Assembly: GCA_032718475.1 (NCBI GenBank)
Contig: JAUCBJ010007452.1
Coordinates: 1-64,000 of the forward strand
Origin: Nemertoderma westbladi
Taxonomy: Eukaryota; Animalia; Xenacoelomorpha
Length of the DNA stretch: 64,000 nucleotides
Reading direction: 5' to 3'
The stretch's first letter is position 1. The number at the start of each line of letters is the position of its first letter. The notes beneath the pieces were generated by a model. The model saw only the letters and a program-made list of their open reading frames with translations, was not told the origin of the DNA and made no database searches. Positions 1 to 64,000 of the stretch are shown piece by piece. A program made the position numbers and the translations under genes.

Positions 1-149
1 CATGTGCTGTGTGGTGCACACTTGTTCTTTCCTCGGGCTTTCTCACCTGAATTCTTTTAGGAGACGTAGGAGGGGTTTTTGTACCGGTTCCCTTCTGTCA
101 TTGGGTCGAGACTTGGATTTACTTACCTGATCTTTAGGCATTTTATTGA

Positions 150-2420
150 CTAATAAGATCTGTCAGTGTCTTTCCCGCTGTCCTCTCCTTGTGAAGTCTG
201 GCTTTCGCCGTCATCGGTATAACATACTGGTGTTATTTTTCTCCTAGAGACGGGTTTTTCACTTACCTTGTTTTCCGGTGTTTTCTCCCTAGACAGTTTC
301 AGGAGCTGTAATTTCACTTCTCCATCTAGGAATGACATGAGATCAGCCATGGTAGGGTCTCGCCGTTGTTGTTCCATCATATATAACACTTTCTTATCCC
401 AGCGTGTACCTACTCCACCTTTAGGTAAAGTAGAAGCCACTGCTCTAATAACCATAGCACTCTGATACTCATGAGACTTACCTAGCCAATCTAATTGTCT
501 GCAGATCTCCTGAATTTCATCGGAAAACTCTATAATCCCGCTGCTAATAAACTTTCGGGGCGCTACCAACTTTGCATACAAATACCCAGCTATGTTATTC
601 CTATTACCATACCTGATGTTTAGTGTATCCCAAACTTGTCTTAATCCGTCTGGATGTCCAATAAACCTTAACGCCATTAACTTGGGAGATCCTTCCAAGC
701 ACTCGATGAGGTATCTAAGTTTTTCTCCATTAGATAGTACAGAGTTCTGTATGTTATCTTTGTAATATTCATTAAAAGGTAACCATTTCATCTCATCTCC
801 ATTGAACTTGACGATCTCTCCCACCTTCACCGCTTGCCGGGCTTCGGTTCTAGCCATTTGACGCGTAAAACTTTCTTGGGCCATCGTGCTATTTAATATC
901 GAGTTATCGGTATATAAATTTCTCGGATTATGATCAGTTCTATAGGGAATATCATTATCAACAGGTCTATAATTACCCTTAATAGGGTTCACTATAGGAG
1001 TTTCTACTTCGCTAGCAGTATAAATGCGTGTAGGCTCCACACCTTGCGCATGAGATACTTCAGACCTAACAGGTTGACACATTGTTACAGAGGGTGGTGG
1101 TATACCCTTTTGAGTATTTACTAATTTATCGCGCTCTAGCGCGATACTTTGCTGCACTTCTTGCAACTCTAGTCTACTTTCCCTTACTGTGCCCTTGAAT
1201 TGCTGGACAGTCTCCTGCATCTGCCCGAGCAGGAGATCCATCCCCCGCCGTCTCTCGTCCACCCATTCGACCGCCGAAGCGGGAGTCGCCAACGTTGTAG
1301 CGGGCGGACGAGGGACAACGGGCGACAAATCCGGAATATTTCGCTCGGGGTCCAGGACCTGAACTGTCGCCTGGGCAGTTCTACTGGGCACAGGTAGCTT
1401 AGTGCTATGTAGAGGGAATTTAGAAGTAGCTTCAGGGAGCACAGGTGTGTCTATCACCGAAGGGGTGATTTCAAGAACAGGCCTAATTATTTCAGGCTCA
1501 TCTACTATAGTAGGGAGTCTTTCTATTTTAATTATTTGGTCTGTGGGCTCTGTACTACCTAAGTTAGTGTTATTTAGTTGCCTTCTAACAGCTGGAGGCA
1601 AATCAGGCAATTTCTGACGGTGGAATGTTCTTTTACGTCTGCTTAAACGAGATCTATTTCCTTTGCCTTCAGTATCGGTGGTATCGCCTTCTTCAGATGA
1701 TGTATACCCCTGTCTTTTGGGAGTAGATCGACTCATCATCTGCATATTACTAGCTGTTAACTGTTTATTGAAGTTGTCTTGCCTCTCTTGAAGATTTTCC
1801 AACTCTAGTTGGGTTGCCTCTTCAGATGCCCTCCGTTCTGCTTCTACCACTGCCTCTGCTGTTGCCAGTGCCGCCTTTCTTTCTGCTTCGGCCGCTGCCT
1901 TTGCTGCTGCTACTGCCGCTTTTGCCTCTGCCGCTGCCACTGCCGCTGCCGCTTTTGTTTCTGCTTCTGCAGCTGCCTTTGCTGCTTTTGTTTCTGCTTC
2001 TGCAGCTGCCTTTGCTGCTGCTACTGCCGCCTTTTCCTCTGCCGCTGCCACTGCCGCTGCCGCTTTTGTTTCTGCTTCTGCAGCTGCCACTGCTGCTGCT
2101 ACTGCCGCTGCCTTTCTGTCTTCTATACGTTTTTTCTTTACTTGTTCTTCCTGGACCTTAACGACGCGGAGTTGTTCATCGAATTTAGCTTGATTAGCCG
2201 CTAACCTATCCACGTCGATGGCGTCAAGCACACGCTGTGCTCCTTCACTATTAGGGCTAAGTCCCTCTAGTCTTCTCCGCAACTCTTCATCACCTACAAA
2301 ACGTTGATAGTCTGACAGATAGATGTCAATGGCATCCTTCTTATGCGGTTTCTCTGCTGTCGCTTCACTCTCCGTTGTATCTAGTAGACTGTCTGACAGG
2401 TTCTGCTTTGCGTCAGACAT
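150..2420 (-). pseudogene. BEL/Pao Gag (DUF1759-like capsid region) with Ala-rich N-terminal repeat; premature stop/frameshift at ~150
   Basis: Motif KFNGDEMKWLPF...LSNGEKLRYLIECLEG...LNIRYGN. Homology to the element 2 ORF continues past the TAG (1-150 resembles 47460-47610), indicating a frameshift. Confidence 0.85.
1860..2112 (-). repeat. Coding tandem repeat in gag (AAAVAAAEAETK-type units)
   Basis: Repeated gccgctgccactgccgctgcc / gtttctgcttctgcagctgcc blocks; much shorter in element 2 (49290-49400). Confidence 0.85.
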
Positions 2421-3779
2421 GTTTGTGTGTACAGTTGAATGTCTACTGCTATATTACAGTCTGAGTAAGTCTAATAACTCAGTATTAACTGCTAGCCTAG
2501 TAATTAATTCCCGGTACTGCTACTCAGTGTAGCGTGATATATAATATATAAGGATACCGGTATGCTTATAGTATATATAACTATTATTACAGACTAGGTT
2601 TATCACAGAATACTGGTATAATTTTAGCACAAATATATATAAATATATAATAGGCCTATCGGAATACCGGTATACAGCTTACTGTTTGTAGGATATATAA
2701 TTCTGAAATAGAATTAATTACAAGTACCGGTATAATTTCAGCCTAGATTTATAGAAATAAAGATAATAGGCCTATCGTAAATACCGGTATATCAATTATT
2801 TCAAATAATTGAATTTCTGTTACTTTAGGGTTACTTTGTTACTTTACTTACTTTATTACCGTTATTTGAGCAGTAATCCAACTGATATTGAGACCTAATG
2901 GTTGTATGGTAGGCCTACGATTTATAAATCGTTAGATTTGATTTATAATATATATATACCCGTTTTAATGGGTTTTGTCAATGTTTGAAATAAATGTTAT
3001 TATTTCTGGGGAGTAATCACTACACAAAGCGGTGCGCTTTCAGTGAAGTGTTACGTACAGGACACTAAAACAAATAATACTAATTTACCTAAGTTACTTA
3101 ATACTACAAATTACGTACAATTCGGGTGAGATTACAATCTCTAAATAAACACAAAAATTTTACAAAAACACAAATACGAATTTTTAGGGTAATTTTACAA
3201 GAAGTCTACAAACCAGCCTAACAAAGGGTTAGAAAACTGATTATTACAGCGGACAGGGTACTACGGTATTGGAAATAATAAGTAGTAGTAAATACACTGC
3301 GTTGTCTAGATAGGAAAATACCACCGCCTGACGACCTATAGCCGTATCGCTATAGGTTCTACGTTATGTATCACGGAGTGTTCCTACCTAGAAGTTAATA
3401 GAGCTAATCGAATGTGCCTATCAACCACTTTACAACACAAATATAATGCCTACAATAATTACTTCGGAAAGTACTATACACTAAACCCTAAATTAGGTAC
3501 GAGTACTTGTATAACAAATAATCAGTAGTTAAATATACTTGAACAGCTAAAAGAACCACGGCATCTGCTGGAGTGACCGATGCACAAAATCACCAGTCTT
3601 TACCTACGCCAAGCAGCCCGTGTAGTACCGAGGTTAATTTAACTATAGCGGTATGTATAACAAACACAATTACTGTAGGAACAAACTTGGGGACTTGAAT
3701 GTTGCGAATAATCGCATAAACTCTGAATAATAAATATTACGCTACGCGTACAAACCACTCAAATAAAATACAGACCGAA

Positions 3780-4295
3780 CACTGACAGACTACTATCAAG
3801 CCTAAACAAACTACGGTATATGCAGACTCCGAAATGATTAGGGAGTATGCGCTCTAACCCAGTAGTGCGACTTATTCTTTAGTTGGGGGATTACCTTACA
3901 GCGTTCGCTGCCCCTACTGCCTAATCGTACTTAATCGGACAGATGATCTACACACGCGGCAATCCGTTCAGACCTAATAACAGCCAGACAACTATCCAGC
4001 CTACAAATTATTTAAATAAAATTATACGCTACCCGTACAGACTTACACAAACAAAGTACAGACTAAACGATGGCAGACTACTCTCAAGCCTAAATAAACT
4101 ACAGGACATGCAGACTCCGAAATGATTAGGGAGTATGCGCTCTAACCCAGTAGTGCGACTTATTCTTTAGCTGGGGGATTACCTTACAGCGTTGCTGCCC
4201 CTACTTCCTAACCGTACTTAATCGGACAAGTGCTCTACACACACTGCAATTCGTTCGGACCTAACAGCAATCAGAGAACAGCTCAGCCTACAAAT
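3780..4295. repeat. ~290-bp direct repeat (2 copies) in the element 1 leader
   Basis: cagactccgaaatgattagggagtatgcgctctaacccagtagtgcgac occurs at ~3823 and ~4111. An equivalent duplication exists in element 2 (~51475-52000). Confidence 0.85.
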
Positions 4296-4578
4296 TGTCT
4301 GTACAATCTGATCAGGTTTACACGCCTTCTGTTCAATACTGGCCTACAAATAAATAAAACTTGACAGAAATAAGTAAAATCTCAATAAAAAACCAGGGCG
4401 GCCGTTCCCTGATTAAATACTAAGACCTACCGGTATACAACTATCAAAATCGAATAATACTGCTGTACCTGTACTGCTGTAGGTACCGGTCCGGGTGGTT
4501 AGGTAGTCAGGCCTACTGACCTACAGATGTACCGGTTGACCGGTACTTTCAACTTTATTGCTTACTGCAATAAGAAGC

Positions 4579-4590
4579 TATATCCTTTAA
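4579..4590 (-). promoter_or_regulatory. Non-tRNA primer-binding site of element 1 (putative self-priming)
   Basis: Directly abuts the LTR end, has no TGG, and is the exact reverse complement of 5317-5328 inside the LTR. Confidence 0.65.
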
Positions 4591-5795
4591 TGTTCGCGCT
4601 TTCAGACCTTTGGCAGTTTAACCCGCCAAATTAAGATGTCTTCTAGATATTAAATCTGCTTTTAGTCTATGACAAGTATTTGATTCACTACACTAGTCGA
4701 AACCAATCCGTGCGCGACCATTCACCCGCTGGAAATTCCCGGGAGATTGGGTTCGACGGTTTAATTTTTATTGCTATGTAAGCCTAATGTATTATTCGAC
4801 TGACAGTATTATATAATCTCTGACAATATTATTCACCTTCGGTAATATTAACAGTACCTTTAGGACGTGGCGCTTTATCTACATAAACAGAGTTATGACT
4901 TAAACTACTCACAACGATATGGCTTAATTATAATCCACATATATGGCGCATTCTTTAGGAATTGCTTCTTTAACAGACTCACTCATACACAATGCTGCAC
5001 AATACTGCACACTAATCTGCCAATCTTCACTGATTTTAGTCACATATAAAAGGAACACAGTCTGACTCATGTAGGGTCTATCAAATAACATTAGATTCAC
5101 TTCAAACCACTTTAACATAAGTCACAATCGTTATTGGTAACCTTTCTCTCTTACCTTCGGTATATCAAGAATATTGGGTTGCGGGGTTATTTATCGTTAT
5201 TCCAAATATAATTATTCATCAACCATATTATGAAGAACTGACAGCAAATAGCAGTATAAAACAACAAGTCAGTACCGGTATGTCAGCAATGAGACATAGG
5301 CATGCAGGTCCGTCCGTTAAAGGATATATGCCCTTTATAACTAAACCTACTAGTGTACGACTAAAAAGCAGTACAGCACAAAATACTTCCAAGCCGTTCT
5401 TTCTTTGGCTCAAGACTGAATGTAAACACTGCACATAGGCATTGCGTCATTTCTCGGAAATTTTCTGTACAAGGAGCCACAAAAACGCTCTCATTGGCTG
5501 ACTGAACTGAGAGACGCCGTAGAACAAAGGAAATCAACACGTATGAATGTCAGCTGTTAACCGTAGTCATAGTAACTACTGTTCAAGAGTAGCTATCACC
5601 CTTTTGCGTCACGAATTGCCATAGAATCATAAAATATGCCTTTCACAGTACACATACGGAGGAAATAGGTCTTAGATCCTCTAAAAACACCGATACAGCA
5701 ATAATACGGTCTCTTACACTTATTAAATCAACTACAGAGTATTTTAATGTAAAAGATAATAAAAATAACGGGGCAATTCAGCAAAGGCTTTTACA
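4591..5795 (-). repeat. 5' LTR of element 1 (~1205 bp)
   Basis: Runs TGTTCGCGCT...GGCTTTTACA on +. Diverged homologue of the element 2 LTRs (TGTACGCGCT...GCTTTTACA); shared blocks include ccattcacccgctgga and ggcgcattctttagga. Confidence 0.88.
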
Positions 5796-6613
5796 TGCCC
5801 CTTCATCATAGAAGTCGATTCGTAAAAAAAAAATCGGGGGTCTCAAACAAAGTTTTCGAGAACATCCAAAAAAACTAAAAAATCTGATCTTTAATGATCA
5901 GGTATCAGATCTCGAGAACCAGTTGTCCGATCGAGCCAAATTTTTTTTTAATCGACCCAGGGCGGTGTTCTGAACGTTTCCTACAGTAATTGTTTATATC
6001 CAAAATGCTTAGTTACGATTTTACGAAGTCCGATCTTTGCGCGATCATGATCTTGCGTTTTAACCGGGAAGAATTCACTTTTTTTAAAATCTTTTAACGG
6101 GAATCATGACTAATGTGGGGTCGCTGAATCTTTTTGTAATGTTAAGTTTTTCGATTGGAGCAAGCCTTGAGTGTCCGATTGCTGATCAAAACTGATCTTT
6201 GCTGATCATGGTCAAGATCATGATCTGACACCTCCAAAAAAAGCTCCTTGAATGTAAATCCATATGCTGCCTATCGATTGGCGCCGGTCCCAACTCCGTA
6301 GCATTAGCCGTTTTGGCTGTAGCTCCATAGCAACGTGGTTGCTAGGGAAGCGGACTTTTTGACTCAAATTGGCCCTAGCCGGAGAACCGTAGACTTTTTT
6401 AACACATTATGTATGGCGAAAAGTCTTCTGGATAAATTTTGGGGGGGGGGGGGTCTAGGAACATCCTATTGTTCGTTTTCGCTTAGTTGCTGAGATCCTC
6501 TCGTCCCACAAATCCCAGGATTCTATAAAGGCATTCTGCTGGACTAGTTCCGTGGCCGGAATAGTGTTCGGTGTTCTGCGAACAGAGAACCTAATCGGTT
6601 TAGGGCCCTGACC
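5796..6613. mobile_element. Unclassified interspersed-repeat-like segment into which element 1 inserted
   Basis: Non-coding, with recurrent (T)GATC(T/A) and TCCGAT motifs reminiscent of non-autonomous DNA elements. No termini identified. Confidence 0.3.
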
Positions 6614-7800
6614 GTCTAGCCGATTATTTGGCACAATCCCAGGCCCAGAATGCCCAGAAATTTCAGCGGTTACTTGGTCAACCAAATCAACCTGCAGTTC
6701 CACAGGTTGAATCCACTCCTCGTAACCTTCAAATTAAAAGAACCGGATTTTAGTTTAGCAAAATTTGAAACCTGGAAGTCGGTTTGGGCGGATTATTATT
6801 CCGCATTTCAGATGGACAGAATGGCTAGGGATAGGAAAATCAGTATTTTCAGGAGGGCATACCTTTCTATAGGTATGCACTCAACATTGGAACAAGTTAT
6901 TGATGTTCCCCACGACACACAGGATAATCCTTTAACAGTTCAGGTGTTAATTGATTGTATTCAATGTTATTTTCGTGGTAAACGAAATATTGTAGCTATC
7001 CGGTTGTTATAAAGGATCTTGCTCGAGATGCGGATCTATGTCGACATTGTTTCGATCAACGATTGACCACTCGTAGTACGTCTGGTATTTCTTGCGAAGA
7101 CAATAGATCTAAACATCTTGCATTAACTCCATTTACCTTATCCAAATCCTTGTAGGTCTGAGGAATAGGCCCAAGCTGGAGTTCAGGATTTAAAACAGCC
7201 TTCAGTAGTCAAGCAAACTTCTCACCAATCTCGTATTCACAGGAAGAGTAAATCCAATAATTTTAGACGCAACAATCATTATAAATCAAATTCCAGAAAG
7301 AATCATTTATCTGCTATGGTTTGTTATGGCTGTGGTAAAACAGACCATAATCGTTCTGATTGTCCAGCTAGGAACAAAGATTGTTCTTATTGTGCTGGCA
7401 AGGAAGGCCATTTCGCCAGTTGTTGCCAGTCTAAACAAAAGGATTCAAATTCACTTCCTAAATCAAAATCAAAACAACCCATTGGCCGCATTACTCTCAA
7501 CATGGTTGGTAACCACAATAGACAGGCACCTAAGGTAGACTTCTGTAATATTGCAACAGGGAATTACTGGTGCTGAGGCCACTGCTGCTAGCTTAGATTT
7601 TCTTCGGCCCTCTCCATTTACAGGGAAAATTTACTCGTACCAGACCATGATGATCTTTCTGCTGCTAATGGTAGTCCTCTTTCATGCATTGGTCTCCTTT
7701 ATACTACAATTTCGTATGGTGGTTATTTGGCTGCATCATTTTGACAAACATTCCGAATATAACCAGTACCTATGTTATTTGTGTTACACTTCCAAAAAAA
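6614..7800 (+). pseudogene. Degraded Ty3/Gypsy (Mag-like) gag-protease remnant, copy A
   Basis: FETWKSVWADY...YFRGKRNIV capsid-like segment; double knuckle CYGCGKTDHNRSDCPARNKDCSYCAGKEGHFASCC; decayed (D)TGA protease motif 'ITGAEAT'; stops and frameshifts. Confidence 0.75.
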
Positions 7801-8407
7801 ACATTCTGTGCAAAATTTTAGCAAGTTTGGGTGATATCTAGAGGGGCAACAAGGACCATGAAGTTGACATATATTAGCCGCTATTGATCATGGTTATCGA
7901 AACACCGGAATAGTTGTTATCACGCTGCCAGTAAGAATTTTACAAAATAATAATGAAATTAAGTTATTTTAAACAAATGATATTAATCACAACACGTCAA
8001 AACACTATAATTGCAAAGAAAGCATCAAATTACTGACATCATACCGTTTTCTGGGCTTTCTAGTAATAATAATAATAATATAACGAGGAATGATTTAATA
8101 GAATCTATCAATAAAATTATGTTTTATATACTTAAGTGTAATAATACAGAGATGAACTGTTCAAGAGTTAAAATTACATGCCCATCAATATTTATACATA
8201 TAATCATGAATGATAAATTGATTTGTTTCGAAATGTGATTTGCCTATATAACTATCACCAGATGAACCTAATTATCTCCCCCAAAGCTTAAAGGATCATC
8301 AATGCTACTACTGCCCAAAACACCAAAAAATAGAGGCATTGTTTGGTTAAACTAACTAGCTAATATTAACAGATAGTTTCACAGAATTTCCATGATATTA
8401 TTGTGTT

Positions 8408-8616
8408 TTAGCAGCGTTGACATATTTGCTTGCAGATTGAATGATTTGCACGACATGTTCCTCGTGGTTTAATCTTGTACCAAGACAGACACATTATGTG
8501 GTCGTTATGGCAACTCTCGTTGGCTTCTATATAGGCTTTGGCCGAGTCACAAACATTACAAGTCTCAGTGCAGAAGGAATACATGAAGTACATTGTGGCC
8601 TCTTCTTCACAATAAC
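8408..8616 (-). CDS. Duplicated terminal exon 6' (end of ShK2 + ShK3)
   Basis: TTTTAG acceptor at 8618-8617; 209 nt, same translation as 21238-21030; TAA stop. Confidence 0.75.
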
Positions 8617-11600
8617 CTAAAAGTAATAGTTACAGAAGGAATACATAAAGTACATGGTGGCCTCTTCTTCACAATAACCTAAAGGTAATAGTTACAGAAG
8701 GATTACATAAAGTACATGGTGGCCTCTTCTTCACAATAACATAAAGGTAATAGTTACAGAAGGAATACATAAAGTACATGGTGGCCTCTTCTTCACAATA
8801 ACCTAAAGGTAATAGTTACTGAAGGAATACATAAAGTACATGGTGGCCTCTTCTTCACAATAACCTAAAAGTAATAGTTACAGAAGGAATACATAAAGTA
8901 CATGGTGGCCTCTTCTTCACAATAACATAAAAGTAATAGTTAGAAGGAATACATAAAGTACATGGTGGCCTCTTTTTCACAATAACCTAAAGGTAATAGT
9001 TACAGAAGGAATACATAAAGTACATGGTGGCCTCTTCTTCACAATAACATAAAGGTAATAGTTACAGAAGGAATACATAAAGTACATGGTGGCCTCTTCT
9101 TCACAATAACATAAAAGTAATAGTTAGAAGGAATACATAAAGTACATGGTGGCCTCTTTTTCACAATAACCTAAAGGTAATAGTTACAGAAGGAATACAT
9201 AAAGTATATGGTGGCCTCTTCTTCACAATAACCTAAAGGTAATAGTTACAGAAGGAATACATAAAGTACATTGTGGCCTCTTCTTCACAATAACATAAAG
9301 GTAATAGTTACAGAAGGAATACATAAAGTACATGGTGGCCTCTTCTTCACAATAACCTAAAGGTAATAGTTACAGAAGGAATACATAAAGTACATGGTGG
9401 CCTCTTCTTCACAATAACATAAAGGTAATAGTTACAGAAGGAATACATAAAGTACATGGTGGCCTCTTCTTCACAATAACCTAAAGGTAATAGTTACAGA
9501 AGGAATACATAAAGTACATTGTGGCCTCTTCTTCACAATAACATAAAGGTAATAGTTACAGAAGGAATACATAAAGTACATGGTGGCCTCTTCTTCACAA
9601 TAACATAAAGGTAATAGTTACAGAAGGAATACATAAAGTACATGGTGGCCTCTTCTTTACAATAACCTAAAAGTAATAGTTACAGAAGGAATACATAAAG
9701 TACATTGTGGCCTCTTCTTCACAATAACCTAAAAGTAATAGTTACAGAAGGAATACATAAAGTACATGGTGGCCTCTTCTTCACAATAACATAAAGGTAA
9801 TAGTTACAGAAGGAATAAATAAAGTACATGGTGGCCTCTTCTTCACAATAACCTAAAGGTAATAGTTACAGAAGGAATACATAAAGTACATGGTGGCCTC
9901 TTCTTCACAATAACATAAAGGTAATAGTTACAGAAGGAATACATAAAGTACATGGTGGCCTCTTCTTCACAATAACATAAAGGTAATAGTTACAGAAGGA
10001 ATAAATAAAGTACATGGTGGCCTCTTCTTCACAATAACCTAAAGGTAATAGTTACAGAAGGAATACATAAAGTACATTGTGGCCTCTTCTTCACAATAAC
10101 CTAAAGGTAATAGTTACAGAAGGAATACATAAAGGACATGGTGGCCTCTTCTTCACAATAACATAAAGGTAATAGTTACAGAAGGAATACATAAAGTACA
10201 TTGTGGCCTCTTCTTCACAATAACCTAAAAGTAATAGTTACAGAAGGAATACATAAAGTACATGGTGGCCTCTTCTTCACAATAACCTAAAAGTAATAGT
10301 TACAGAAGGAATACATAAAATACATGGTGGCCTCTTCTTCACAATAACCTAAAAGTAATAGTTACAGAAGGAATACATAAAGGACATGGTGGCCTCTTCT
10401 TCACAATAACATAAAGGTAATAGTTACAGAAGGAATACATAAAGGACATGGTGGCCTCTTCTTCACAATAACATAAAGGTAATAGTTACAGAAGGAATAC
10501 ATAAAGTACATCGTGGCCTCTTCTTCACAATAACCTAAAAGTAATAGTTACAGAAGGAATACATAAAGGACATGGTGGCCTCTTCTTCACAATAACATAA
10601 AGGTAATAGTTGCAGAAGGTATACATAAAGGACATGGTGGCCTCTTCTTCACAATAACATAAAGGTAATAGTTACAGAAGGAATACATAAAGTACATGGT
10701 GGCCTCTTCTTCACAATAACATAAAGGTAATAGTTACAGAAGGAATAAATAAAGTACATGGTGGCCTCTTCTTCACAATAACCTAAAGGTAATAGTTACA
10801 GAAGGAATACATAAAGTACATTGTGGCCTCTTCTTCACAATAACCTAAAGGTAATAGTTACAGAAGGAATACATAAAGGACATGGTGGCCTCTTCTTCAC
10901 AATAACATAAAGGTAATAGTTACAGAAGGAATACATAAAGTACATTGTGGCCTCTTCTTCACAATAACCTAAAAGTAATAGTTACAGAAGGAATACATAA
11001 AGTACATGGTGGCCTCTTCTTCACAATAACCTAAAAGTAATAGTTACAGAAGGAATACATAAAATACATGGTGGCCTCTTCTTCACAATAACCTAAAAGT
11101 AATAGTTACAGAAGGAATACATAAAGGACATGGTGGCCTCTTCTTCACAATAACATAAAGGTAATAGTTACAGAAGGAATACATAAAGTACATGGTGGCC
11201 TCTTCTTCACAATAACATAAAGGTAATAGTTACAGAAGGAATACATAAAGTACATCGTGGCCTCTTCTTCACAATAACCTAAAAGTAATAGTTACAGAAG
11301 GAATACATAATGGACATGGTGGCCTCTTCTTCACAATAACATAAAGGTAATAGTTACAGAAGGTATACATAAAGGACATGGTGGCCTCTTCTTCACAATA
11401 ACATAAAGGTAATAGTTACAGAAGGAATACATAAAGTACATGGTGGCCTCTTCTTCACAATAACATAAAGGTAATAGTTACAGAAGGAATACATAAAGTA
11501 CATGGTGGCCTCTTCTTCACAATAACCTAAAAGTAATAGTTACAGAAGGAATACATAAAGGACATGGTGGCCTCTTCTTCACAATAACATAAAGGTAATA

Positions 11601-14600
11601 GTTACAGAAGGAATACATAAAGTACATGGTGGCCTCTTCTTCACAATAACCTAAAAGTAATAGTTACAGAAGGAATACATAAAGTACATGGTGGCCTCTT
11701 CTTCACAATAACTCATAAAGGTAATAGTTACAAAAGGAATACATAAAGTACATGGTGGCCTCTTCTTCACAATAACATAAAAGTAATAGTTACAAAAGGA
11801 ATACATAAAGTACATGGTGGCCTCTTCTTCGCAATAACATAAAGGTAATAGTTACAGAAGGAATACATAAAGTACATGGTGGACTCTTCTTCACAATAAC
11901 TCATAAAGGTAATAGTTACAAAAGGAATACATAAAGTACATGGTGGCCTCTTCTTCACAATAACCTAAAAGTAATAGTTTACAGAAGGAATACATAAAGT
12001 ACATGGTGGCCTCTTCTTCACAATAACCTAAAAGTAATAGTTACAGAAGGAATACATAAAGTACATGGTGGCCTCTTCTTCACAATAACTCATAAAGGTA
12101 ATAGTTACAGAAGGAATACATAAAGTACATGGTGGCCTCTTCTTCACAATAACCTAAAGGTAATAGTTACAAAAGGAATACATAAAGTACATGGTGGCCT
12201 CTTCTTCACAATAACATAAAGGTAATATGTACTGAAGGAATACATAAAGTACATGGTGGCCTCTTCTTCACAATAACATAAAGGTAATAGTTACAGAAGG
12301 AATACATACAGTACATGGTGGCCTCTTCTTCACAATAACCTAAAGGTAATAGTTACAGAAGGAATACATAAAGTACATGGTGGCCTCTTCTTCACAATAA
12401 CATAAAGGTAATATTTACTGAAGGAATACATAAAGTACATGGTGGCCTCTTCTTCACAATAACCTAAAGGTAATATTTACTGAAGGAATACATAAAGTAC
12501 ATGGTGGCCTCTTCTTCACAATAACATAAAGGTAATAGTTACAGAAGGAATACATACAGTACATGGTGGCCTCTTCTTCACAATAACCTAAAGGTAATAG
12601 TTACAGAAGGAATACATAAAGTACATGGTGGCCTCTTCTTCACAATAACCTAAAGGTAATAGTTACAGAAGGAATACATAAAGTACATGGTGGCCTCTTC
12701 TTCACAATAACCTAAAAGTAATAGTTGCAGAAGGAATACATAAAGTACATGGTGGCCTCTTCTTCACAATAACCTAAAAGTAATAGTTGCAGAAGGAATA
12801 CATAAAGTACATGGTGGCCTCTTCTTCACAATAACCTAAAAGTAATAGTTACAGAAGGAATACATAAAGTACATGGTGGCCTCTTCTTCACAATAACCTA
12901 AAGGTAATAGTTACAAAAGGAATACATAAAGTACATGGTGGCCTCTTCTTCACAATAACCTAAAAGTAATAGTTACAGAAGGAATAAATAAAGTACATGG
13001 TGGCCTCTTTTTCACAATAACCTAAAGGTAATAGTTACAGAAGGAATACATAAAGTACATGGTGGCCTCTTCTCCACAATAACCTAAAAGTAATAGTTAC
13101 AGAAGGAATAAATAAAGTACATGGTGGCCTCTTTTTCACAATAACCTAAATGTAATAGTTACAGAAGGAATACATAAAGTACATGGTGGCCTCTTCTTCA
13201 CAATAACTCATAAAGGTAATAGTTACAGAAGGAATACATAAAGTACATGGTGGCCTCTTCTTCACAATAACCTAAAGGTAATAGTTACAGAAGGAATACA
13301 TAAAGTACATGGTGGCCTCTTCTTCACAATAACCTAAAGGTAATAGTTACAGAAGGAATACATAAAGTACATGGTGGCCTCTTCTTCACAATAACCTAAA
13401 GGTAATAGTTACAGAAGGAATAAATAAAGTACATGGTGGCCTCTTTTTCACAATAACCTAAAGGTAATAGTTACAGAAGGAATACATAAAGTACATGGTG
13501 GCCTCTTCTTCACAATAACCTAAAGGTAATAGTTACAAAAGGAATAAATAAAGTACATTGTGGCCTCTTCTTCACAATAACCTAAAAGTAATAGTTACAG
13601 AAGGAATACATAAAGTACATGGTGGCCTCTTCTTCACAATAACCTAAAGGTAATAGTTACAGAAGGAATACATAAAGTACATGGTGGCCTCTTTTTCACA
13701 ATAACCTAAAGGTAATAGTTACAGAAGGAATACATAAAGTACATGGTGGCCTCTTCTTCACAATAACCTAAAGGTAATAGTTACAGAAGGAATACATAAA
13801 GTACATGGTGGCCTCTTCTTCACAATAACCTAAAGGTAATAGTTACAGAAGGAATACATAAAGTACATGGTGGCCTCTTCTTCACAATAACCTAAAGGTA
13901 ATAGTTACAAAAGGAATAAATAAAGTACATTGTGGCCTCTTCTTCACAATAACCTAAAAGTAATAGTTACAGAAGGAATACATAAAGTACATGGTGGCCT
14001 CTTCTTCACAATAACATAAAGGTAATAGTTACAGAAGGAATACATAAAGTACATGGTGGCCTCTTCTTTACAATAACCTAAAGGTAATAGTTACAGAAGG
14101 AATACATAAAGTACATTGTGGCCTCTTCTTCACAATAACCTAAAGGTAATAGTTACAGAAGGAATACATAAAGTAAATGGTGGCCTCTTCTTCACAATAA
14201 CCTAAAGGTAATATTTACTGAAGGAATACATAAAGTAAATGGTGGCCTCTTCTTCACAATAACCTAAAGGTAATAGTTACAGAAGGAATACATAAAGTAC
14301 ATTGTGGCCTCTTCTTTACAATAACCTAAAGGTAATAGTTACAGAAGGAATACATAAAGTACATTGTGGCCTCTTCTTCACAATAACCTAAAGGTAATAG
14401 TTACAGAAGGAATACATAAAGTAAATGGTGGCCTCTTCTTCACAATAACCTAAAGGTAATATTTACTGAAGGAATACATAAAGTAAATGGTGGCCTCTTC
14501 TTCACAATAACCTAAAGGTAATAGTTACAGAAGGAATACATAAAGTAAATGGTGGCCTCTTCTTCACAATAACCTAAAAGTAATAATTACAGAAGGAATA

Positions 14601-15765
14601 CATAAAGTACATGGTGGCCTCTTCTTCACAATAACCTAAAGGTAATAGTTACAGAAGGAATACATAAAGTACATGGTGGCCTCTTCTTCACAATAACCTA
14701 AAGGTAATAGTTACAGAAGGAATACATAAAGTACATGGTGGCCTCTTCTTCACAATAACCTAAAGGTAATAGTTACAGAAGGAATACATAAAGTACATGG
14801 TGGCCTCTTCTTCACAATAACCTAAAGGTAATAGTTACAGAAGGAATACATAAAGTACATGGTGGCCTCTTCTTCACAATAACCTAAAGGTAATAGTTAC
14901 AGAAGGAATACATAAAGTACATGGTGGCCTCTTCTTCACAATAACCTAAAGGTAATAGTTACAGAAGGAATACATAAAGTACATGGTGGCCTCTTCTTCA
15001 CAATAACCTAAAGGTAATAGTTACAGAAGGAATACATAAAGTACATGGTGGCCTCTTCTTCACAATAACCTAAAGGTAATAGTTACAGAAGGAATACATA
15101 AAGTACATGGTGGCCTCTTCTTCACAATAACCTAAAGGTAATAGTTACAGAAGGAATACATAAAGTACATGGTGGCCTCTTCTTCACAATAACCTAAAGG
15201 TAATAGTTACAGAAGGAATACATAAAGTACATGGTGGCCTCTTCTTCACAATAACCTAAAGGTAATAGTTACAGAAGGAATACATAAAGTACATGGTGGC
15301 CTCTTCTTCACAATAACCTAAAGGTAATAGTTACAGAAGGAATACATAAAGTACATGGTGGCCTCTTCTTCACAATAACCTAAAGGTAATAGTTACAGAA
15401 GGAATACATAAAGTACATGGTGGCCTCTTCTTCACAATAACCTAAAGGTAATAGTTACTGAAGGAATACATAAAGTACATTGTGGCCTCTTCTTCACAAT
15501 AACATAAAAGTAATAGTTACAGAAGGAATACATAAAGTACATGGTGGCCTCTTCTTCACAATAACCTAAAGGTAATAGTTACAGAAGGAATACATAAAGT
15601 ACATGGTGGCCTCTTCTTCACAATAACCTAAAGGTAATAGTTACAGAAGGAATACATAAAGTACATGGTGGCCTCTTCTTCACAATAACCTAAAGGTAAT
15701 AGTTACTGAAGGAATACATAAAGTACATGGTGGCCTCTTCTTCACAATAATATAAAGGTGATAGT
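8572..15765. repeat. 62-bp satellite array A (~115 units, from length/62), forming the intron between exons 5' and 6'
   Basis: Unit cagaaggaatacataaagtacatggtggcctcttcttcacaataacctaaaggtaatagtta; 2-nt shift per 60-nt line gives period 62. Confidence 0.97.
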
Positions 15766-15774
15766 TTTTCGAAC

Positions 15775-15990
15775 CTTCGTTCTTCCAAGCTTTACAAGTC
15801 TCCACTTGATCTCTACATTCTCCTTTTATCAACGGGGCATTACTTCCCTCACAAGTTCTGCAAGTTACTGGACACTTCTTCCGAGCTTGCATCCTCCGTA
15901 CTAGACAGGCACCAGCAGCCGACCATGTAGGGCAGTAGGGACTTTTATCAACACAGCCTTGCGGCACTATATACTTGGTGGTAGTTGGCC
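15775..15990 (-). CDS. Duplicated exon 5' (ShK1 + start of ShK2)
   Basis: AG/GT-bounded, 216 nt; CVDKSPYCPTWSAAGACLVRRMQARKKCPVTCRTC. Confidence 0.75.
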
Positions 15991-16240
15991 CTTAAAATAC
16001 AAATACTTTATTTAATTACATCATTGAATAAGATATTTGTTCAGTTTTTAGATGTTATATTGCGTCATTAGTCGCGTATAGCTGTTATATCTTATTTGTC
16101 GCACATCATGCCATATTCGGCATGATGAAACATACACTGCCCACTGTCCAGGTTCGGCGGCCATGTTATCCAGTCCATAGAATAAAACTAACCTAAACCA
16201 TAAAAACTAAATAAAGTGCGATGATAAAAACTAACATTAC

Positions 16241-16701
16241 CTTGGGTGGTTGTAGTGGGCACTGGGGTGGTTGTAGTGGGCACTGAGGTGGTTGTTGTGG
16301 GCACTGGGATGGTTGTAGTGGGCACTGAGGTGGTTGTTGTAGTTGGCACTGGGGTTGTTGTAGTTGGCACTGGGGTTGTTGTAGTTGGCACTGGGGTTGT
16401 TGTAGTTGGCACTGGGGTTGTTGTAGTGGGCACTGGGGTGGTTGTAGTTGGCACTGGGGTGGTTGTAGTGGGCACTGGGGTGGTTGTTTTTGGTTGTGGA
16501 GGACACACTCCCCATCTGGAATCAGCTTTCCGATTTTCGAACGTGTTTCCCATTCCATCGAACTTAAGAAACTTGTTACCATAGAATATGACGTAGCGAT
16601 AGACATTGGGTTTAACCTTTTCCGCCGTAACTGCACTAATGACTCCGACATCAGCAGGGAGAAATCCAAACACGCTTCTGATTCGTCGGCTTGACAGCAA
16701 T
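16241..16701 (-). CDS. Duplicated exon 4' (last hemopexin blade + Pro/Thr linker)
   Basis: AG/GT-bounded, 461 nt (exon 4 plus one extra 21-nt PVPTTTT unit); frame intact. Confidence 0.7.
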
Positions 16702-17049
16702 CTGGGAGTGAGAAACAAACATTTTCATTTACACAATATAACAGGCCTTCTAACAGTAAGCCACCAGAGAACGGCTACAATAATATCAGGGCCGAAGAGT
16801 CAGAAGGAAACGACAAGTATAATTTCATCCGTTCGCTGATAGTTCACACTTCTGACTCGCCCACAATTAATCAAGCATATGTTTGTTAATTGAACATTAC
16901 CACTCACTAATATGACGCTCACTTGGTAACTCTGGGAGCTGTGTGCTGCATCGCTTGTGTCAACACAATAACTGAGGAATGCCGTGTATCCTACTTGTAA
17001 CAATAAAAAAAAAAAAAAAAAAATAAAATAAAATAAAATATTGGACACT

Positions 17050-18125
17050 CCACTAACCTGGTTTCTTGAATAGCGTAGCTGAACCCCACTAACCCCACCT
17101 TTGCACCCACCAGTCCCCCGTGTAGCTGTACCCCACTAATCTGGCCTTTCCACCCACCAGTCCCCCGTGTAGCTGTACCCCACTAATCTGGCCTTTCCAC
17201 CCACCAGTCCCCCGTGTAGCTGTACACCACTAACCTTGCCTTTCCACCCACCAGTTCCAGGTGTAGCTGTACCCCACTAATCTGGCCTTTCCACCCACCA
17301 GTCCCCCGTGTAGCTGTACCCCACTAACCTGGCCTTTCCACCCACCAGTTCCAGGTGTAGCTGTAGCTGTACCCCACTAATCTGGCCTTTCCACCCACCA
17401 GTCCCCCGTGTAGCTGTACCCCACTAACCTGGCCTTTCCACCCACCAGTCCCCCGTCGTGTAGCTGTACCCCACTAACATGGCCTTTCCACCAACCAGTC
17501 CCCCGTCGTGTAGCTGCACACCACTAACCTAGCCTTTCCACCCACCAGTCCCCCGTGTAGCTGTACCCCACTAACCTGGCCTTTCTACCCACCAGTCCCC
17601 CGTGTAGCTGTACCCCACTAACCCGGCCTTTCCACCCACCAGTCCCCCGTGTAGCTGTAACCCTCTAACCTGGCCTTTCCTCCCAACAGTCCCCCGAGTA
17701 GCTGTACACCACTAACCTGGCCTTTCTACCCACCAGCCCCCCGTGTAGCTGTACCCCACTAACCTGGCCTTTCTACCCACCAGTCCCCCGTCGTGTAGCT
17801 GTACCCCACTAACCTGGCCTTTCTACCCACCAGCCCCCCGTGTAGCTGTACCCCACTAACCTGGCCTTTCTACCCACCAGTCCCCCGTCGTGTAGCTGTA
17901 CCCCACTAACCTGGCCTTTCTACCCACCAGTCCCCCGTCGTGTAGCTGCACCCCACTAACCTGGCCTTTCCACCCACCAGTCCCCCGTGTAGCTGTACCC
18001 CACTAACCTGGCATTTCCTCCCACCAGTCCCCCGTGTAGCTGTACCCCACTAACCTGGCCTTTCCTCCCACCAGTCCCCCGTCGTGTAGCTGTACCCCAC
18101 TAACCTGGCCTTTCCACCCACCAGT
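17050..18125. repeat. 47/50-bp C-rich minisatellite, copy A (~22 units)
   Basis: Unit tgtagctgtaccccactaacctggcctttccacccaccagtcccccg, with a +tcg variant. Confidence 0.95.
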
Positions 18126-18149
18126 TATACTATACTATACACCAGCTAT

Positions 18150-19200
18150 GCTATACTTTATTATTGTTCGCGTTGTTGCTCATTGTTGTTCGTTGTTGCT
18201 CATTGTTGCTCATTGTTGCTCATTGTTGCTCGTTGGTGCTCATTATTGCTCGTTGTTGCTCGTTGTTGCTCATTGTTGCTCGTTGTTGTTCTTTATGATT
18301 GCTCGTTGTTGCTCATTGTTGCTCGTTGTTGTTCGTTGTTGCTCATTGTTGCTCGTTGTTGCTCGTTGGTGCTCATTGTTGCTCGTTGTTGCACATTGTT
18401 GTTCGTTGTTGCTCGTTGTTGTACTTTATTATTGCTCGCGTTGTTGCTCATTGTTTCTCGTTGTTGTACTTTATTATTGCTCGCGTTGTTGCTCATTGTT
18501 GTTCGTTGTTGCTCATTATTGCTCGTTGTTGCTCATTGTTGCTCATTGTTGCTCATTGTTGTTCGTTGTTGCTCATTGTTGCTCGTTGTTGCTCATTGTT
18601 GTTCGTTGTTGCTCATTGTTGCTCGTTGTTGTTCTTTATTATTGCTCGTTGGTGCTCATTGTTGCTCATTGTTGCTCGTTGTTGTTCGTTGTTGCTCATT
18701 GTTGTTCGTTGTTGCTCGTTGGTGCTCATTGTTGCTCGTTGTTGCACATTGTTGTTCGTTGTTGCTCGTCGTTGTTCTTTATTATTGCTCGCGTTGTTGC
18801 TCATTGTTGCTCGTTGTTGCTCATTGTTGCTCGTTGTTGCTCATTGTTGTTCGTTGTTGCTCATTGTTGCTCGTTGTTGTTCTTTATTATTGCTCGTTTT
18901 GCTCATTGTTGCTCGTTGTTGTACTTTATTACTGCTCGTTGTTGCTCATTGTTGCTCGTTATTGCTCATTGTTGCTCATTGGTGCTCGTTGTTGCTCATT
19001 GTTGTTTGTTGTTGCTCATTGTTGCTCGTTGTTGTACTTTATTATTGCTCGCGTTGTTGCTCATTGTTGTTCGTTGTTGCTCATTGTTGCTCCTTGTTGC
19101 TCATTATTGCTCGTTGTTGCTCATTTTTGATCGTTGTTGCTCGTTGTTGCTCGTTGTTGCTCATTGTTGCTCATTGTTGCTCGTTATTTCTCATTGTCTG
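18150..19200. repeat. Decamer simple repeat (TTGTTGCTCR)n with periodic 'tactttattattgctcgcg' interruptions, at the duplication junction
   Basis: Seen directly; not present at the left end of copy A. Confidence 0.95.
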
Positions 19201-19204
19201 TATT

Positions 19205-20420
19205 TCTCATGCTTTAGTTAAATCACAACGTGATCTAGCCGATTATTTGGCACAATCCCAGGCCCAGAATGCCCAGAAATTTCAGCAGTTACTTGGTCAA
19301 CCAAATCAACCTGCAGTTCCACAGGTTGAATCCACTCCTCGTAACCTTCAAATTAAAAGAACCGGATTTTAGTTTAGCAAAATTTGAAACCTGGAAATCG
19401 GTTTGGGCGGATTATTATACCGCATTTCAGATGGACAGAATGGCTAGGGATAGGAAAATCAGTATTTTCAGGAGGGCATACCTTTCTATAGGTATGCACT
19501 CAACATTGAAAACAAGTTATTGATGTTCCCCACGACACACAGGATAATCCTTTAACAGTTCAGGTGTTAATTGATTGTATTCAATGTTATTTTCGTGGTA
19601 AACGAAATATTGTAGCTATCCGGTTGTTATAAAGGATCTTGCTCGAGATGCGGATCTATGTCGACATTGTTTCGATCAACGATTGACCACTCGTAGTACG
19701 TCTGGTATTTCTTGCGAAGACAATAGATCTAAACATCTTGCATTAACTCCATTTACCTTATCCAAATCCTTGTAGGTCTGAGGAATAGGCCCAAGCTGGA
19801 GTTCAGGATTTAAAACAGCCTTCAGTAGTCAAGCAAACTTCTCACCAATCTCGTATTCACAGGAAGAGTAAATCCAATAATTTTAGACGCAACAATCATT
19901 ATAAATCAAATTCCAGAAAGAATCATTTATCTGCTATGGTTTGTTATGGCTGTGGTAAAACAGACCATAATCGTTCTGATTGTCCAGCTAGGAACAAAGA
20001 TTGTTCTTATTGTGCTGGCAAGGAAGGCCATTTCGCCAGTTGTTGCCAGTCTAAACAAAAGGATTCAAATTCACTTCCTAAATCAAAATCAAAACAACCC
20101 ATTGGCCGCATTACTCTCAACATGGTTGGTAACCACAATAGACAGGCACCTAAGGTAGACTTCTGTAATATTGCAACAGGGAATTACTGGTGCTGAGGCC
20201 ACTGCTGCTAGCTTAGATTTTCTTCGGCCCTCTCCAATTACAGGGAAAATTTACTCGTACCAGACCATGTTGATCTTTCTGCTGCTAATGGTAGTCCTAT
20301 TTCATGCATTGGTCTCCTTTATACTACAATTTCGTATGGTGGTTATTTGGCTGCATCATTTTGACAAACATTCCGAATATAACCAGTACCTATGTTATTT
20401 GTGTTACACTTCCAAAAAAA
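19205..20420 (+). pseudogene. Degraded Ty3/Gypsy (Mag-like) gag-protease remnant, copy B
   Basis: Near-identical to 6614-7800 with a few SNPs and indels. Confidence 0.75.
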
Positions 20421-21029
20421 AACATTCTGTGCAAAATTTTAGCAAGTTTGGGTGATATCTAGAGGGGCAACAAGGACCATGAAGTTGACATATATTAGCC
20501 GCTATTGATCATGGTTATCGTAAACACCGGAATAGTTGTTATCACGCTGCCAGTAAGAATTTTACAAAATAATAATGAAATTAAGTTATTTTAAACAAAT
20601 GATATTAATCACAACACGTCAAAACACTATATTTGCAAAGAAAGCATCAAATTACTGACATCATACCGTTTTCTGGGCTTTCTAGTAATAATAATAATAA
20701 TATAACGAGGAATGATTTAATAGAATCTATCAATAAAATTATATTTTATATACTTAAGTGTAATAATACAGAGATGAACTGTTCAAGAGTTAAAATTACA
20801 TGCCCATCAATATTTATACATATAATCATGAATGATAAATTGATTTGTTTCGAAATGTGATTTGCCTATATAACTATCACCAGATGAACCTAATTATCTC
20901 CCCCAAAGCTTAAAGAATCATCAATGCTACTACTGCCCAAAACACCAAAAAATAGAGGCATTGTTTGGTTAAACTAACTAGCTAATATTAACAGATAGTT
21001 TCACAGAATTTCCATGATATTATTGTGTT

Positions 21030-21238
21030 TTAGCAGCGTTGACATATTTGCTTGCAGATTGAATGATTTGCACGACATGTTCCTCGTGGTTTAATCTTGT
21101 ACCAAGACAGACACATTATGTGGTCGTTATGGCAACTCTCGTTGGCTTCTATATAGGCTTTGGCCGAGTCACAAACATTACAAGTCTCAGTGCAGAAGGA
21201 ATACATGAAGTACATTGTGGCCTCTTCTTCACAATAAC
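21030..21238 (-). CDS. Hemopexin-ShK gene exon 6 (terminal): GYCEEEATMYFMYSFCTETCNVC...CHNDHIMCLSWYKIKPRGTCRANHSICKQICQRC*
   Basis: Phase-1 acceptor TTTTAG|GT completes ShK2 begun in exon 5 (CRDQVETCKAWKNEG). A third six-Cys ShK-like domain follows. Confidence 0.88.
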
Positions 21239-24200
21239 CTAAAAGTAATAGTTTCAGAAGGAATACATAAAGTACATGGTGGCCTCTTCTTCACAATAAC
21301 CTAAAGGTAATATTTACAGAAGGAATACATAAAGTACATGGTGGCCTCTTCTTCACAATAACCTAAAGGTAATAGTTACAGAAGGAATACATAAAGTACA
21401 TGGTGGCCTCTTCTTCACAATAACCTAAAGGTAATAGTTACAGAAGGAATAAATAAAGTACATGGTGGCCTCTTCTTCACAATAACCTAAAGGTAATAGT
21501 TACAGAAGGAATACATAAAGTACACGAAGTGGGGACTTCGCGCAGCACGAAGTTGGCAGAGCCTTAGCGAATTGACACTGTTAGGGGGTAGGTCAATTTA
21601 TGCAAATAGTCACGTTGGCCCTCTAGCGGCAGACTGGCGAACTGCAGATGGATTCGCCTCCTTTGAAAGTCACAGCTAATGGTCTAATACATATCTGCCA
21701 AGTTTCAGCTTAAACGGATTAAAAGCAAAGAAATGGGAGGGCATTTAATGTTTAGACATGTGGCCCTCTAGCGGGAGACCATTGCACTGATGGTGTCTGA
21801 AAGTCTCTCAAAAATCTCAACTTTTGCTCATATTGATACCTACAAATTTTCAACTTGGCAGCTTTAAATCCGACAAAGTTATTAGCATGTCAAAATCGTA
21901 ACGACGACGACAACGACGACGACGACAACGACGACGACGACGACGACGACAACTATTTGCATAAATTGACCCACCCCCTAACAGTGTCAATTCGCTAAGG
22001 CTCCGCCAACTTCGTGGCTCGCCCCAAATGGTGGCCTCTTCTTCACAATAACATAAAGGTGATAGTTACAGAAGGAATACATAAAGTACATGGTGGCCTC
22101 TTCTTCACAATAACCTAAAGGTAATAGTTACAGAAGGAATACATAAAGTACATGGTGGCCTCTTCTTCACAATAACCTAAAGGTAATAGTTACAGAAGGA
22201 ATACATAAAGTACATGGTGGCCTCTTCTTCACAATAACCTAAAGGTAATAGTTACAGAAGGAATACATAAAGTACATGGTGGCCTCTTCTTCACAATAAC
22301 ATAAAGGTGATAGTTACAGAAGGAATACATAAAGTACATGGTGGCCTCTTCTTCACAATAACCTAAAGGTAATAGTTACAGAAGGAATACATAAAGTACA
22401 TGGTGGCCTCTTCTTCACAATAACCTAAAAGTAATAGTTACAGAAGGAATACATAAAGTACATGGTGGCCTCTTCTTCACAATAACATAAAAGTAATAGT
22501 TACAGAAGGAATACATAAAGTACATGGTGGCCTCTTCTTCACAATAATCTAAAAGTAATAGTTACTGAAGGAGTACATAAAGTACATGGTGGCCTCTTCT
22601 TCACAATAACATAAAGGTAATAGTTACAGAAGGAATACATAAAGTACATGGTGGCCTCTTCTTCACAATAACATAAAAGTAATAGTTACAGAAGGAATAC
22701 ATAAAGTACATGGTGGCCTCTTCTTCACAATAACCTAAAGGTAATAGTTACTGAAGGAATACATAAAGTACATGGTGGCCGCTTCTTCACAATAATCTAA
22801 AAGTAATAGTTACTGAAGGAGTACATAAAGTACATGGTGGCCTCTTCTTCACAATAACATAAAGGTAATAGTTACAGAAGGAATACATAAAGTACATGGT
22901 GGCCTCTTCTTCACAATAACATAAAGGTAATAGTTACAGAAGGAATACATAAAGTACATGGTGGCCTCTTCTTCACAATAATCTAAAAGTAATAGTTACT
23001 GAAGGAGTACATAAAGTACATGGTGGCCTCTTCTTCACAATAACATAAAGGTAATAGTTACAGAAGGAATACATAAAGTACATGGTGGCCTCTTCTTCAC
23101 AATAATCTAAAAGTAATAGTTACTGAAGGAGTACATAAAGTACATGGTGGCCTCTTCTTCACAATAACATAAAGGTAATAGTTACAGAAGGAATACATAA
23201 AGTACATGGTGGCCTCTTCTTCACAATAACATAAAGGTAATAGTTACAGAAGGAATACATAAAGTACATGGTGGCCTCTTCTTCACAATAATCTAAAAGT
23301 AATAGTTACTGAAGGAGTACATAAAGTACATGGTGGCCTCTTCTTCACAATAACATAAAGGTAATAGTTACAGAAGGAATACATAAAGTACATGGTGGCC
23401 TCTTCTTCACAATAACATAAAGGTAATAGTTACAGAAGGAATACATAAAGTACATGGTGGCCTCTTCTTCACAATAACATAAAAGTAATAGTTACAGAAG
23501 GAATACATAAAGTACATGGTGGCCTCTTCTTCACAATAATCTAAAAGTAATAGTTACTGAAGGAGTACATAAAGTACATGGTGGCCTCTTCTTCACAATA
23601 ACATAAAGGTAATAGTTACTGAAGGAGTACATAAAGTACATGGTGGCCTCTTCTTCACAATAACATAAAGGTGATAGTTACAGAAGGAATACATAAAGTA
23701 CATGGTGGCCTCTTCTTCACAATAACATAAAAGTAATAGTTACAGAAGGAATACATAAAGTACATGGTGGCCTCTTCTTCACAATAATCTAAAAGTAATA
23801 GTTACTGAAGGAGTACATAAAGTACATGGTGGCCTCTTCTTCACAATAACATAAAGGTAATAGTTACAGAAGGAATACATAAAGTACATGGTGGCCTCTT
23901 CTTCACAATAACATAAAAGTAATAGTTACAGAAGGAATACATAAAGTACATGGTGGCCTCTTCTTCACAATAACCTAAAGGTAATAGTTACTGAAGGAAT
24001 ACATAAAGTACATGGTGGCCTCTTCTTCACAATAACATAAAGGTAATAGTTACAGAAGGAATACATAAAGTACATGGTGGCCTCTTCTTCACAATAATCT
24101 AAAAGTAATAGTTACTGAAGGAGTACATAAAGTACATGGTGGCCTCTTCTTCACAATAACATAAAGGTAATAGTTACAGAAGGAATACATAAAGTACATG

Positions 24201-27200
24201 GTGGCCTCTTCTTCACAATAACATAAAGGTAATAGTTACAGAAGGAATACATAAAGTACATGGTGGCCTCTTCTTCACAATAATCTAAAAGTAATAGTTA
24301 CTGAAGGAGTACATAAAGTACATGGTGGCCTCTTCTTCACAATAACATAAAGGTAATAGTTACAGAAGGAATACATAAAGTACATGGTGGCCTCTTCTTC
24401 ACAATAACATAAAGGTAATAGTTACAGAAGGAATACATAAAGTACATGGTGGCCTCTTCTTCACAATAACATAAAAGTAATAGTTACAGAAGGAATACAT
24501 AAAGTACATGGTGGCCTCTTCTTCACAATAATCTAAAAGTAATAGTTACTGAAGGAGTACATAAAGTACATGGTGGCCTCTTCTTCACAATAACATAAAG
24601 GTAATAGTTACTGAAGGAGTACATAAAGTACATGGTGGCCTCTTCTTCACAATAACATAAAGGTGATAGTTACAGAAGGAATACATAAAGTACATGGTGG
24701 CCTCTTCTTCACAATAACTTAAAGGTAATAGTTACAGAAGGAATACATAAAGTACATGGTGGCCTCTTCTTCACAATAACCTAAAAGTAATAGTTACAGA
24801 AGGAATACATAAAGTACATGGTGGCCTCTTCTTCACAATAATCTAGAAAGGTAATTGTTACAGAAGGAATACATAAAGTACATGGTGGCCTCTTCTTCAC
24901 AATAACATAAAGGTGATAGTTACAGAAGGAATACATAAAGTACATGGTGGCCTCTTCTTCACAATAACATAAAGGTAATAGTTACAGAAGGAATACATAA
25001 AGTACATGGTGGCCTCTTCTTCACAATAACATAAAGGTAATAGTTACAGAAGGAGTACATAAAGTACATGGTGGCCTCTTCTTCACAATAACATAAAGGT
25101 GATAGTTACAGAAGGAATACATAAAGTACATGGTGGCCTATTCTTCACAATAACATAAAGGTAATAGTTACAGAAGGAATACATAAAGTACATGGTGGCC
25201 TCTTCTTCACAATAACCTAAAGGTAATAGTTACAGAAGGAATGCATAAAGTACATGGTGGCTTCTTCTTCACAATAACATAAAGGTAATAGTTACAGAAG
25301 GAATACATAAAGTACATGGTGGCCTCTTCTTCACAATAACCTAAAGGTAATAGTTACAGAAGGAATACAGAAAGGATATGGTGGCCTCTGCTTCACAATA
25401 TCCTAAAAGTAATAGTTACAGAAGGAATACATAAAGTACATGGTGGCCTCTTCCTCACAATAACTTAAAGGTAATAGTTACAGAAGGAATACATAAAGTA
25501 CATGGTGGCCTCTTCTTCACAATAACCTAAAGGTAATAGTTACAGAAGGAATGCATAAAGTACAGGGTGGCCTCTTCTTCACAATAACATAAAGGTAATA
25601 GTTACAGAAGGAATACATAAAGTACATGGTGGCCTCTTCTTCACAATAACATAAAAGTAATAGTTACAGAAGGAATACATAAAGTACATGGTGGCCTCTT
25701 CTTCACAATAATCTAAAAGTAATAGTTACTGAAGGAATACATAAAGTACATGGTGGCCTCTTCTTCACAATAATCTAAAAGTAATAGTTACTGAAGGAGT
25801 ACATAAAGGACATGGTGGCCTCTGCTTCACAATATCCTAAAAGTAATAATTACAGAAGGAATACATAAAGTACATGGTGGCCTCTTCTTCACAATAACAT
25901 AAAGGTAATAGTTACTGAAGGAATACATAAAGTACATGGTGGCCTCTTCTTCACAATAACTTAAAGGTAATAGTTACAGAAGGAATACATAAAGTACATG
26001 GTGGCCTCTTCTTCACAATAACCTAAAGGTAATAGTTACAGAAGGAATGCATAAAGTACATGGTGGCCTCTTCTTCACAATAACATAAAGGTAATAGTTA
26101 CAGAAGGAATACATAAAGTACATGGTGGCCTCTTCTTCACAATAACATAAAAGTAATAGTTACAGAAGGAATACATAAAGTACATGGTGGCCTCTTCTTC
26201 ACAATAACCTAAAGGTAATAGTTACAGAAGGAATACATAAAGTACATGGTGGCCTCTTCTTCACAATAACCTAAAGGTAATAGTTACAGAAGGAATACAT
26301 AAAGTACATGGTGGCCTCTTCTTCACAATAACATAAAGGTAATAGTTACAGAAGGAATACATAAAGTACATGGTGGCCTCTTCTTCACAATAACCTAAAG
26401 GTAATAGTTACAGAAGGAATACATAAAGGACATGGTGGCCTCTGCTTCACAATATCCTAAAAGTAATAGTTACAGAAGGAATACATAAAGTACATGGTGG
26501 CCTCTTCTTCACAATAACTTAAAGGTAATAGTTACAGAAGGAATACATAAAGTACATGGTGGCCTCTTCTCCACAATAACCTAAAGGTAATAGTTACAGA
26601 AGGAATACATAAAGTACATGGTGGCCTCTTCTTCACAATAACATAAAAGTAATAGTTACAGAAGGAATACATAAAGTACATGGTGGCCTCTTCTTCACAA
26701 TAATCTAAAAGTAATAGTTACTGAAGGAATACATAAAGTACATGGTGGCCTCTTCTTCACAATAACATAAAGGTAATAGTTACAGAAGGAATACATAAAG
26801 TACATGGTGGCCTCTTCTTCACAATAACATAAAAGTAATAGTTACAGAAGGAATACATAAAGTACATGGTGGCCTCTTCTTCACAATAACATAAAAGTAA
26901 TAGTTACAGAAGGAATACATAAAGTACATGGTGGCCTCTTCTTCACAATAACCTAAAGGTAATAGTTACAGAAGGAATACATAAAGTACATGGTGGCCTC
27001 TTCTTCACAATAACATAAAGGTAATAGTTACAGAAGGAATACATAAAGTACATGGTGGCCTCTTCTTCACAATAACCTAAAGGTAATAGTTACAGAAGGA
27101 ATACATAAAGTAAATGGTGGCCTCTTCTTCACAATAACATAAAAGTAATAGTTACAGAAGGAATACATAAAGTACATGGTGGCCTCTTCTTCACAATAAC

Positions 27201-30200
27201 ATAAAAGTAATAGTTACAGAAGGAATACATAAAGTACATGGTGGCCTCTTCTTCACAATAATCTAAAAGTAATAGTTACTGAAGGAGTACATAAAGTACA
27301 TGGTGGCCTCTTCTTCACAATAACCTAAAAGTAATAGTTACAGAAGGAATACATAAAGTACATGGTGGCCTCTTCTTCACAATAATCTAAAAGTAATAGT
27401 TACTGAAGGAATACATAAAGTACATGGTGGCCTCTTCTTCACAATAATCTAAAAGTAATAGTTACTGAAGGAGTACATAAAGTACATGGTGGCCTCTTCT
27501 TCACAATAACTTAAAGGTAATAGTTACAGAAGGAATACATAAAGTAAATGGTGGCCTCTTCTTCACAATAACATAAAAGTAATAGTTACAGAAGGAATAC
27601 ATAAAGTACATGGTGGCCTCTTCTTCACAATAATCTAAAAGTAATAGTTACTGAAGGAATACATAAAGTACATGGTGGCCTCTTCTTCACAATAATCTAA
27701 AAGTAATAGTTACTGAAGGAGTATATAAAGTACATGGTGGCCTCTTCTTCACAATAACTTAAAGGTAATAGTTACAGAAGGAATACATAAAGTAAATGGT
27801 GGCCTCTTCTTCACAATAACATAAAAGTAATAGTTACAGAAGGAATACATAAAGTACATGGTGGCCTCTTCTTCACAATAACATAAAAGTAATAGTTACA
27901 GAAGGAATACATAAAGTACATGGTGGCCTCTTCTTCACAATAATCTAAAAGTAATAGTTACTGAAGGAGTACATAAAGTACATGGTGGCCTCTTCTTCAC
28001 AATAACATAAAGGTAATAGTTACAGAAGGAATACATAAAGTACATGGTGGCCTCTTCTTCACAATAACCTAAAAGTAATAGTTACAGAAGGAATACATAA
28101 AGTACATGGTGGCCTGTTCTTCACAATAACCTAAAGGTAATAGTTACAAAAGGAATACATAAAGTACATGGTGGCCTCTTCTTCACAATAACATAAAGGT
28201 AATAGTTACAGAAGGAATACATAAAGTACATGGTGGCCTCTTCTTCACAATAACATAAAAGTAATAGTTACAGAAGGAATACATAAAGTACATGGTGGCC
28301 TCTTCTTCACAATAATCTAAAAGTAATAGTTACTGAAGGAGTACATAAAGTACATGGTGGCCTCTTCTTCACAATAACATAAAGGTAATAGTTACTGAAG
28401 GAGTACATAAAGTACATGATGGCCTCTTCTTCACAATAACATAAAGGTAATAGTTACAGAAGGAATACATAAAGTACATGGTGGCCTCTTCTTCACAATA
28501 ACCTAAAAGTAATAGTTACAGAAGGAATACATAAAGTACATGGTGGTGGCCTCTTCTTCACAATAACCTAAAGGTAATAGTTACAAAAGGAATACATAAA
28601 GTACATGGTGGCCTCTTCTTCACAATAACCTAAAGGTAATAGTTACAAAAGGAATACATAAAGTACATGGTGGCCTCTTCTTCACAATAACCTAAAGGTA
28701 ATAGTTACAGAAGGAATACATAAAGTACATGGTGGCCTCTTCTTCACAATAACCTAAAGGTAATAGTTACATAAGGAATACATAAAGTACATGGTGGCCT
28801 CTTCTTCACAATAACATAAAGGTAATAGTTACAGAAGGAATACATAAAGTACATGGTGGCCTCTTCTTCACAATAACCTAAAGGTAATAGTTACAGAAGG
28901 AATACATAAAGGACATGGTGGCCTCTGCTTCACAATATCCTAAAAGTAATAGTTACAGAAGGAATACATAAAGTACATGGTGGCCTCTTCTTCACAATAA
29001 CTTAAAGGTAATAGTTACAGAAGGAGTACATAAAGTACATGGTGGCCTCTTCTTCACAATAACCTAAAGGTAATAGTTACAGAAGGAATGCATAAAGTAC
29101 ATGGTGGCCTCTTCTTCACAATAACATAAAGGTAATAGTTACAGAAGGAATACATAAAGTACATGGTGGCCTCTTCTTCACAATAACATAAAAGTAATAG
29201 TTACAGAAGGAATACATAAAGTACATGGTGGCCTCTTCTTCACAATAATCTAAAAGTAATAGTTACTGAAGGAATACATAAAGTACATGGTGGCCTCTTC
29301 TTCACAATAACCTAAAAGTAATAGTTACAAAAGGAATACATAAAGTACATGGTGGCCTCTTCTTCACAATAACCTAAAGGTAATAGTTACAAAAGGAATA
29401 CATAAAGTACATGGTGGCCTCTTCTTCACAATAACCTAAAGGTAATAGTTACAGAAGGAATACATAAAGTACATGGTGGCCTCTTCTTCACAATAACCTA
29501 AAGGTAATAGTTACATAAGGAATACATAAAGTACATGGTGGCCTCTTCTTCACAATAACATAAAGGTAATAGTTACAGAAGGAATACATAAAGTACATGG
29601 TGGCCTCTTCTTCACAATAACCTAAAGGTAATAGTTACAGAAGGAATACATAAAGGACATGGTGGCCTCTGCTTCACAATATCCTAAAAGTAATAGTTAC
29701 AGAAGGAATACATAAAGTACATGGTGGCCTCTTCTTCACAATAACTTAAAGGTAATAGTTACAGAAGGAGTACATAAAGTACATGGTGGCCTCTTCTTCA
29801 CAATAACCTAAAGGTAATAGTTACAGAAGGAATGCATAAAGTACATGGTGGCCTCTTCTTCACAATAACATAAAGGTAATAGTTACAGAAGGAATACATA
29901 AAGTACATGGTGGCCTCTTCTTCACAATAACATAAAAGTAATAGTTACAGAAGGAATACATAAAGTACATGGTGGCCTCTTCTTCACAATAATCTAAAAG
30001 TAATAGTTACTGAAGGAATACATAAAGTACATGGTGGCCTCTTCTTCACAATAACCTAAAAGTAATAGTTACAAAAGGAATACATAAAGTACATGGTGGC
30101 CTCTTCTTCACAATAACCTAAAGGTAATAGTTACAGAAGGAATACATAAAGTACATGGTGGCCTCTTCTTCACAATAACATAAAAGTAATAGTTACAGAA

Positions 30201-33200
30201 GGAATACATAAAGTACATGGTGGCCTCTTCTTCACAATAATCTAAAAGTAATAGTTACTGAAGGAATACATAAAGTACATGGTGGCCTCTTCTTCACAAT
30301 AACATAAAGGTAATAGTTACAGAAGGAATACATAAAGTACATGGTGGCCTCTTCTTCACAATAACATAAAAGTAATAGTTACAGAAGGAATACATAAAGT
30401 ACATGGTGGCCTCTTCTTCACAATAACATAAAAGTAATAGTTACAGAAGGAATACATAAAGTACATGGTGGCCTCTTCTTCACAATAATCTAAAAGTAAT
30501 AGTTACTGAAGGAATACATAAAGTACATGGTGGCCTCTTCTTCACAATAACATAAAGGTAATAGTTACAGAAGGAATACATAAAGTACATGGTGGCCTCT
30601 TCTTCACAATAACATAAAAGTAATAGTTACAGAAGGAATACATAAAGTACATGGTGGCCTCTTCTTCACAATAATCTAAAAGTAATAGTTACTGAAGGAG
30701 TACATAAAGTACATGGTGGCCTCTTCTTCACAATAACATAAAAGTAATAGTTACAGAAGGAATACATAAAGTACATGGTGGCCTCTTCTTCACAATAACA
30801 TAAAAGTAATAGTTACAGAAGGAATACATAAAGTACGTGGTGGCCTCTTCTTCACAATAACCTAAAGGTAATAGTTACAGAAGGAATACATAAAGTACAT
30901 GGTGGCCTCTTCTTCACAATAACATAAAAGTAATAGTTACAGAAGGAATACATAAAGTACATGGTGGCCTCTTCTTCACAATAATCTAAAAGTAATAGTT
31001 ACTGAAGGAGTACATAAAGTACATGGTGGCCTCTTCTTCACAATAACATAAAGGTAATAGTTACTGAAGGAGTACATAAAGTACATGGTGGCCTCTTCTT
31101 CACAATAACATAAAGGTAATAGTTACAGAAGGAATACATAAAGTACATGGTGGCCTCTTCTTCACAATAACATAAAGGTAATAGTTACAGAAGGAATACA
31201 TAAAGTACATGGTGGCCTCTTCTTTACAATAACATAAAGGTAATAGTTACAGAAGGAATACATAAAGTACATGGTGGCCTCTTCTTCACAATAACATAAA
31301 GGTAATAGTTACAGAAGGAATACATAAAGTACATGGTGGCCTCTTCTTCACAATAACATAAAAGTAATAGTTACAGAAGGAATACATAAAGTACATGGTG
31401 GCCTCTTCTTCACAATAATCTAAAAGTAATAGTTACTGAAGGAGTACATAAAGTACATGGTGGCCTCTTCTTCACAATAACATAAAGGTAATAGTTACTG
31501 AAGGAGTACATAAAGTACATGGTGGCCTCTTCTTCACAATAACCTAAAAGTAATAGTTACAGAAGGAATACATAAAGTACATGGTGGCCTCTTCTTCACA
31601 ATAACATAAAAGTAATAGTTACAGAAGGAATACATAAAGTACATGGTGGCCTCTTCTTCACAATAATCTAAAAGTAATAGTTACTGAAGGAGTACATAAA
31701 GTACATGGTGGCCTCTTCTTCACAATAACATAAAAGTAATAGTTACAGAAGGAATACATAAAGTACATGGTGGCCTCTTCTTCACAATAACATAAAAGTA
31801 ATAGTTACAGAAGGAATACATAAAGTACGTGGTGGCCTCTTCTTCACAATAACCTAAAGGTAATAGTTACAGAAGGAATACATAAAGTACATGGTGGCCT
31901 CTTCTTCACAATAACATAAAAGTAATAGTTACAGAAGGAATACATAAAGTACATGGTGGCCTCTTCTTCACAATAATCTAAAAGTAATAGTTACTGAAGG
32001 AGTACATAAAGTACATGGTGGCCTCTTCTTCACAATAACATAAAGGTAATAGTTACTGAAGGAGTACATAAAGTACATGGTGGCCTCTTCTTCACAATAA
32101 CATAAAGGTAATAGTTACAGAAGGAATACATAAAGTACATGGTGGCCTCTTCTTCACAATAACATAAAGGTAATAGTTACAGAAGGAATACATAAAGTAC
32201 ATGGTGGCCTCTTCTTTACAATAACATAAAGGTAATAGTTACAGAAGGAATACATAAAGTACATGGTGGCCTCTTCTTCACAATAACATAAAGGTAATAG
32301 TTACAGAAGGAATACATAAAGTACATGGTGGCCTCTTCTTCACAATAACATAAAAGTAATAGTTACAGAAGGAATACATAAAGTACATGGTGGCCTCTTC
32401 TTCACAATAATCTAAAAGTAATAGTTACTGAAGGAGTACATAAAGTACATGGTGGCCTCTTCTTCACAATAACATAAAGGTAATAGTTACTGAAGGAGTA
32501 CATAAAGTACATGGTGGCCTCTTCTTCACAATAACCTAAAAGTAATAGTTACAGAAGGAATACATAAAGTACATGGTGGCCTCTTCTTCACAATAACATA
32601 AAGGTAATAGTTACAGAAGGAATACATAAAGTACATGGTGGCCTCTTCTTCACAATAACCTAAAAGTAATAGTTAGAAGGAATACATAAAGTACATGGTG
32701 GCCTCTTCTTCACAATAACCTAAAGATAATAGTTACAGAAGGAATACATAAAGTACATGGTGGCCTCTTCTTCACAATAACATAAAGGTAATAGTTACTG
32801 AAGGAATACATAAAGTACATGGTGGCCTCTTCTTCACAATAACCTAAAGGTAATAGTTACAGAAGGAATACATAAAGTACATGGTGGCCTCTTCTTCACA
32901 ATAACATAAAGGTAATAGTTACTGAAGGAATACATAAAGTACATGGTGGCCTCTTCTTCACAATAACCTAAAGGTAATAGTTACTGAAGGAATACATAAA
33001 GTACATGGTGGCCTCTTCTTCACAATAACCTAAAGGTAATAGTTACAGAAGGAATACATAAAGTACATGGTGGCCTCTTCTTCACAATAACATAAAGGTA
33101 ATAGTTACTGAAGGAATACATAAAGTACATGGTGGCCTCTTCTTCACAATAACCTAAAGGTAATAGTTACAGAAGGAATACATAAAGTACATGGTGGCCT

Positions 33201-34220
33201 CTTCTTCACAATAACATAAAGGTAATAGTTACTGAAGGAATACATAAAGTACATGGTGGCCTCTTCTTCACAATAACCTAAAGGTAATAGTTACTGAAGG
33301 AATACATAAAGTACATGGTGGCCTCTTCTTCACAATAGCCTAAAAGTAATAGTTACAGAAGGAATACATAAAGTACATGGTGGCCTCTTCTTCACAATAA
33401 CATAAAGGTAATAGTTACAAAAGGAATCCATAAAGTACATGGTGGCCTCTTCTTCACAATAACATAAAGGTAATAGTTACTGAAGGAATACATAAAGTAC
33501 ATGGTGGCCTCTTCTTCACAATAACCTAAAAGTAATAGTTAGAAGGAATACATAAAGTACATGGTGGCCTCTTCTTCACAATAACCTAAAGGTAATAGTT
33601 ACAGAAGGAATACATAAAGTACATGGTGGCCTCTTCTTCACAATAACCTAAAGGTAATAGTTACAGAAGGAATACATAAAGTACATGGTGGCCTCTTCTT
33701 CACAATAACCTAAAGGTAATAGTTACAGAAGGAATACATAAAGTACATGGTGGCCTCTTCTTCACAATAACCTAAAGGTAATAGTTACTGAAGGAATACA
33801 TAAAGTACATGGTGGCCTCTTCTTCACAATAACCTAAAGGTAATAGTTACTGAAGGAATACATAAAGTACATGGTGGCCTCTTCTTCACAATAACCTAAA
33901 GGTAATAGTTACAGAAGGAATACATAAAGTACATGGTGGCCTCTTCTTCACAATAACCTAAAGGTAATAGTTACTGAAGGAATACATAAAGTACATGGTG
34001 GCCTCTTCTTCACAATAACCTAAAGGTAATAGTTACAGAAGGAATACATAAAGTACATGGTGGCCTCTTCTTCACAATAACCTAAAGGTAATAGTTACTG
34101 AAGGAATACATAAAGTACATTGTGGCCTCTTCATCACAATAACATAAAGGTAATAGTTACAGAAGGAATACATAAAGTACATGGTGGCCTCTTTTTCACA
34201 ATAACATAAAGGTGATAGTT
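21192..34220. repeat. 62-bp satellite array B (~200 units), forming intron 5
   Basis: Same unit as array A; interrupted once by a ~500-bp insertion. Confidence 0.97.
21523..22026. mobile_element. ~500-bp non-autonomous element (Helentron/DINE-1-like or MITE) inserted in the satellite
   Basis: ~65-bp subterminal inverted repeats (cacgaagttggcagagccttagcgaattgacactgttagggg...atgcaaatagt and its reverse complement); internal (GAC)n tract at 21900-21950; splits one unit at gta|aatgg with no clear TSD. Confidence 0.75.
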
Positions 34221-34228
34221 TTTCGAAC

Positions 34229-34444
34229 CTTCATTCTTCCAAGCTTTACAAGTCTCCACTTGATCTCTACATTCTCCTTTTATCAACGGGGCATTACTTC
34301 CCTCACAAGTTCTGCAAGTTGCTGGACACTTCTTCCGAGCTTGCATCCTCCGTACTAGACAGGCACCAGCAGCCGACCATGTAGGGCAATAGGGACTTTT
34401 ATCAACACAGCCTTGCGGCACTATATACTTGGTGGTAGTTGGCC
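34229..34444 (-). CDS. Hemopexin-ShK gene exon 5 (ShK1 + first half of ShK2)
   Basis: TTTTAAG|GG acceptor, GAAG|GTTCGA donor, phase 1-1; six-Cys ShKT pattern ending CPATCRTC. Confidence 0.88.
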
Positions 34445-34685
34445 CTTAAAATACAAATACTTAATTTAATTACATCATTGAATAAGATATTTGTTCAGTT
34501 TTTAGATGTTATATTGCGTCATTAGTCGCGTATAGCTGTTTTGTCGCACATCATGCCATATTCGGCATGATGAAACATACACTGCCCACTGTCCAGGTTC
34601 GGCGGCCATGTTATCCAGTCCATAGAATAAAACTAACCTAAACCATAAAAACTAAATAAAGTGCGATGATAAAAACTAACATTAC

Positions 34686-35125
34686 CTTGGGTGGTTGTAG
34701 TGGGCACTGGGGTGGTTGTAGTGGGAACTGAGGTGGTTGTTGTGGGCACTGGGATGGTTGTAGTGGGCACTGAGGTGGTTGTTGTAGTTGGCACTGGCGT
34801 TGTTGTAGTTGGCACTGGGGTTGTTGTAGTTGGCACTGGGGTTGTTGTAGTGGGCACTGGGGTGGTTGTAGTGGGCATTGGGGTGGTTGTAGTGGGCACT
34901 GGGGTGGTTGTTTTTGGTTGTGGAGGACACACTCCCCATCTGGAATCAGCTTTCCGATTTTCGAACGTGTTTCCCATTCCATCGAACTTAAGAAACTTGT
35001 TACCATAGAATATGACGTAGCGATAGACATTGGGTTTAACCTTTTCCGCCGTAACTGCACTAATGACTCCGACATCAGCAGGGAGAAATCCAAACACGCT
35101 TCTGATTCGTCGGCTTGACAGCAAT
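34686..35125 (-). CDS. Hemopexin-ShK gene exon 4 (blade 4 ending WGVC + mucin-like (PVPTTTT)n linker)
   Basis: CCCAG|A acceptor, CAAG|GTAATG donor, phase 2-1; YVIFYGNKFLKFD blade motif. Confidence 0.85.
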
Positions 35126-35469
35126 CTGGGAGTGAGAAACAAACATATTTTCATTTACACAATATAACAGGCCTTCAAACAGTAAGCCACCAGAGAACGG
35201 CTACAATAATATCAGGGCCGAAGAGTCAAAAGGAAACGACAAGCATAATTTCATCCGTTCGCTGATAGTTCACACTTCTGACTCGCCCACAATTAATCAA
35301 GAATATGTTTGTTAATTGAACATTACCACTGACTAATATGACGCTCACTTGGTAACTCTGGGAGCTGTGTGCTGCATCGCTTGTGTCAACACAATAACTG
35401 AGGAATGCCGTGTATCCTACTTGTAACAATAAAAAAAAAATAAAAATAAAAAATAAAATAAAATATTGG

Positions 35470-36575
35470 ACACTCCACTAACCTGGTTTCTTGAATAGCG
35501 TAGTTGAACCCCACTAACCCCACCTTTGCACCCACCAGTCCCCCGTGTAGCTGTACCCCACTAATCTGGCCTTTCCACCCACCAGTCCCCCGTGTAGCTG
35601 TACCCCACTAATCTGGCCTTTCCACCCACCAGTCCCCCGTGTAGCTGTACCCCACTAACCTGGCCTTTCCACCCACCACTCCCCCGTCGTGTAGCTGTAC
35701 CCCACTAACCTGGCCTTTCCTCCCACCAGTCCCCCGTCGTGTAGCTGTACCCCACTAACCTGGCATTTCCACCCACCAGTCCCCCGTGTAGCTGTACACC
35801 ACTAACCTTGCCGTTCCACCCACCAGTCCCCCGTGTAGCTGTACACCACTAACCTGGCCTTTCCTCCCACCAGTCCCCCGTCGTGTAGCTGTACCCCACT
35901 AACCTGGCCTTTCCTCCCACCAGTCCCCCGTCGTGTAGCTGTACCCCACTAACCTGGCATTTCCACCCACCAGTCCCCCGTGTAGCTGTACACCACTAAC
36001 CTTGCCGTTCCACCCACCAGTCCCCCGTGTAGCTGTACACCACTAACCTGGCCTTTCCTCCCACCAGTCCCCCGTCGTGTAGCTGTACACCACTAACCTG
36101 ACCTTTCCTCCCACCAGTCCCCCGTCGTGTAGCTGTACCCCACTAACCTTGCCTTTCCACCCACCAGTCCCCGCTATAGCTGTACCCCACTAACCTTGCC
36201 TTTCCACCCACCAGTCCCCGCTATAGCTGTACCCCACTAACCTGGCCTTTCCACCCACCAGTCCCCCGGATAGCTGTACCCCACTAACCTGGCCTTTCCA
36301 CCCACCAGTCCCCCTTGTAGCTGTACCCCACTAACCTGGCCGTTCCACCCACCAGTCCCCCGTGTAGCTGTACACCACTACCCTGGCCTTTCCTCCCACC
36401 AGTCCCCCGTCGTGTAGCTGTACCCCACTAACCTTGCCTTTCCACCCACCAGTCCCCGCTATAGCTGTACCCCACTAACCTGGCCTTTCCACCCACTAGT
36501 CCCTTCCACTAACGGACACTCGCCACTAACCTGTATTTTTTGTATAGCCTATCTGTATACACCACTAACCTGGCT
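35470..36575. repeat. 47/50-bp minisatellite, copy B, in intron 3
   Basis: Same unit as 17050-18125; the core accactaacctggc equals the exon 3 donor junction. Confidence 0.95.
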
Positions 36576-36722
36576 CTTCTTCCCGGAATAGGAAGTTGTA
36601 TTAGTTTCAACATTTCGGATTCGGTTAACAACATTAGAAGGCTCTCAGTGCCATGTGATGTGTAGGCAATGCCTGTAACTGGTTCCTCATCGATATGTGG
36701 CCCAAGATAATCGTTGCTAAAG
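36570..36722 (-). CDS. Hemopexin-ShK gene exon 3 (FSNDYLGPHIDEEPVTGIAYTSHGTESLLMLLTESEMLKLIQLPIPGRRA)
   Basis: CTAACAG acceptor, CCAG|GTTAGT donor, 153 nt, phase 2-2, no stops. Not in the supplied ORF track. Confidence 0.78.
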
Positions 36723-36779
36723 CTGTTAGAACAATATACGTGTGTTAAGTAGGTCTTTTTCTTACTTTTTTTTTTATAT

Positions 36780-37030
36780 AAATGTTATAGAAACGAAACG
36801 AATAAAAAAAACGAATTAACGAATTTGCCGTTCAAATTCGTTTTTTCGTTTTTTTTTACAATTCTCTGAATAAAAAAACGAATTTGAATTGCAAATTCGT
36901 TTTTTTTATTCTTCTTGGAATTATAAAAAAAAACTAAAAAACAAATTTGAGGGGACAATTCGTTTATTCGTTTTTTTTTTTAATTCTGAGAAATAAAAAA
37001 AAAAAACGATTTGGCCCTTCAGTACCACCA
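36780..37030. mobile_element. Probable MITE fragment in intron 2
   Basis: Alternating AAAAAACGAAT / ATTCGTTTTTT motifs forming nested inverted repeats; ends ggcccttcagtaccaccata. Confidence 0.4.
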
Positions 37031-37271
37031 TATATGTTAGTTATCAATTTTGATATTTATATATTTATTATTATATATATATTATTCATTATAAATATAT
37101 TATTATATATTTGATATTATGATATTTTTGTTCTAGAACATATTTTATTTTCTAGAATATTTTTTTGAAAATAATAAAAAAGTACTACTGTAACAACACG
37201 TTTCGTAACTGATACTCTTATCATGTAATTGAAGTTATTCCTCGATTATTATTGTAATTCCATAAACCAAC

Positions 37272-37431
37272 CTCTCTACCGATATAAATTGGTTGTTGTT
37301 ATCGAATCTGTATAAGTTATCCCCCTTAATTAAGGCCGTATATTGTTCCCGCTCGTTGTAGAATGCTGCATCAATGTCCACCAGTGCAGGTCCGTCATAC
37401 AAATAATCATCAGAAATCCGTTTAGGGTATC
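37272..37431 (-). CDS. Hemopexin-ShK gene exon 2 (GYPKRISDDYLYDGPALVDIDAAFYNEREQYTALIKGDNLYRFD)
   Basis: Classic hemopexin repeat signature GYPK.I...IDAAF...KG..LYRF; AG/GT-bounded, phase 1-2. Not in the supplied ORF track. Confidence 0.9.
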
Positions 37432-37625
37432 CTTAGAAAGAAAGAAATTATTTGTGTGCATATCGATATATTTCTGTAAGCCATATTAGCGGTAAGGGGT
37501 AGCAGCACCATCGGCACTATTCTATTGGATATGTGGTGTGGCCTATTTAAAACTACCGGTAGCAGTAAAACTGCAGTTCGTACAAAACTACAAAACAGGA
37601 ATATGCAGATAGTGAGGGGTGTAAA

Positions 37626-37800
37626 CGTTGTGCCGACAGTGTCGGCATAACGTTGTGTCGACAGTGTGCAGATAATGGGCTGACAATGTGCCGACAGTGT
37701 CGGCGTTACGTTGTGCCGACAGTGTCGGCGTTACGTTGTGCCGACAGTGTCGGCGTTACGTTGTGCCGACAGTGTCGGCGTTGCATTGTGCCGACAATGT
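37626..37800. repeat. 25-bp tandem repeat of hairpin units (GCCGACA-G-TGTCGGC)
   Basis: ttgtgccgacagtgtcggcgttacg, ~6-7 copies, with degenerate ends. Confidence 0.9.
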
Positions 37801-38852
37801 GAACATTTTCAAAATTTTAAATTCTCATTTCATTTTCAACATTTCCAAAATAAAATTGGAAAATTTCAACATGAAAAATAAATCTCGGTTTTTAAAACAT
37901 TAGGCCAACTGTTTCCAAAGATACAGATGAAAAAAATTATAAATGACCCCCCTCCCCATTTTCATTAGAATTTTCATTATTGCTGCAGAGCTGATAAGGT
38001 GCAACCGGTCAGCAACACTGACCTGACTGAACAGTGCAATCCCACAACTCATTAAGCATTACAGGTAACATTACAGGTAACCCTCACACTCCCGCTCTTC
38101 AACGGAAATAAGTCGAATTATGAAAATGCAATTAATGAAAGTAGACCTATTTTTTATTTTTGTAAATTCAGTGTCAATTGAGTTCATAGCACTGCCCCCT
38201 GATAAGAAACTCCCTCTGACCAATGACGCAATGAGAGCGCGGGATAAAAAAACAATTGTTTTGAAGATTACCGATTGCCCTATCTTTGTGTATCGCTTAT
38301 AAATTTGAAATTATTTTATAAGTCAGATTGGTCATATCGATAGAAAATTCCGTGCATAAAAGTTGCTAATTGCAATAAATATAGTTTTTGTATCGGCAAA
38401 CTTGTTAAACGTTGATAAAGTGGAAAATATGATGCCATGCGATCAGAAAAAGTAATATAGCACATAATTTCATTGATTTTGGTTCTAAATTGCTTAATGA
38501 ATGAACTTCCGACACAATGTTATATTGAGTTTAGTTTGTTGTTTTGGTTATAAAAACGCGCCAATCTAACCTGCTCCTTTCCCTAAATGGATAATTTATC
38601 ATTGATACTTGATATTAATTCACCGACACCGAGATGGGATTTGCATCCACCTCCCCCCCCCCCCCCCCCCCCCACCCCCCCCCTGTCTCGGAGTATGACA
38701 GCGTTCAGTTATTGCAGTTGCGGACTGGTGTAACGGTGCAGGAATGTCAGTCTTTTTCAATGAAAATTCCACCGTTTTTAGGAAAATTATTTTCTTAAAA
38801 TTATTTAAAAACTGGCCTTATGTTTTTCACTAGTATATATATATTGGGTTAC

Positions 38853-39051
38853 CTTGGGAAACATCACCATTATCGCTTCGCATCTTCCACACCTGATCTC
38901 CGACAAACATCATCGTATAATCAACCGATCCGCTGTAAACATTGGTAGGGGCTTGGGATACTGCGTCTGGGGGGAAGGACGGTTCGTGACAGACCCAACC
39001 CAAAGTCGCAGCTGCGTGGAGAACTATCACAAACAAAATAACTCGCGACAT
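38853..39051 (-). CDS. Hemopexin-ShK gene exon 1 (signal peptide + blade 1)
   Basis: MSRVILFVIVLHAAATLG hydrophobic leader, then WVC...PDAV...MMFVGDQVWKM; donor CAAG|GTAACC, phase 1. The six exons total 1377 nt = 459 codons with consistent phases. Confidence 0.88.
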
Positions 39052-39109
39052 GATATTTAATTGAAAAAGGCTCTTTTTCTCACTAATATTTTTAAAATTG
39101 AGTTAATTA

Positions 39110-39455
39110 ATCTAACTTTTTTTCACTAATTTCCAGAAAAGTAGTTAAAAAAGTCTTTTTTTAAATAATTTTTTACTTTTTTAAACTAATTTTTTACTTT
39201 TTTAAACTAATTTTTTACTTTTTTAAACTAATTTTTAGAAAATTACTTTAAAAAAGTATTTTTTAACTAATTTTTTACTTTTTTAAACTAATTTTTTACT
39301 TTTTTAAACTAATTTTTTACTTTTTTAAACTAATTTTTTACTTTTTTAAACTAATTTTTTACTTTTTTAAACAAATTTTTTACTTTTTTAAACTAATTTT
39401 TTACTAATTTTTAGAAAATTAGTTAAAAAAATTATTTTTTAACTATTTTTTTTAT
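39110..39455. repeat. AT-rich 21-22-bp minisatellite just upstream of the ATG
   Basis: (ttttttaaactaattttttac)n. Confidence 0.9.
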
Positions 39456-39709
39456 TTAATGAACTATTTACAACACAATATAATCAAATTGATACATACT
39501 TTCATATAATTGAGTAAGTTTCTGGTACATAATGATTATATAATGTAGTCCGAGGTTTGTCTTACTGTACAGCTGGCTAGCTCACACAATCTTCTAAATT
39601 AAATTAATTAAATTAATCGTCACAATTAAAATATAGAATTATTATACATATTATACGTCGTAAACATTGATAACGCTGGTGATATTTTTTTTCAAATAAA
39701 ACAAAATTT

Positions 39710-39947
39710 TCGATATAAAAACGTAACGGAAAACACTATTTTCCACTCATTTTCTTTAGCGATATTTAGCGAATTCTTCCCTCGTGTGTTGAGTTTTCCA
39801 CTCGTTGGCATTTTAACAGTCGCTTCGCTCGTGCTAAAAACCTGCCAACTCTTGTAAAATTCAACCACTCGGACAGAATAGTTGAATTTCGCTAAATTGA
39901 AAATTAGTGAAAAAAAGCGGTGTTTGCCGCTTATTTTTTTTTATCGA
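39710..39947. mobile_element. Degenerate ~240-bp palindromic (foldback/MITE-like) element
   Basis: tcgatataaaaacgtaacggaaaacac... imperfectly mirrors ...gtgtttgccgcttattttttttatcga; centre tcgcttcgctcg. Confidence 0.6.
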
Positions 39948-40107
39948 CTAATAGTCCTTACATTTATGTTTTAAAAACATATCACATAATTACATTATTT
40001 CAGAATTAATTTTTATAATAAAAGCTCCACGATATGCTTACGATGAGTATAGGCCTACAAAAGTAGTGTAAACAAGGAAACTGACAATATAATTTTATGT
40101 ATTTATG

Positions 40108-41080
40108 TTAAGGGGGGTTACTGGCTTTAAATTTCTTTTTCAAATTTTTTTTATTACATATACAGTAGAGCAGATTTTTATCAAGATTTTAAATTTGAAA
40201 TAACTTTTTAGCAAGACCCCCCTTACATCTGGAGATATGGCACTCTGTCCGTTTGACTGTCGGTCTGTCCGTCAGTATGTCTCAAAAACAATATCTAAAC
40301 ATATTTTCCTTGGTGACTTCATTTCTGATGTCAGTATTACATTTTTTAATCATCGTTTCTGTCTGTATGCCTGTCAGTCTGTCTGTAACAATATAACCAA
40401 CAGCCTGTCAGCCAATTTGGAAGTCATCAAATGTTAAAATTAACACTTCAGACAGGACAGTCTTCCCTCAGACAGGCTTACATATTAACAGACAGGTTTT
40501 GCGCGGGAAGGTTCAAACATTTAACTAGGCAATTACCGGTACTTCGAATGGCATTTTTTCATTAATCACTAAGTCTCCGCCATTTTTCAACCAATTTGTA
40601 GGTTCTTAGCTTCAAATGAAAGCTTGTAGTGTGCGCAATAATAAAATCCCAGCGGTTTTTATAGTTTTGCAATTGTGCATCGGTTATAACATTTTTTAAG
40701 AAAACCTTTTTCAAAATCGGAAAAATAGCGGTATTTTCCTTGAAAAGTACGAAACAAAACTTCTGCAGAGAGAATATTGAAAAAAAAAAATGTTTTACGT
40801 TTTTTTTCCCATGTAACATGTAATTATATTCTTAAATTGGTACATTTTTGTTGCTTAATTCTTTAATAAAATGTACATACAGCGATATAGTGGTACAAAA
40901 TAAATTGAACTATTATTTTACTATATTGCTTCCATAGTTACTGCCATTTAAATTACTGTACTCTTCAACTCCTGATGCTGCCTGCCAATGTTAAATAATT
41001 TAGTGTTCTCTGAATATTTATTACGTAACTAGATACCCGTTTTTAACAACATAAACCAATATTGGATATTGAGTTCCGTT
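40108..41080. mobile_element. Possible non-autonomous DNA transposon fragment starting TTAA|GGGGGGTTAC (Kolobok-like terminus)
   Basis: One terminus only; internal (c)tgtc / gacag motif clusters in inverted arrangement; no matching right end found. Confidence 0.3.
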
Positions 41081-41299
41081 TAAAAGTAAAAAGTAAAGTA
41101 AATTTTCTTCGGCCACTAGGCCAGGGATTACGCACAAAGTCTGACGACTTATTTCCAGTGCGGACCCCCAGAACTTTACTACCCAGAGGAAACTCCAGTA
41201 CTCATTTAGCTACCACTTAAGAATGCATGGCAGAGATGCGCCCTGGCTGGTCCCTTTAAAGCATTCGTGCCGAAACAAAAACTGCCCTGGCCCATGTGA

Positions 41300-41670
41300 G
41301 GATTCTACTAACCTTCCCACTGAGTGGTTGTCGCTACCATTCATTTTAAACAACAATGTCAATGGGCTTCAAGGTAAACACGTTATTTTGTGTGAATTAG
41401 TTGTACTATACAATGTGACTGTGGTTACAATACAAGAATCCAAACTGCAGAATGATGTATCAGATGGTAGTATTGAACTGGATAATTTCTATCTCATTCG
41501 GCATGATAGAGACCTATCAAAATTTGAGGAGAATGGTGGTGGTGGTCTGGTTACATATGTGAGCAAACTATGGTGTAATACCAGACCCACCATGGTTACC
41601 TCCATTTCATCACCTCATATAGAAGCTTTAGGTGTAGTATGTCGTCCAAGATATCTTCCATCACAGTATA
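41300..41670 (+). pseudogene. LINE apurinic-like endonuclease, N-terminal half (Rex/Babar/CR1-group-like)
   Basis: NVNGL...IQESKL...IRHDR...GGGGLVTYV...CRPRYLP motifs; cut at the element 2 insertion. Confidence 0.85.
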
Positions 41671-42853
41671 TGTACGCGCTTTTGAAGACCTTTAGCAGTT
41701 TAACCTGCCAAAATTTATATGTCTTTTGGTTTATAAATAGACTTTAGAAATTGACAAATATTTAATACCAATAAACACAACATTAGCCGAAGCCAGCCTA
41801 GTGCGCGTCCATTCACCCGCTGGATATACCCGGGAGACTGGATTCTGAGGGCTTAGATTATTATTGCAGTGTAAGCTTACTGTATTATTCGATTGATCGT
41901 TAATAAATAATTTCTGACTAATATTATTCCCTTTCGGGAAATATTAACAGTTCCTTTAGGACGTGGCGCTCTATCTAGGTAAACAGAGATATGACTTGTA
42001 CTAAACACAACGGTAAGTCGGTGAGGCTTATGATTCACGTATGAGGCGCATTCTTTAGGAAATGCTTAGTTATCAGTCACAATCATGCACACTACCGGTA
42101 ACACACAAGACTGCTCACTAATTTGCCGACCGTCAATGAATTTTATCATATATAAAGAGAACAGCAACTGACTCATGTAGTGCTTATCAAATAGCATTAA
42201 ATTCACTACAAACCACAATAATATAAGTCGCAATCGCTATATGTAACCCGTCTCTCTAACCTGTAGTGTATCAAGAAAATTGGGAAATTTGGGTTCTTTA
42301 TAGATGTTCTCCAGATAATAATATTCAACCATAACATAACAGTAAATAGCAGTATAATAATGTATGTTGCAGTGATATAAGACTACTGCTGATTGCACTG
42401 ATTGTACTGGACCGATAACAGTTATACGCTCTATAATCTAAGCCTACTAATGTTTCTTCTAAAGTCTGAAACGAATTGACTCTAGAGCCGGTGTTCCTGG
42501 CCTAGATAGAAACAACACAACAGTATCAAGAAAAAACAGTAAGACTGAACACTCCTACCACGATCGGCCAAATATCTCCACATCGACAGAAAAAATCGCT
42601 CTGATTGGCTGTTAAGCTAAACAAAGAACCATGTGTCCAATGGCCGTTTCCATGTCAGCAACCAGCTGTTAGATGTCGTAATCTGAATCATCAAGGCTAA
42701 GCTGTGCCAGGGTATTTGACGCATTGCGGGTTTTTTGCCTTACCATGTCCGCCAAAGCACACATATAGAAGAATGACTTTTATGTCCGTTAAAACACCTA
42801 TAACGGTACCTTGCGGGCGAGGGGGACTGATTATATCCGCAAAAGCTTTTACA
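41671..42853 (-). repeat. 3' LTR of element 2 (1183 bp)
   Basis: Direct repeat of 52401-53574; differs by a ~9-bp indel and about ten substitutions (by eye). Confidence 0.96.
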
Positions 42854-43230
42854 CCGCTCCCAGAAAATGGGATTCAAGTTTATAAATATACAAAAATCAC
42901 AGTTTCTAATATATGTAAATACTCTAAACAGTTAGCCTTTCTTGCGCGGACGGCGTTTACGCAGTTTTTTAAAGCTGGCCAGAGTCCTTTTCTCTTTGGG
43001 GCGAGCCACCTTACAAGGAGGGCTATAACTCCTGGGTGAAGGGTGCAATATAATTGCATCAGAGGGTGTAGGATTATGGTCGGTGTATCCGCCAGTCGAA
43101 GTGCCGGGTTGATTGACATCAACGTCGGGGGAGCGGGGTCTAACGGCTTTGAGAGCGCGTTTTAAGACAGCCGCTCTTACGGGTCCTTTACGAGTGGTCT
43201 GAACGAGAGCCGTGGGTGGACCATAGGCAG

Positions 43231-44379
43231 TTAGAAACCTCCGGGTTTAATGGTTCTTTCCAACTCGCGTTCGCGGGCTCGGTATTCGTAAGGCCGTCGA
43301 TATACTTCCTGTAACTCGGGGTGTGAGTTAACAAATAAGTCTCCATAGTCCGGATCCTGACGGATATAATTGATTAAGTTATAGGAATGAAGGTCGCTAG
43401 GATTAACACTCCTGAGAAATTTGCGTACGAACTTGGTTGAAATACATTCTCCGACGCGCTTCAGTAGTTCGTAACTCGATATGCGTGATTTCTGTTCGAC
43501 AGAAGCGAATAGATAAGGATGGAACGCATAAACTCCTTCGTAAGCGCGTCCAGGATAATAGCGATGGCGCGAATCACAATGTAAATCAGCGTTCGCTTCC
43601 CAAGCTCTGATGTAACGTAGTGTGATCATTTCATCTACGCTTTCCAAATCGTGACTAAAAGGGCAATCGAAACTGGCGTGTCCCTTTAGTTGACAATGGT
43701 GACATTGAGTCATAAATTGAGGGCAAACCGCAAAAATGTGCAAGTTATTGAGTCTGCAATACGCACAATAAATTTCCATCACCGGTTGTTCGTGGAAATA
43801 GGAACAGCGGACGTTTGTGTCCATGGGCGTAACATGGTCTCTCGATGCGCATAACCGACAACGTTGCCGAGAAACATAGTTGGCATGGCGATAATTGTAC
43901 GCAGTGAGACACTGTGGACCTTGATACCATTCTAGGATGTAATCGTTGTCGCTGTTCCGGGCGCGATAGGCTGAATCTCCTCAGATTCTAGGCATATTGG
44001 TTCGTCTTCCCAGTCTGTTACGAATAGAATTTTCGTGATCTATTCTCGGTTTATCGTTACGACTCCGCTGGGTATGATATTTAAATAGAACCATTTCCCT
44101 TTCGGTGTCTACATCGTCCGTATCATGTAAATCGATAGGATGGCCGGTAGTTAAGAAGTCCATATACGTACCATTACGATGCGTATAGCGAGCGGTGAAT
44201 TTTCGATAGTCCAATTCACGCGTAAGTTGCTCTTGGGACATCGGCGGTTCGATATAACGACCATCGTCCTCCGTAATGGTTGGATCGGTTTCACCGCGTA
44301 TCAAGCTATCCACAAATGCTTGTAAAGGTAGAGTATATCGCTCCCTGATACCAAGATCATCTTCTATCAACTCCGTCAT
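43231..44379 (-). pseudogene. Accessory ORF3 of element 2, ~382 codons with one in-frame TGA; three Cys/His zinc-knuckle-like motifs
   Basis: ORFs 44379-43981 and 43824-43231 are in the same frame, and the bridge is open apart from TGA at 43983-43981. Motifs: CRLCASRDH...C, CAYCRLNNLHIFAVC, CHHCQLKGHASFDC. Confidence 0.7.
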
Positions 44380-46002
44380 ATCTGCTATCTGAGTTTATTA
44401 ATATCGAAATGAGTTTATGTTTAGGCGAGCGGACGTCGCTGCCTACCTCTCTTTGCCCCCGGACAGTGGGATTCTCAGCGCCGATGTACCGTCGTCGCGG
44501 TGTTTACGCCAACATGTAGCAACAGCACGACAACGATAACCGGCACAAGTCACTCCACTGTCCGTCCCAAAGGCTTGAATCCACTTTAGGTTCTTTCTAT
44601 AGGAGAGTTGGGCTACTTTCACAATTGCGACTAGCTACTGTAAACATACTTTAGCAGTAACATTCACCTATAAACGCACAAATTCCACACAACTGTCACC
44701 AATTGTACACATACAGGCCATTTGTCCGTTAGTCAGTGCCTTCCAGAATGTCACGTTATTACTGTGTATCTTTGGATACTAACAGTGTGCTATGTATTCT
44801 CTATGCTATGCAATGTGACAAGCTTTCTATTGTTCTTTTAACTTGCTTCTAATTCTAGCGTGGGTGTTGCTATGGTGACATTATGGAAAGCTAGCGGTAG
44901 AATTAGGGTAATTCTCATGCATACAGATCTGGAATGCTATTTAATAGTAATTCTTTAATTGTCAATATCCTCTTTATACATGATTTTATTAATTTTATCG
45001 GCTATTGACTATATGTTGGAGATTCTCGCACTCTAATACACTCAATAGGATGAATCTCCGCTCCCATGATCTATTAATTAATGGAATTTTGGGTATGTTA
45101 TAAATTGCACAAAATGACAATTTATGAAATTCATTTAAAATATGAATTTAAATTTATTCCCGTGAATTTTATTATTTGATGTTAAAATTGACACAATTTT
45201 TATTCCAGAGCACGTCTGGGGACTGAGGATACTGAATTCTATAAAATTTGTCTTTTAAGAGTATCGGTAAGTGCTGCGATATCTTAATTGACTAGAAATT
45301 TTCAAGGATCTGGATTTTACAGATTTTAATAAATATTAAATTAATATTTAAGATGGGCACCGATTTATTCCAGAACTTGTCTGGGGACATTAACCACTGA
45401 TTCTAGAATTTGTCTTTCAAGTATATCGGTGGGTGCCGCGATATCTTAATCGACTAGAATTACAGATGGTCAAAAGGTTTAACAGATTTATTTGCGTTTT
45501 ACGCTACTGTTAGAGGGACATCACGCTACTATATGTATTATTTAATATAAGGTAGAAGAGCAATATCGCACGAAGCAATGTCAGTGTGAAGAGGCAAGTC
45601 GTTTCCAAGGTCTACCCAGAGCTTGGTTTAGCCGAGACACGAGGATCTGAACTTTGCATTCCTAATACTCTGCCTACCAATAATACTTGAATATAGTAGT
45701 GGCTTTATTGTACTTTAATAAGTACGGACATTTCATCTTACTGTAGTCACGTATTTATAATATGATACGGACAGTAAGGAAAGAGAAAGAATTATTTCTC
45801 GCCGTCACACTAAATATATATTATGTGTAATTACGTAATAAACACTAATATATTGCACTAACCTACTAAATAATCTAAAATAACATTCTACTAAATAAAA
45901 TTAAATAAAACGATTATAATAAAATTACATAATAATACATACATAAATATAAAATAAAAACAAATATAAAATGATATAGTCACACGCCCACTCCATATGT
46001 TA

Positions 46003-49000
46003 TTACGTTATGGAGTCCCTAGATATTTGTCGGATTAGGGAAGTGGTCGTAGGAAGAGTATCTTGCCTTCCATAGTTTCCGGACAGTTTTCGGTCTCTTT
46101 CCAGTAAACATAAACGACTAGCTGGGCGATTGAGTTGTTGCGTTACTTTCTCCGCTCCCTTGGCCTGTCTAATCTCTGCCGTGGTAAGATGAGGAGGCCA
46201 TTCTTCTTCTTCTTTACTTAAGAAGTCGGATCCACCTAACCAGCCTGGAGTATCTATCAGTTCTTGAGGAGTTGCTCCTCTGGAAGCGATGTCGGCTGGA
46301 TTAATCGTCCCAAGGCAATGTCTCCATTGATCTACATTGGAGTTAATATCGTCATTATCTGAGGAGTATGGTGTTCCCTCAGTTGGATCGTCCACATCAC
46401 TGCTCTCCACTTCCCATTCCTTTACTTGGTATACCTGTTGTTGAGGTAATCTCTCTTTGAGAGTTCTACGGGAAGGGCCAGTGAAGTACCAACCTACTCT
46501 AGTTCTTACCGCATAGGTTTGTAGTGGCTGCGGTTGAGCAGGCCGTTTCTCCAATGTCTCGAGCGCCTCATGCGCGTTTTGGCCGATGAGTATTTGCACT
46601 CCAGGATAATCTGTCTGGAATCGAGGTATCTTAAGCTGTTGGATGCTCTCGTCCTCGTCCCAGTTATAAGGTTCTACTTGGGTAGTAGCGAAGTTCTTTA
46701 TAGCCACCATTTTTACTGACCTTATACTTTGTGCTCCTAATTTATCCTGGGGGGTGGACAACGCACCTACATAGTAATCTGCCGTTATGGTAGATTTCCA
46801 AACATGCATAATTCCGGACATATTCAACTTAGTTTGGAATTTGTGTTGTCCAGCAAAGATATCTTCGGCTAGTTCTTGATCGATGAATGTTCCTGTGCTG
46901 CCGGAGTCAAGGAGGGCGTTCACTATGTAACTTTTGGTAGGACCGTGAACTCTTACCTGCACTACAGGAAATTCTCTGATTCCTACGTTGGAAGTTGGAG
47001 CTTTCCAAGATGGTTGTCTGTCAAAGGTAGTTGGGGGGAACTCATTGTCAGTGTCCTTTTTGTAAGTAAGTGCTCGATACACCGCGGTATTGATTAGGTA
47101 ACAGGATTCGTTGGCGTCGGAGAATTCGTCAGTATAGAATCCTTCCATCTCAGACTCTTGATCAGTGTCATTTACATCACTGAATTGGACATGTAATTCG
47201 GGCTCACTTACCTGACTCGGGTTGTCTCGTTCGAACTCACTGTGTAACAAGATGTGATGTTTCGCGCCACACTTTGCACACTTTACGTCGGAGTAACAGG
47301 TTCGCCGTTGGTGTCCTGATCTGAGGCAATTATAGCATAACCGCTTATCCCACAGGACTGCACGTCTGTCTACAAGGGGTTTCTTTAGAAATTCAGCACA
47401 CGCACTCAAACGGTGGGGCCCGTCGCACAGCGCACATTTTGGTTTGATGTTACTCACTTTACCTTGGGTAACGTTATGCACTCTCGTTCTTTCTTCGGGC
47501 TTTCTTCCGTGAATTCTCTTAGGAGACGTAGGAGGAGTTGTTGTTACCTGTTCTCTCCTATCGTTGGTTCGAGACTTATATTTACTTACGTCTTTATAGG
47601 TCTTGTTGTCATAGTAAGATTTTGCTGTGTCTTTCCCGCTGTCCTCTTCTTGAGAAGCTTGGCTTTCGCCGTCGTCAGTATAACACACTGGTATTATCCT
47701 TCTCCTAGAAACGGGTTTCTCACTTACCTTATTTTCCGATGTTTTCTCTCTGGACTGCTTGATGAGTTGTAGTTTTACTTCACCATCTAAGAAGGACATG
47801 AGATCAGCCATGGTAGGACTTCGTCGTTGTTGTTCATTCAGGTACAACACTTTCTTGTCCCAGCGTGTACATACTCCACCCTTTGGTAAAGTAGAGACTA
47901 CGGCTCCAATAACCATGGAACTCTGATATTCATGCGACTTACCTAACCAGTCCAATTGTCTACAGATCTCCTGAATTTCATTGGAAAACTCTATAATCCC
48001 GCTACTAAGGAAGTGTCGGGGGGCTACTAATTTTGCATACAAATACTTAGCTATGTTATCCTTGTTACCATACCTGATGTTTAATGTATCCCAAACTTGT
48101 CTTAATCCTTCTGGATGTCCAATAAACTTTAACGCCATTAACTTGGGAGGTCCTTCCAAGCACTTGATGAGGAACCTAAGTTTCTCTCCGTTAGATAGTA
48201 CAGAGTTCTGTATGCTATCTTTGTAATATTCATTGAAAGGTAACCATTTCATCTCATCTCCATTGAATTTGACGATCTCTCCCACTTTGACCGCTTGGCG
48301 GGCTTCTGTTCTAGCCATCTGACGCATAAAGCTTTCTTGGGCCATTGTGTTATTTAATATCGAATTATCGGTATATAAATTTCTCGGATCATTATCGGGT
48401 CTATAGGGAATATCATTAACAACAGGTTTATAATCACCCTTAATAGGGTTTGCTATAGGAGTTTCTACTTCACTAGCAGTATAGATGCGTGTAGGCTCCA
48501 CACCTTGCGCATGTAATACTTCAGACCTAACAGGTTGACACAATGTTACTGGGGGTATTGGTATACCCTTTTGTATATTGACTAATTTGTCGCGTTCCAG
48601 CGCGATACTTTGCTGCACTTCTTGCAATTCTGCCCTACCTTCCCTTACTGTTCCCTTAAGTTGGTAGACAGTCTCCTGCATCTGTCCGAGCAGGAGATTC
48701 ATCCCCTGCCGTCCCTCCTCTACCCACTCGACCGCCGAAGCGGGAGTCGCCAACATTGTAGCGGGCTGACGTGGGACGACGGGAGACAAATCTTTGATGT
48801 CTCTCTCAGCTTCCAGGACAGGGATATTCTCATGGACTGTTCTACCGGGTACAGGCAGTGTAGTACTGTGTAAAGGGAATTTAGAGTTAAGCTCTGGAAG
48901 TACAGGGGTCTCTAGCACAGGAGTGGCTTTGGGAACGACAGGCCCAATTATTTCAGGCTCATCAACTATTGTAGGGAGTCCTTTGACCTGAATAATTTGT

Positions 49001-50096
49001 TCTGTGGGTTCTGTACTACCTAAGTCTGTGCTAGCTAGTTGTCTTCTAACCGCTGGGGGCAAATCAGGCAATTTGTGACGGTGAGATGTTTTTCTACGCC
49101 TGCTTAGACGAGATCTATTTCCTCCGCCTTCAGGATCGGTGGTTTCGCTTTCCTCCGATGATGTGTATCCCTGGCGTCTGGGAGTAGATCTTCTCATCAT
49201 CTGCATGTGACTAGCAGTTAACTGTTTATTTATGTTGTCTTGCGTCTCTTGAAGATTTTCCAACTCCAGTTGTGTGGTCTCCTCAGACGCTCTCCGTTCT
49301 GCTTCTGCTACTGCCTTTGCCGCCTTTCTTTCTGCTTCTGCTTCTGCCATTGCCGCTGCCTCCTTTCTTTCCGCTTCTGCTTCTGCGATTGCCGCTGCTT
49401 TTCGGTCCTCTATCCGCCTTTTCTTTACTTCTTCTTCCTGGACTCTAGCGAGGCGAAGTTTTTCATCAAATTTAGCTTGGTTTGCAGCTAACATTTCAGC
49501 ATCGATTGAGTCCAACACAAGCTTGGTTCCTTCACTATTAGGGGAAAGTCCAGACAGCCGTCTCCTCAACTCTTCGTCTCCTAGGAATCGCTGATAGTCG
49601 GACAGATAAATGTCGATGGCGTCTCTAGTTCGCGGCTTCTCTGCTGCTGTTAATTCGCTTTCCACTTCGCTTTCCACCTCGCTTTCCACTTGAGAAGAAG
49701 TGGCGTCGGTTGATTCTTCATAGGTTGGCCGCTCATCATATCCGCCATCTTCGCTCCGCGTTCGGGCGTCCGCTCAACAGTATCCGAACTACTGGAGCTA
49801 TCGGGCCGCTGAGAACTAGGTTCTTGGCTAGGAGGTTGCTGCTGTTTTATAGCTTCTTCTTGATCCCGCTTGACTTGGGCCCGAGTACCTATGACAGACC
49901 AACGGCGCTTCACTAACTTCGCAAATTGCAAAATCTTTTCTACCAACCTAGGTTCTGACACAACCACTGCAGGGGTTGCCCTTCTTACAGTATGAGGGGT
50001 TTCAGACCTCGGTCTGGGATTCTCTACACTTTGATCTGAGAAACGGGCTGTTGTTTCTAGGAGACTATCTGACAGAGTTTGCCTTGTGTCAGCCAT
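46003..50096 (-). CDS. Element 2 Gag-protease fused to a short RNase H remnant; probable true start at 50096 with a frameshift at ~49770-49690
   Basis: DUF1759-like region; BEL triple knuckle (CALCDGPH..C, CYNCLRSGH..C, CAKCGAKHHILLH); protease ALLDSGS; then jumps to QWRHCLGTINPADIASRG. MADTRQTLSDSLLETT at 50096 matches the element 1 N-terminus. Confidence 0.85.
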
Positions 50097-52171
50097 GTTT
50101 GATTGTACAGTTGAATGCCTACTGCTATAAATACAGTTAAAGCAAGTCTAGTAATTCAGTATCACTGTTAGCCTAATAATTAATTACCGATACTGCTACT
50201 CAGTGTAGCGTGATGTATATATAATATATTAGAATACCGGTATGCTTATAGTATATATATAAGTATTATTACAGGCTAGATTTGTCCAGAGTACCGGTAT
50301 ATAATTTTAGCACAAATATATATAAATATATAATAGGCCTATTGTGAATACCGGTATACAGCTGACACTTATAGTATATATAAGTATAATTATTACAGAC
50401 TAGAATTAATTACAGAATACCGGTATGATTTCAGCCTAAATTTATAGAATAAATATAATAAGCCTATTGTAAATACCGGTATGTCAATTATTTTAAAATA
50501 ATTGAATTTCTGAATGTTAGGGGTTACTTGGTTACTTTACTTACTTTATTACCGTTATTTAAGCAGTAGTCCAACTGATATGGAGACCTAGTTGTTGTAT
50601 GGCAGGCCTACTATTTATAAATCGTTTGAGTTGATGTATAATAGTTATATACCCGTTTAAAATGGGTTTTGTCAATATTTGAAATAAATGTTATTATTTC
50701 TGGGGGAGTCACTACACAGAAGCTGTGCGCTCTCAGTGAAGTGCTACTTATGGGACACTAAAACAGATAATTCTAATTTACCTAAGTTACTTAATAGTAC
50801 AAATTACTTACGATACGGGTGAGATTAATTCTCTAATTAAACACAACAAAAATATTACGTACGAAATTTTAGGGTAATTTTACAGGAAGTCTACAAACCA
50901 GTCTAACAAAGGGTTAGATTTCTGGTTATTACGACGGACAGGGTACTATGGTATTTGAAATAATAAGTAGTAGTAAATATATTGCACTGTCCAGATAGGA
51001 AAATACCACCGCCTGACGACCTATAGCCGTATCGCTATAGGTACTACGTTATGTATCACGGAGTGTTCCTACCTAGAAGTTAATTACCGCGGACTACTAG
51101 ATCCAACGTGCCTATTAACCACTTTACAACACAAATATACTGCCTACACACTAATTACTTTCGGAAAGCACTGTACACTAAACCCTAAATTAGGTACAAG
51201 TACTGGTACAACAAATAATCAGAAGTTAAATATACTTGAACAGTTAAAAGAACCACGGCATCTGCTGGAGTGACCGGAGCACAAAGTCACCAGTCTTTAC
51301 CTACGCCAAGCAGCCCGTGTAGTACCGGGGTTAATTTAACTATAACGGTATGTGTAACAAGCACAATTACTGTAGGAATAAACTTGGGGACATGAATGTT
51401 GCGAATAATCGCATAAACTCTGAATAATAAATATTACACTACCCGTACAGAATACTCAAACAAAATACAAACCAAACGCTGGCAGACTACCACCAAGCCT
51501 AAATAAACTACCGTATGTGCAGATTCCAAAATGGTTAGTTAGTATGCGTTCTAACACGGTAGCACGACTTATTCTTTAAGAGGGGATTGACCTTACAGCT
51601 CTGGCTGCCCCAACTTACTAACTGGCACTTTATCAGACAAACTCTACACACGCAGCAATCTCTTCAGACCTAATAATAGCTAGACAACAATCCAGCCTAC
51701 AAAATATCTGAGTAATAACTATTACGGTACCTGAACAGACCACACAAACAAACACAGGCCAAAACGCTGGCAGAATACTGTCAAGCCTAAATAAACTACA
51801 GTATGTGCAGATTCCAAAATGGTTAGTTAGTATGCGTTCTAACACGGTAGTACGACTTATTCTTTAAGAGGGGATTGACCTTACAGCTCTGGCTGCCCCA
51901 ACTTACTAACTGGCACTTTATCAGACAAACTCTACACACGCCGTAATCTCTCCAAACCCAACAACAATCCGACAACAGTCCGGCCTACAGTTATCTGAAC
52001 AATCTGAGCAGACTTACACGTCTTCAGCTCAATATTAACTTACTAGGAAATAAAACTGACAGAAATAGACCTAAGTAAAATCCCAATAAAAACCAGGCGT
52101 CCCCGATTTAATATCGAGACCTACCGGTATACAATAATCAAAATCGAATAATACTAATGTACTTATACTGG

Positions 52172-52340
52172 AAGTACCGGTTAGGACAGTTGGGCCTACA
52201 GACCTACAGCAGTACCGGTTCAGGCAGTTAGGCCTACGGACCTACAGCAGTACCGGTTCTGGCAGTTGGGCCTACGGATCTACAGCAGTACCGATTCAAG
52301 CAGTTGGGCCTACGGACCTACAGCAGTACCGGTTCCGGTT
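52172..52340. repeat. ~38-bp tandem repeat (4-5 units) in the element 2 leader
   Basis: agtaccggttcaggcagttaggcctacggacctacagc; present as about one unit in element 1 (~4480-4535). Confidence 0.85.
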
Positions 52341-52389
52341 TACCGGTCGACCGGTACTTTCAACTTTATTGCTTACTGCAATAAAGACA

Positions 52390-52400
52390 ATAACTGTTAT
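52390..52400 (-). promoter_or_regulatory. Non-tRNA primer-binding site of element 2 (putative self-priming)
   Basis: Abuts the LTR, has no TGG, and is the exact reverse complement of 53136-53146. Confidence 0.65.
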
Positions 52401-53574
52401 TGTACGCGCTTTTGAAGACCTTTAGCAGTTTAACCTGCCAAAATTTATATGTCTTTTGGTTTATAAATAGACTTTAGAAATTGACAAATATTTAATACCA
52501 ATAAACACAACATTAGCAGAAGCCAGCATCCATTCACCCGCTGGATATACCCGGGAGACTGGATTCTGAGGGCTTAGATTATTATTGCAGTGTAAGCTTA
52601 CTGTATTATTCGATTGATCGTTAATAAATAATTTCTGACTAATATTATTCACTTTCGGGAAATATTAACAGTTCCTTTAGGACGTGACCCTCTATCTAGG
52701 TAAACAGAGATATGACTTGTACTAAACACAACGGTAAGTCGGTGAGGCTTATGATTCACGTATGAGGCGCATTCTTTAGGAAATGCTTAGTTATCAGTCA
52801 CAATCATGCACACTACCGGTAACACACAAGACTGCTCACTAATTTGCCGACCATCAATGAATTTTATCATATATAAAGAGAACAGCAACTGACTCATGTA
52901 GTGCTTATCAAATAGCATTAAATTCACTACAAACCACAATAATATAAGTCGCAATCGCTATATGTAACCCGTCTCTCTAACCTGTAGTGTATCAAGAAAA
53001 TTGGGAAATTTGGGTTCTTTATAGATGTTCTCCAGATAATAATATTCAACCATAACATAACAGTAAATAGCAGTATAATAATGTATGTTGCAGTGATATA
53101 AGACTACTGCTGATTGCACTGATTGTACTGGACCGATAACAGTTATACGCTCTATAATCTAAGCCTACTAATGTTTCTTCTAAAGTCTGAAACGAATTGA
53201 CTCTAGAGCCGGTGTTCCTGGCCTAGATAGAAACAACACAACAGTATCAAGAAAAAACAGTAAGACTGAACACTCCTAGCACGATCGGCCAAATATCTCC
53301 ACATCGACAGAAAAAATCGCTCTGATTGGCTGTTAAGCTAAACAAAGAACCATGTGTCCAATGGCCGTTTCCATGTCAGCAACCAGCTGTTAGATGTCGT
53401 AATCTGAATCATCAAGGCTACGCTGTGCCAGGGTATTTGACGCATTGCGGGTTTTTTGCCTTACCATGTCCGCCAAAGCACACATATAGAAGAATGACTT
53501 TTATGTCCGTTAAAACACCTATAACGGTACCTTGCGGGCGAGGGGGACTGATTATATCTGCAAAAGCTTTTACA
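52401..53574 (-). repeat. 5' LTR of element 2 (1174 bp)
   Basis: Direct repeat of 41671-42853. Confidence 0.96.
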
Positions 53575-53879
53575 GTATAGCTGTATCATCATTATCAATA
53601 TTTACATACGGCCTAAGGCAAATCGAGCAATTTCGAGAAAAGAACTAGATGATGATGATGAGCTCGATCATGGTTTCGAATCCTAGGGGCTTTTTAATTG
53701 TGATTGGAGATGTCAACCAGCCGAAATTGAACTACTTAGACTCCCTTAATTTAGTGAATATGATTGATGAACCCACTTTCACTTTCACTCGCTCAGAATC
53801 TCAGTTGGATGTCGCTTACGTCACTGCAGCATCCCCTTACAAATGTTTAATAATTGCTCCTATTGGTAACTCAGACCAT
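53575..53879 (+). pseudogene. LINE endonuclease, C-terminal half
   Basis: Resumes in frame after the TSD (SQY|SCIIIINIYIRP), then after a frameshift LIVIGDVNQ...PTFT...LDVAY...IGNSDH; cut again at 53880. Confidence 0.85.
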
Positions 53880-54464
53880 TGTGACGGGATCCGAGAATCC
53901 CGGTTTATCCGTTAGCTTTCCTACGCGTCTCCACCGTGCGTGTGTGAAAAGAGTTTTAGTTGTTGACTGATCGGTGTGTATAAATAAGAAGGTATAATAT
54001 AACTGAATAGGATATAGCACAGTTGACACAGTTGATTGATGATTAAGTGTACTGGTAAATAGAATGACAATACTGCAGTACACGGAAACGGAGATGGTGG
54101 AAAGAGTCCCGGTACCGCCCTAACTAACTGACTTACTAAAGTGAATGAATATACACAAAGACCGGTAATATATTGCACGGTTGGCCACGTTGCATTACTC
54201 AGTCGATGCTTGCCCCCCATTGGCTGATAACTCATTTCTCACCCTCCCATTTCCCTGGGTGTGTTTCCCCCTGTCGCTATTACTCTCTCCCTCCTGGAGG
54301 TGTAACCTCTGACCCCCGCTGTGTGTGTTCCCTTGGGGTTTGTTGCCCCGCTTATTGGGGTGATACAAGGTTGATTGGTAATCAACCTTGTAGTTCCAAT
54401 ATTGCTTAAACCTCCTGCCCTCCCAACTTTGTGTGGGGTGGTTGGCGGAATTGATACGCTAACA
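53880..54464 (-). repeat. Candidate 3' LTR of element 3 (~585 bp)
   Basis: TGT...ACA termini, followed on + by C14 (a poly-G PPT on minus). No partner LTR in the window, so the inner boundary is inferred. Confidence 0.55.
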
Positions 54465-55119
54465 CCCCCCCCCCCCCCATGCTATCTTCCTGGTGAGAAG
54501 ATAGCATCCACCTATAGTGCGCTACAATTCCGCTGGATCCCGATCTATTATCGAGTGTGGGGTGGAACTATTTTTTCTCGGAGCCGGCTTTCCAGACCGC
54601 CCCCTATGGGTATGATATCGCTACCCTGTTTACCTGGCGTCCCGTGTCGGGCCGATCGTGCGCTCCTCTCACACGACTTTTGTTTCCCCAACACTTTCAC
54701 CACTAACTCTACTCTGTTCTCACCCTGACTCTCCTCTACTTCTCCTCACTTCCGCTCTAACTCTCGGACCTTCCCATCCCTCACTCAGCCTCTTATTCCT
54801 CCCCCCCCCACACTTGAATTGCCTATCTCACTCACTCACTCCCGACGAGTCTCACCCCCCTCCCGTGCCGTCGCACTCAAGAAGTGTGAAGTCGTCCAGC
54901 GTCCCGTTTGTCATAGTCAATCGTCCCCCAGTCCCAGTAGCTAATTGGAGAAAGGTTGAATGACTATAGTACTTTCTTCAATTATATTTTGCTAAACTAA
55001 TAATGATTACTACGTACGTACCTACTAATTGCACTTTTCAATTATTTAAATTACTTGAATTTGTACTTAGGAGTTCGCACGTCTCGGGTGGTGCCTTCCA
55101 GGCATGTTACACCGAAGTC

Positions 55120-57106
55120 TTAGTTCGTTCCACCAGCCTTTGGGAACCACCTCAAGTCTTTCCCTCTGTCGTCCTCCTCCCTAGGTCGTTTCCTGGTCAC
55201 TGCCGCTCCTTTGATCTTGTCTGCTTTCTGGCTTCGGACCCTCGCCGCCACCTCCTTACTGATCCCGGTCGTCGACTCCTTGGGTGCTGGTGTTATTAGC
55301 TCCCGGTATCGCTTCATGGGTTGCCCCTCCGAGTGGCCCTGTTGTCTCCCCCTGGTGGCGTCCCATAGGATAATTTTCATTGCCCGCGGCACATGCTCCG
55401 CCAAGAAATCCCTGAACTCTCCTCTGTTCTGTGGCGTCCACCTGTCCAAATACCTCTGCGTATTTATCACTCCGGCATACGACGCCGCCGTCGCCACTTC
55501 CTGGTAGGTAAACGGAAGCCTCCGTTTGATAATCTCCATGTGGGCCTCCTGATTAATGTTAAAGTGGACCCACTATGTCCCTTCCCGCCTTGGCTCTCGC
55601 CCATAACTTTCCATCCTTCTAGCTCCCCTAGCCTCCTTAACGGCTGATCGCCCTCGGCGCCTGCTGGTATGGGCGTCGTCTGCAATCCCGACGTCGACTG
55701 TTTCGGTGATCCCACCGTCCATCCTAATTCTCGCCCTAGAGACTCCCCCGAACTCCCTGATGAGGTCCAACGAAGTTCGTCTAAGGCCGCCTGTTCCTCG
55801 AAGCCGTAGCTCTGTGCCCTAGCTTCCTCCTCCCTTTCCTCTGCTTCTCTCCTCTCCTGTCTAGCGACTTCTTCCAATCGCTTCGCCTCTCGTCTATCCA
55901 TCTCTAGCTGCTCCCACCTCTGATACGGCGTATCTACCTCCCCGTCTACCAGATGCCGGCTGTTATAGTACACCGACTCGCCCTTCAGCCCCGGGTGGTC
56001 TACCAGACCCTCGAAAGCCGTCTTAAAGGCTCTTCTGTAGCTTAGGGGTGATCCCGATAATAGGAATGCCGTTGGTTCCCTTTCGATAACCACGGTCATG
56101 AATAGGTTAAGCAAACCCATCATTATCCAGTCCTCCCGTAGGATATATCGCTTCTGATATACCTTTATCGCTCCTCTCCGGAATTGATACACCTCTTGTC
56201 TCCCTGGCCTCGCTCCCCACTTCAGCGAGTTCGCCAAGTCCACTCCATACTCCCCTCTGAACTTACTCCAGTCCATCGGTTTGTGACACACAAGCCCCAT
56301 TAACTGGCCCATTGCCACCGCCCCGCAATGTCCTGTGTTCTCCACTAGTCCCAACCCGTCTGGTGCTGTCATAGCCATATAGACCGTCTGCATATCCAGA
56401 AGGTTGGGGGTGTCCAGACCGATGATTCTCTCCGCGTCGTCGCGAATCGTCGATCCCACTTTCGTCGTCGACTTCTCTCTCACTAGGGTTTGCACCGCCT
56501 TCGGCAACCGGTTCAACTTCGGCCCATCCTTCTTTCCATACGTTCCTAGATCGAATAGGAATATATCCCCATTTGGCGTGGCCAAATGTAGGAGTATGGT
56601 TCTGGCCGACCCCGCCGATCCTCTCTTCGAACCCTCCTCTTCTTCCACGGTTCCTTCGTCATCTAGGATCATGTATCCTCCCCTGCTGACGGACTCTACG
56701 AACCTCTTCCAATCTTTCCTCGGTGGCTCTCTCGTGTACTTCGGAATCCCGAACTTCGCCTCGTCTCCTTTCACCACATAGTGGAAATGCTCGAAGATCA
56801 CGTTGTCCAGCGACGCGTGCCGTAGGTCCCGACCAGCCGCTGTTCGTGCACCTCCCCGAAATGGTCCTGTAGCGCTCGCGCTGCGTGACCTCTCTCTAAC
56901 CGCTCGTAGTATCCCCTCGTCTTCTCTTCCGGATGCCTCTTGGTGAAATCCACTAGTATTTCTTTTCCTCCTGACTCCGCCTTTCTCTTCCTGATCAGTT
57001 TTCCCGCCATCCCGAACTCTCTCACTCGCTCACCTGTAAGGTGGTGCCTTACCAAGGCGCAGTACAGATGAGTGATAAGGTTAAGATGGTCTGTACAGTT
57101 CGACAA
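55120..57106 (-). pseudogene. Accessory ORF3 of element 3 with a DnaQ-like DEDDy 3'-5' exonuclease domain (WRN-exo/EXD/RNase D-like), split by frameshifts
   Basis: In 56801-55467: ExoI YMILDDEG; ILLHLATPNGDIFLFDL; LPKAVQTLVREKSTTKVG; ExoII IRDDAERI; LLDMQ; ExoIII-like QKRYILRED; then a charged coiled coil. Flanking ORFs 57106-56798 and 55539-55120 abut or overlap in other frames. Confidence 0.7.
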
Positions 57107-57489
57107 TGGCCTAATTCCTATTTACTTTTGAGTTATAGCCTAACTTTGTTTCTGAAACTGTCAAGTTACAATAAATAAATCTAAATTACAATTTTGTCCG
57201 TTACTTTAATTATGTTCCAGAATTTACTTTCTACTGTTACCATAATTTGTTAATTTTCTAATTTCTTATTTATTTTTAATATTTTAATTTAATTCAATCC
57301 TACTACTGTGTTACTACTTACTATTGCCAATGGATTACTCTATTTCATAATCCACGTTCTGGCCTACTCTGTGGGCTTGTGCAGTACAACAGTATGCGTC
57401 GTGTGGCCTACACGATTTATCCAGCTGTACTCATATGCCCCCCTCTCGCTACTCACTACTAACTGATACCTACATTATACATACCCTTC

Positions 57490-57662
57490 TACCACTAACT
57501 CTTACTATCCGGTACTAAGTACCCTCTTACTAACTCTAACTCCGCTAACTAACTAACCGGTACTATGTACCCTCTTACTAACTCTAACTCCACTAACTAA
57601 CTAACCGGTACTACGTACCCTCTTACTAACTCTAACTCCGCTAACTAACTAACCAGTACTAC
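57490..57662. repeat. ~48-bp tandem repeat (3+ units) just downstream of pol
   Basis: ccggtactaagtaccctcttactaactctaactccgctaactaactaa. Confidence 0.85.
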
Positions 57663-57685
57663 AGCCTACTACAGCCTACAGACTA

Positions 57686-60600
57686 CTATTTGCCTACAGC
57701 CCTTCTATAGGTCTTTCTATCTTTCGCTCCTATCTTCCCACCTATCCGCACTTCTACCGATCGGACTCTTCCGTCCTCGTCGGAGTAAGTGCCCACAACT
57801 CTCGCCAACCGCCATTGGTTGTTGATGATGGTATCGTCTGTGACGATCACCAGATCACCCTCCTTTAGCTCTCTGTTCGTGATCCTCCACTTGCTTCTCC
57901 TATGGAGCATGGGTAGGTATTCCTCGACCCACCTTCTCCAGTACTCTGCGCTTATCGCTTTAGCGACTTTCCAACTCTGTCGGGAGTGTATATCGTCTGG
58001 GTCTACACCCCGCATGTCGATGGTCGCTGGCCTCTCCATTAGAAAGTGACTAGGCGTCAACACGTCTAATGACTCCGGGTCATCATTTTCTGGATATAGC
58101 GGTCTGCTATTAATGATACCCTCGCACTTTGCTAGTACCGTCCTTAGTACGTCCTCTGCAACCATGTGGGTGTTCATCAATTTCGTCATCAGACGCTTGG
58201 AACTACCCACTAGTCTCTCGATGCCTTCCAAGAGTATGCGGAGCATACGGCGTCCTCCTCTCCCACTTCACCTGTCGTCTTCTCATGGCTGCCCTGACTT
58301 CTTCCCCTTCCAGGATATCCAAGGCATCCGCCATCTCGTTCTCCGCCCCCACAAAGTTGGTTCTGCTGTCAGAATATATTACTGCACTCGTCCCACCTTT
58401 GCGGTCTCTGAACCTTTCTAGAGCATTAATGAATGCTGATGCGGTTGCATCTTGGGCGAGTTCTATCCCTACCGCCTGTGTGTTGTTACATACGAAGATG
58501 ATGCCGTAGCGCTTCTCCGTGTGCCGCATCACCTTAATTTTTATCGGCCCGAACATATCCACACCGCAATGCGTAAATGGCGGGTCGTGCTGTCTTACTC
58601 TACTGGCCGGTAGTGGCGCCATCTCCTGTATAGCTCGCTCCTTCTTAGCTCGTCGGCAGGTCTGGCACTGCCCCACTACCGCCTTTACATTCTTTCTCAA
58701 CTGTCTGACCCAAAAGGTCCTTCGTATCTCTGTGAGGGTTCGGTTGGTGCCCCCGTGCAATATCGACTTATGGGAGTCCCAGATGATCTGATAGACTATC
58801 GGTGATCCATTGGGGATGATGATGAGCTTCGGTGGGATGACAATGCTGTTGTTTTTCAACACCCTAGAGTTCATTACTAGGATCCCGTCATCATTGAGTT
58901 GTGGTGACAGTGTGATCAGCTCGCTGTCCCGTCGGAGATGCTGTTGTTTACCGACGCGTTCCACCTCGTCGCCGTAATTCTTCCTTTGTTCGTAGCGGAT
59001 GACGGCTTTAGCCGTCCCCTCCAGATCGACGGTTATTCTACCCTTTGTATCTCTACCGATTCCCCTAAGGAAGTCCCCGAAGGCTCTCCAGTACGCCACT
59101 AACGTCTTGGTCTTATACCAACTAGAGCTGTAGCTAAGGAGTTTGTCCGTTGGGATATCGCACAGTTCTTCCGGTTTCGGTTGCACGTCCCTTATCTCTC
59201 TCACCATCTGGCTGTATATCTCCTCACCTTCTGAATCTACTCCCTCCTCCTCTAACGCTACTTGTTCTGCGCCCGGGTCCACCTTTCTCATCGGCGGCCA
59301 GGCTGTCCTATCATTAAGAAATTGCGGCCCATGCTGCCACAATACTTCCTTCTTCAAGAAAGTGTGGCGTGCCACGCCCCTCAATAACAAGTCCGCTGGG
59401 TTCTCGTCCATTGGGCAGTAGTGCCACCTTCCTAACTCTGTAATTGCCCTTATTTCGTCCACCCTATTTGCGACGAATATAGGGTATCTCGTCCTTTCGT
59501 TGTGTAGCCAACCGAGCACTACCATGGAATCCGTCCAGTAGTGTGTTTCCACTATGTTGGGAATAGCGTCCACTAAGTAGGCTGTGGCCCTAACTCCTAA
59601 TCTCACAGCTGTCAACTCGAGTTTCGGAACTGATGCTGAATCTGGTGGCGTCGACTTCGCTTTACTGGAATGCGAGTCTGGGCTTGTGAGCCCCCTCTCG
59701 CTGTACTAAGTAGAGTGCCGCTCCGTATGCCTCTAATGACGCATCGGAGAACATATGTAAATCCAGATTCGTCATGTTCCCGTCCGGGAAATATGCACGT
59801 GGCATGCTGTATGTTCCCTTCTGCTCTAAACTCTCTGTCCACTTGCTCCATTGCTTGCTAATCTCTTCCGGGACCTCTGTGTCCCACTCGTCCTTTAAAT
59901 TGTATACTCTCTTGAGTATCTGTTTCCCCGTGACTAGTAATGGGGATGCTAGGCCTAGGGGATCATATATCCTTGCTATGTACGACACATAGCCCCTCTT
60001 TGTGTGGATACCTGCGCCCTCCTGACTCAACTGGTATTTTAACTCGTCTGTCTCTCGGTTCCACACGATTCCTAGTGCCTTCTGCTGGGACTCCACTCTC
60101 TTGTTCGCCATGTCCTGTCCCTTGGCTGTCGTGGGATTATCCATGGTCGATTCTGGCCTCCTGTCCTCTATGGCTTTCATCAACTCTTGCGAGCTGGATT
60201 GGAACTTGGTTAGGTTGAACCCGGATCCTTTTAGGATGTCGCGAACCTCGCGCCCCGTGTCCAGTAGTTCCTTAACCGTATTTCCAGACTCCATCCCGTC
60301 GTCTACATAGAAACCTCATCGAATCATATCAACGGCTTTGGCGCTGAACTTATTCTCCTTCCCTTCTACCGTGTCTCTTACGGCCATAGTCTTTGTAAAT
60401 GAAGACGACTTGGCTCCCATGTTCTGTACTATCATCTTATCCATTGGTATGGTCGACGGTTCCTCAATCCGTTCCTGAATCTGAGTAGGACCTCGATCCC
60501 TGAGTTGTAGATGTTGGGACCCTCCAGCAGATAATGGTTTAGGCATTTTCCATTGGTCTTGGCCGATGCGTCAACTACCATCCGCAGTTTACCTTTCTTC

Positions 60601-62060
60601 GGGTCTAGAGCCACGTGGAGTGGCAGGTAATATGTCCTGTCCGTGTTTGGTTCATCGACCGGTAACTCCACGGCCCATCCTTTCTCGACATACTTTCTAA
60701 TTGTCTTGTGAATGTACTCATTCTTCTCGGGGCTCCGTTTTAGCGTCTGCTTCAACTTACGAAGCCTCGTGAGTACCATTCCTTTGTTGTCGGGTAACGG
60801 TAGCTTCGGTAGCTTCCATACCATTCCTATGGTATACCGCCCCTCATCGCATGTCATCGATTCCTTTACACTTTGTAGAGCCTGCTTGTCTTCTACCGAG
60901 GTTCCGACCCCGGTCTCCTTTAATCCCTCAAAATCCTGCCTGAGCAGTCTCCTGAGCTGCTCCTCCGCTCCCTCATCTCCCATTTCTCGCATAGTTCCCG
61001 CAAACATGCATCCTGATGTCTCCGACATCCTAAATGGTATCTTACTCCTGATTGGGCCACTCAGCATCCACCCGAATGGTGTTAATATCGCCACCGGGTC
61101 ACACTGCCTGTCTTCGCCGAAGACCGTTCGCATTCTCTCGTGGGCCGTCGGGCAGTCCATTCCTACTATGATGGATACCTTCCTGACGTCCACCTCTGGG
61201 ATTGAGAAGTCGATACTGTCCAGGAATCTATATTGTTCGACCTCGATGTTGGTTGGCCGCCTGGCGTTAATATTTATCGACTCTATTACCTGGATGGGGT
61301 CGATGGTCGCCCCATAGTCGCATCCCGGTGCTATCGCTGCTATCGCGCACCGTCCGGTCCTCATCTCCAGAACCTCATCTTTGCTGGAGATGGTTGTTAC
61401 CGCCATTCTACTTGGCCTCATCCTCAATCCTATCTCTTCGGCCACCCAATCCTCAACTAAGGTGAAGGCTGCACCACTGTCGACCAGCATCAGTGTGGTT
61501 ACTGATCGATTGCCTTCCCCGATTACCCTTACTGGTACTACCCCCAATAGTACCGTTCCTCTCTTCCTTGCCGCTACGGTGCTCGCTGCCATTGTCTGTC
61601 CTTTGCTCTGACCAAACTTAATTGGCGTTTCTTTGCATTGGTTGGCTCTATGTCCACTCATCACACATCGCGAGCAGATTTAATTTCTTCTCGCGTATTC
61701 TACCTGATCTTCCCTAGGTAGTGCTTGCCAATACCTGCAGTTCATGGTCTGATGAAGCGCATTTGTATGTAGTTGGCATTTGCTCTTTGGGTTGTAGCCA
61801 TCCTTATAAAGTGCGTTGCATATCGCACTTATATTTGTACCAAAGTCCCTACTATTCTTATTGTTTGGGTTCGGCCTACTGGGCGTGCTGGGGTTATGTT
61901 TATTTGTGTTGTTATTTTTCCCCTGTCCGCTCCATGATGTGGTCTTACCCCCGGCTACTTGTGGACTGGTAGTCCCCTGCGTTGCTGCGTACGGCAGTGA
62001 CTGTCTGAGCTTTGGCAATGCGTTCGACGCGTTGTGCTCTGGTTTCGGCCTGTGGTAATC
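57686..62060 (-). pseudogene. BEL/Pao gag C-terminus + pol (PR, RT, RNase H, IN) with several frameshifts and stops
   Basis: LVDSGA; YYLPLH...KLRMVVDAS; GFYVDDG at ~60295-60315; LHMFSDAS...YWTDS...NPAD; HHCC, GVDMFGP, YSDSRTNFVGA, EGIINSRPL, WRRWVEEYLP. Confidence 0.93.
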
Positions 62061-62109
62061 GGTCTTTGGTCCCTCTCCCAGGCTATCCTCGCTGTTGTGT
62101 CCTCTACGG

Positions 62110-64000
62110 TAGGGACTACCCTACAGCCTACAAATCTACCAATACGAAGCTATAGAATATCTCTATCCGTAAAGTCCAGTAGCATACCGCTTACCAGATC
62201 CTAGTAACGATGTATCTTACTATGAGACTCTAGTAATGAAACGGGCTCGTACAGTATCTGACAACAAATCCCAGTCCAGGATATCTAAACAAACAGATAC
62301 AATACACAAACTACTACTGGCGAGGAGCAGAGCCTGGCGTCTATTCTATGTACGTGGGCGGGTCTAATGCCTACGTACTAGACAAAAGGATACCTGTCCT
62401 CTAACCGGTATGGCAGATGTACAGTTACAGTAACAGACCAAACTCACGGGAAAACAATCCCCGCGCAGCGAATCCTAACTATCGCTGACAGTCCTAAATA
62501 CAGTAACTTGCCGCGGTGTGATTTATATGGTTTATATACGAGCTAAGTGGGTTACAGACCTAGCGTTACAATACTGATCTCAGTCCTTAATCAGTCTAAA
62601 GGGGGTCGTGCCTAATGTAACAATACTGTTGAGCAGAAAACAACAGTTTAATAACGAAAATGAAATACTCCTTCTCATGCCGTAACTAAATATCTGATCC
62701 TAATTTTACAAATACCGAAAGTACGATAAATATACCTTGCCTAAAGTGATCTAAAGTACGCTATAACTAGTAGGAACTCTAAGGGTAAATATGTTTTAGG
62801 GCGTGTGTGTGTGGGTGTGTTACAATAAAACAATTTTGGTGTATATCTTTTCACTAGGTTTTAGTGATTTTCTGACCGAAATGATACCGTGCGCTAGCTA
62901 CTAAAATGAACTAGTCGCGTTTTGTAGAACTTTATACTCACAAATGACGTCAAAGCTCTCTCCTTCCTATCCACAACTCAAGGGGCAACCACGGTGTTAG
63001 TAACTACACCCGTGATCGGCACTAATACCAGATTCTGGTTGTAAGATAAGAAATAGGGGTTAGTCGCTACCGTACGTTAGCTGATCTGGTATACAAATTT
63101 GATTCTAGAACTTTGTTGCCGCGGTAGTTAGCAGCAATACCTATCAGTACGTGGCAAGGCGCGGTAGGATATTAATAAAAACCTCCCTAGGCCAAGCGAT
63201 GTGCCGGTAGCAGAAATACTCCTTGCCTGATCAAATAACTAACTTCAGGCAGGGGGGGGGGGGGGTACTAATGTATGTTCTACAGAGCGAACCGGTACCA
63301 AACAGTCAGTACTACAAATCACTAAATTATGGAACATATGCTGTCCGTACCTAATATGTACTTGCGTACTGACGAACGGCAATAGCTCGCAATACCTGTG
63401 AGGTATACAGGTAACCCGGGGATTTGCAGGACTGACAAAGGGGTTTCTGCCTAAATATAATTATTTGATCCTAAATTTTGCGGCGTCCAGGACGGCGTCA
63501 CGCTTACCCTGATCTATAGGTCTTACGGCGGGCAAGGGCGTCGAACAAAGTCTTACCTTCCTCATAAAGCGGGCGCTGCATGGCAAGTGGAGTATTTCGA
63601 AGGGCGAAGGGGGTGTGCGGTCAAATCCAATGTGGGCGCTAGCGTGTTGTGGACATCTTTCCCCTGCGTTGCTGACGGCCTAACGGTCTAGGCTGCCATC
63701 TTCCCGATGTTTGGCTGTCCCAAAGTTGGACCAAAAGAAAACATGTTCAGGAGTTTGCAGTGTATTTACAGTTTAGCAAAAGATTTATCAAACAGAATTA
63801 CAATAGTTTCAACAAGAAACCAACAAAGTATAACGAAATGATTAGTGCAACTAGTGCAGCAAGTAAGCAAGTAGAAGTATGTGTGTGTGATAACCGAAAG
63901 CAAACCAGCCCTTTATATACTAAATCTGGGACATAGAATTCACTAGAACCTTCGAGAGTATTCGATGGCCTCACATTGGAGCAATAAGATATTCCATGCC
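62110..64000 (-). mobile_element. Long LTR-element leader plus probable LTR end (from ~63744), not matching the 53880 LTR
   Basis: On minus: TATATAAAG (63919-63911), a ...CTGAACA end, then TGGTCC 10 nt later, AAGATGGC and a GAAG|GTAAGA donor; non-coding down to the truncated gag. Confidence 0.5.

Follow-up and report, generated by a model that had tools for sequence, protein, structure and literature searches.

The window analysed here, a 64,000-nt stretch of the Nemertoderma westbladi contig JAUCBJ010007452.1, contains two retroelements on its minus strand, whose LTRs are 75% identical over 759 nt. Element 2 is a whole insertion with an LTR at each end, the 5′ LTR at 52401–53574 (minus strand; 1174 nt, TGT...ACA) and the 3′ LTR at 41671–42853 (minus strand; 1183 nt). 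The LTR pair is 98.5% identical over 1183 nt, and a 5-bp target duplication, TATAC, flanks the insertion at 41666–41670 (after the 3′ LTR) and 53575–53579, giving element 2 the TG...CA LTR ends and target-site duplication of BEL/Pao elements. Because the LTRs are paired and the target is duplicated, the end of this LTR is fixed independently of the complementarity to its own LTR (self-match) described below. A short purine-rich tract (42854–42867, minus strand) adjoins the 3′ LTR, at the place of the BEL/Pao polypurine tract.

The Gag-protease region of element 2 (46003–50147, minus strand) is spread over two frames, 49650–50147 and 46003–49773, and contains DUF1759, three Cys/His knuckles and a protease motif; a 50-aa BEL/Pao piece from further down Pol comes after them. 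The knuckles were read from the sequence and are taken as those of a BEL/Pao-type Gag. No reverse transcriptase, RNase H core or integrase was found in element 2, which would borrow all three from an intact relative. Ahead of the 3′ LTR lies an extra coding region rich in Cys and His (43231–44380, minus strand), in which a 249-aa frame (43231–43980, minus strand) has a weak zinc-knuckle match as its sole hit (E 0.016, below the family cut-off). Element 2 is non-autonomous yet recently inserted, and the identity of its LTRs suggests that its priming arrangement was recently in use.

Element 1 runs off the edge of the window. Its 5′ LTR (4591–5718, minus strand; 1128 nt) appears to start at TGTAAG and ends in ...CGAACA; the end at 4591 was set by homology to element 2, as the 3′ LTR lies outside the window. 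The Gag frame, with DUF1759, spans 2453–150 on the minus strand, and DNA similarity to element 2 continues past its stop at 150 to the window edge. Matches to DUF1759 (Pfam PF03564) were obtained in both Gag frames, with E values of 5e-12 and 9e-12, and most of the 39 homologues found are BEL/Pao polyproteins or carry BEL/Pao domains. Together, the DUF1759 Gag, knuckles, protease and homologues bear out the assignment of both elements to BEL/Pao in the initial annotation.

The leaders from the PBS to the Gag start are unusually long, more than 2 kb (2420–4590 in element 1 and 50096–52400 in element 2). Each contains a direct duplication of about 290 nt, and that of element 2 also a 38-nt tandem repeat. 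Hairpins are predicted near the LTR end (4609–4630, minus strand; element 2 counterpart 52421–52442) and just after the PBS (4555–4573, minus strand; counterpart 52364–52386). A splice-donor-like AG/GT(A/T)AGA occupies the same LTR place in both elements (5149–5154 and about 52975–52980, minus strand), about 165 nt behind the candidate self-primer site, and may serve a spliced Gag message.

A third BEL/Pao element in the window (53881–64000, minus strand), which belongs to a different family, shows protease, RNase H-region and integrase matches in four frames. Its LTR-like ends (63746–64000 and 53881–54464) do not match each other, and its leader has a spaced TGG motif at about 63730 and no self-match. 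An extra 520-aa frame behind its integrase (55467–57029, minus strand) drew no match in Pfam and PDB searches; part of it resembles, by eye, a DEDD-type 3′–5′ exonuclease. Arrays of a 62-bp satellite (116 and 197 copies) occupy 8571–34220 with interruptions by a 1959-nt segment, of which there are two copies at 99.3% identity (6615–8570 and 19234–21192), and by 21-, 47- and 10/20-nt repeat blocks that recur at 34.2–36.5 kb.

Complementarity between the PBS position and the LTR

In terms of priming, the initial annotation had described, in each element, an exact match between the bases directly after the 5′ LTR and a stretch inside that LTR, and both matches were recovered at the same place. 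The PBS position of element 1, TTAAAGGATATA (4579–4590, minus strand), is a 12-nt sequence without TGG whose exact reverse complement, the candidate self-primer, lies at 5317–5328 (minus strand). The corresponding position in element 2, ATAACAGTTAT (52390–52400, minus strand), is 11 nt long, likewise without TGG, and is the exact reverse complement of the LTR site at 53136–53146 (minus strand); an identical 11-nt site is also present in the 3′ LTR of element 2, at 42415–42425. Alignment of the LTRs confirms that the two sites occupy a homologous position, between the flanks given in the initial annotation, about 400 nt into the LTR and about 730 nt from the PBS, and both matches begin at the first base behind the terminal CA.

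The absence of a TGG-type tRNA site behind either LTR was also confirmed, and an 18-nt PBS of the ICTV type (for tRNA-Arg or tRNA-Gly) was not found behind either of them. ARAGORN found no tRNA in the window, and an Rfam search returned a single match there, a chance one to 6S (E 0.93). Each PBS contains only 2 G or C in its 11–12 nt. The element 2 PBS is a near-palindrome (10/11) and the element 1 PBS is not palindromic; a palindromic dimer site was considered and fits element 2 only. A search for a primer assembled across a splice junction in the window's own LTRs gave no junction match of at least 6 nt among 100 and 50 candidate junctions.

The two elements use different sequences for the same pairing. 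As the initial annotation had proposed, the partners changed together: 4 of the 11 pairs differ on both sides between the elements (positions 1, 5, 6 and 8), in a comparison that spans two subfamilies within this host, and position 12 is paired in element 1 only. The probability of four such two-sided changes by chance is roughly 4e-5. Matched against the LTR of the other element, each PBS finds only 5–6 nt. The 36 nt behind the PBS are identical at 35 positions between the elements, despite the changed PBS. The PBS therefore changes in step with the LTR site instead of its flank, a drift incompatible with priming by a fixed host tRNA.

The matches are also rare in shuffled sequence. A match of equal length anywhere in the LTR was found in 8 of 20000 single-base LTR shuffles for element 1 and 34 of 20000 for element 2; the Markov expectation is 2e-4 and 1e-3, respectively, and PBS shuffles did as well in 0/200 and 1/200 cases. 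Leader positions with an 11-mer complement in their own LTR number 3 of 2156 in element 1 and 5 of 2290 in element 2; in both, the base directly behind the LTR belongs to this set.

Public DNA runs from two studies contributed 9162 and 2345 short contigs on the LTR of element 2. Thousands of contigs on one LTR indicate many family variants, each contig being too short to connect a PBS with its LTR site. Of the variant places listed (40/48, from two samples), none coincides with either partner of the pairing; clipping at both partners has probably affected the contigs of diverged subfamilies, which makes a comparison of mirrored variant frequencies uninformative. Contig cover on element 2 drops sharply just behind the LTR site (bins 53083–53138), where subfamilies may diverge, although a gap in cover proves nothing.

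Self-matches and tRNA-type sites in other BEL/Pao loci

The pairing was sought in BEL/Pao elements from other sources. Conserved-leader DNA-pattern scans gave no match in viral or metagenome contigs and a Gag protein search gave no locus in viral contigs; a search with the homologue alignment gave one partial locus. A scan of metagenome contigs, with an alignment of 24 of the 39 homologues as query, provided the loci described here, the best 80 of at least 570 confirmed BEL/Pao loci, in a sample that leans towards relatives of the first sequence.

The LTR ends of six distinct loci (L005, L007, L009, L038, L047 and L048) are fixed by paired repeats. Four of the six have a self-match of 10–15 nt, each with 0/200 shuffles as good, and the other two, L038 and L047, have a spaced TGG site. 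The self-match is an unbroken 11 nt in L009 and L048, and in L005 (15 nt) and L007 (10 nt) it exists only across a GT..AG junction inside the LTR. In a wider scan that sought the LTR end within 200 nt of the Gag start, 11 of 35 loci have a self-match of at least 10 nt with at most 1/100 shuffles as good, nine of them across a GT..AG junction (L002, L005, L007, L010, L013, L018, L065, L068 and L072; introns of 71–423 nt). Six of the 35 have a TGG-type motif, and none of these six has a self-match of at least 10 nt; among the remaining 18, many contigs hold too little LTR for the comparison. The self-match lies at an offset of 0–3 from the LTR end and stands instead of, not in addition to, the TGG site.

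These counts carry several conditions. Loci with less than 4 kb of polyprotein match or less than 60 nt of leader were dropped beforehand, as were L001, L006, L012 and L070 (partial, tandem or chimeric), L008, L011 and L030 (near-copies of L007, L010 and L038) and L054 (no candidate end). The LTR end was chosen by the search for 7 of the 11 self-matching loci and set by hand from its repeats for L009, and the top match of L007 in the wider scan is not at its true LTR end. An unconstrained scan was noisy, with control matches of 10–11 nt and once 14 nt, and the constraints were set after it had been seen. When ten PBS sequences, from eight loci and both window elements, were compared with all ten sites (10 × 10), each matched its own site over 10–15 nt and any other over at most 7.

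Judged from their sequences, the junction-spanning loci, whose junctions lie in a 5′ or a 3′ LTR, are candidates for primers built by splicing, in BEL/Pao elements unrelated to those of the window. Locus L048 bears on this reading: its 5′ LTR, around 137–150, closes an intron-like stretch with an acceptor-like TATTTCAG exactly where identity to the 3′ copy begins, and the 3′ copy has, at 6910–6935, the unbroken 11-nt site. The two copies, 88% identical, perhaps derive from different family copies. The arrangement looks like a precise intron loss, a natural intron-less form, and this apparent loss supports the notion that the junctions are real.

In a Gag-protease tree computed with IQ-TREE from 28 of the 58 rows of the FastTree set, a branch (support 90/95; 97% of bootstrap trees) sets the 11 self-matching loci apart, and the six tRNA-type loci fall outside it. 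FastTree places the window elements as sister to the self-matching group. Element 2 sits on a long branch without a settled position in IQ-TREE, and an AU test of its membership in the self-matching clade speaks neither for nor against it (p 0.43). The suggestion that self-priming is a peculiarity of the window's lineage was not borne out, as the signature looks widespread in BEL/Pao.

Candidate RNA starts and predicted folding

Upstream of the element 1 site lies a conserved block (5329–5351, minus strand) that consists of TAGTAGG.TTAG followed by a TATA-like TATAAAG. Further upstream, each LTR has a candidate promoter. In element 1 (5412–5497, minus strand) it would comprise CCAAT at 5497–5493 and the initiator-like TTCAGTCTT at 5420–5412, and in element 2 (53262–53329, minus strand) CCAAT at 53329–53325 and the same TTCAGTCTT at 53270–53262; both are promoter-like motifs. 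The initiator-like 9-mer is identical in the two LTRs, about 60–80 nt behind CCAAT, and lies 89 and 121 nt upstream of the LTR site in elements 1 and 2, respectively. The TATA-like motif is 5–11 nt upstream of the LTR site and, if a real TATA box, could put the RNA start just behind the site. An RNA start at 5328 in element 1 and 53146 in element 2, as in Tf1, was predicted in the initial annotation and would be one of three options.

The predicted pairing between site and PBS depends on where the RNA begins. With a start 0–12 nt upstream of the site, its predicted probability is 0.95–0.99 in element 1 and 0.36–0.76 in element 2; with a start at the initiator-like motif, or 20–100 nt upstream, it is 0–0.08. 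From the initiator-like start, forcing the helix between site and PBS costs about 7 kcal/mol in a naked-RNA model. The helices themselves are AU-rich (−11.6 and −10.1 kcal/mol for elements 1 and 2). Side helices of the pretzel type can be drawn at −8 to −12 kcal/mol, but they are weak or vary in register from one element to the other and show no covariation.

The other BEL/Pao loci offer a comparison. Clear TATA boxes occur 124 nt (L048) and 142 nt (L005) upstream of the site, a placement from which the primer in these relatives appears to sit some 100 nt into the RNA; in L009 the predicted helix survives 120 nt of upstream sequence. In the window elements, the TAG 11–12 nt before the LTR site is a possible splice acceptor. 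Other AGs occur just upstream of it, and a shared donor for it was not found in the two LTRs. According to the available part of PMC5341516, Tf2 has alternative starts, one of which leaves out the primer, so multiple starts in the window elements would be unsurprising.

Probable priming from the element's own RNA, its alternatives and known systems

The most likely function of the pair is priming of reverse transcription by the element's own RNA, to which the complementarity, the missing TGG, the two-sided changes and the recurrence in unrelated elements all point. This part of the earlier proposal of an independent self-priming mechanism is supported, and its restriction to a single lineage is not. 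The PBS of both elements probably lands a self-primer derived from the RNA of their own LTR. The element RNA would fold back so that the LTR site, presumed to lie towards the 5′ end of the genomic RNA, meets the PBS. Cleavage on the 3′ side of the site, presumably by the RNase H of the element as happens in Tf1, would free an end that reverse transcriptase extends. The first cDNA would then copy the rest of the LTR, about 730 nt, and jump to the 3′ copy. The partners would drift together either because each round writes the primer back into the PBS or because selection keeps the pair.

The primer does not have to come from the first 11 nt of the RNA; in the relatives it would be an exon–exon junction inside it, and a cut just behind that junction would predict that the intron is kept inside the LTR. 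The unbroken sites of the window may represent forms that lost, or never had, the LTR intron of the relatives. We put forward tentatively, at somewhat less than even confidence, the broader reading that a large BEL/Pao branch swapped tRNA priming for a primer cut from inside its own RNA, which most members would assemble through host splicing of an LTR intron, with splicing gating replication and the cut keeping the intron in the LTR. The window elements would then be an intron-less form, gated by transcription start or by processing at the TAG 11–12 nt before the site.

Among the alternatives, the one that survives best, though improbable, is that the pairing is real and does not prime: it would bring the leader together with the LTR site (possibly that of the 3′ LTR copy) to serve packaging, dimerisation or circularisation, with priming left to something else. 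The occurrence of the site in both LTRs would suit such a role, as would a TATA-like motif that could exclude the site from the RNA 5′ end; the near-palindrome of the element 2 PBS recalls the conserved hairpin site that the available text of PMC5445492 describes for GalEa, but the element 1 PBS is not palindromic. The match, moreover, always abuts the LTR end (offset 0–3), where the 3′ end of a primer must sit, and it stands in place of the TGG site, with no other primer site seen.

A little less probable is an element-derived primer that acts in trans or from the 3′ end, such as a short LTR transcript, the partner genome of a dimer or a 3′ LTR copy cut behind the site. Such a primer would need no folding across 730 nt, would sidestep the helix loss that is predicted for long 5′ ends, and would lead one to expect the same covariation. 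The intron retained in the LTR of the relatives would, however, be easier to account for if the spliced 5′ copy primes and the 3′ copy serves as template.

Priming by a fragment of a host tRNA, or by another small RNA of the host, with the LTR match as a secondary stem or copy, is in our view quite unlikely. Internal fragments of host tRNAs are possible candidates, and half-tRNA priming is described for Ty1/copia lineages in the available part of PMC6317226. There is no TGG, however, and two different fragments, each with a fortuitous match to the LTR concerned, would be needed to serve the sister subfamilies. Each of the ten different PBS sequences compared pairs with its own LTR alone, and those of the window elements have 2 G or C in 11–12 nt. 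Chance is close to refuted: the sequence is AT-rich and 2 and 4 other leader positions have 11-mer LTR complements, but the homologous places, the four two-sided changes (about 4e-5) and the recurrence in unrelated elements argue strongly against it.

If priming from its own RNA holds for BEL/Pao, an animal LTR superfamily, this would be the third superfamily to use it, after Ty3/gypsy and, by prediction, one Ty1/copia lineage, which would suggest a repeated origin of tRNA-free priming. An element without a tRNA site would also escape silencing by tRNA fragments, and the junction-spanning relatives imply a primer made by host splicing. A literature search found no description of a primer built in this way, nor, across titles and abstract openings, mostly outside the subscription literature and Repbase reports, of self-priming in BEL/Pao. 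The ICTV profile describes Belpaoviridae as primed by host tRNA, with an 18-nt PBS for tRNA-Arg or tRNA-Gly, and calls BEL/Pao replication poorly understood (PMC8742986). The available parts of the Sinbad paper (PMC554778) and of a BEL/Pao survey (PMC3118150) do not mention primers or tRNA, and that of PMC13524379 does not mention self-priming; in the accessible passages of PMC3601003, PMC5445492 and PMC5443660, self-priming is linked to Tf1 or chromoviruses.

The closest likeness is to Tf1/Tf2, Tj1, Tcn1 and the Tf1/sushi group, in which the PBS behind the 5′ LTR also complements about 11 nt of the element's own LTR and no tRNA is used. From the portions of the literature available, Tf1 primes with the 11 nt at the start of its RNA, which requires a three-helix pretzel (PMC10085805), RNase H cuts between bases 11 and 12 (PMC7175516, PMC4600332), and self-priming has been shown in Tf1 and inferred, with the pretzel, for the Tf1/sushi group (PMC10085805, PMC4600332). 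For Tcn1 and the TAR copia lineage (Houba, Osr-1), it was predicted from sequence (PMC6317226, in the part available). The Tf1/sushi elements are Ty3/gypsy chromoviruses, whereas the window elements have a BEL/Pao Gag and are not members of that group. Unlike Tf1, moreover, the window elements have about 730 nt between site and PBS and side helices that are not clearly kept, and the candidate primer of their BEL/Pao relatives spans a splice junction. The TAR lineage likewise lies outside Tf1/sushi, but belongs to plant Ty1/copia. The fungal copia element GalEa shares the lack of a tRNA PBS and has a palindromic stretch and hairpin in its place, and its authors, as far as the available text goes, found no LTR sequence complementary to the hairpin site (PMC5445492); in the window elements, by contrast, an LTR complement exists and covaries. 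Canonical Belpaoviridae (Semotivirus) likewise have LTRs, a target duplication, a DUF1759 Gag with three knuckles and a protease. The window elements are BEL/Pao-type variants rather than canonical members because the 18-nt tRNA PBS is absent, and their pairing, read from sequence, would represent a variant of a known mechanism in a superfamily catalogued as tRNA-primed.
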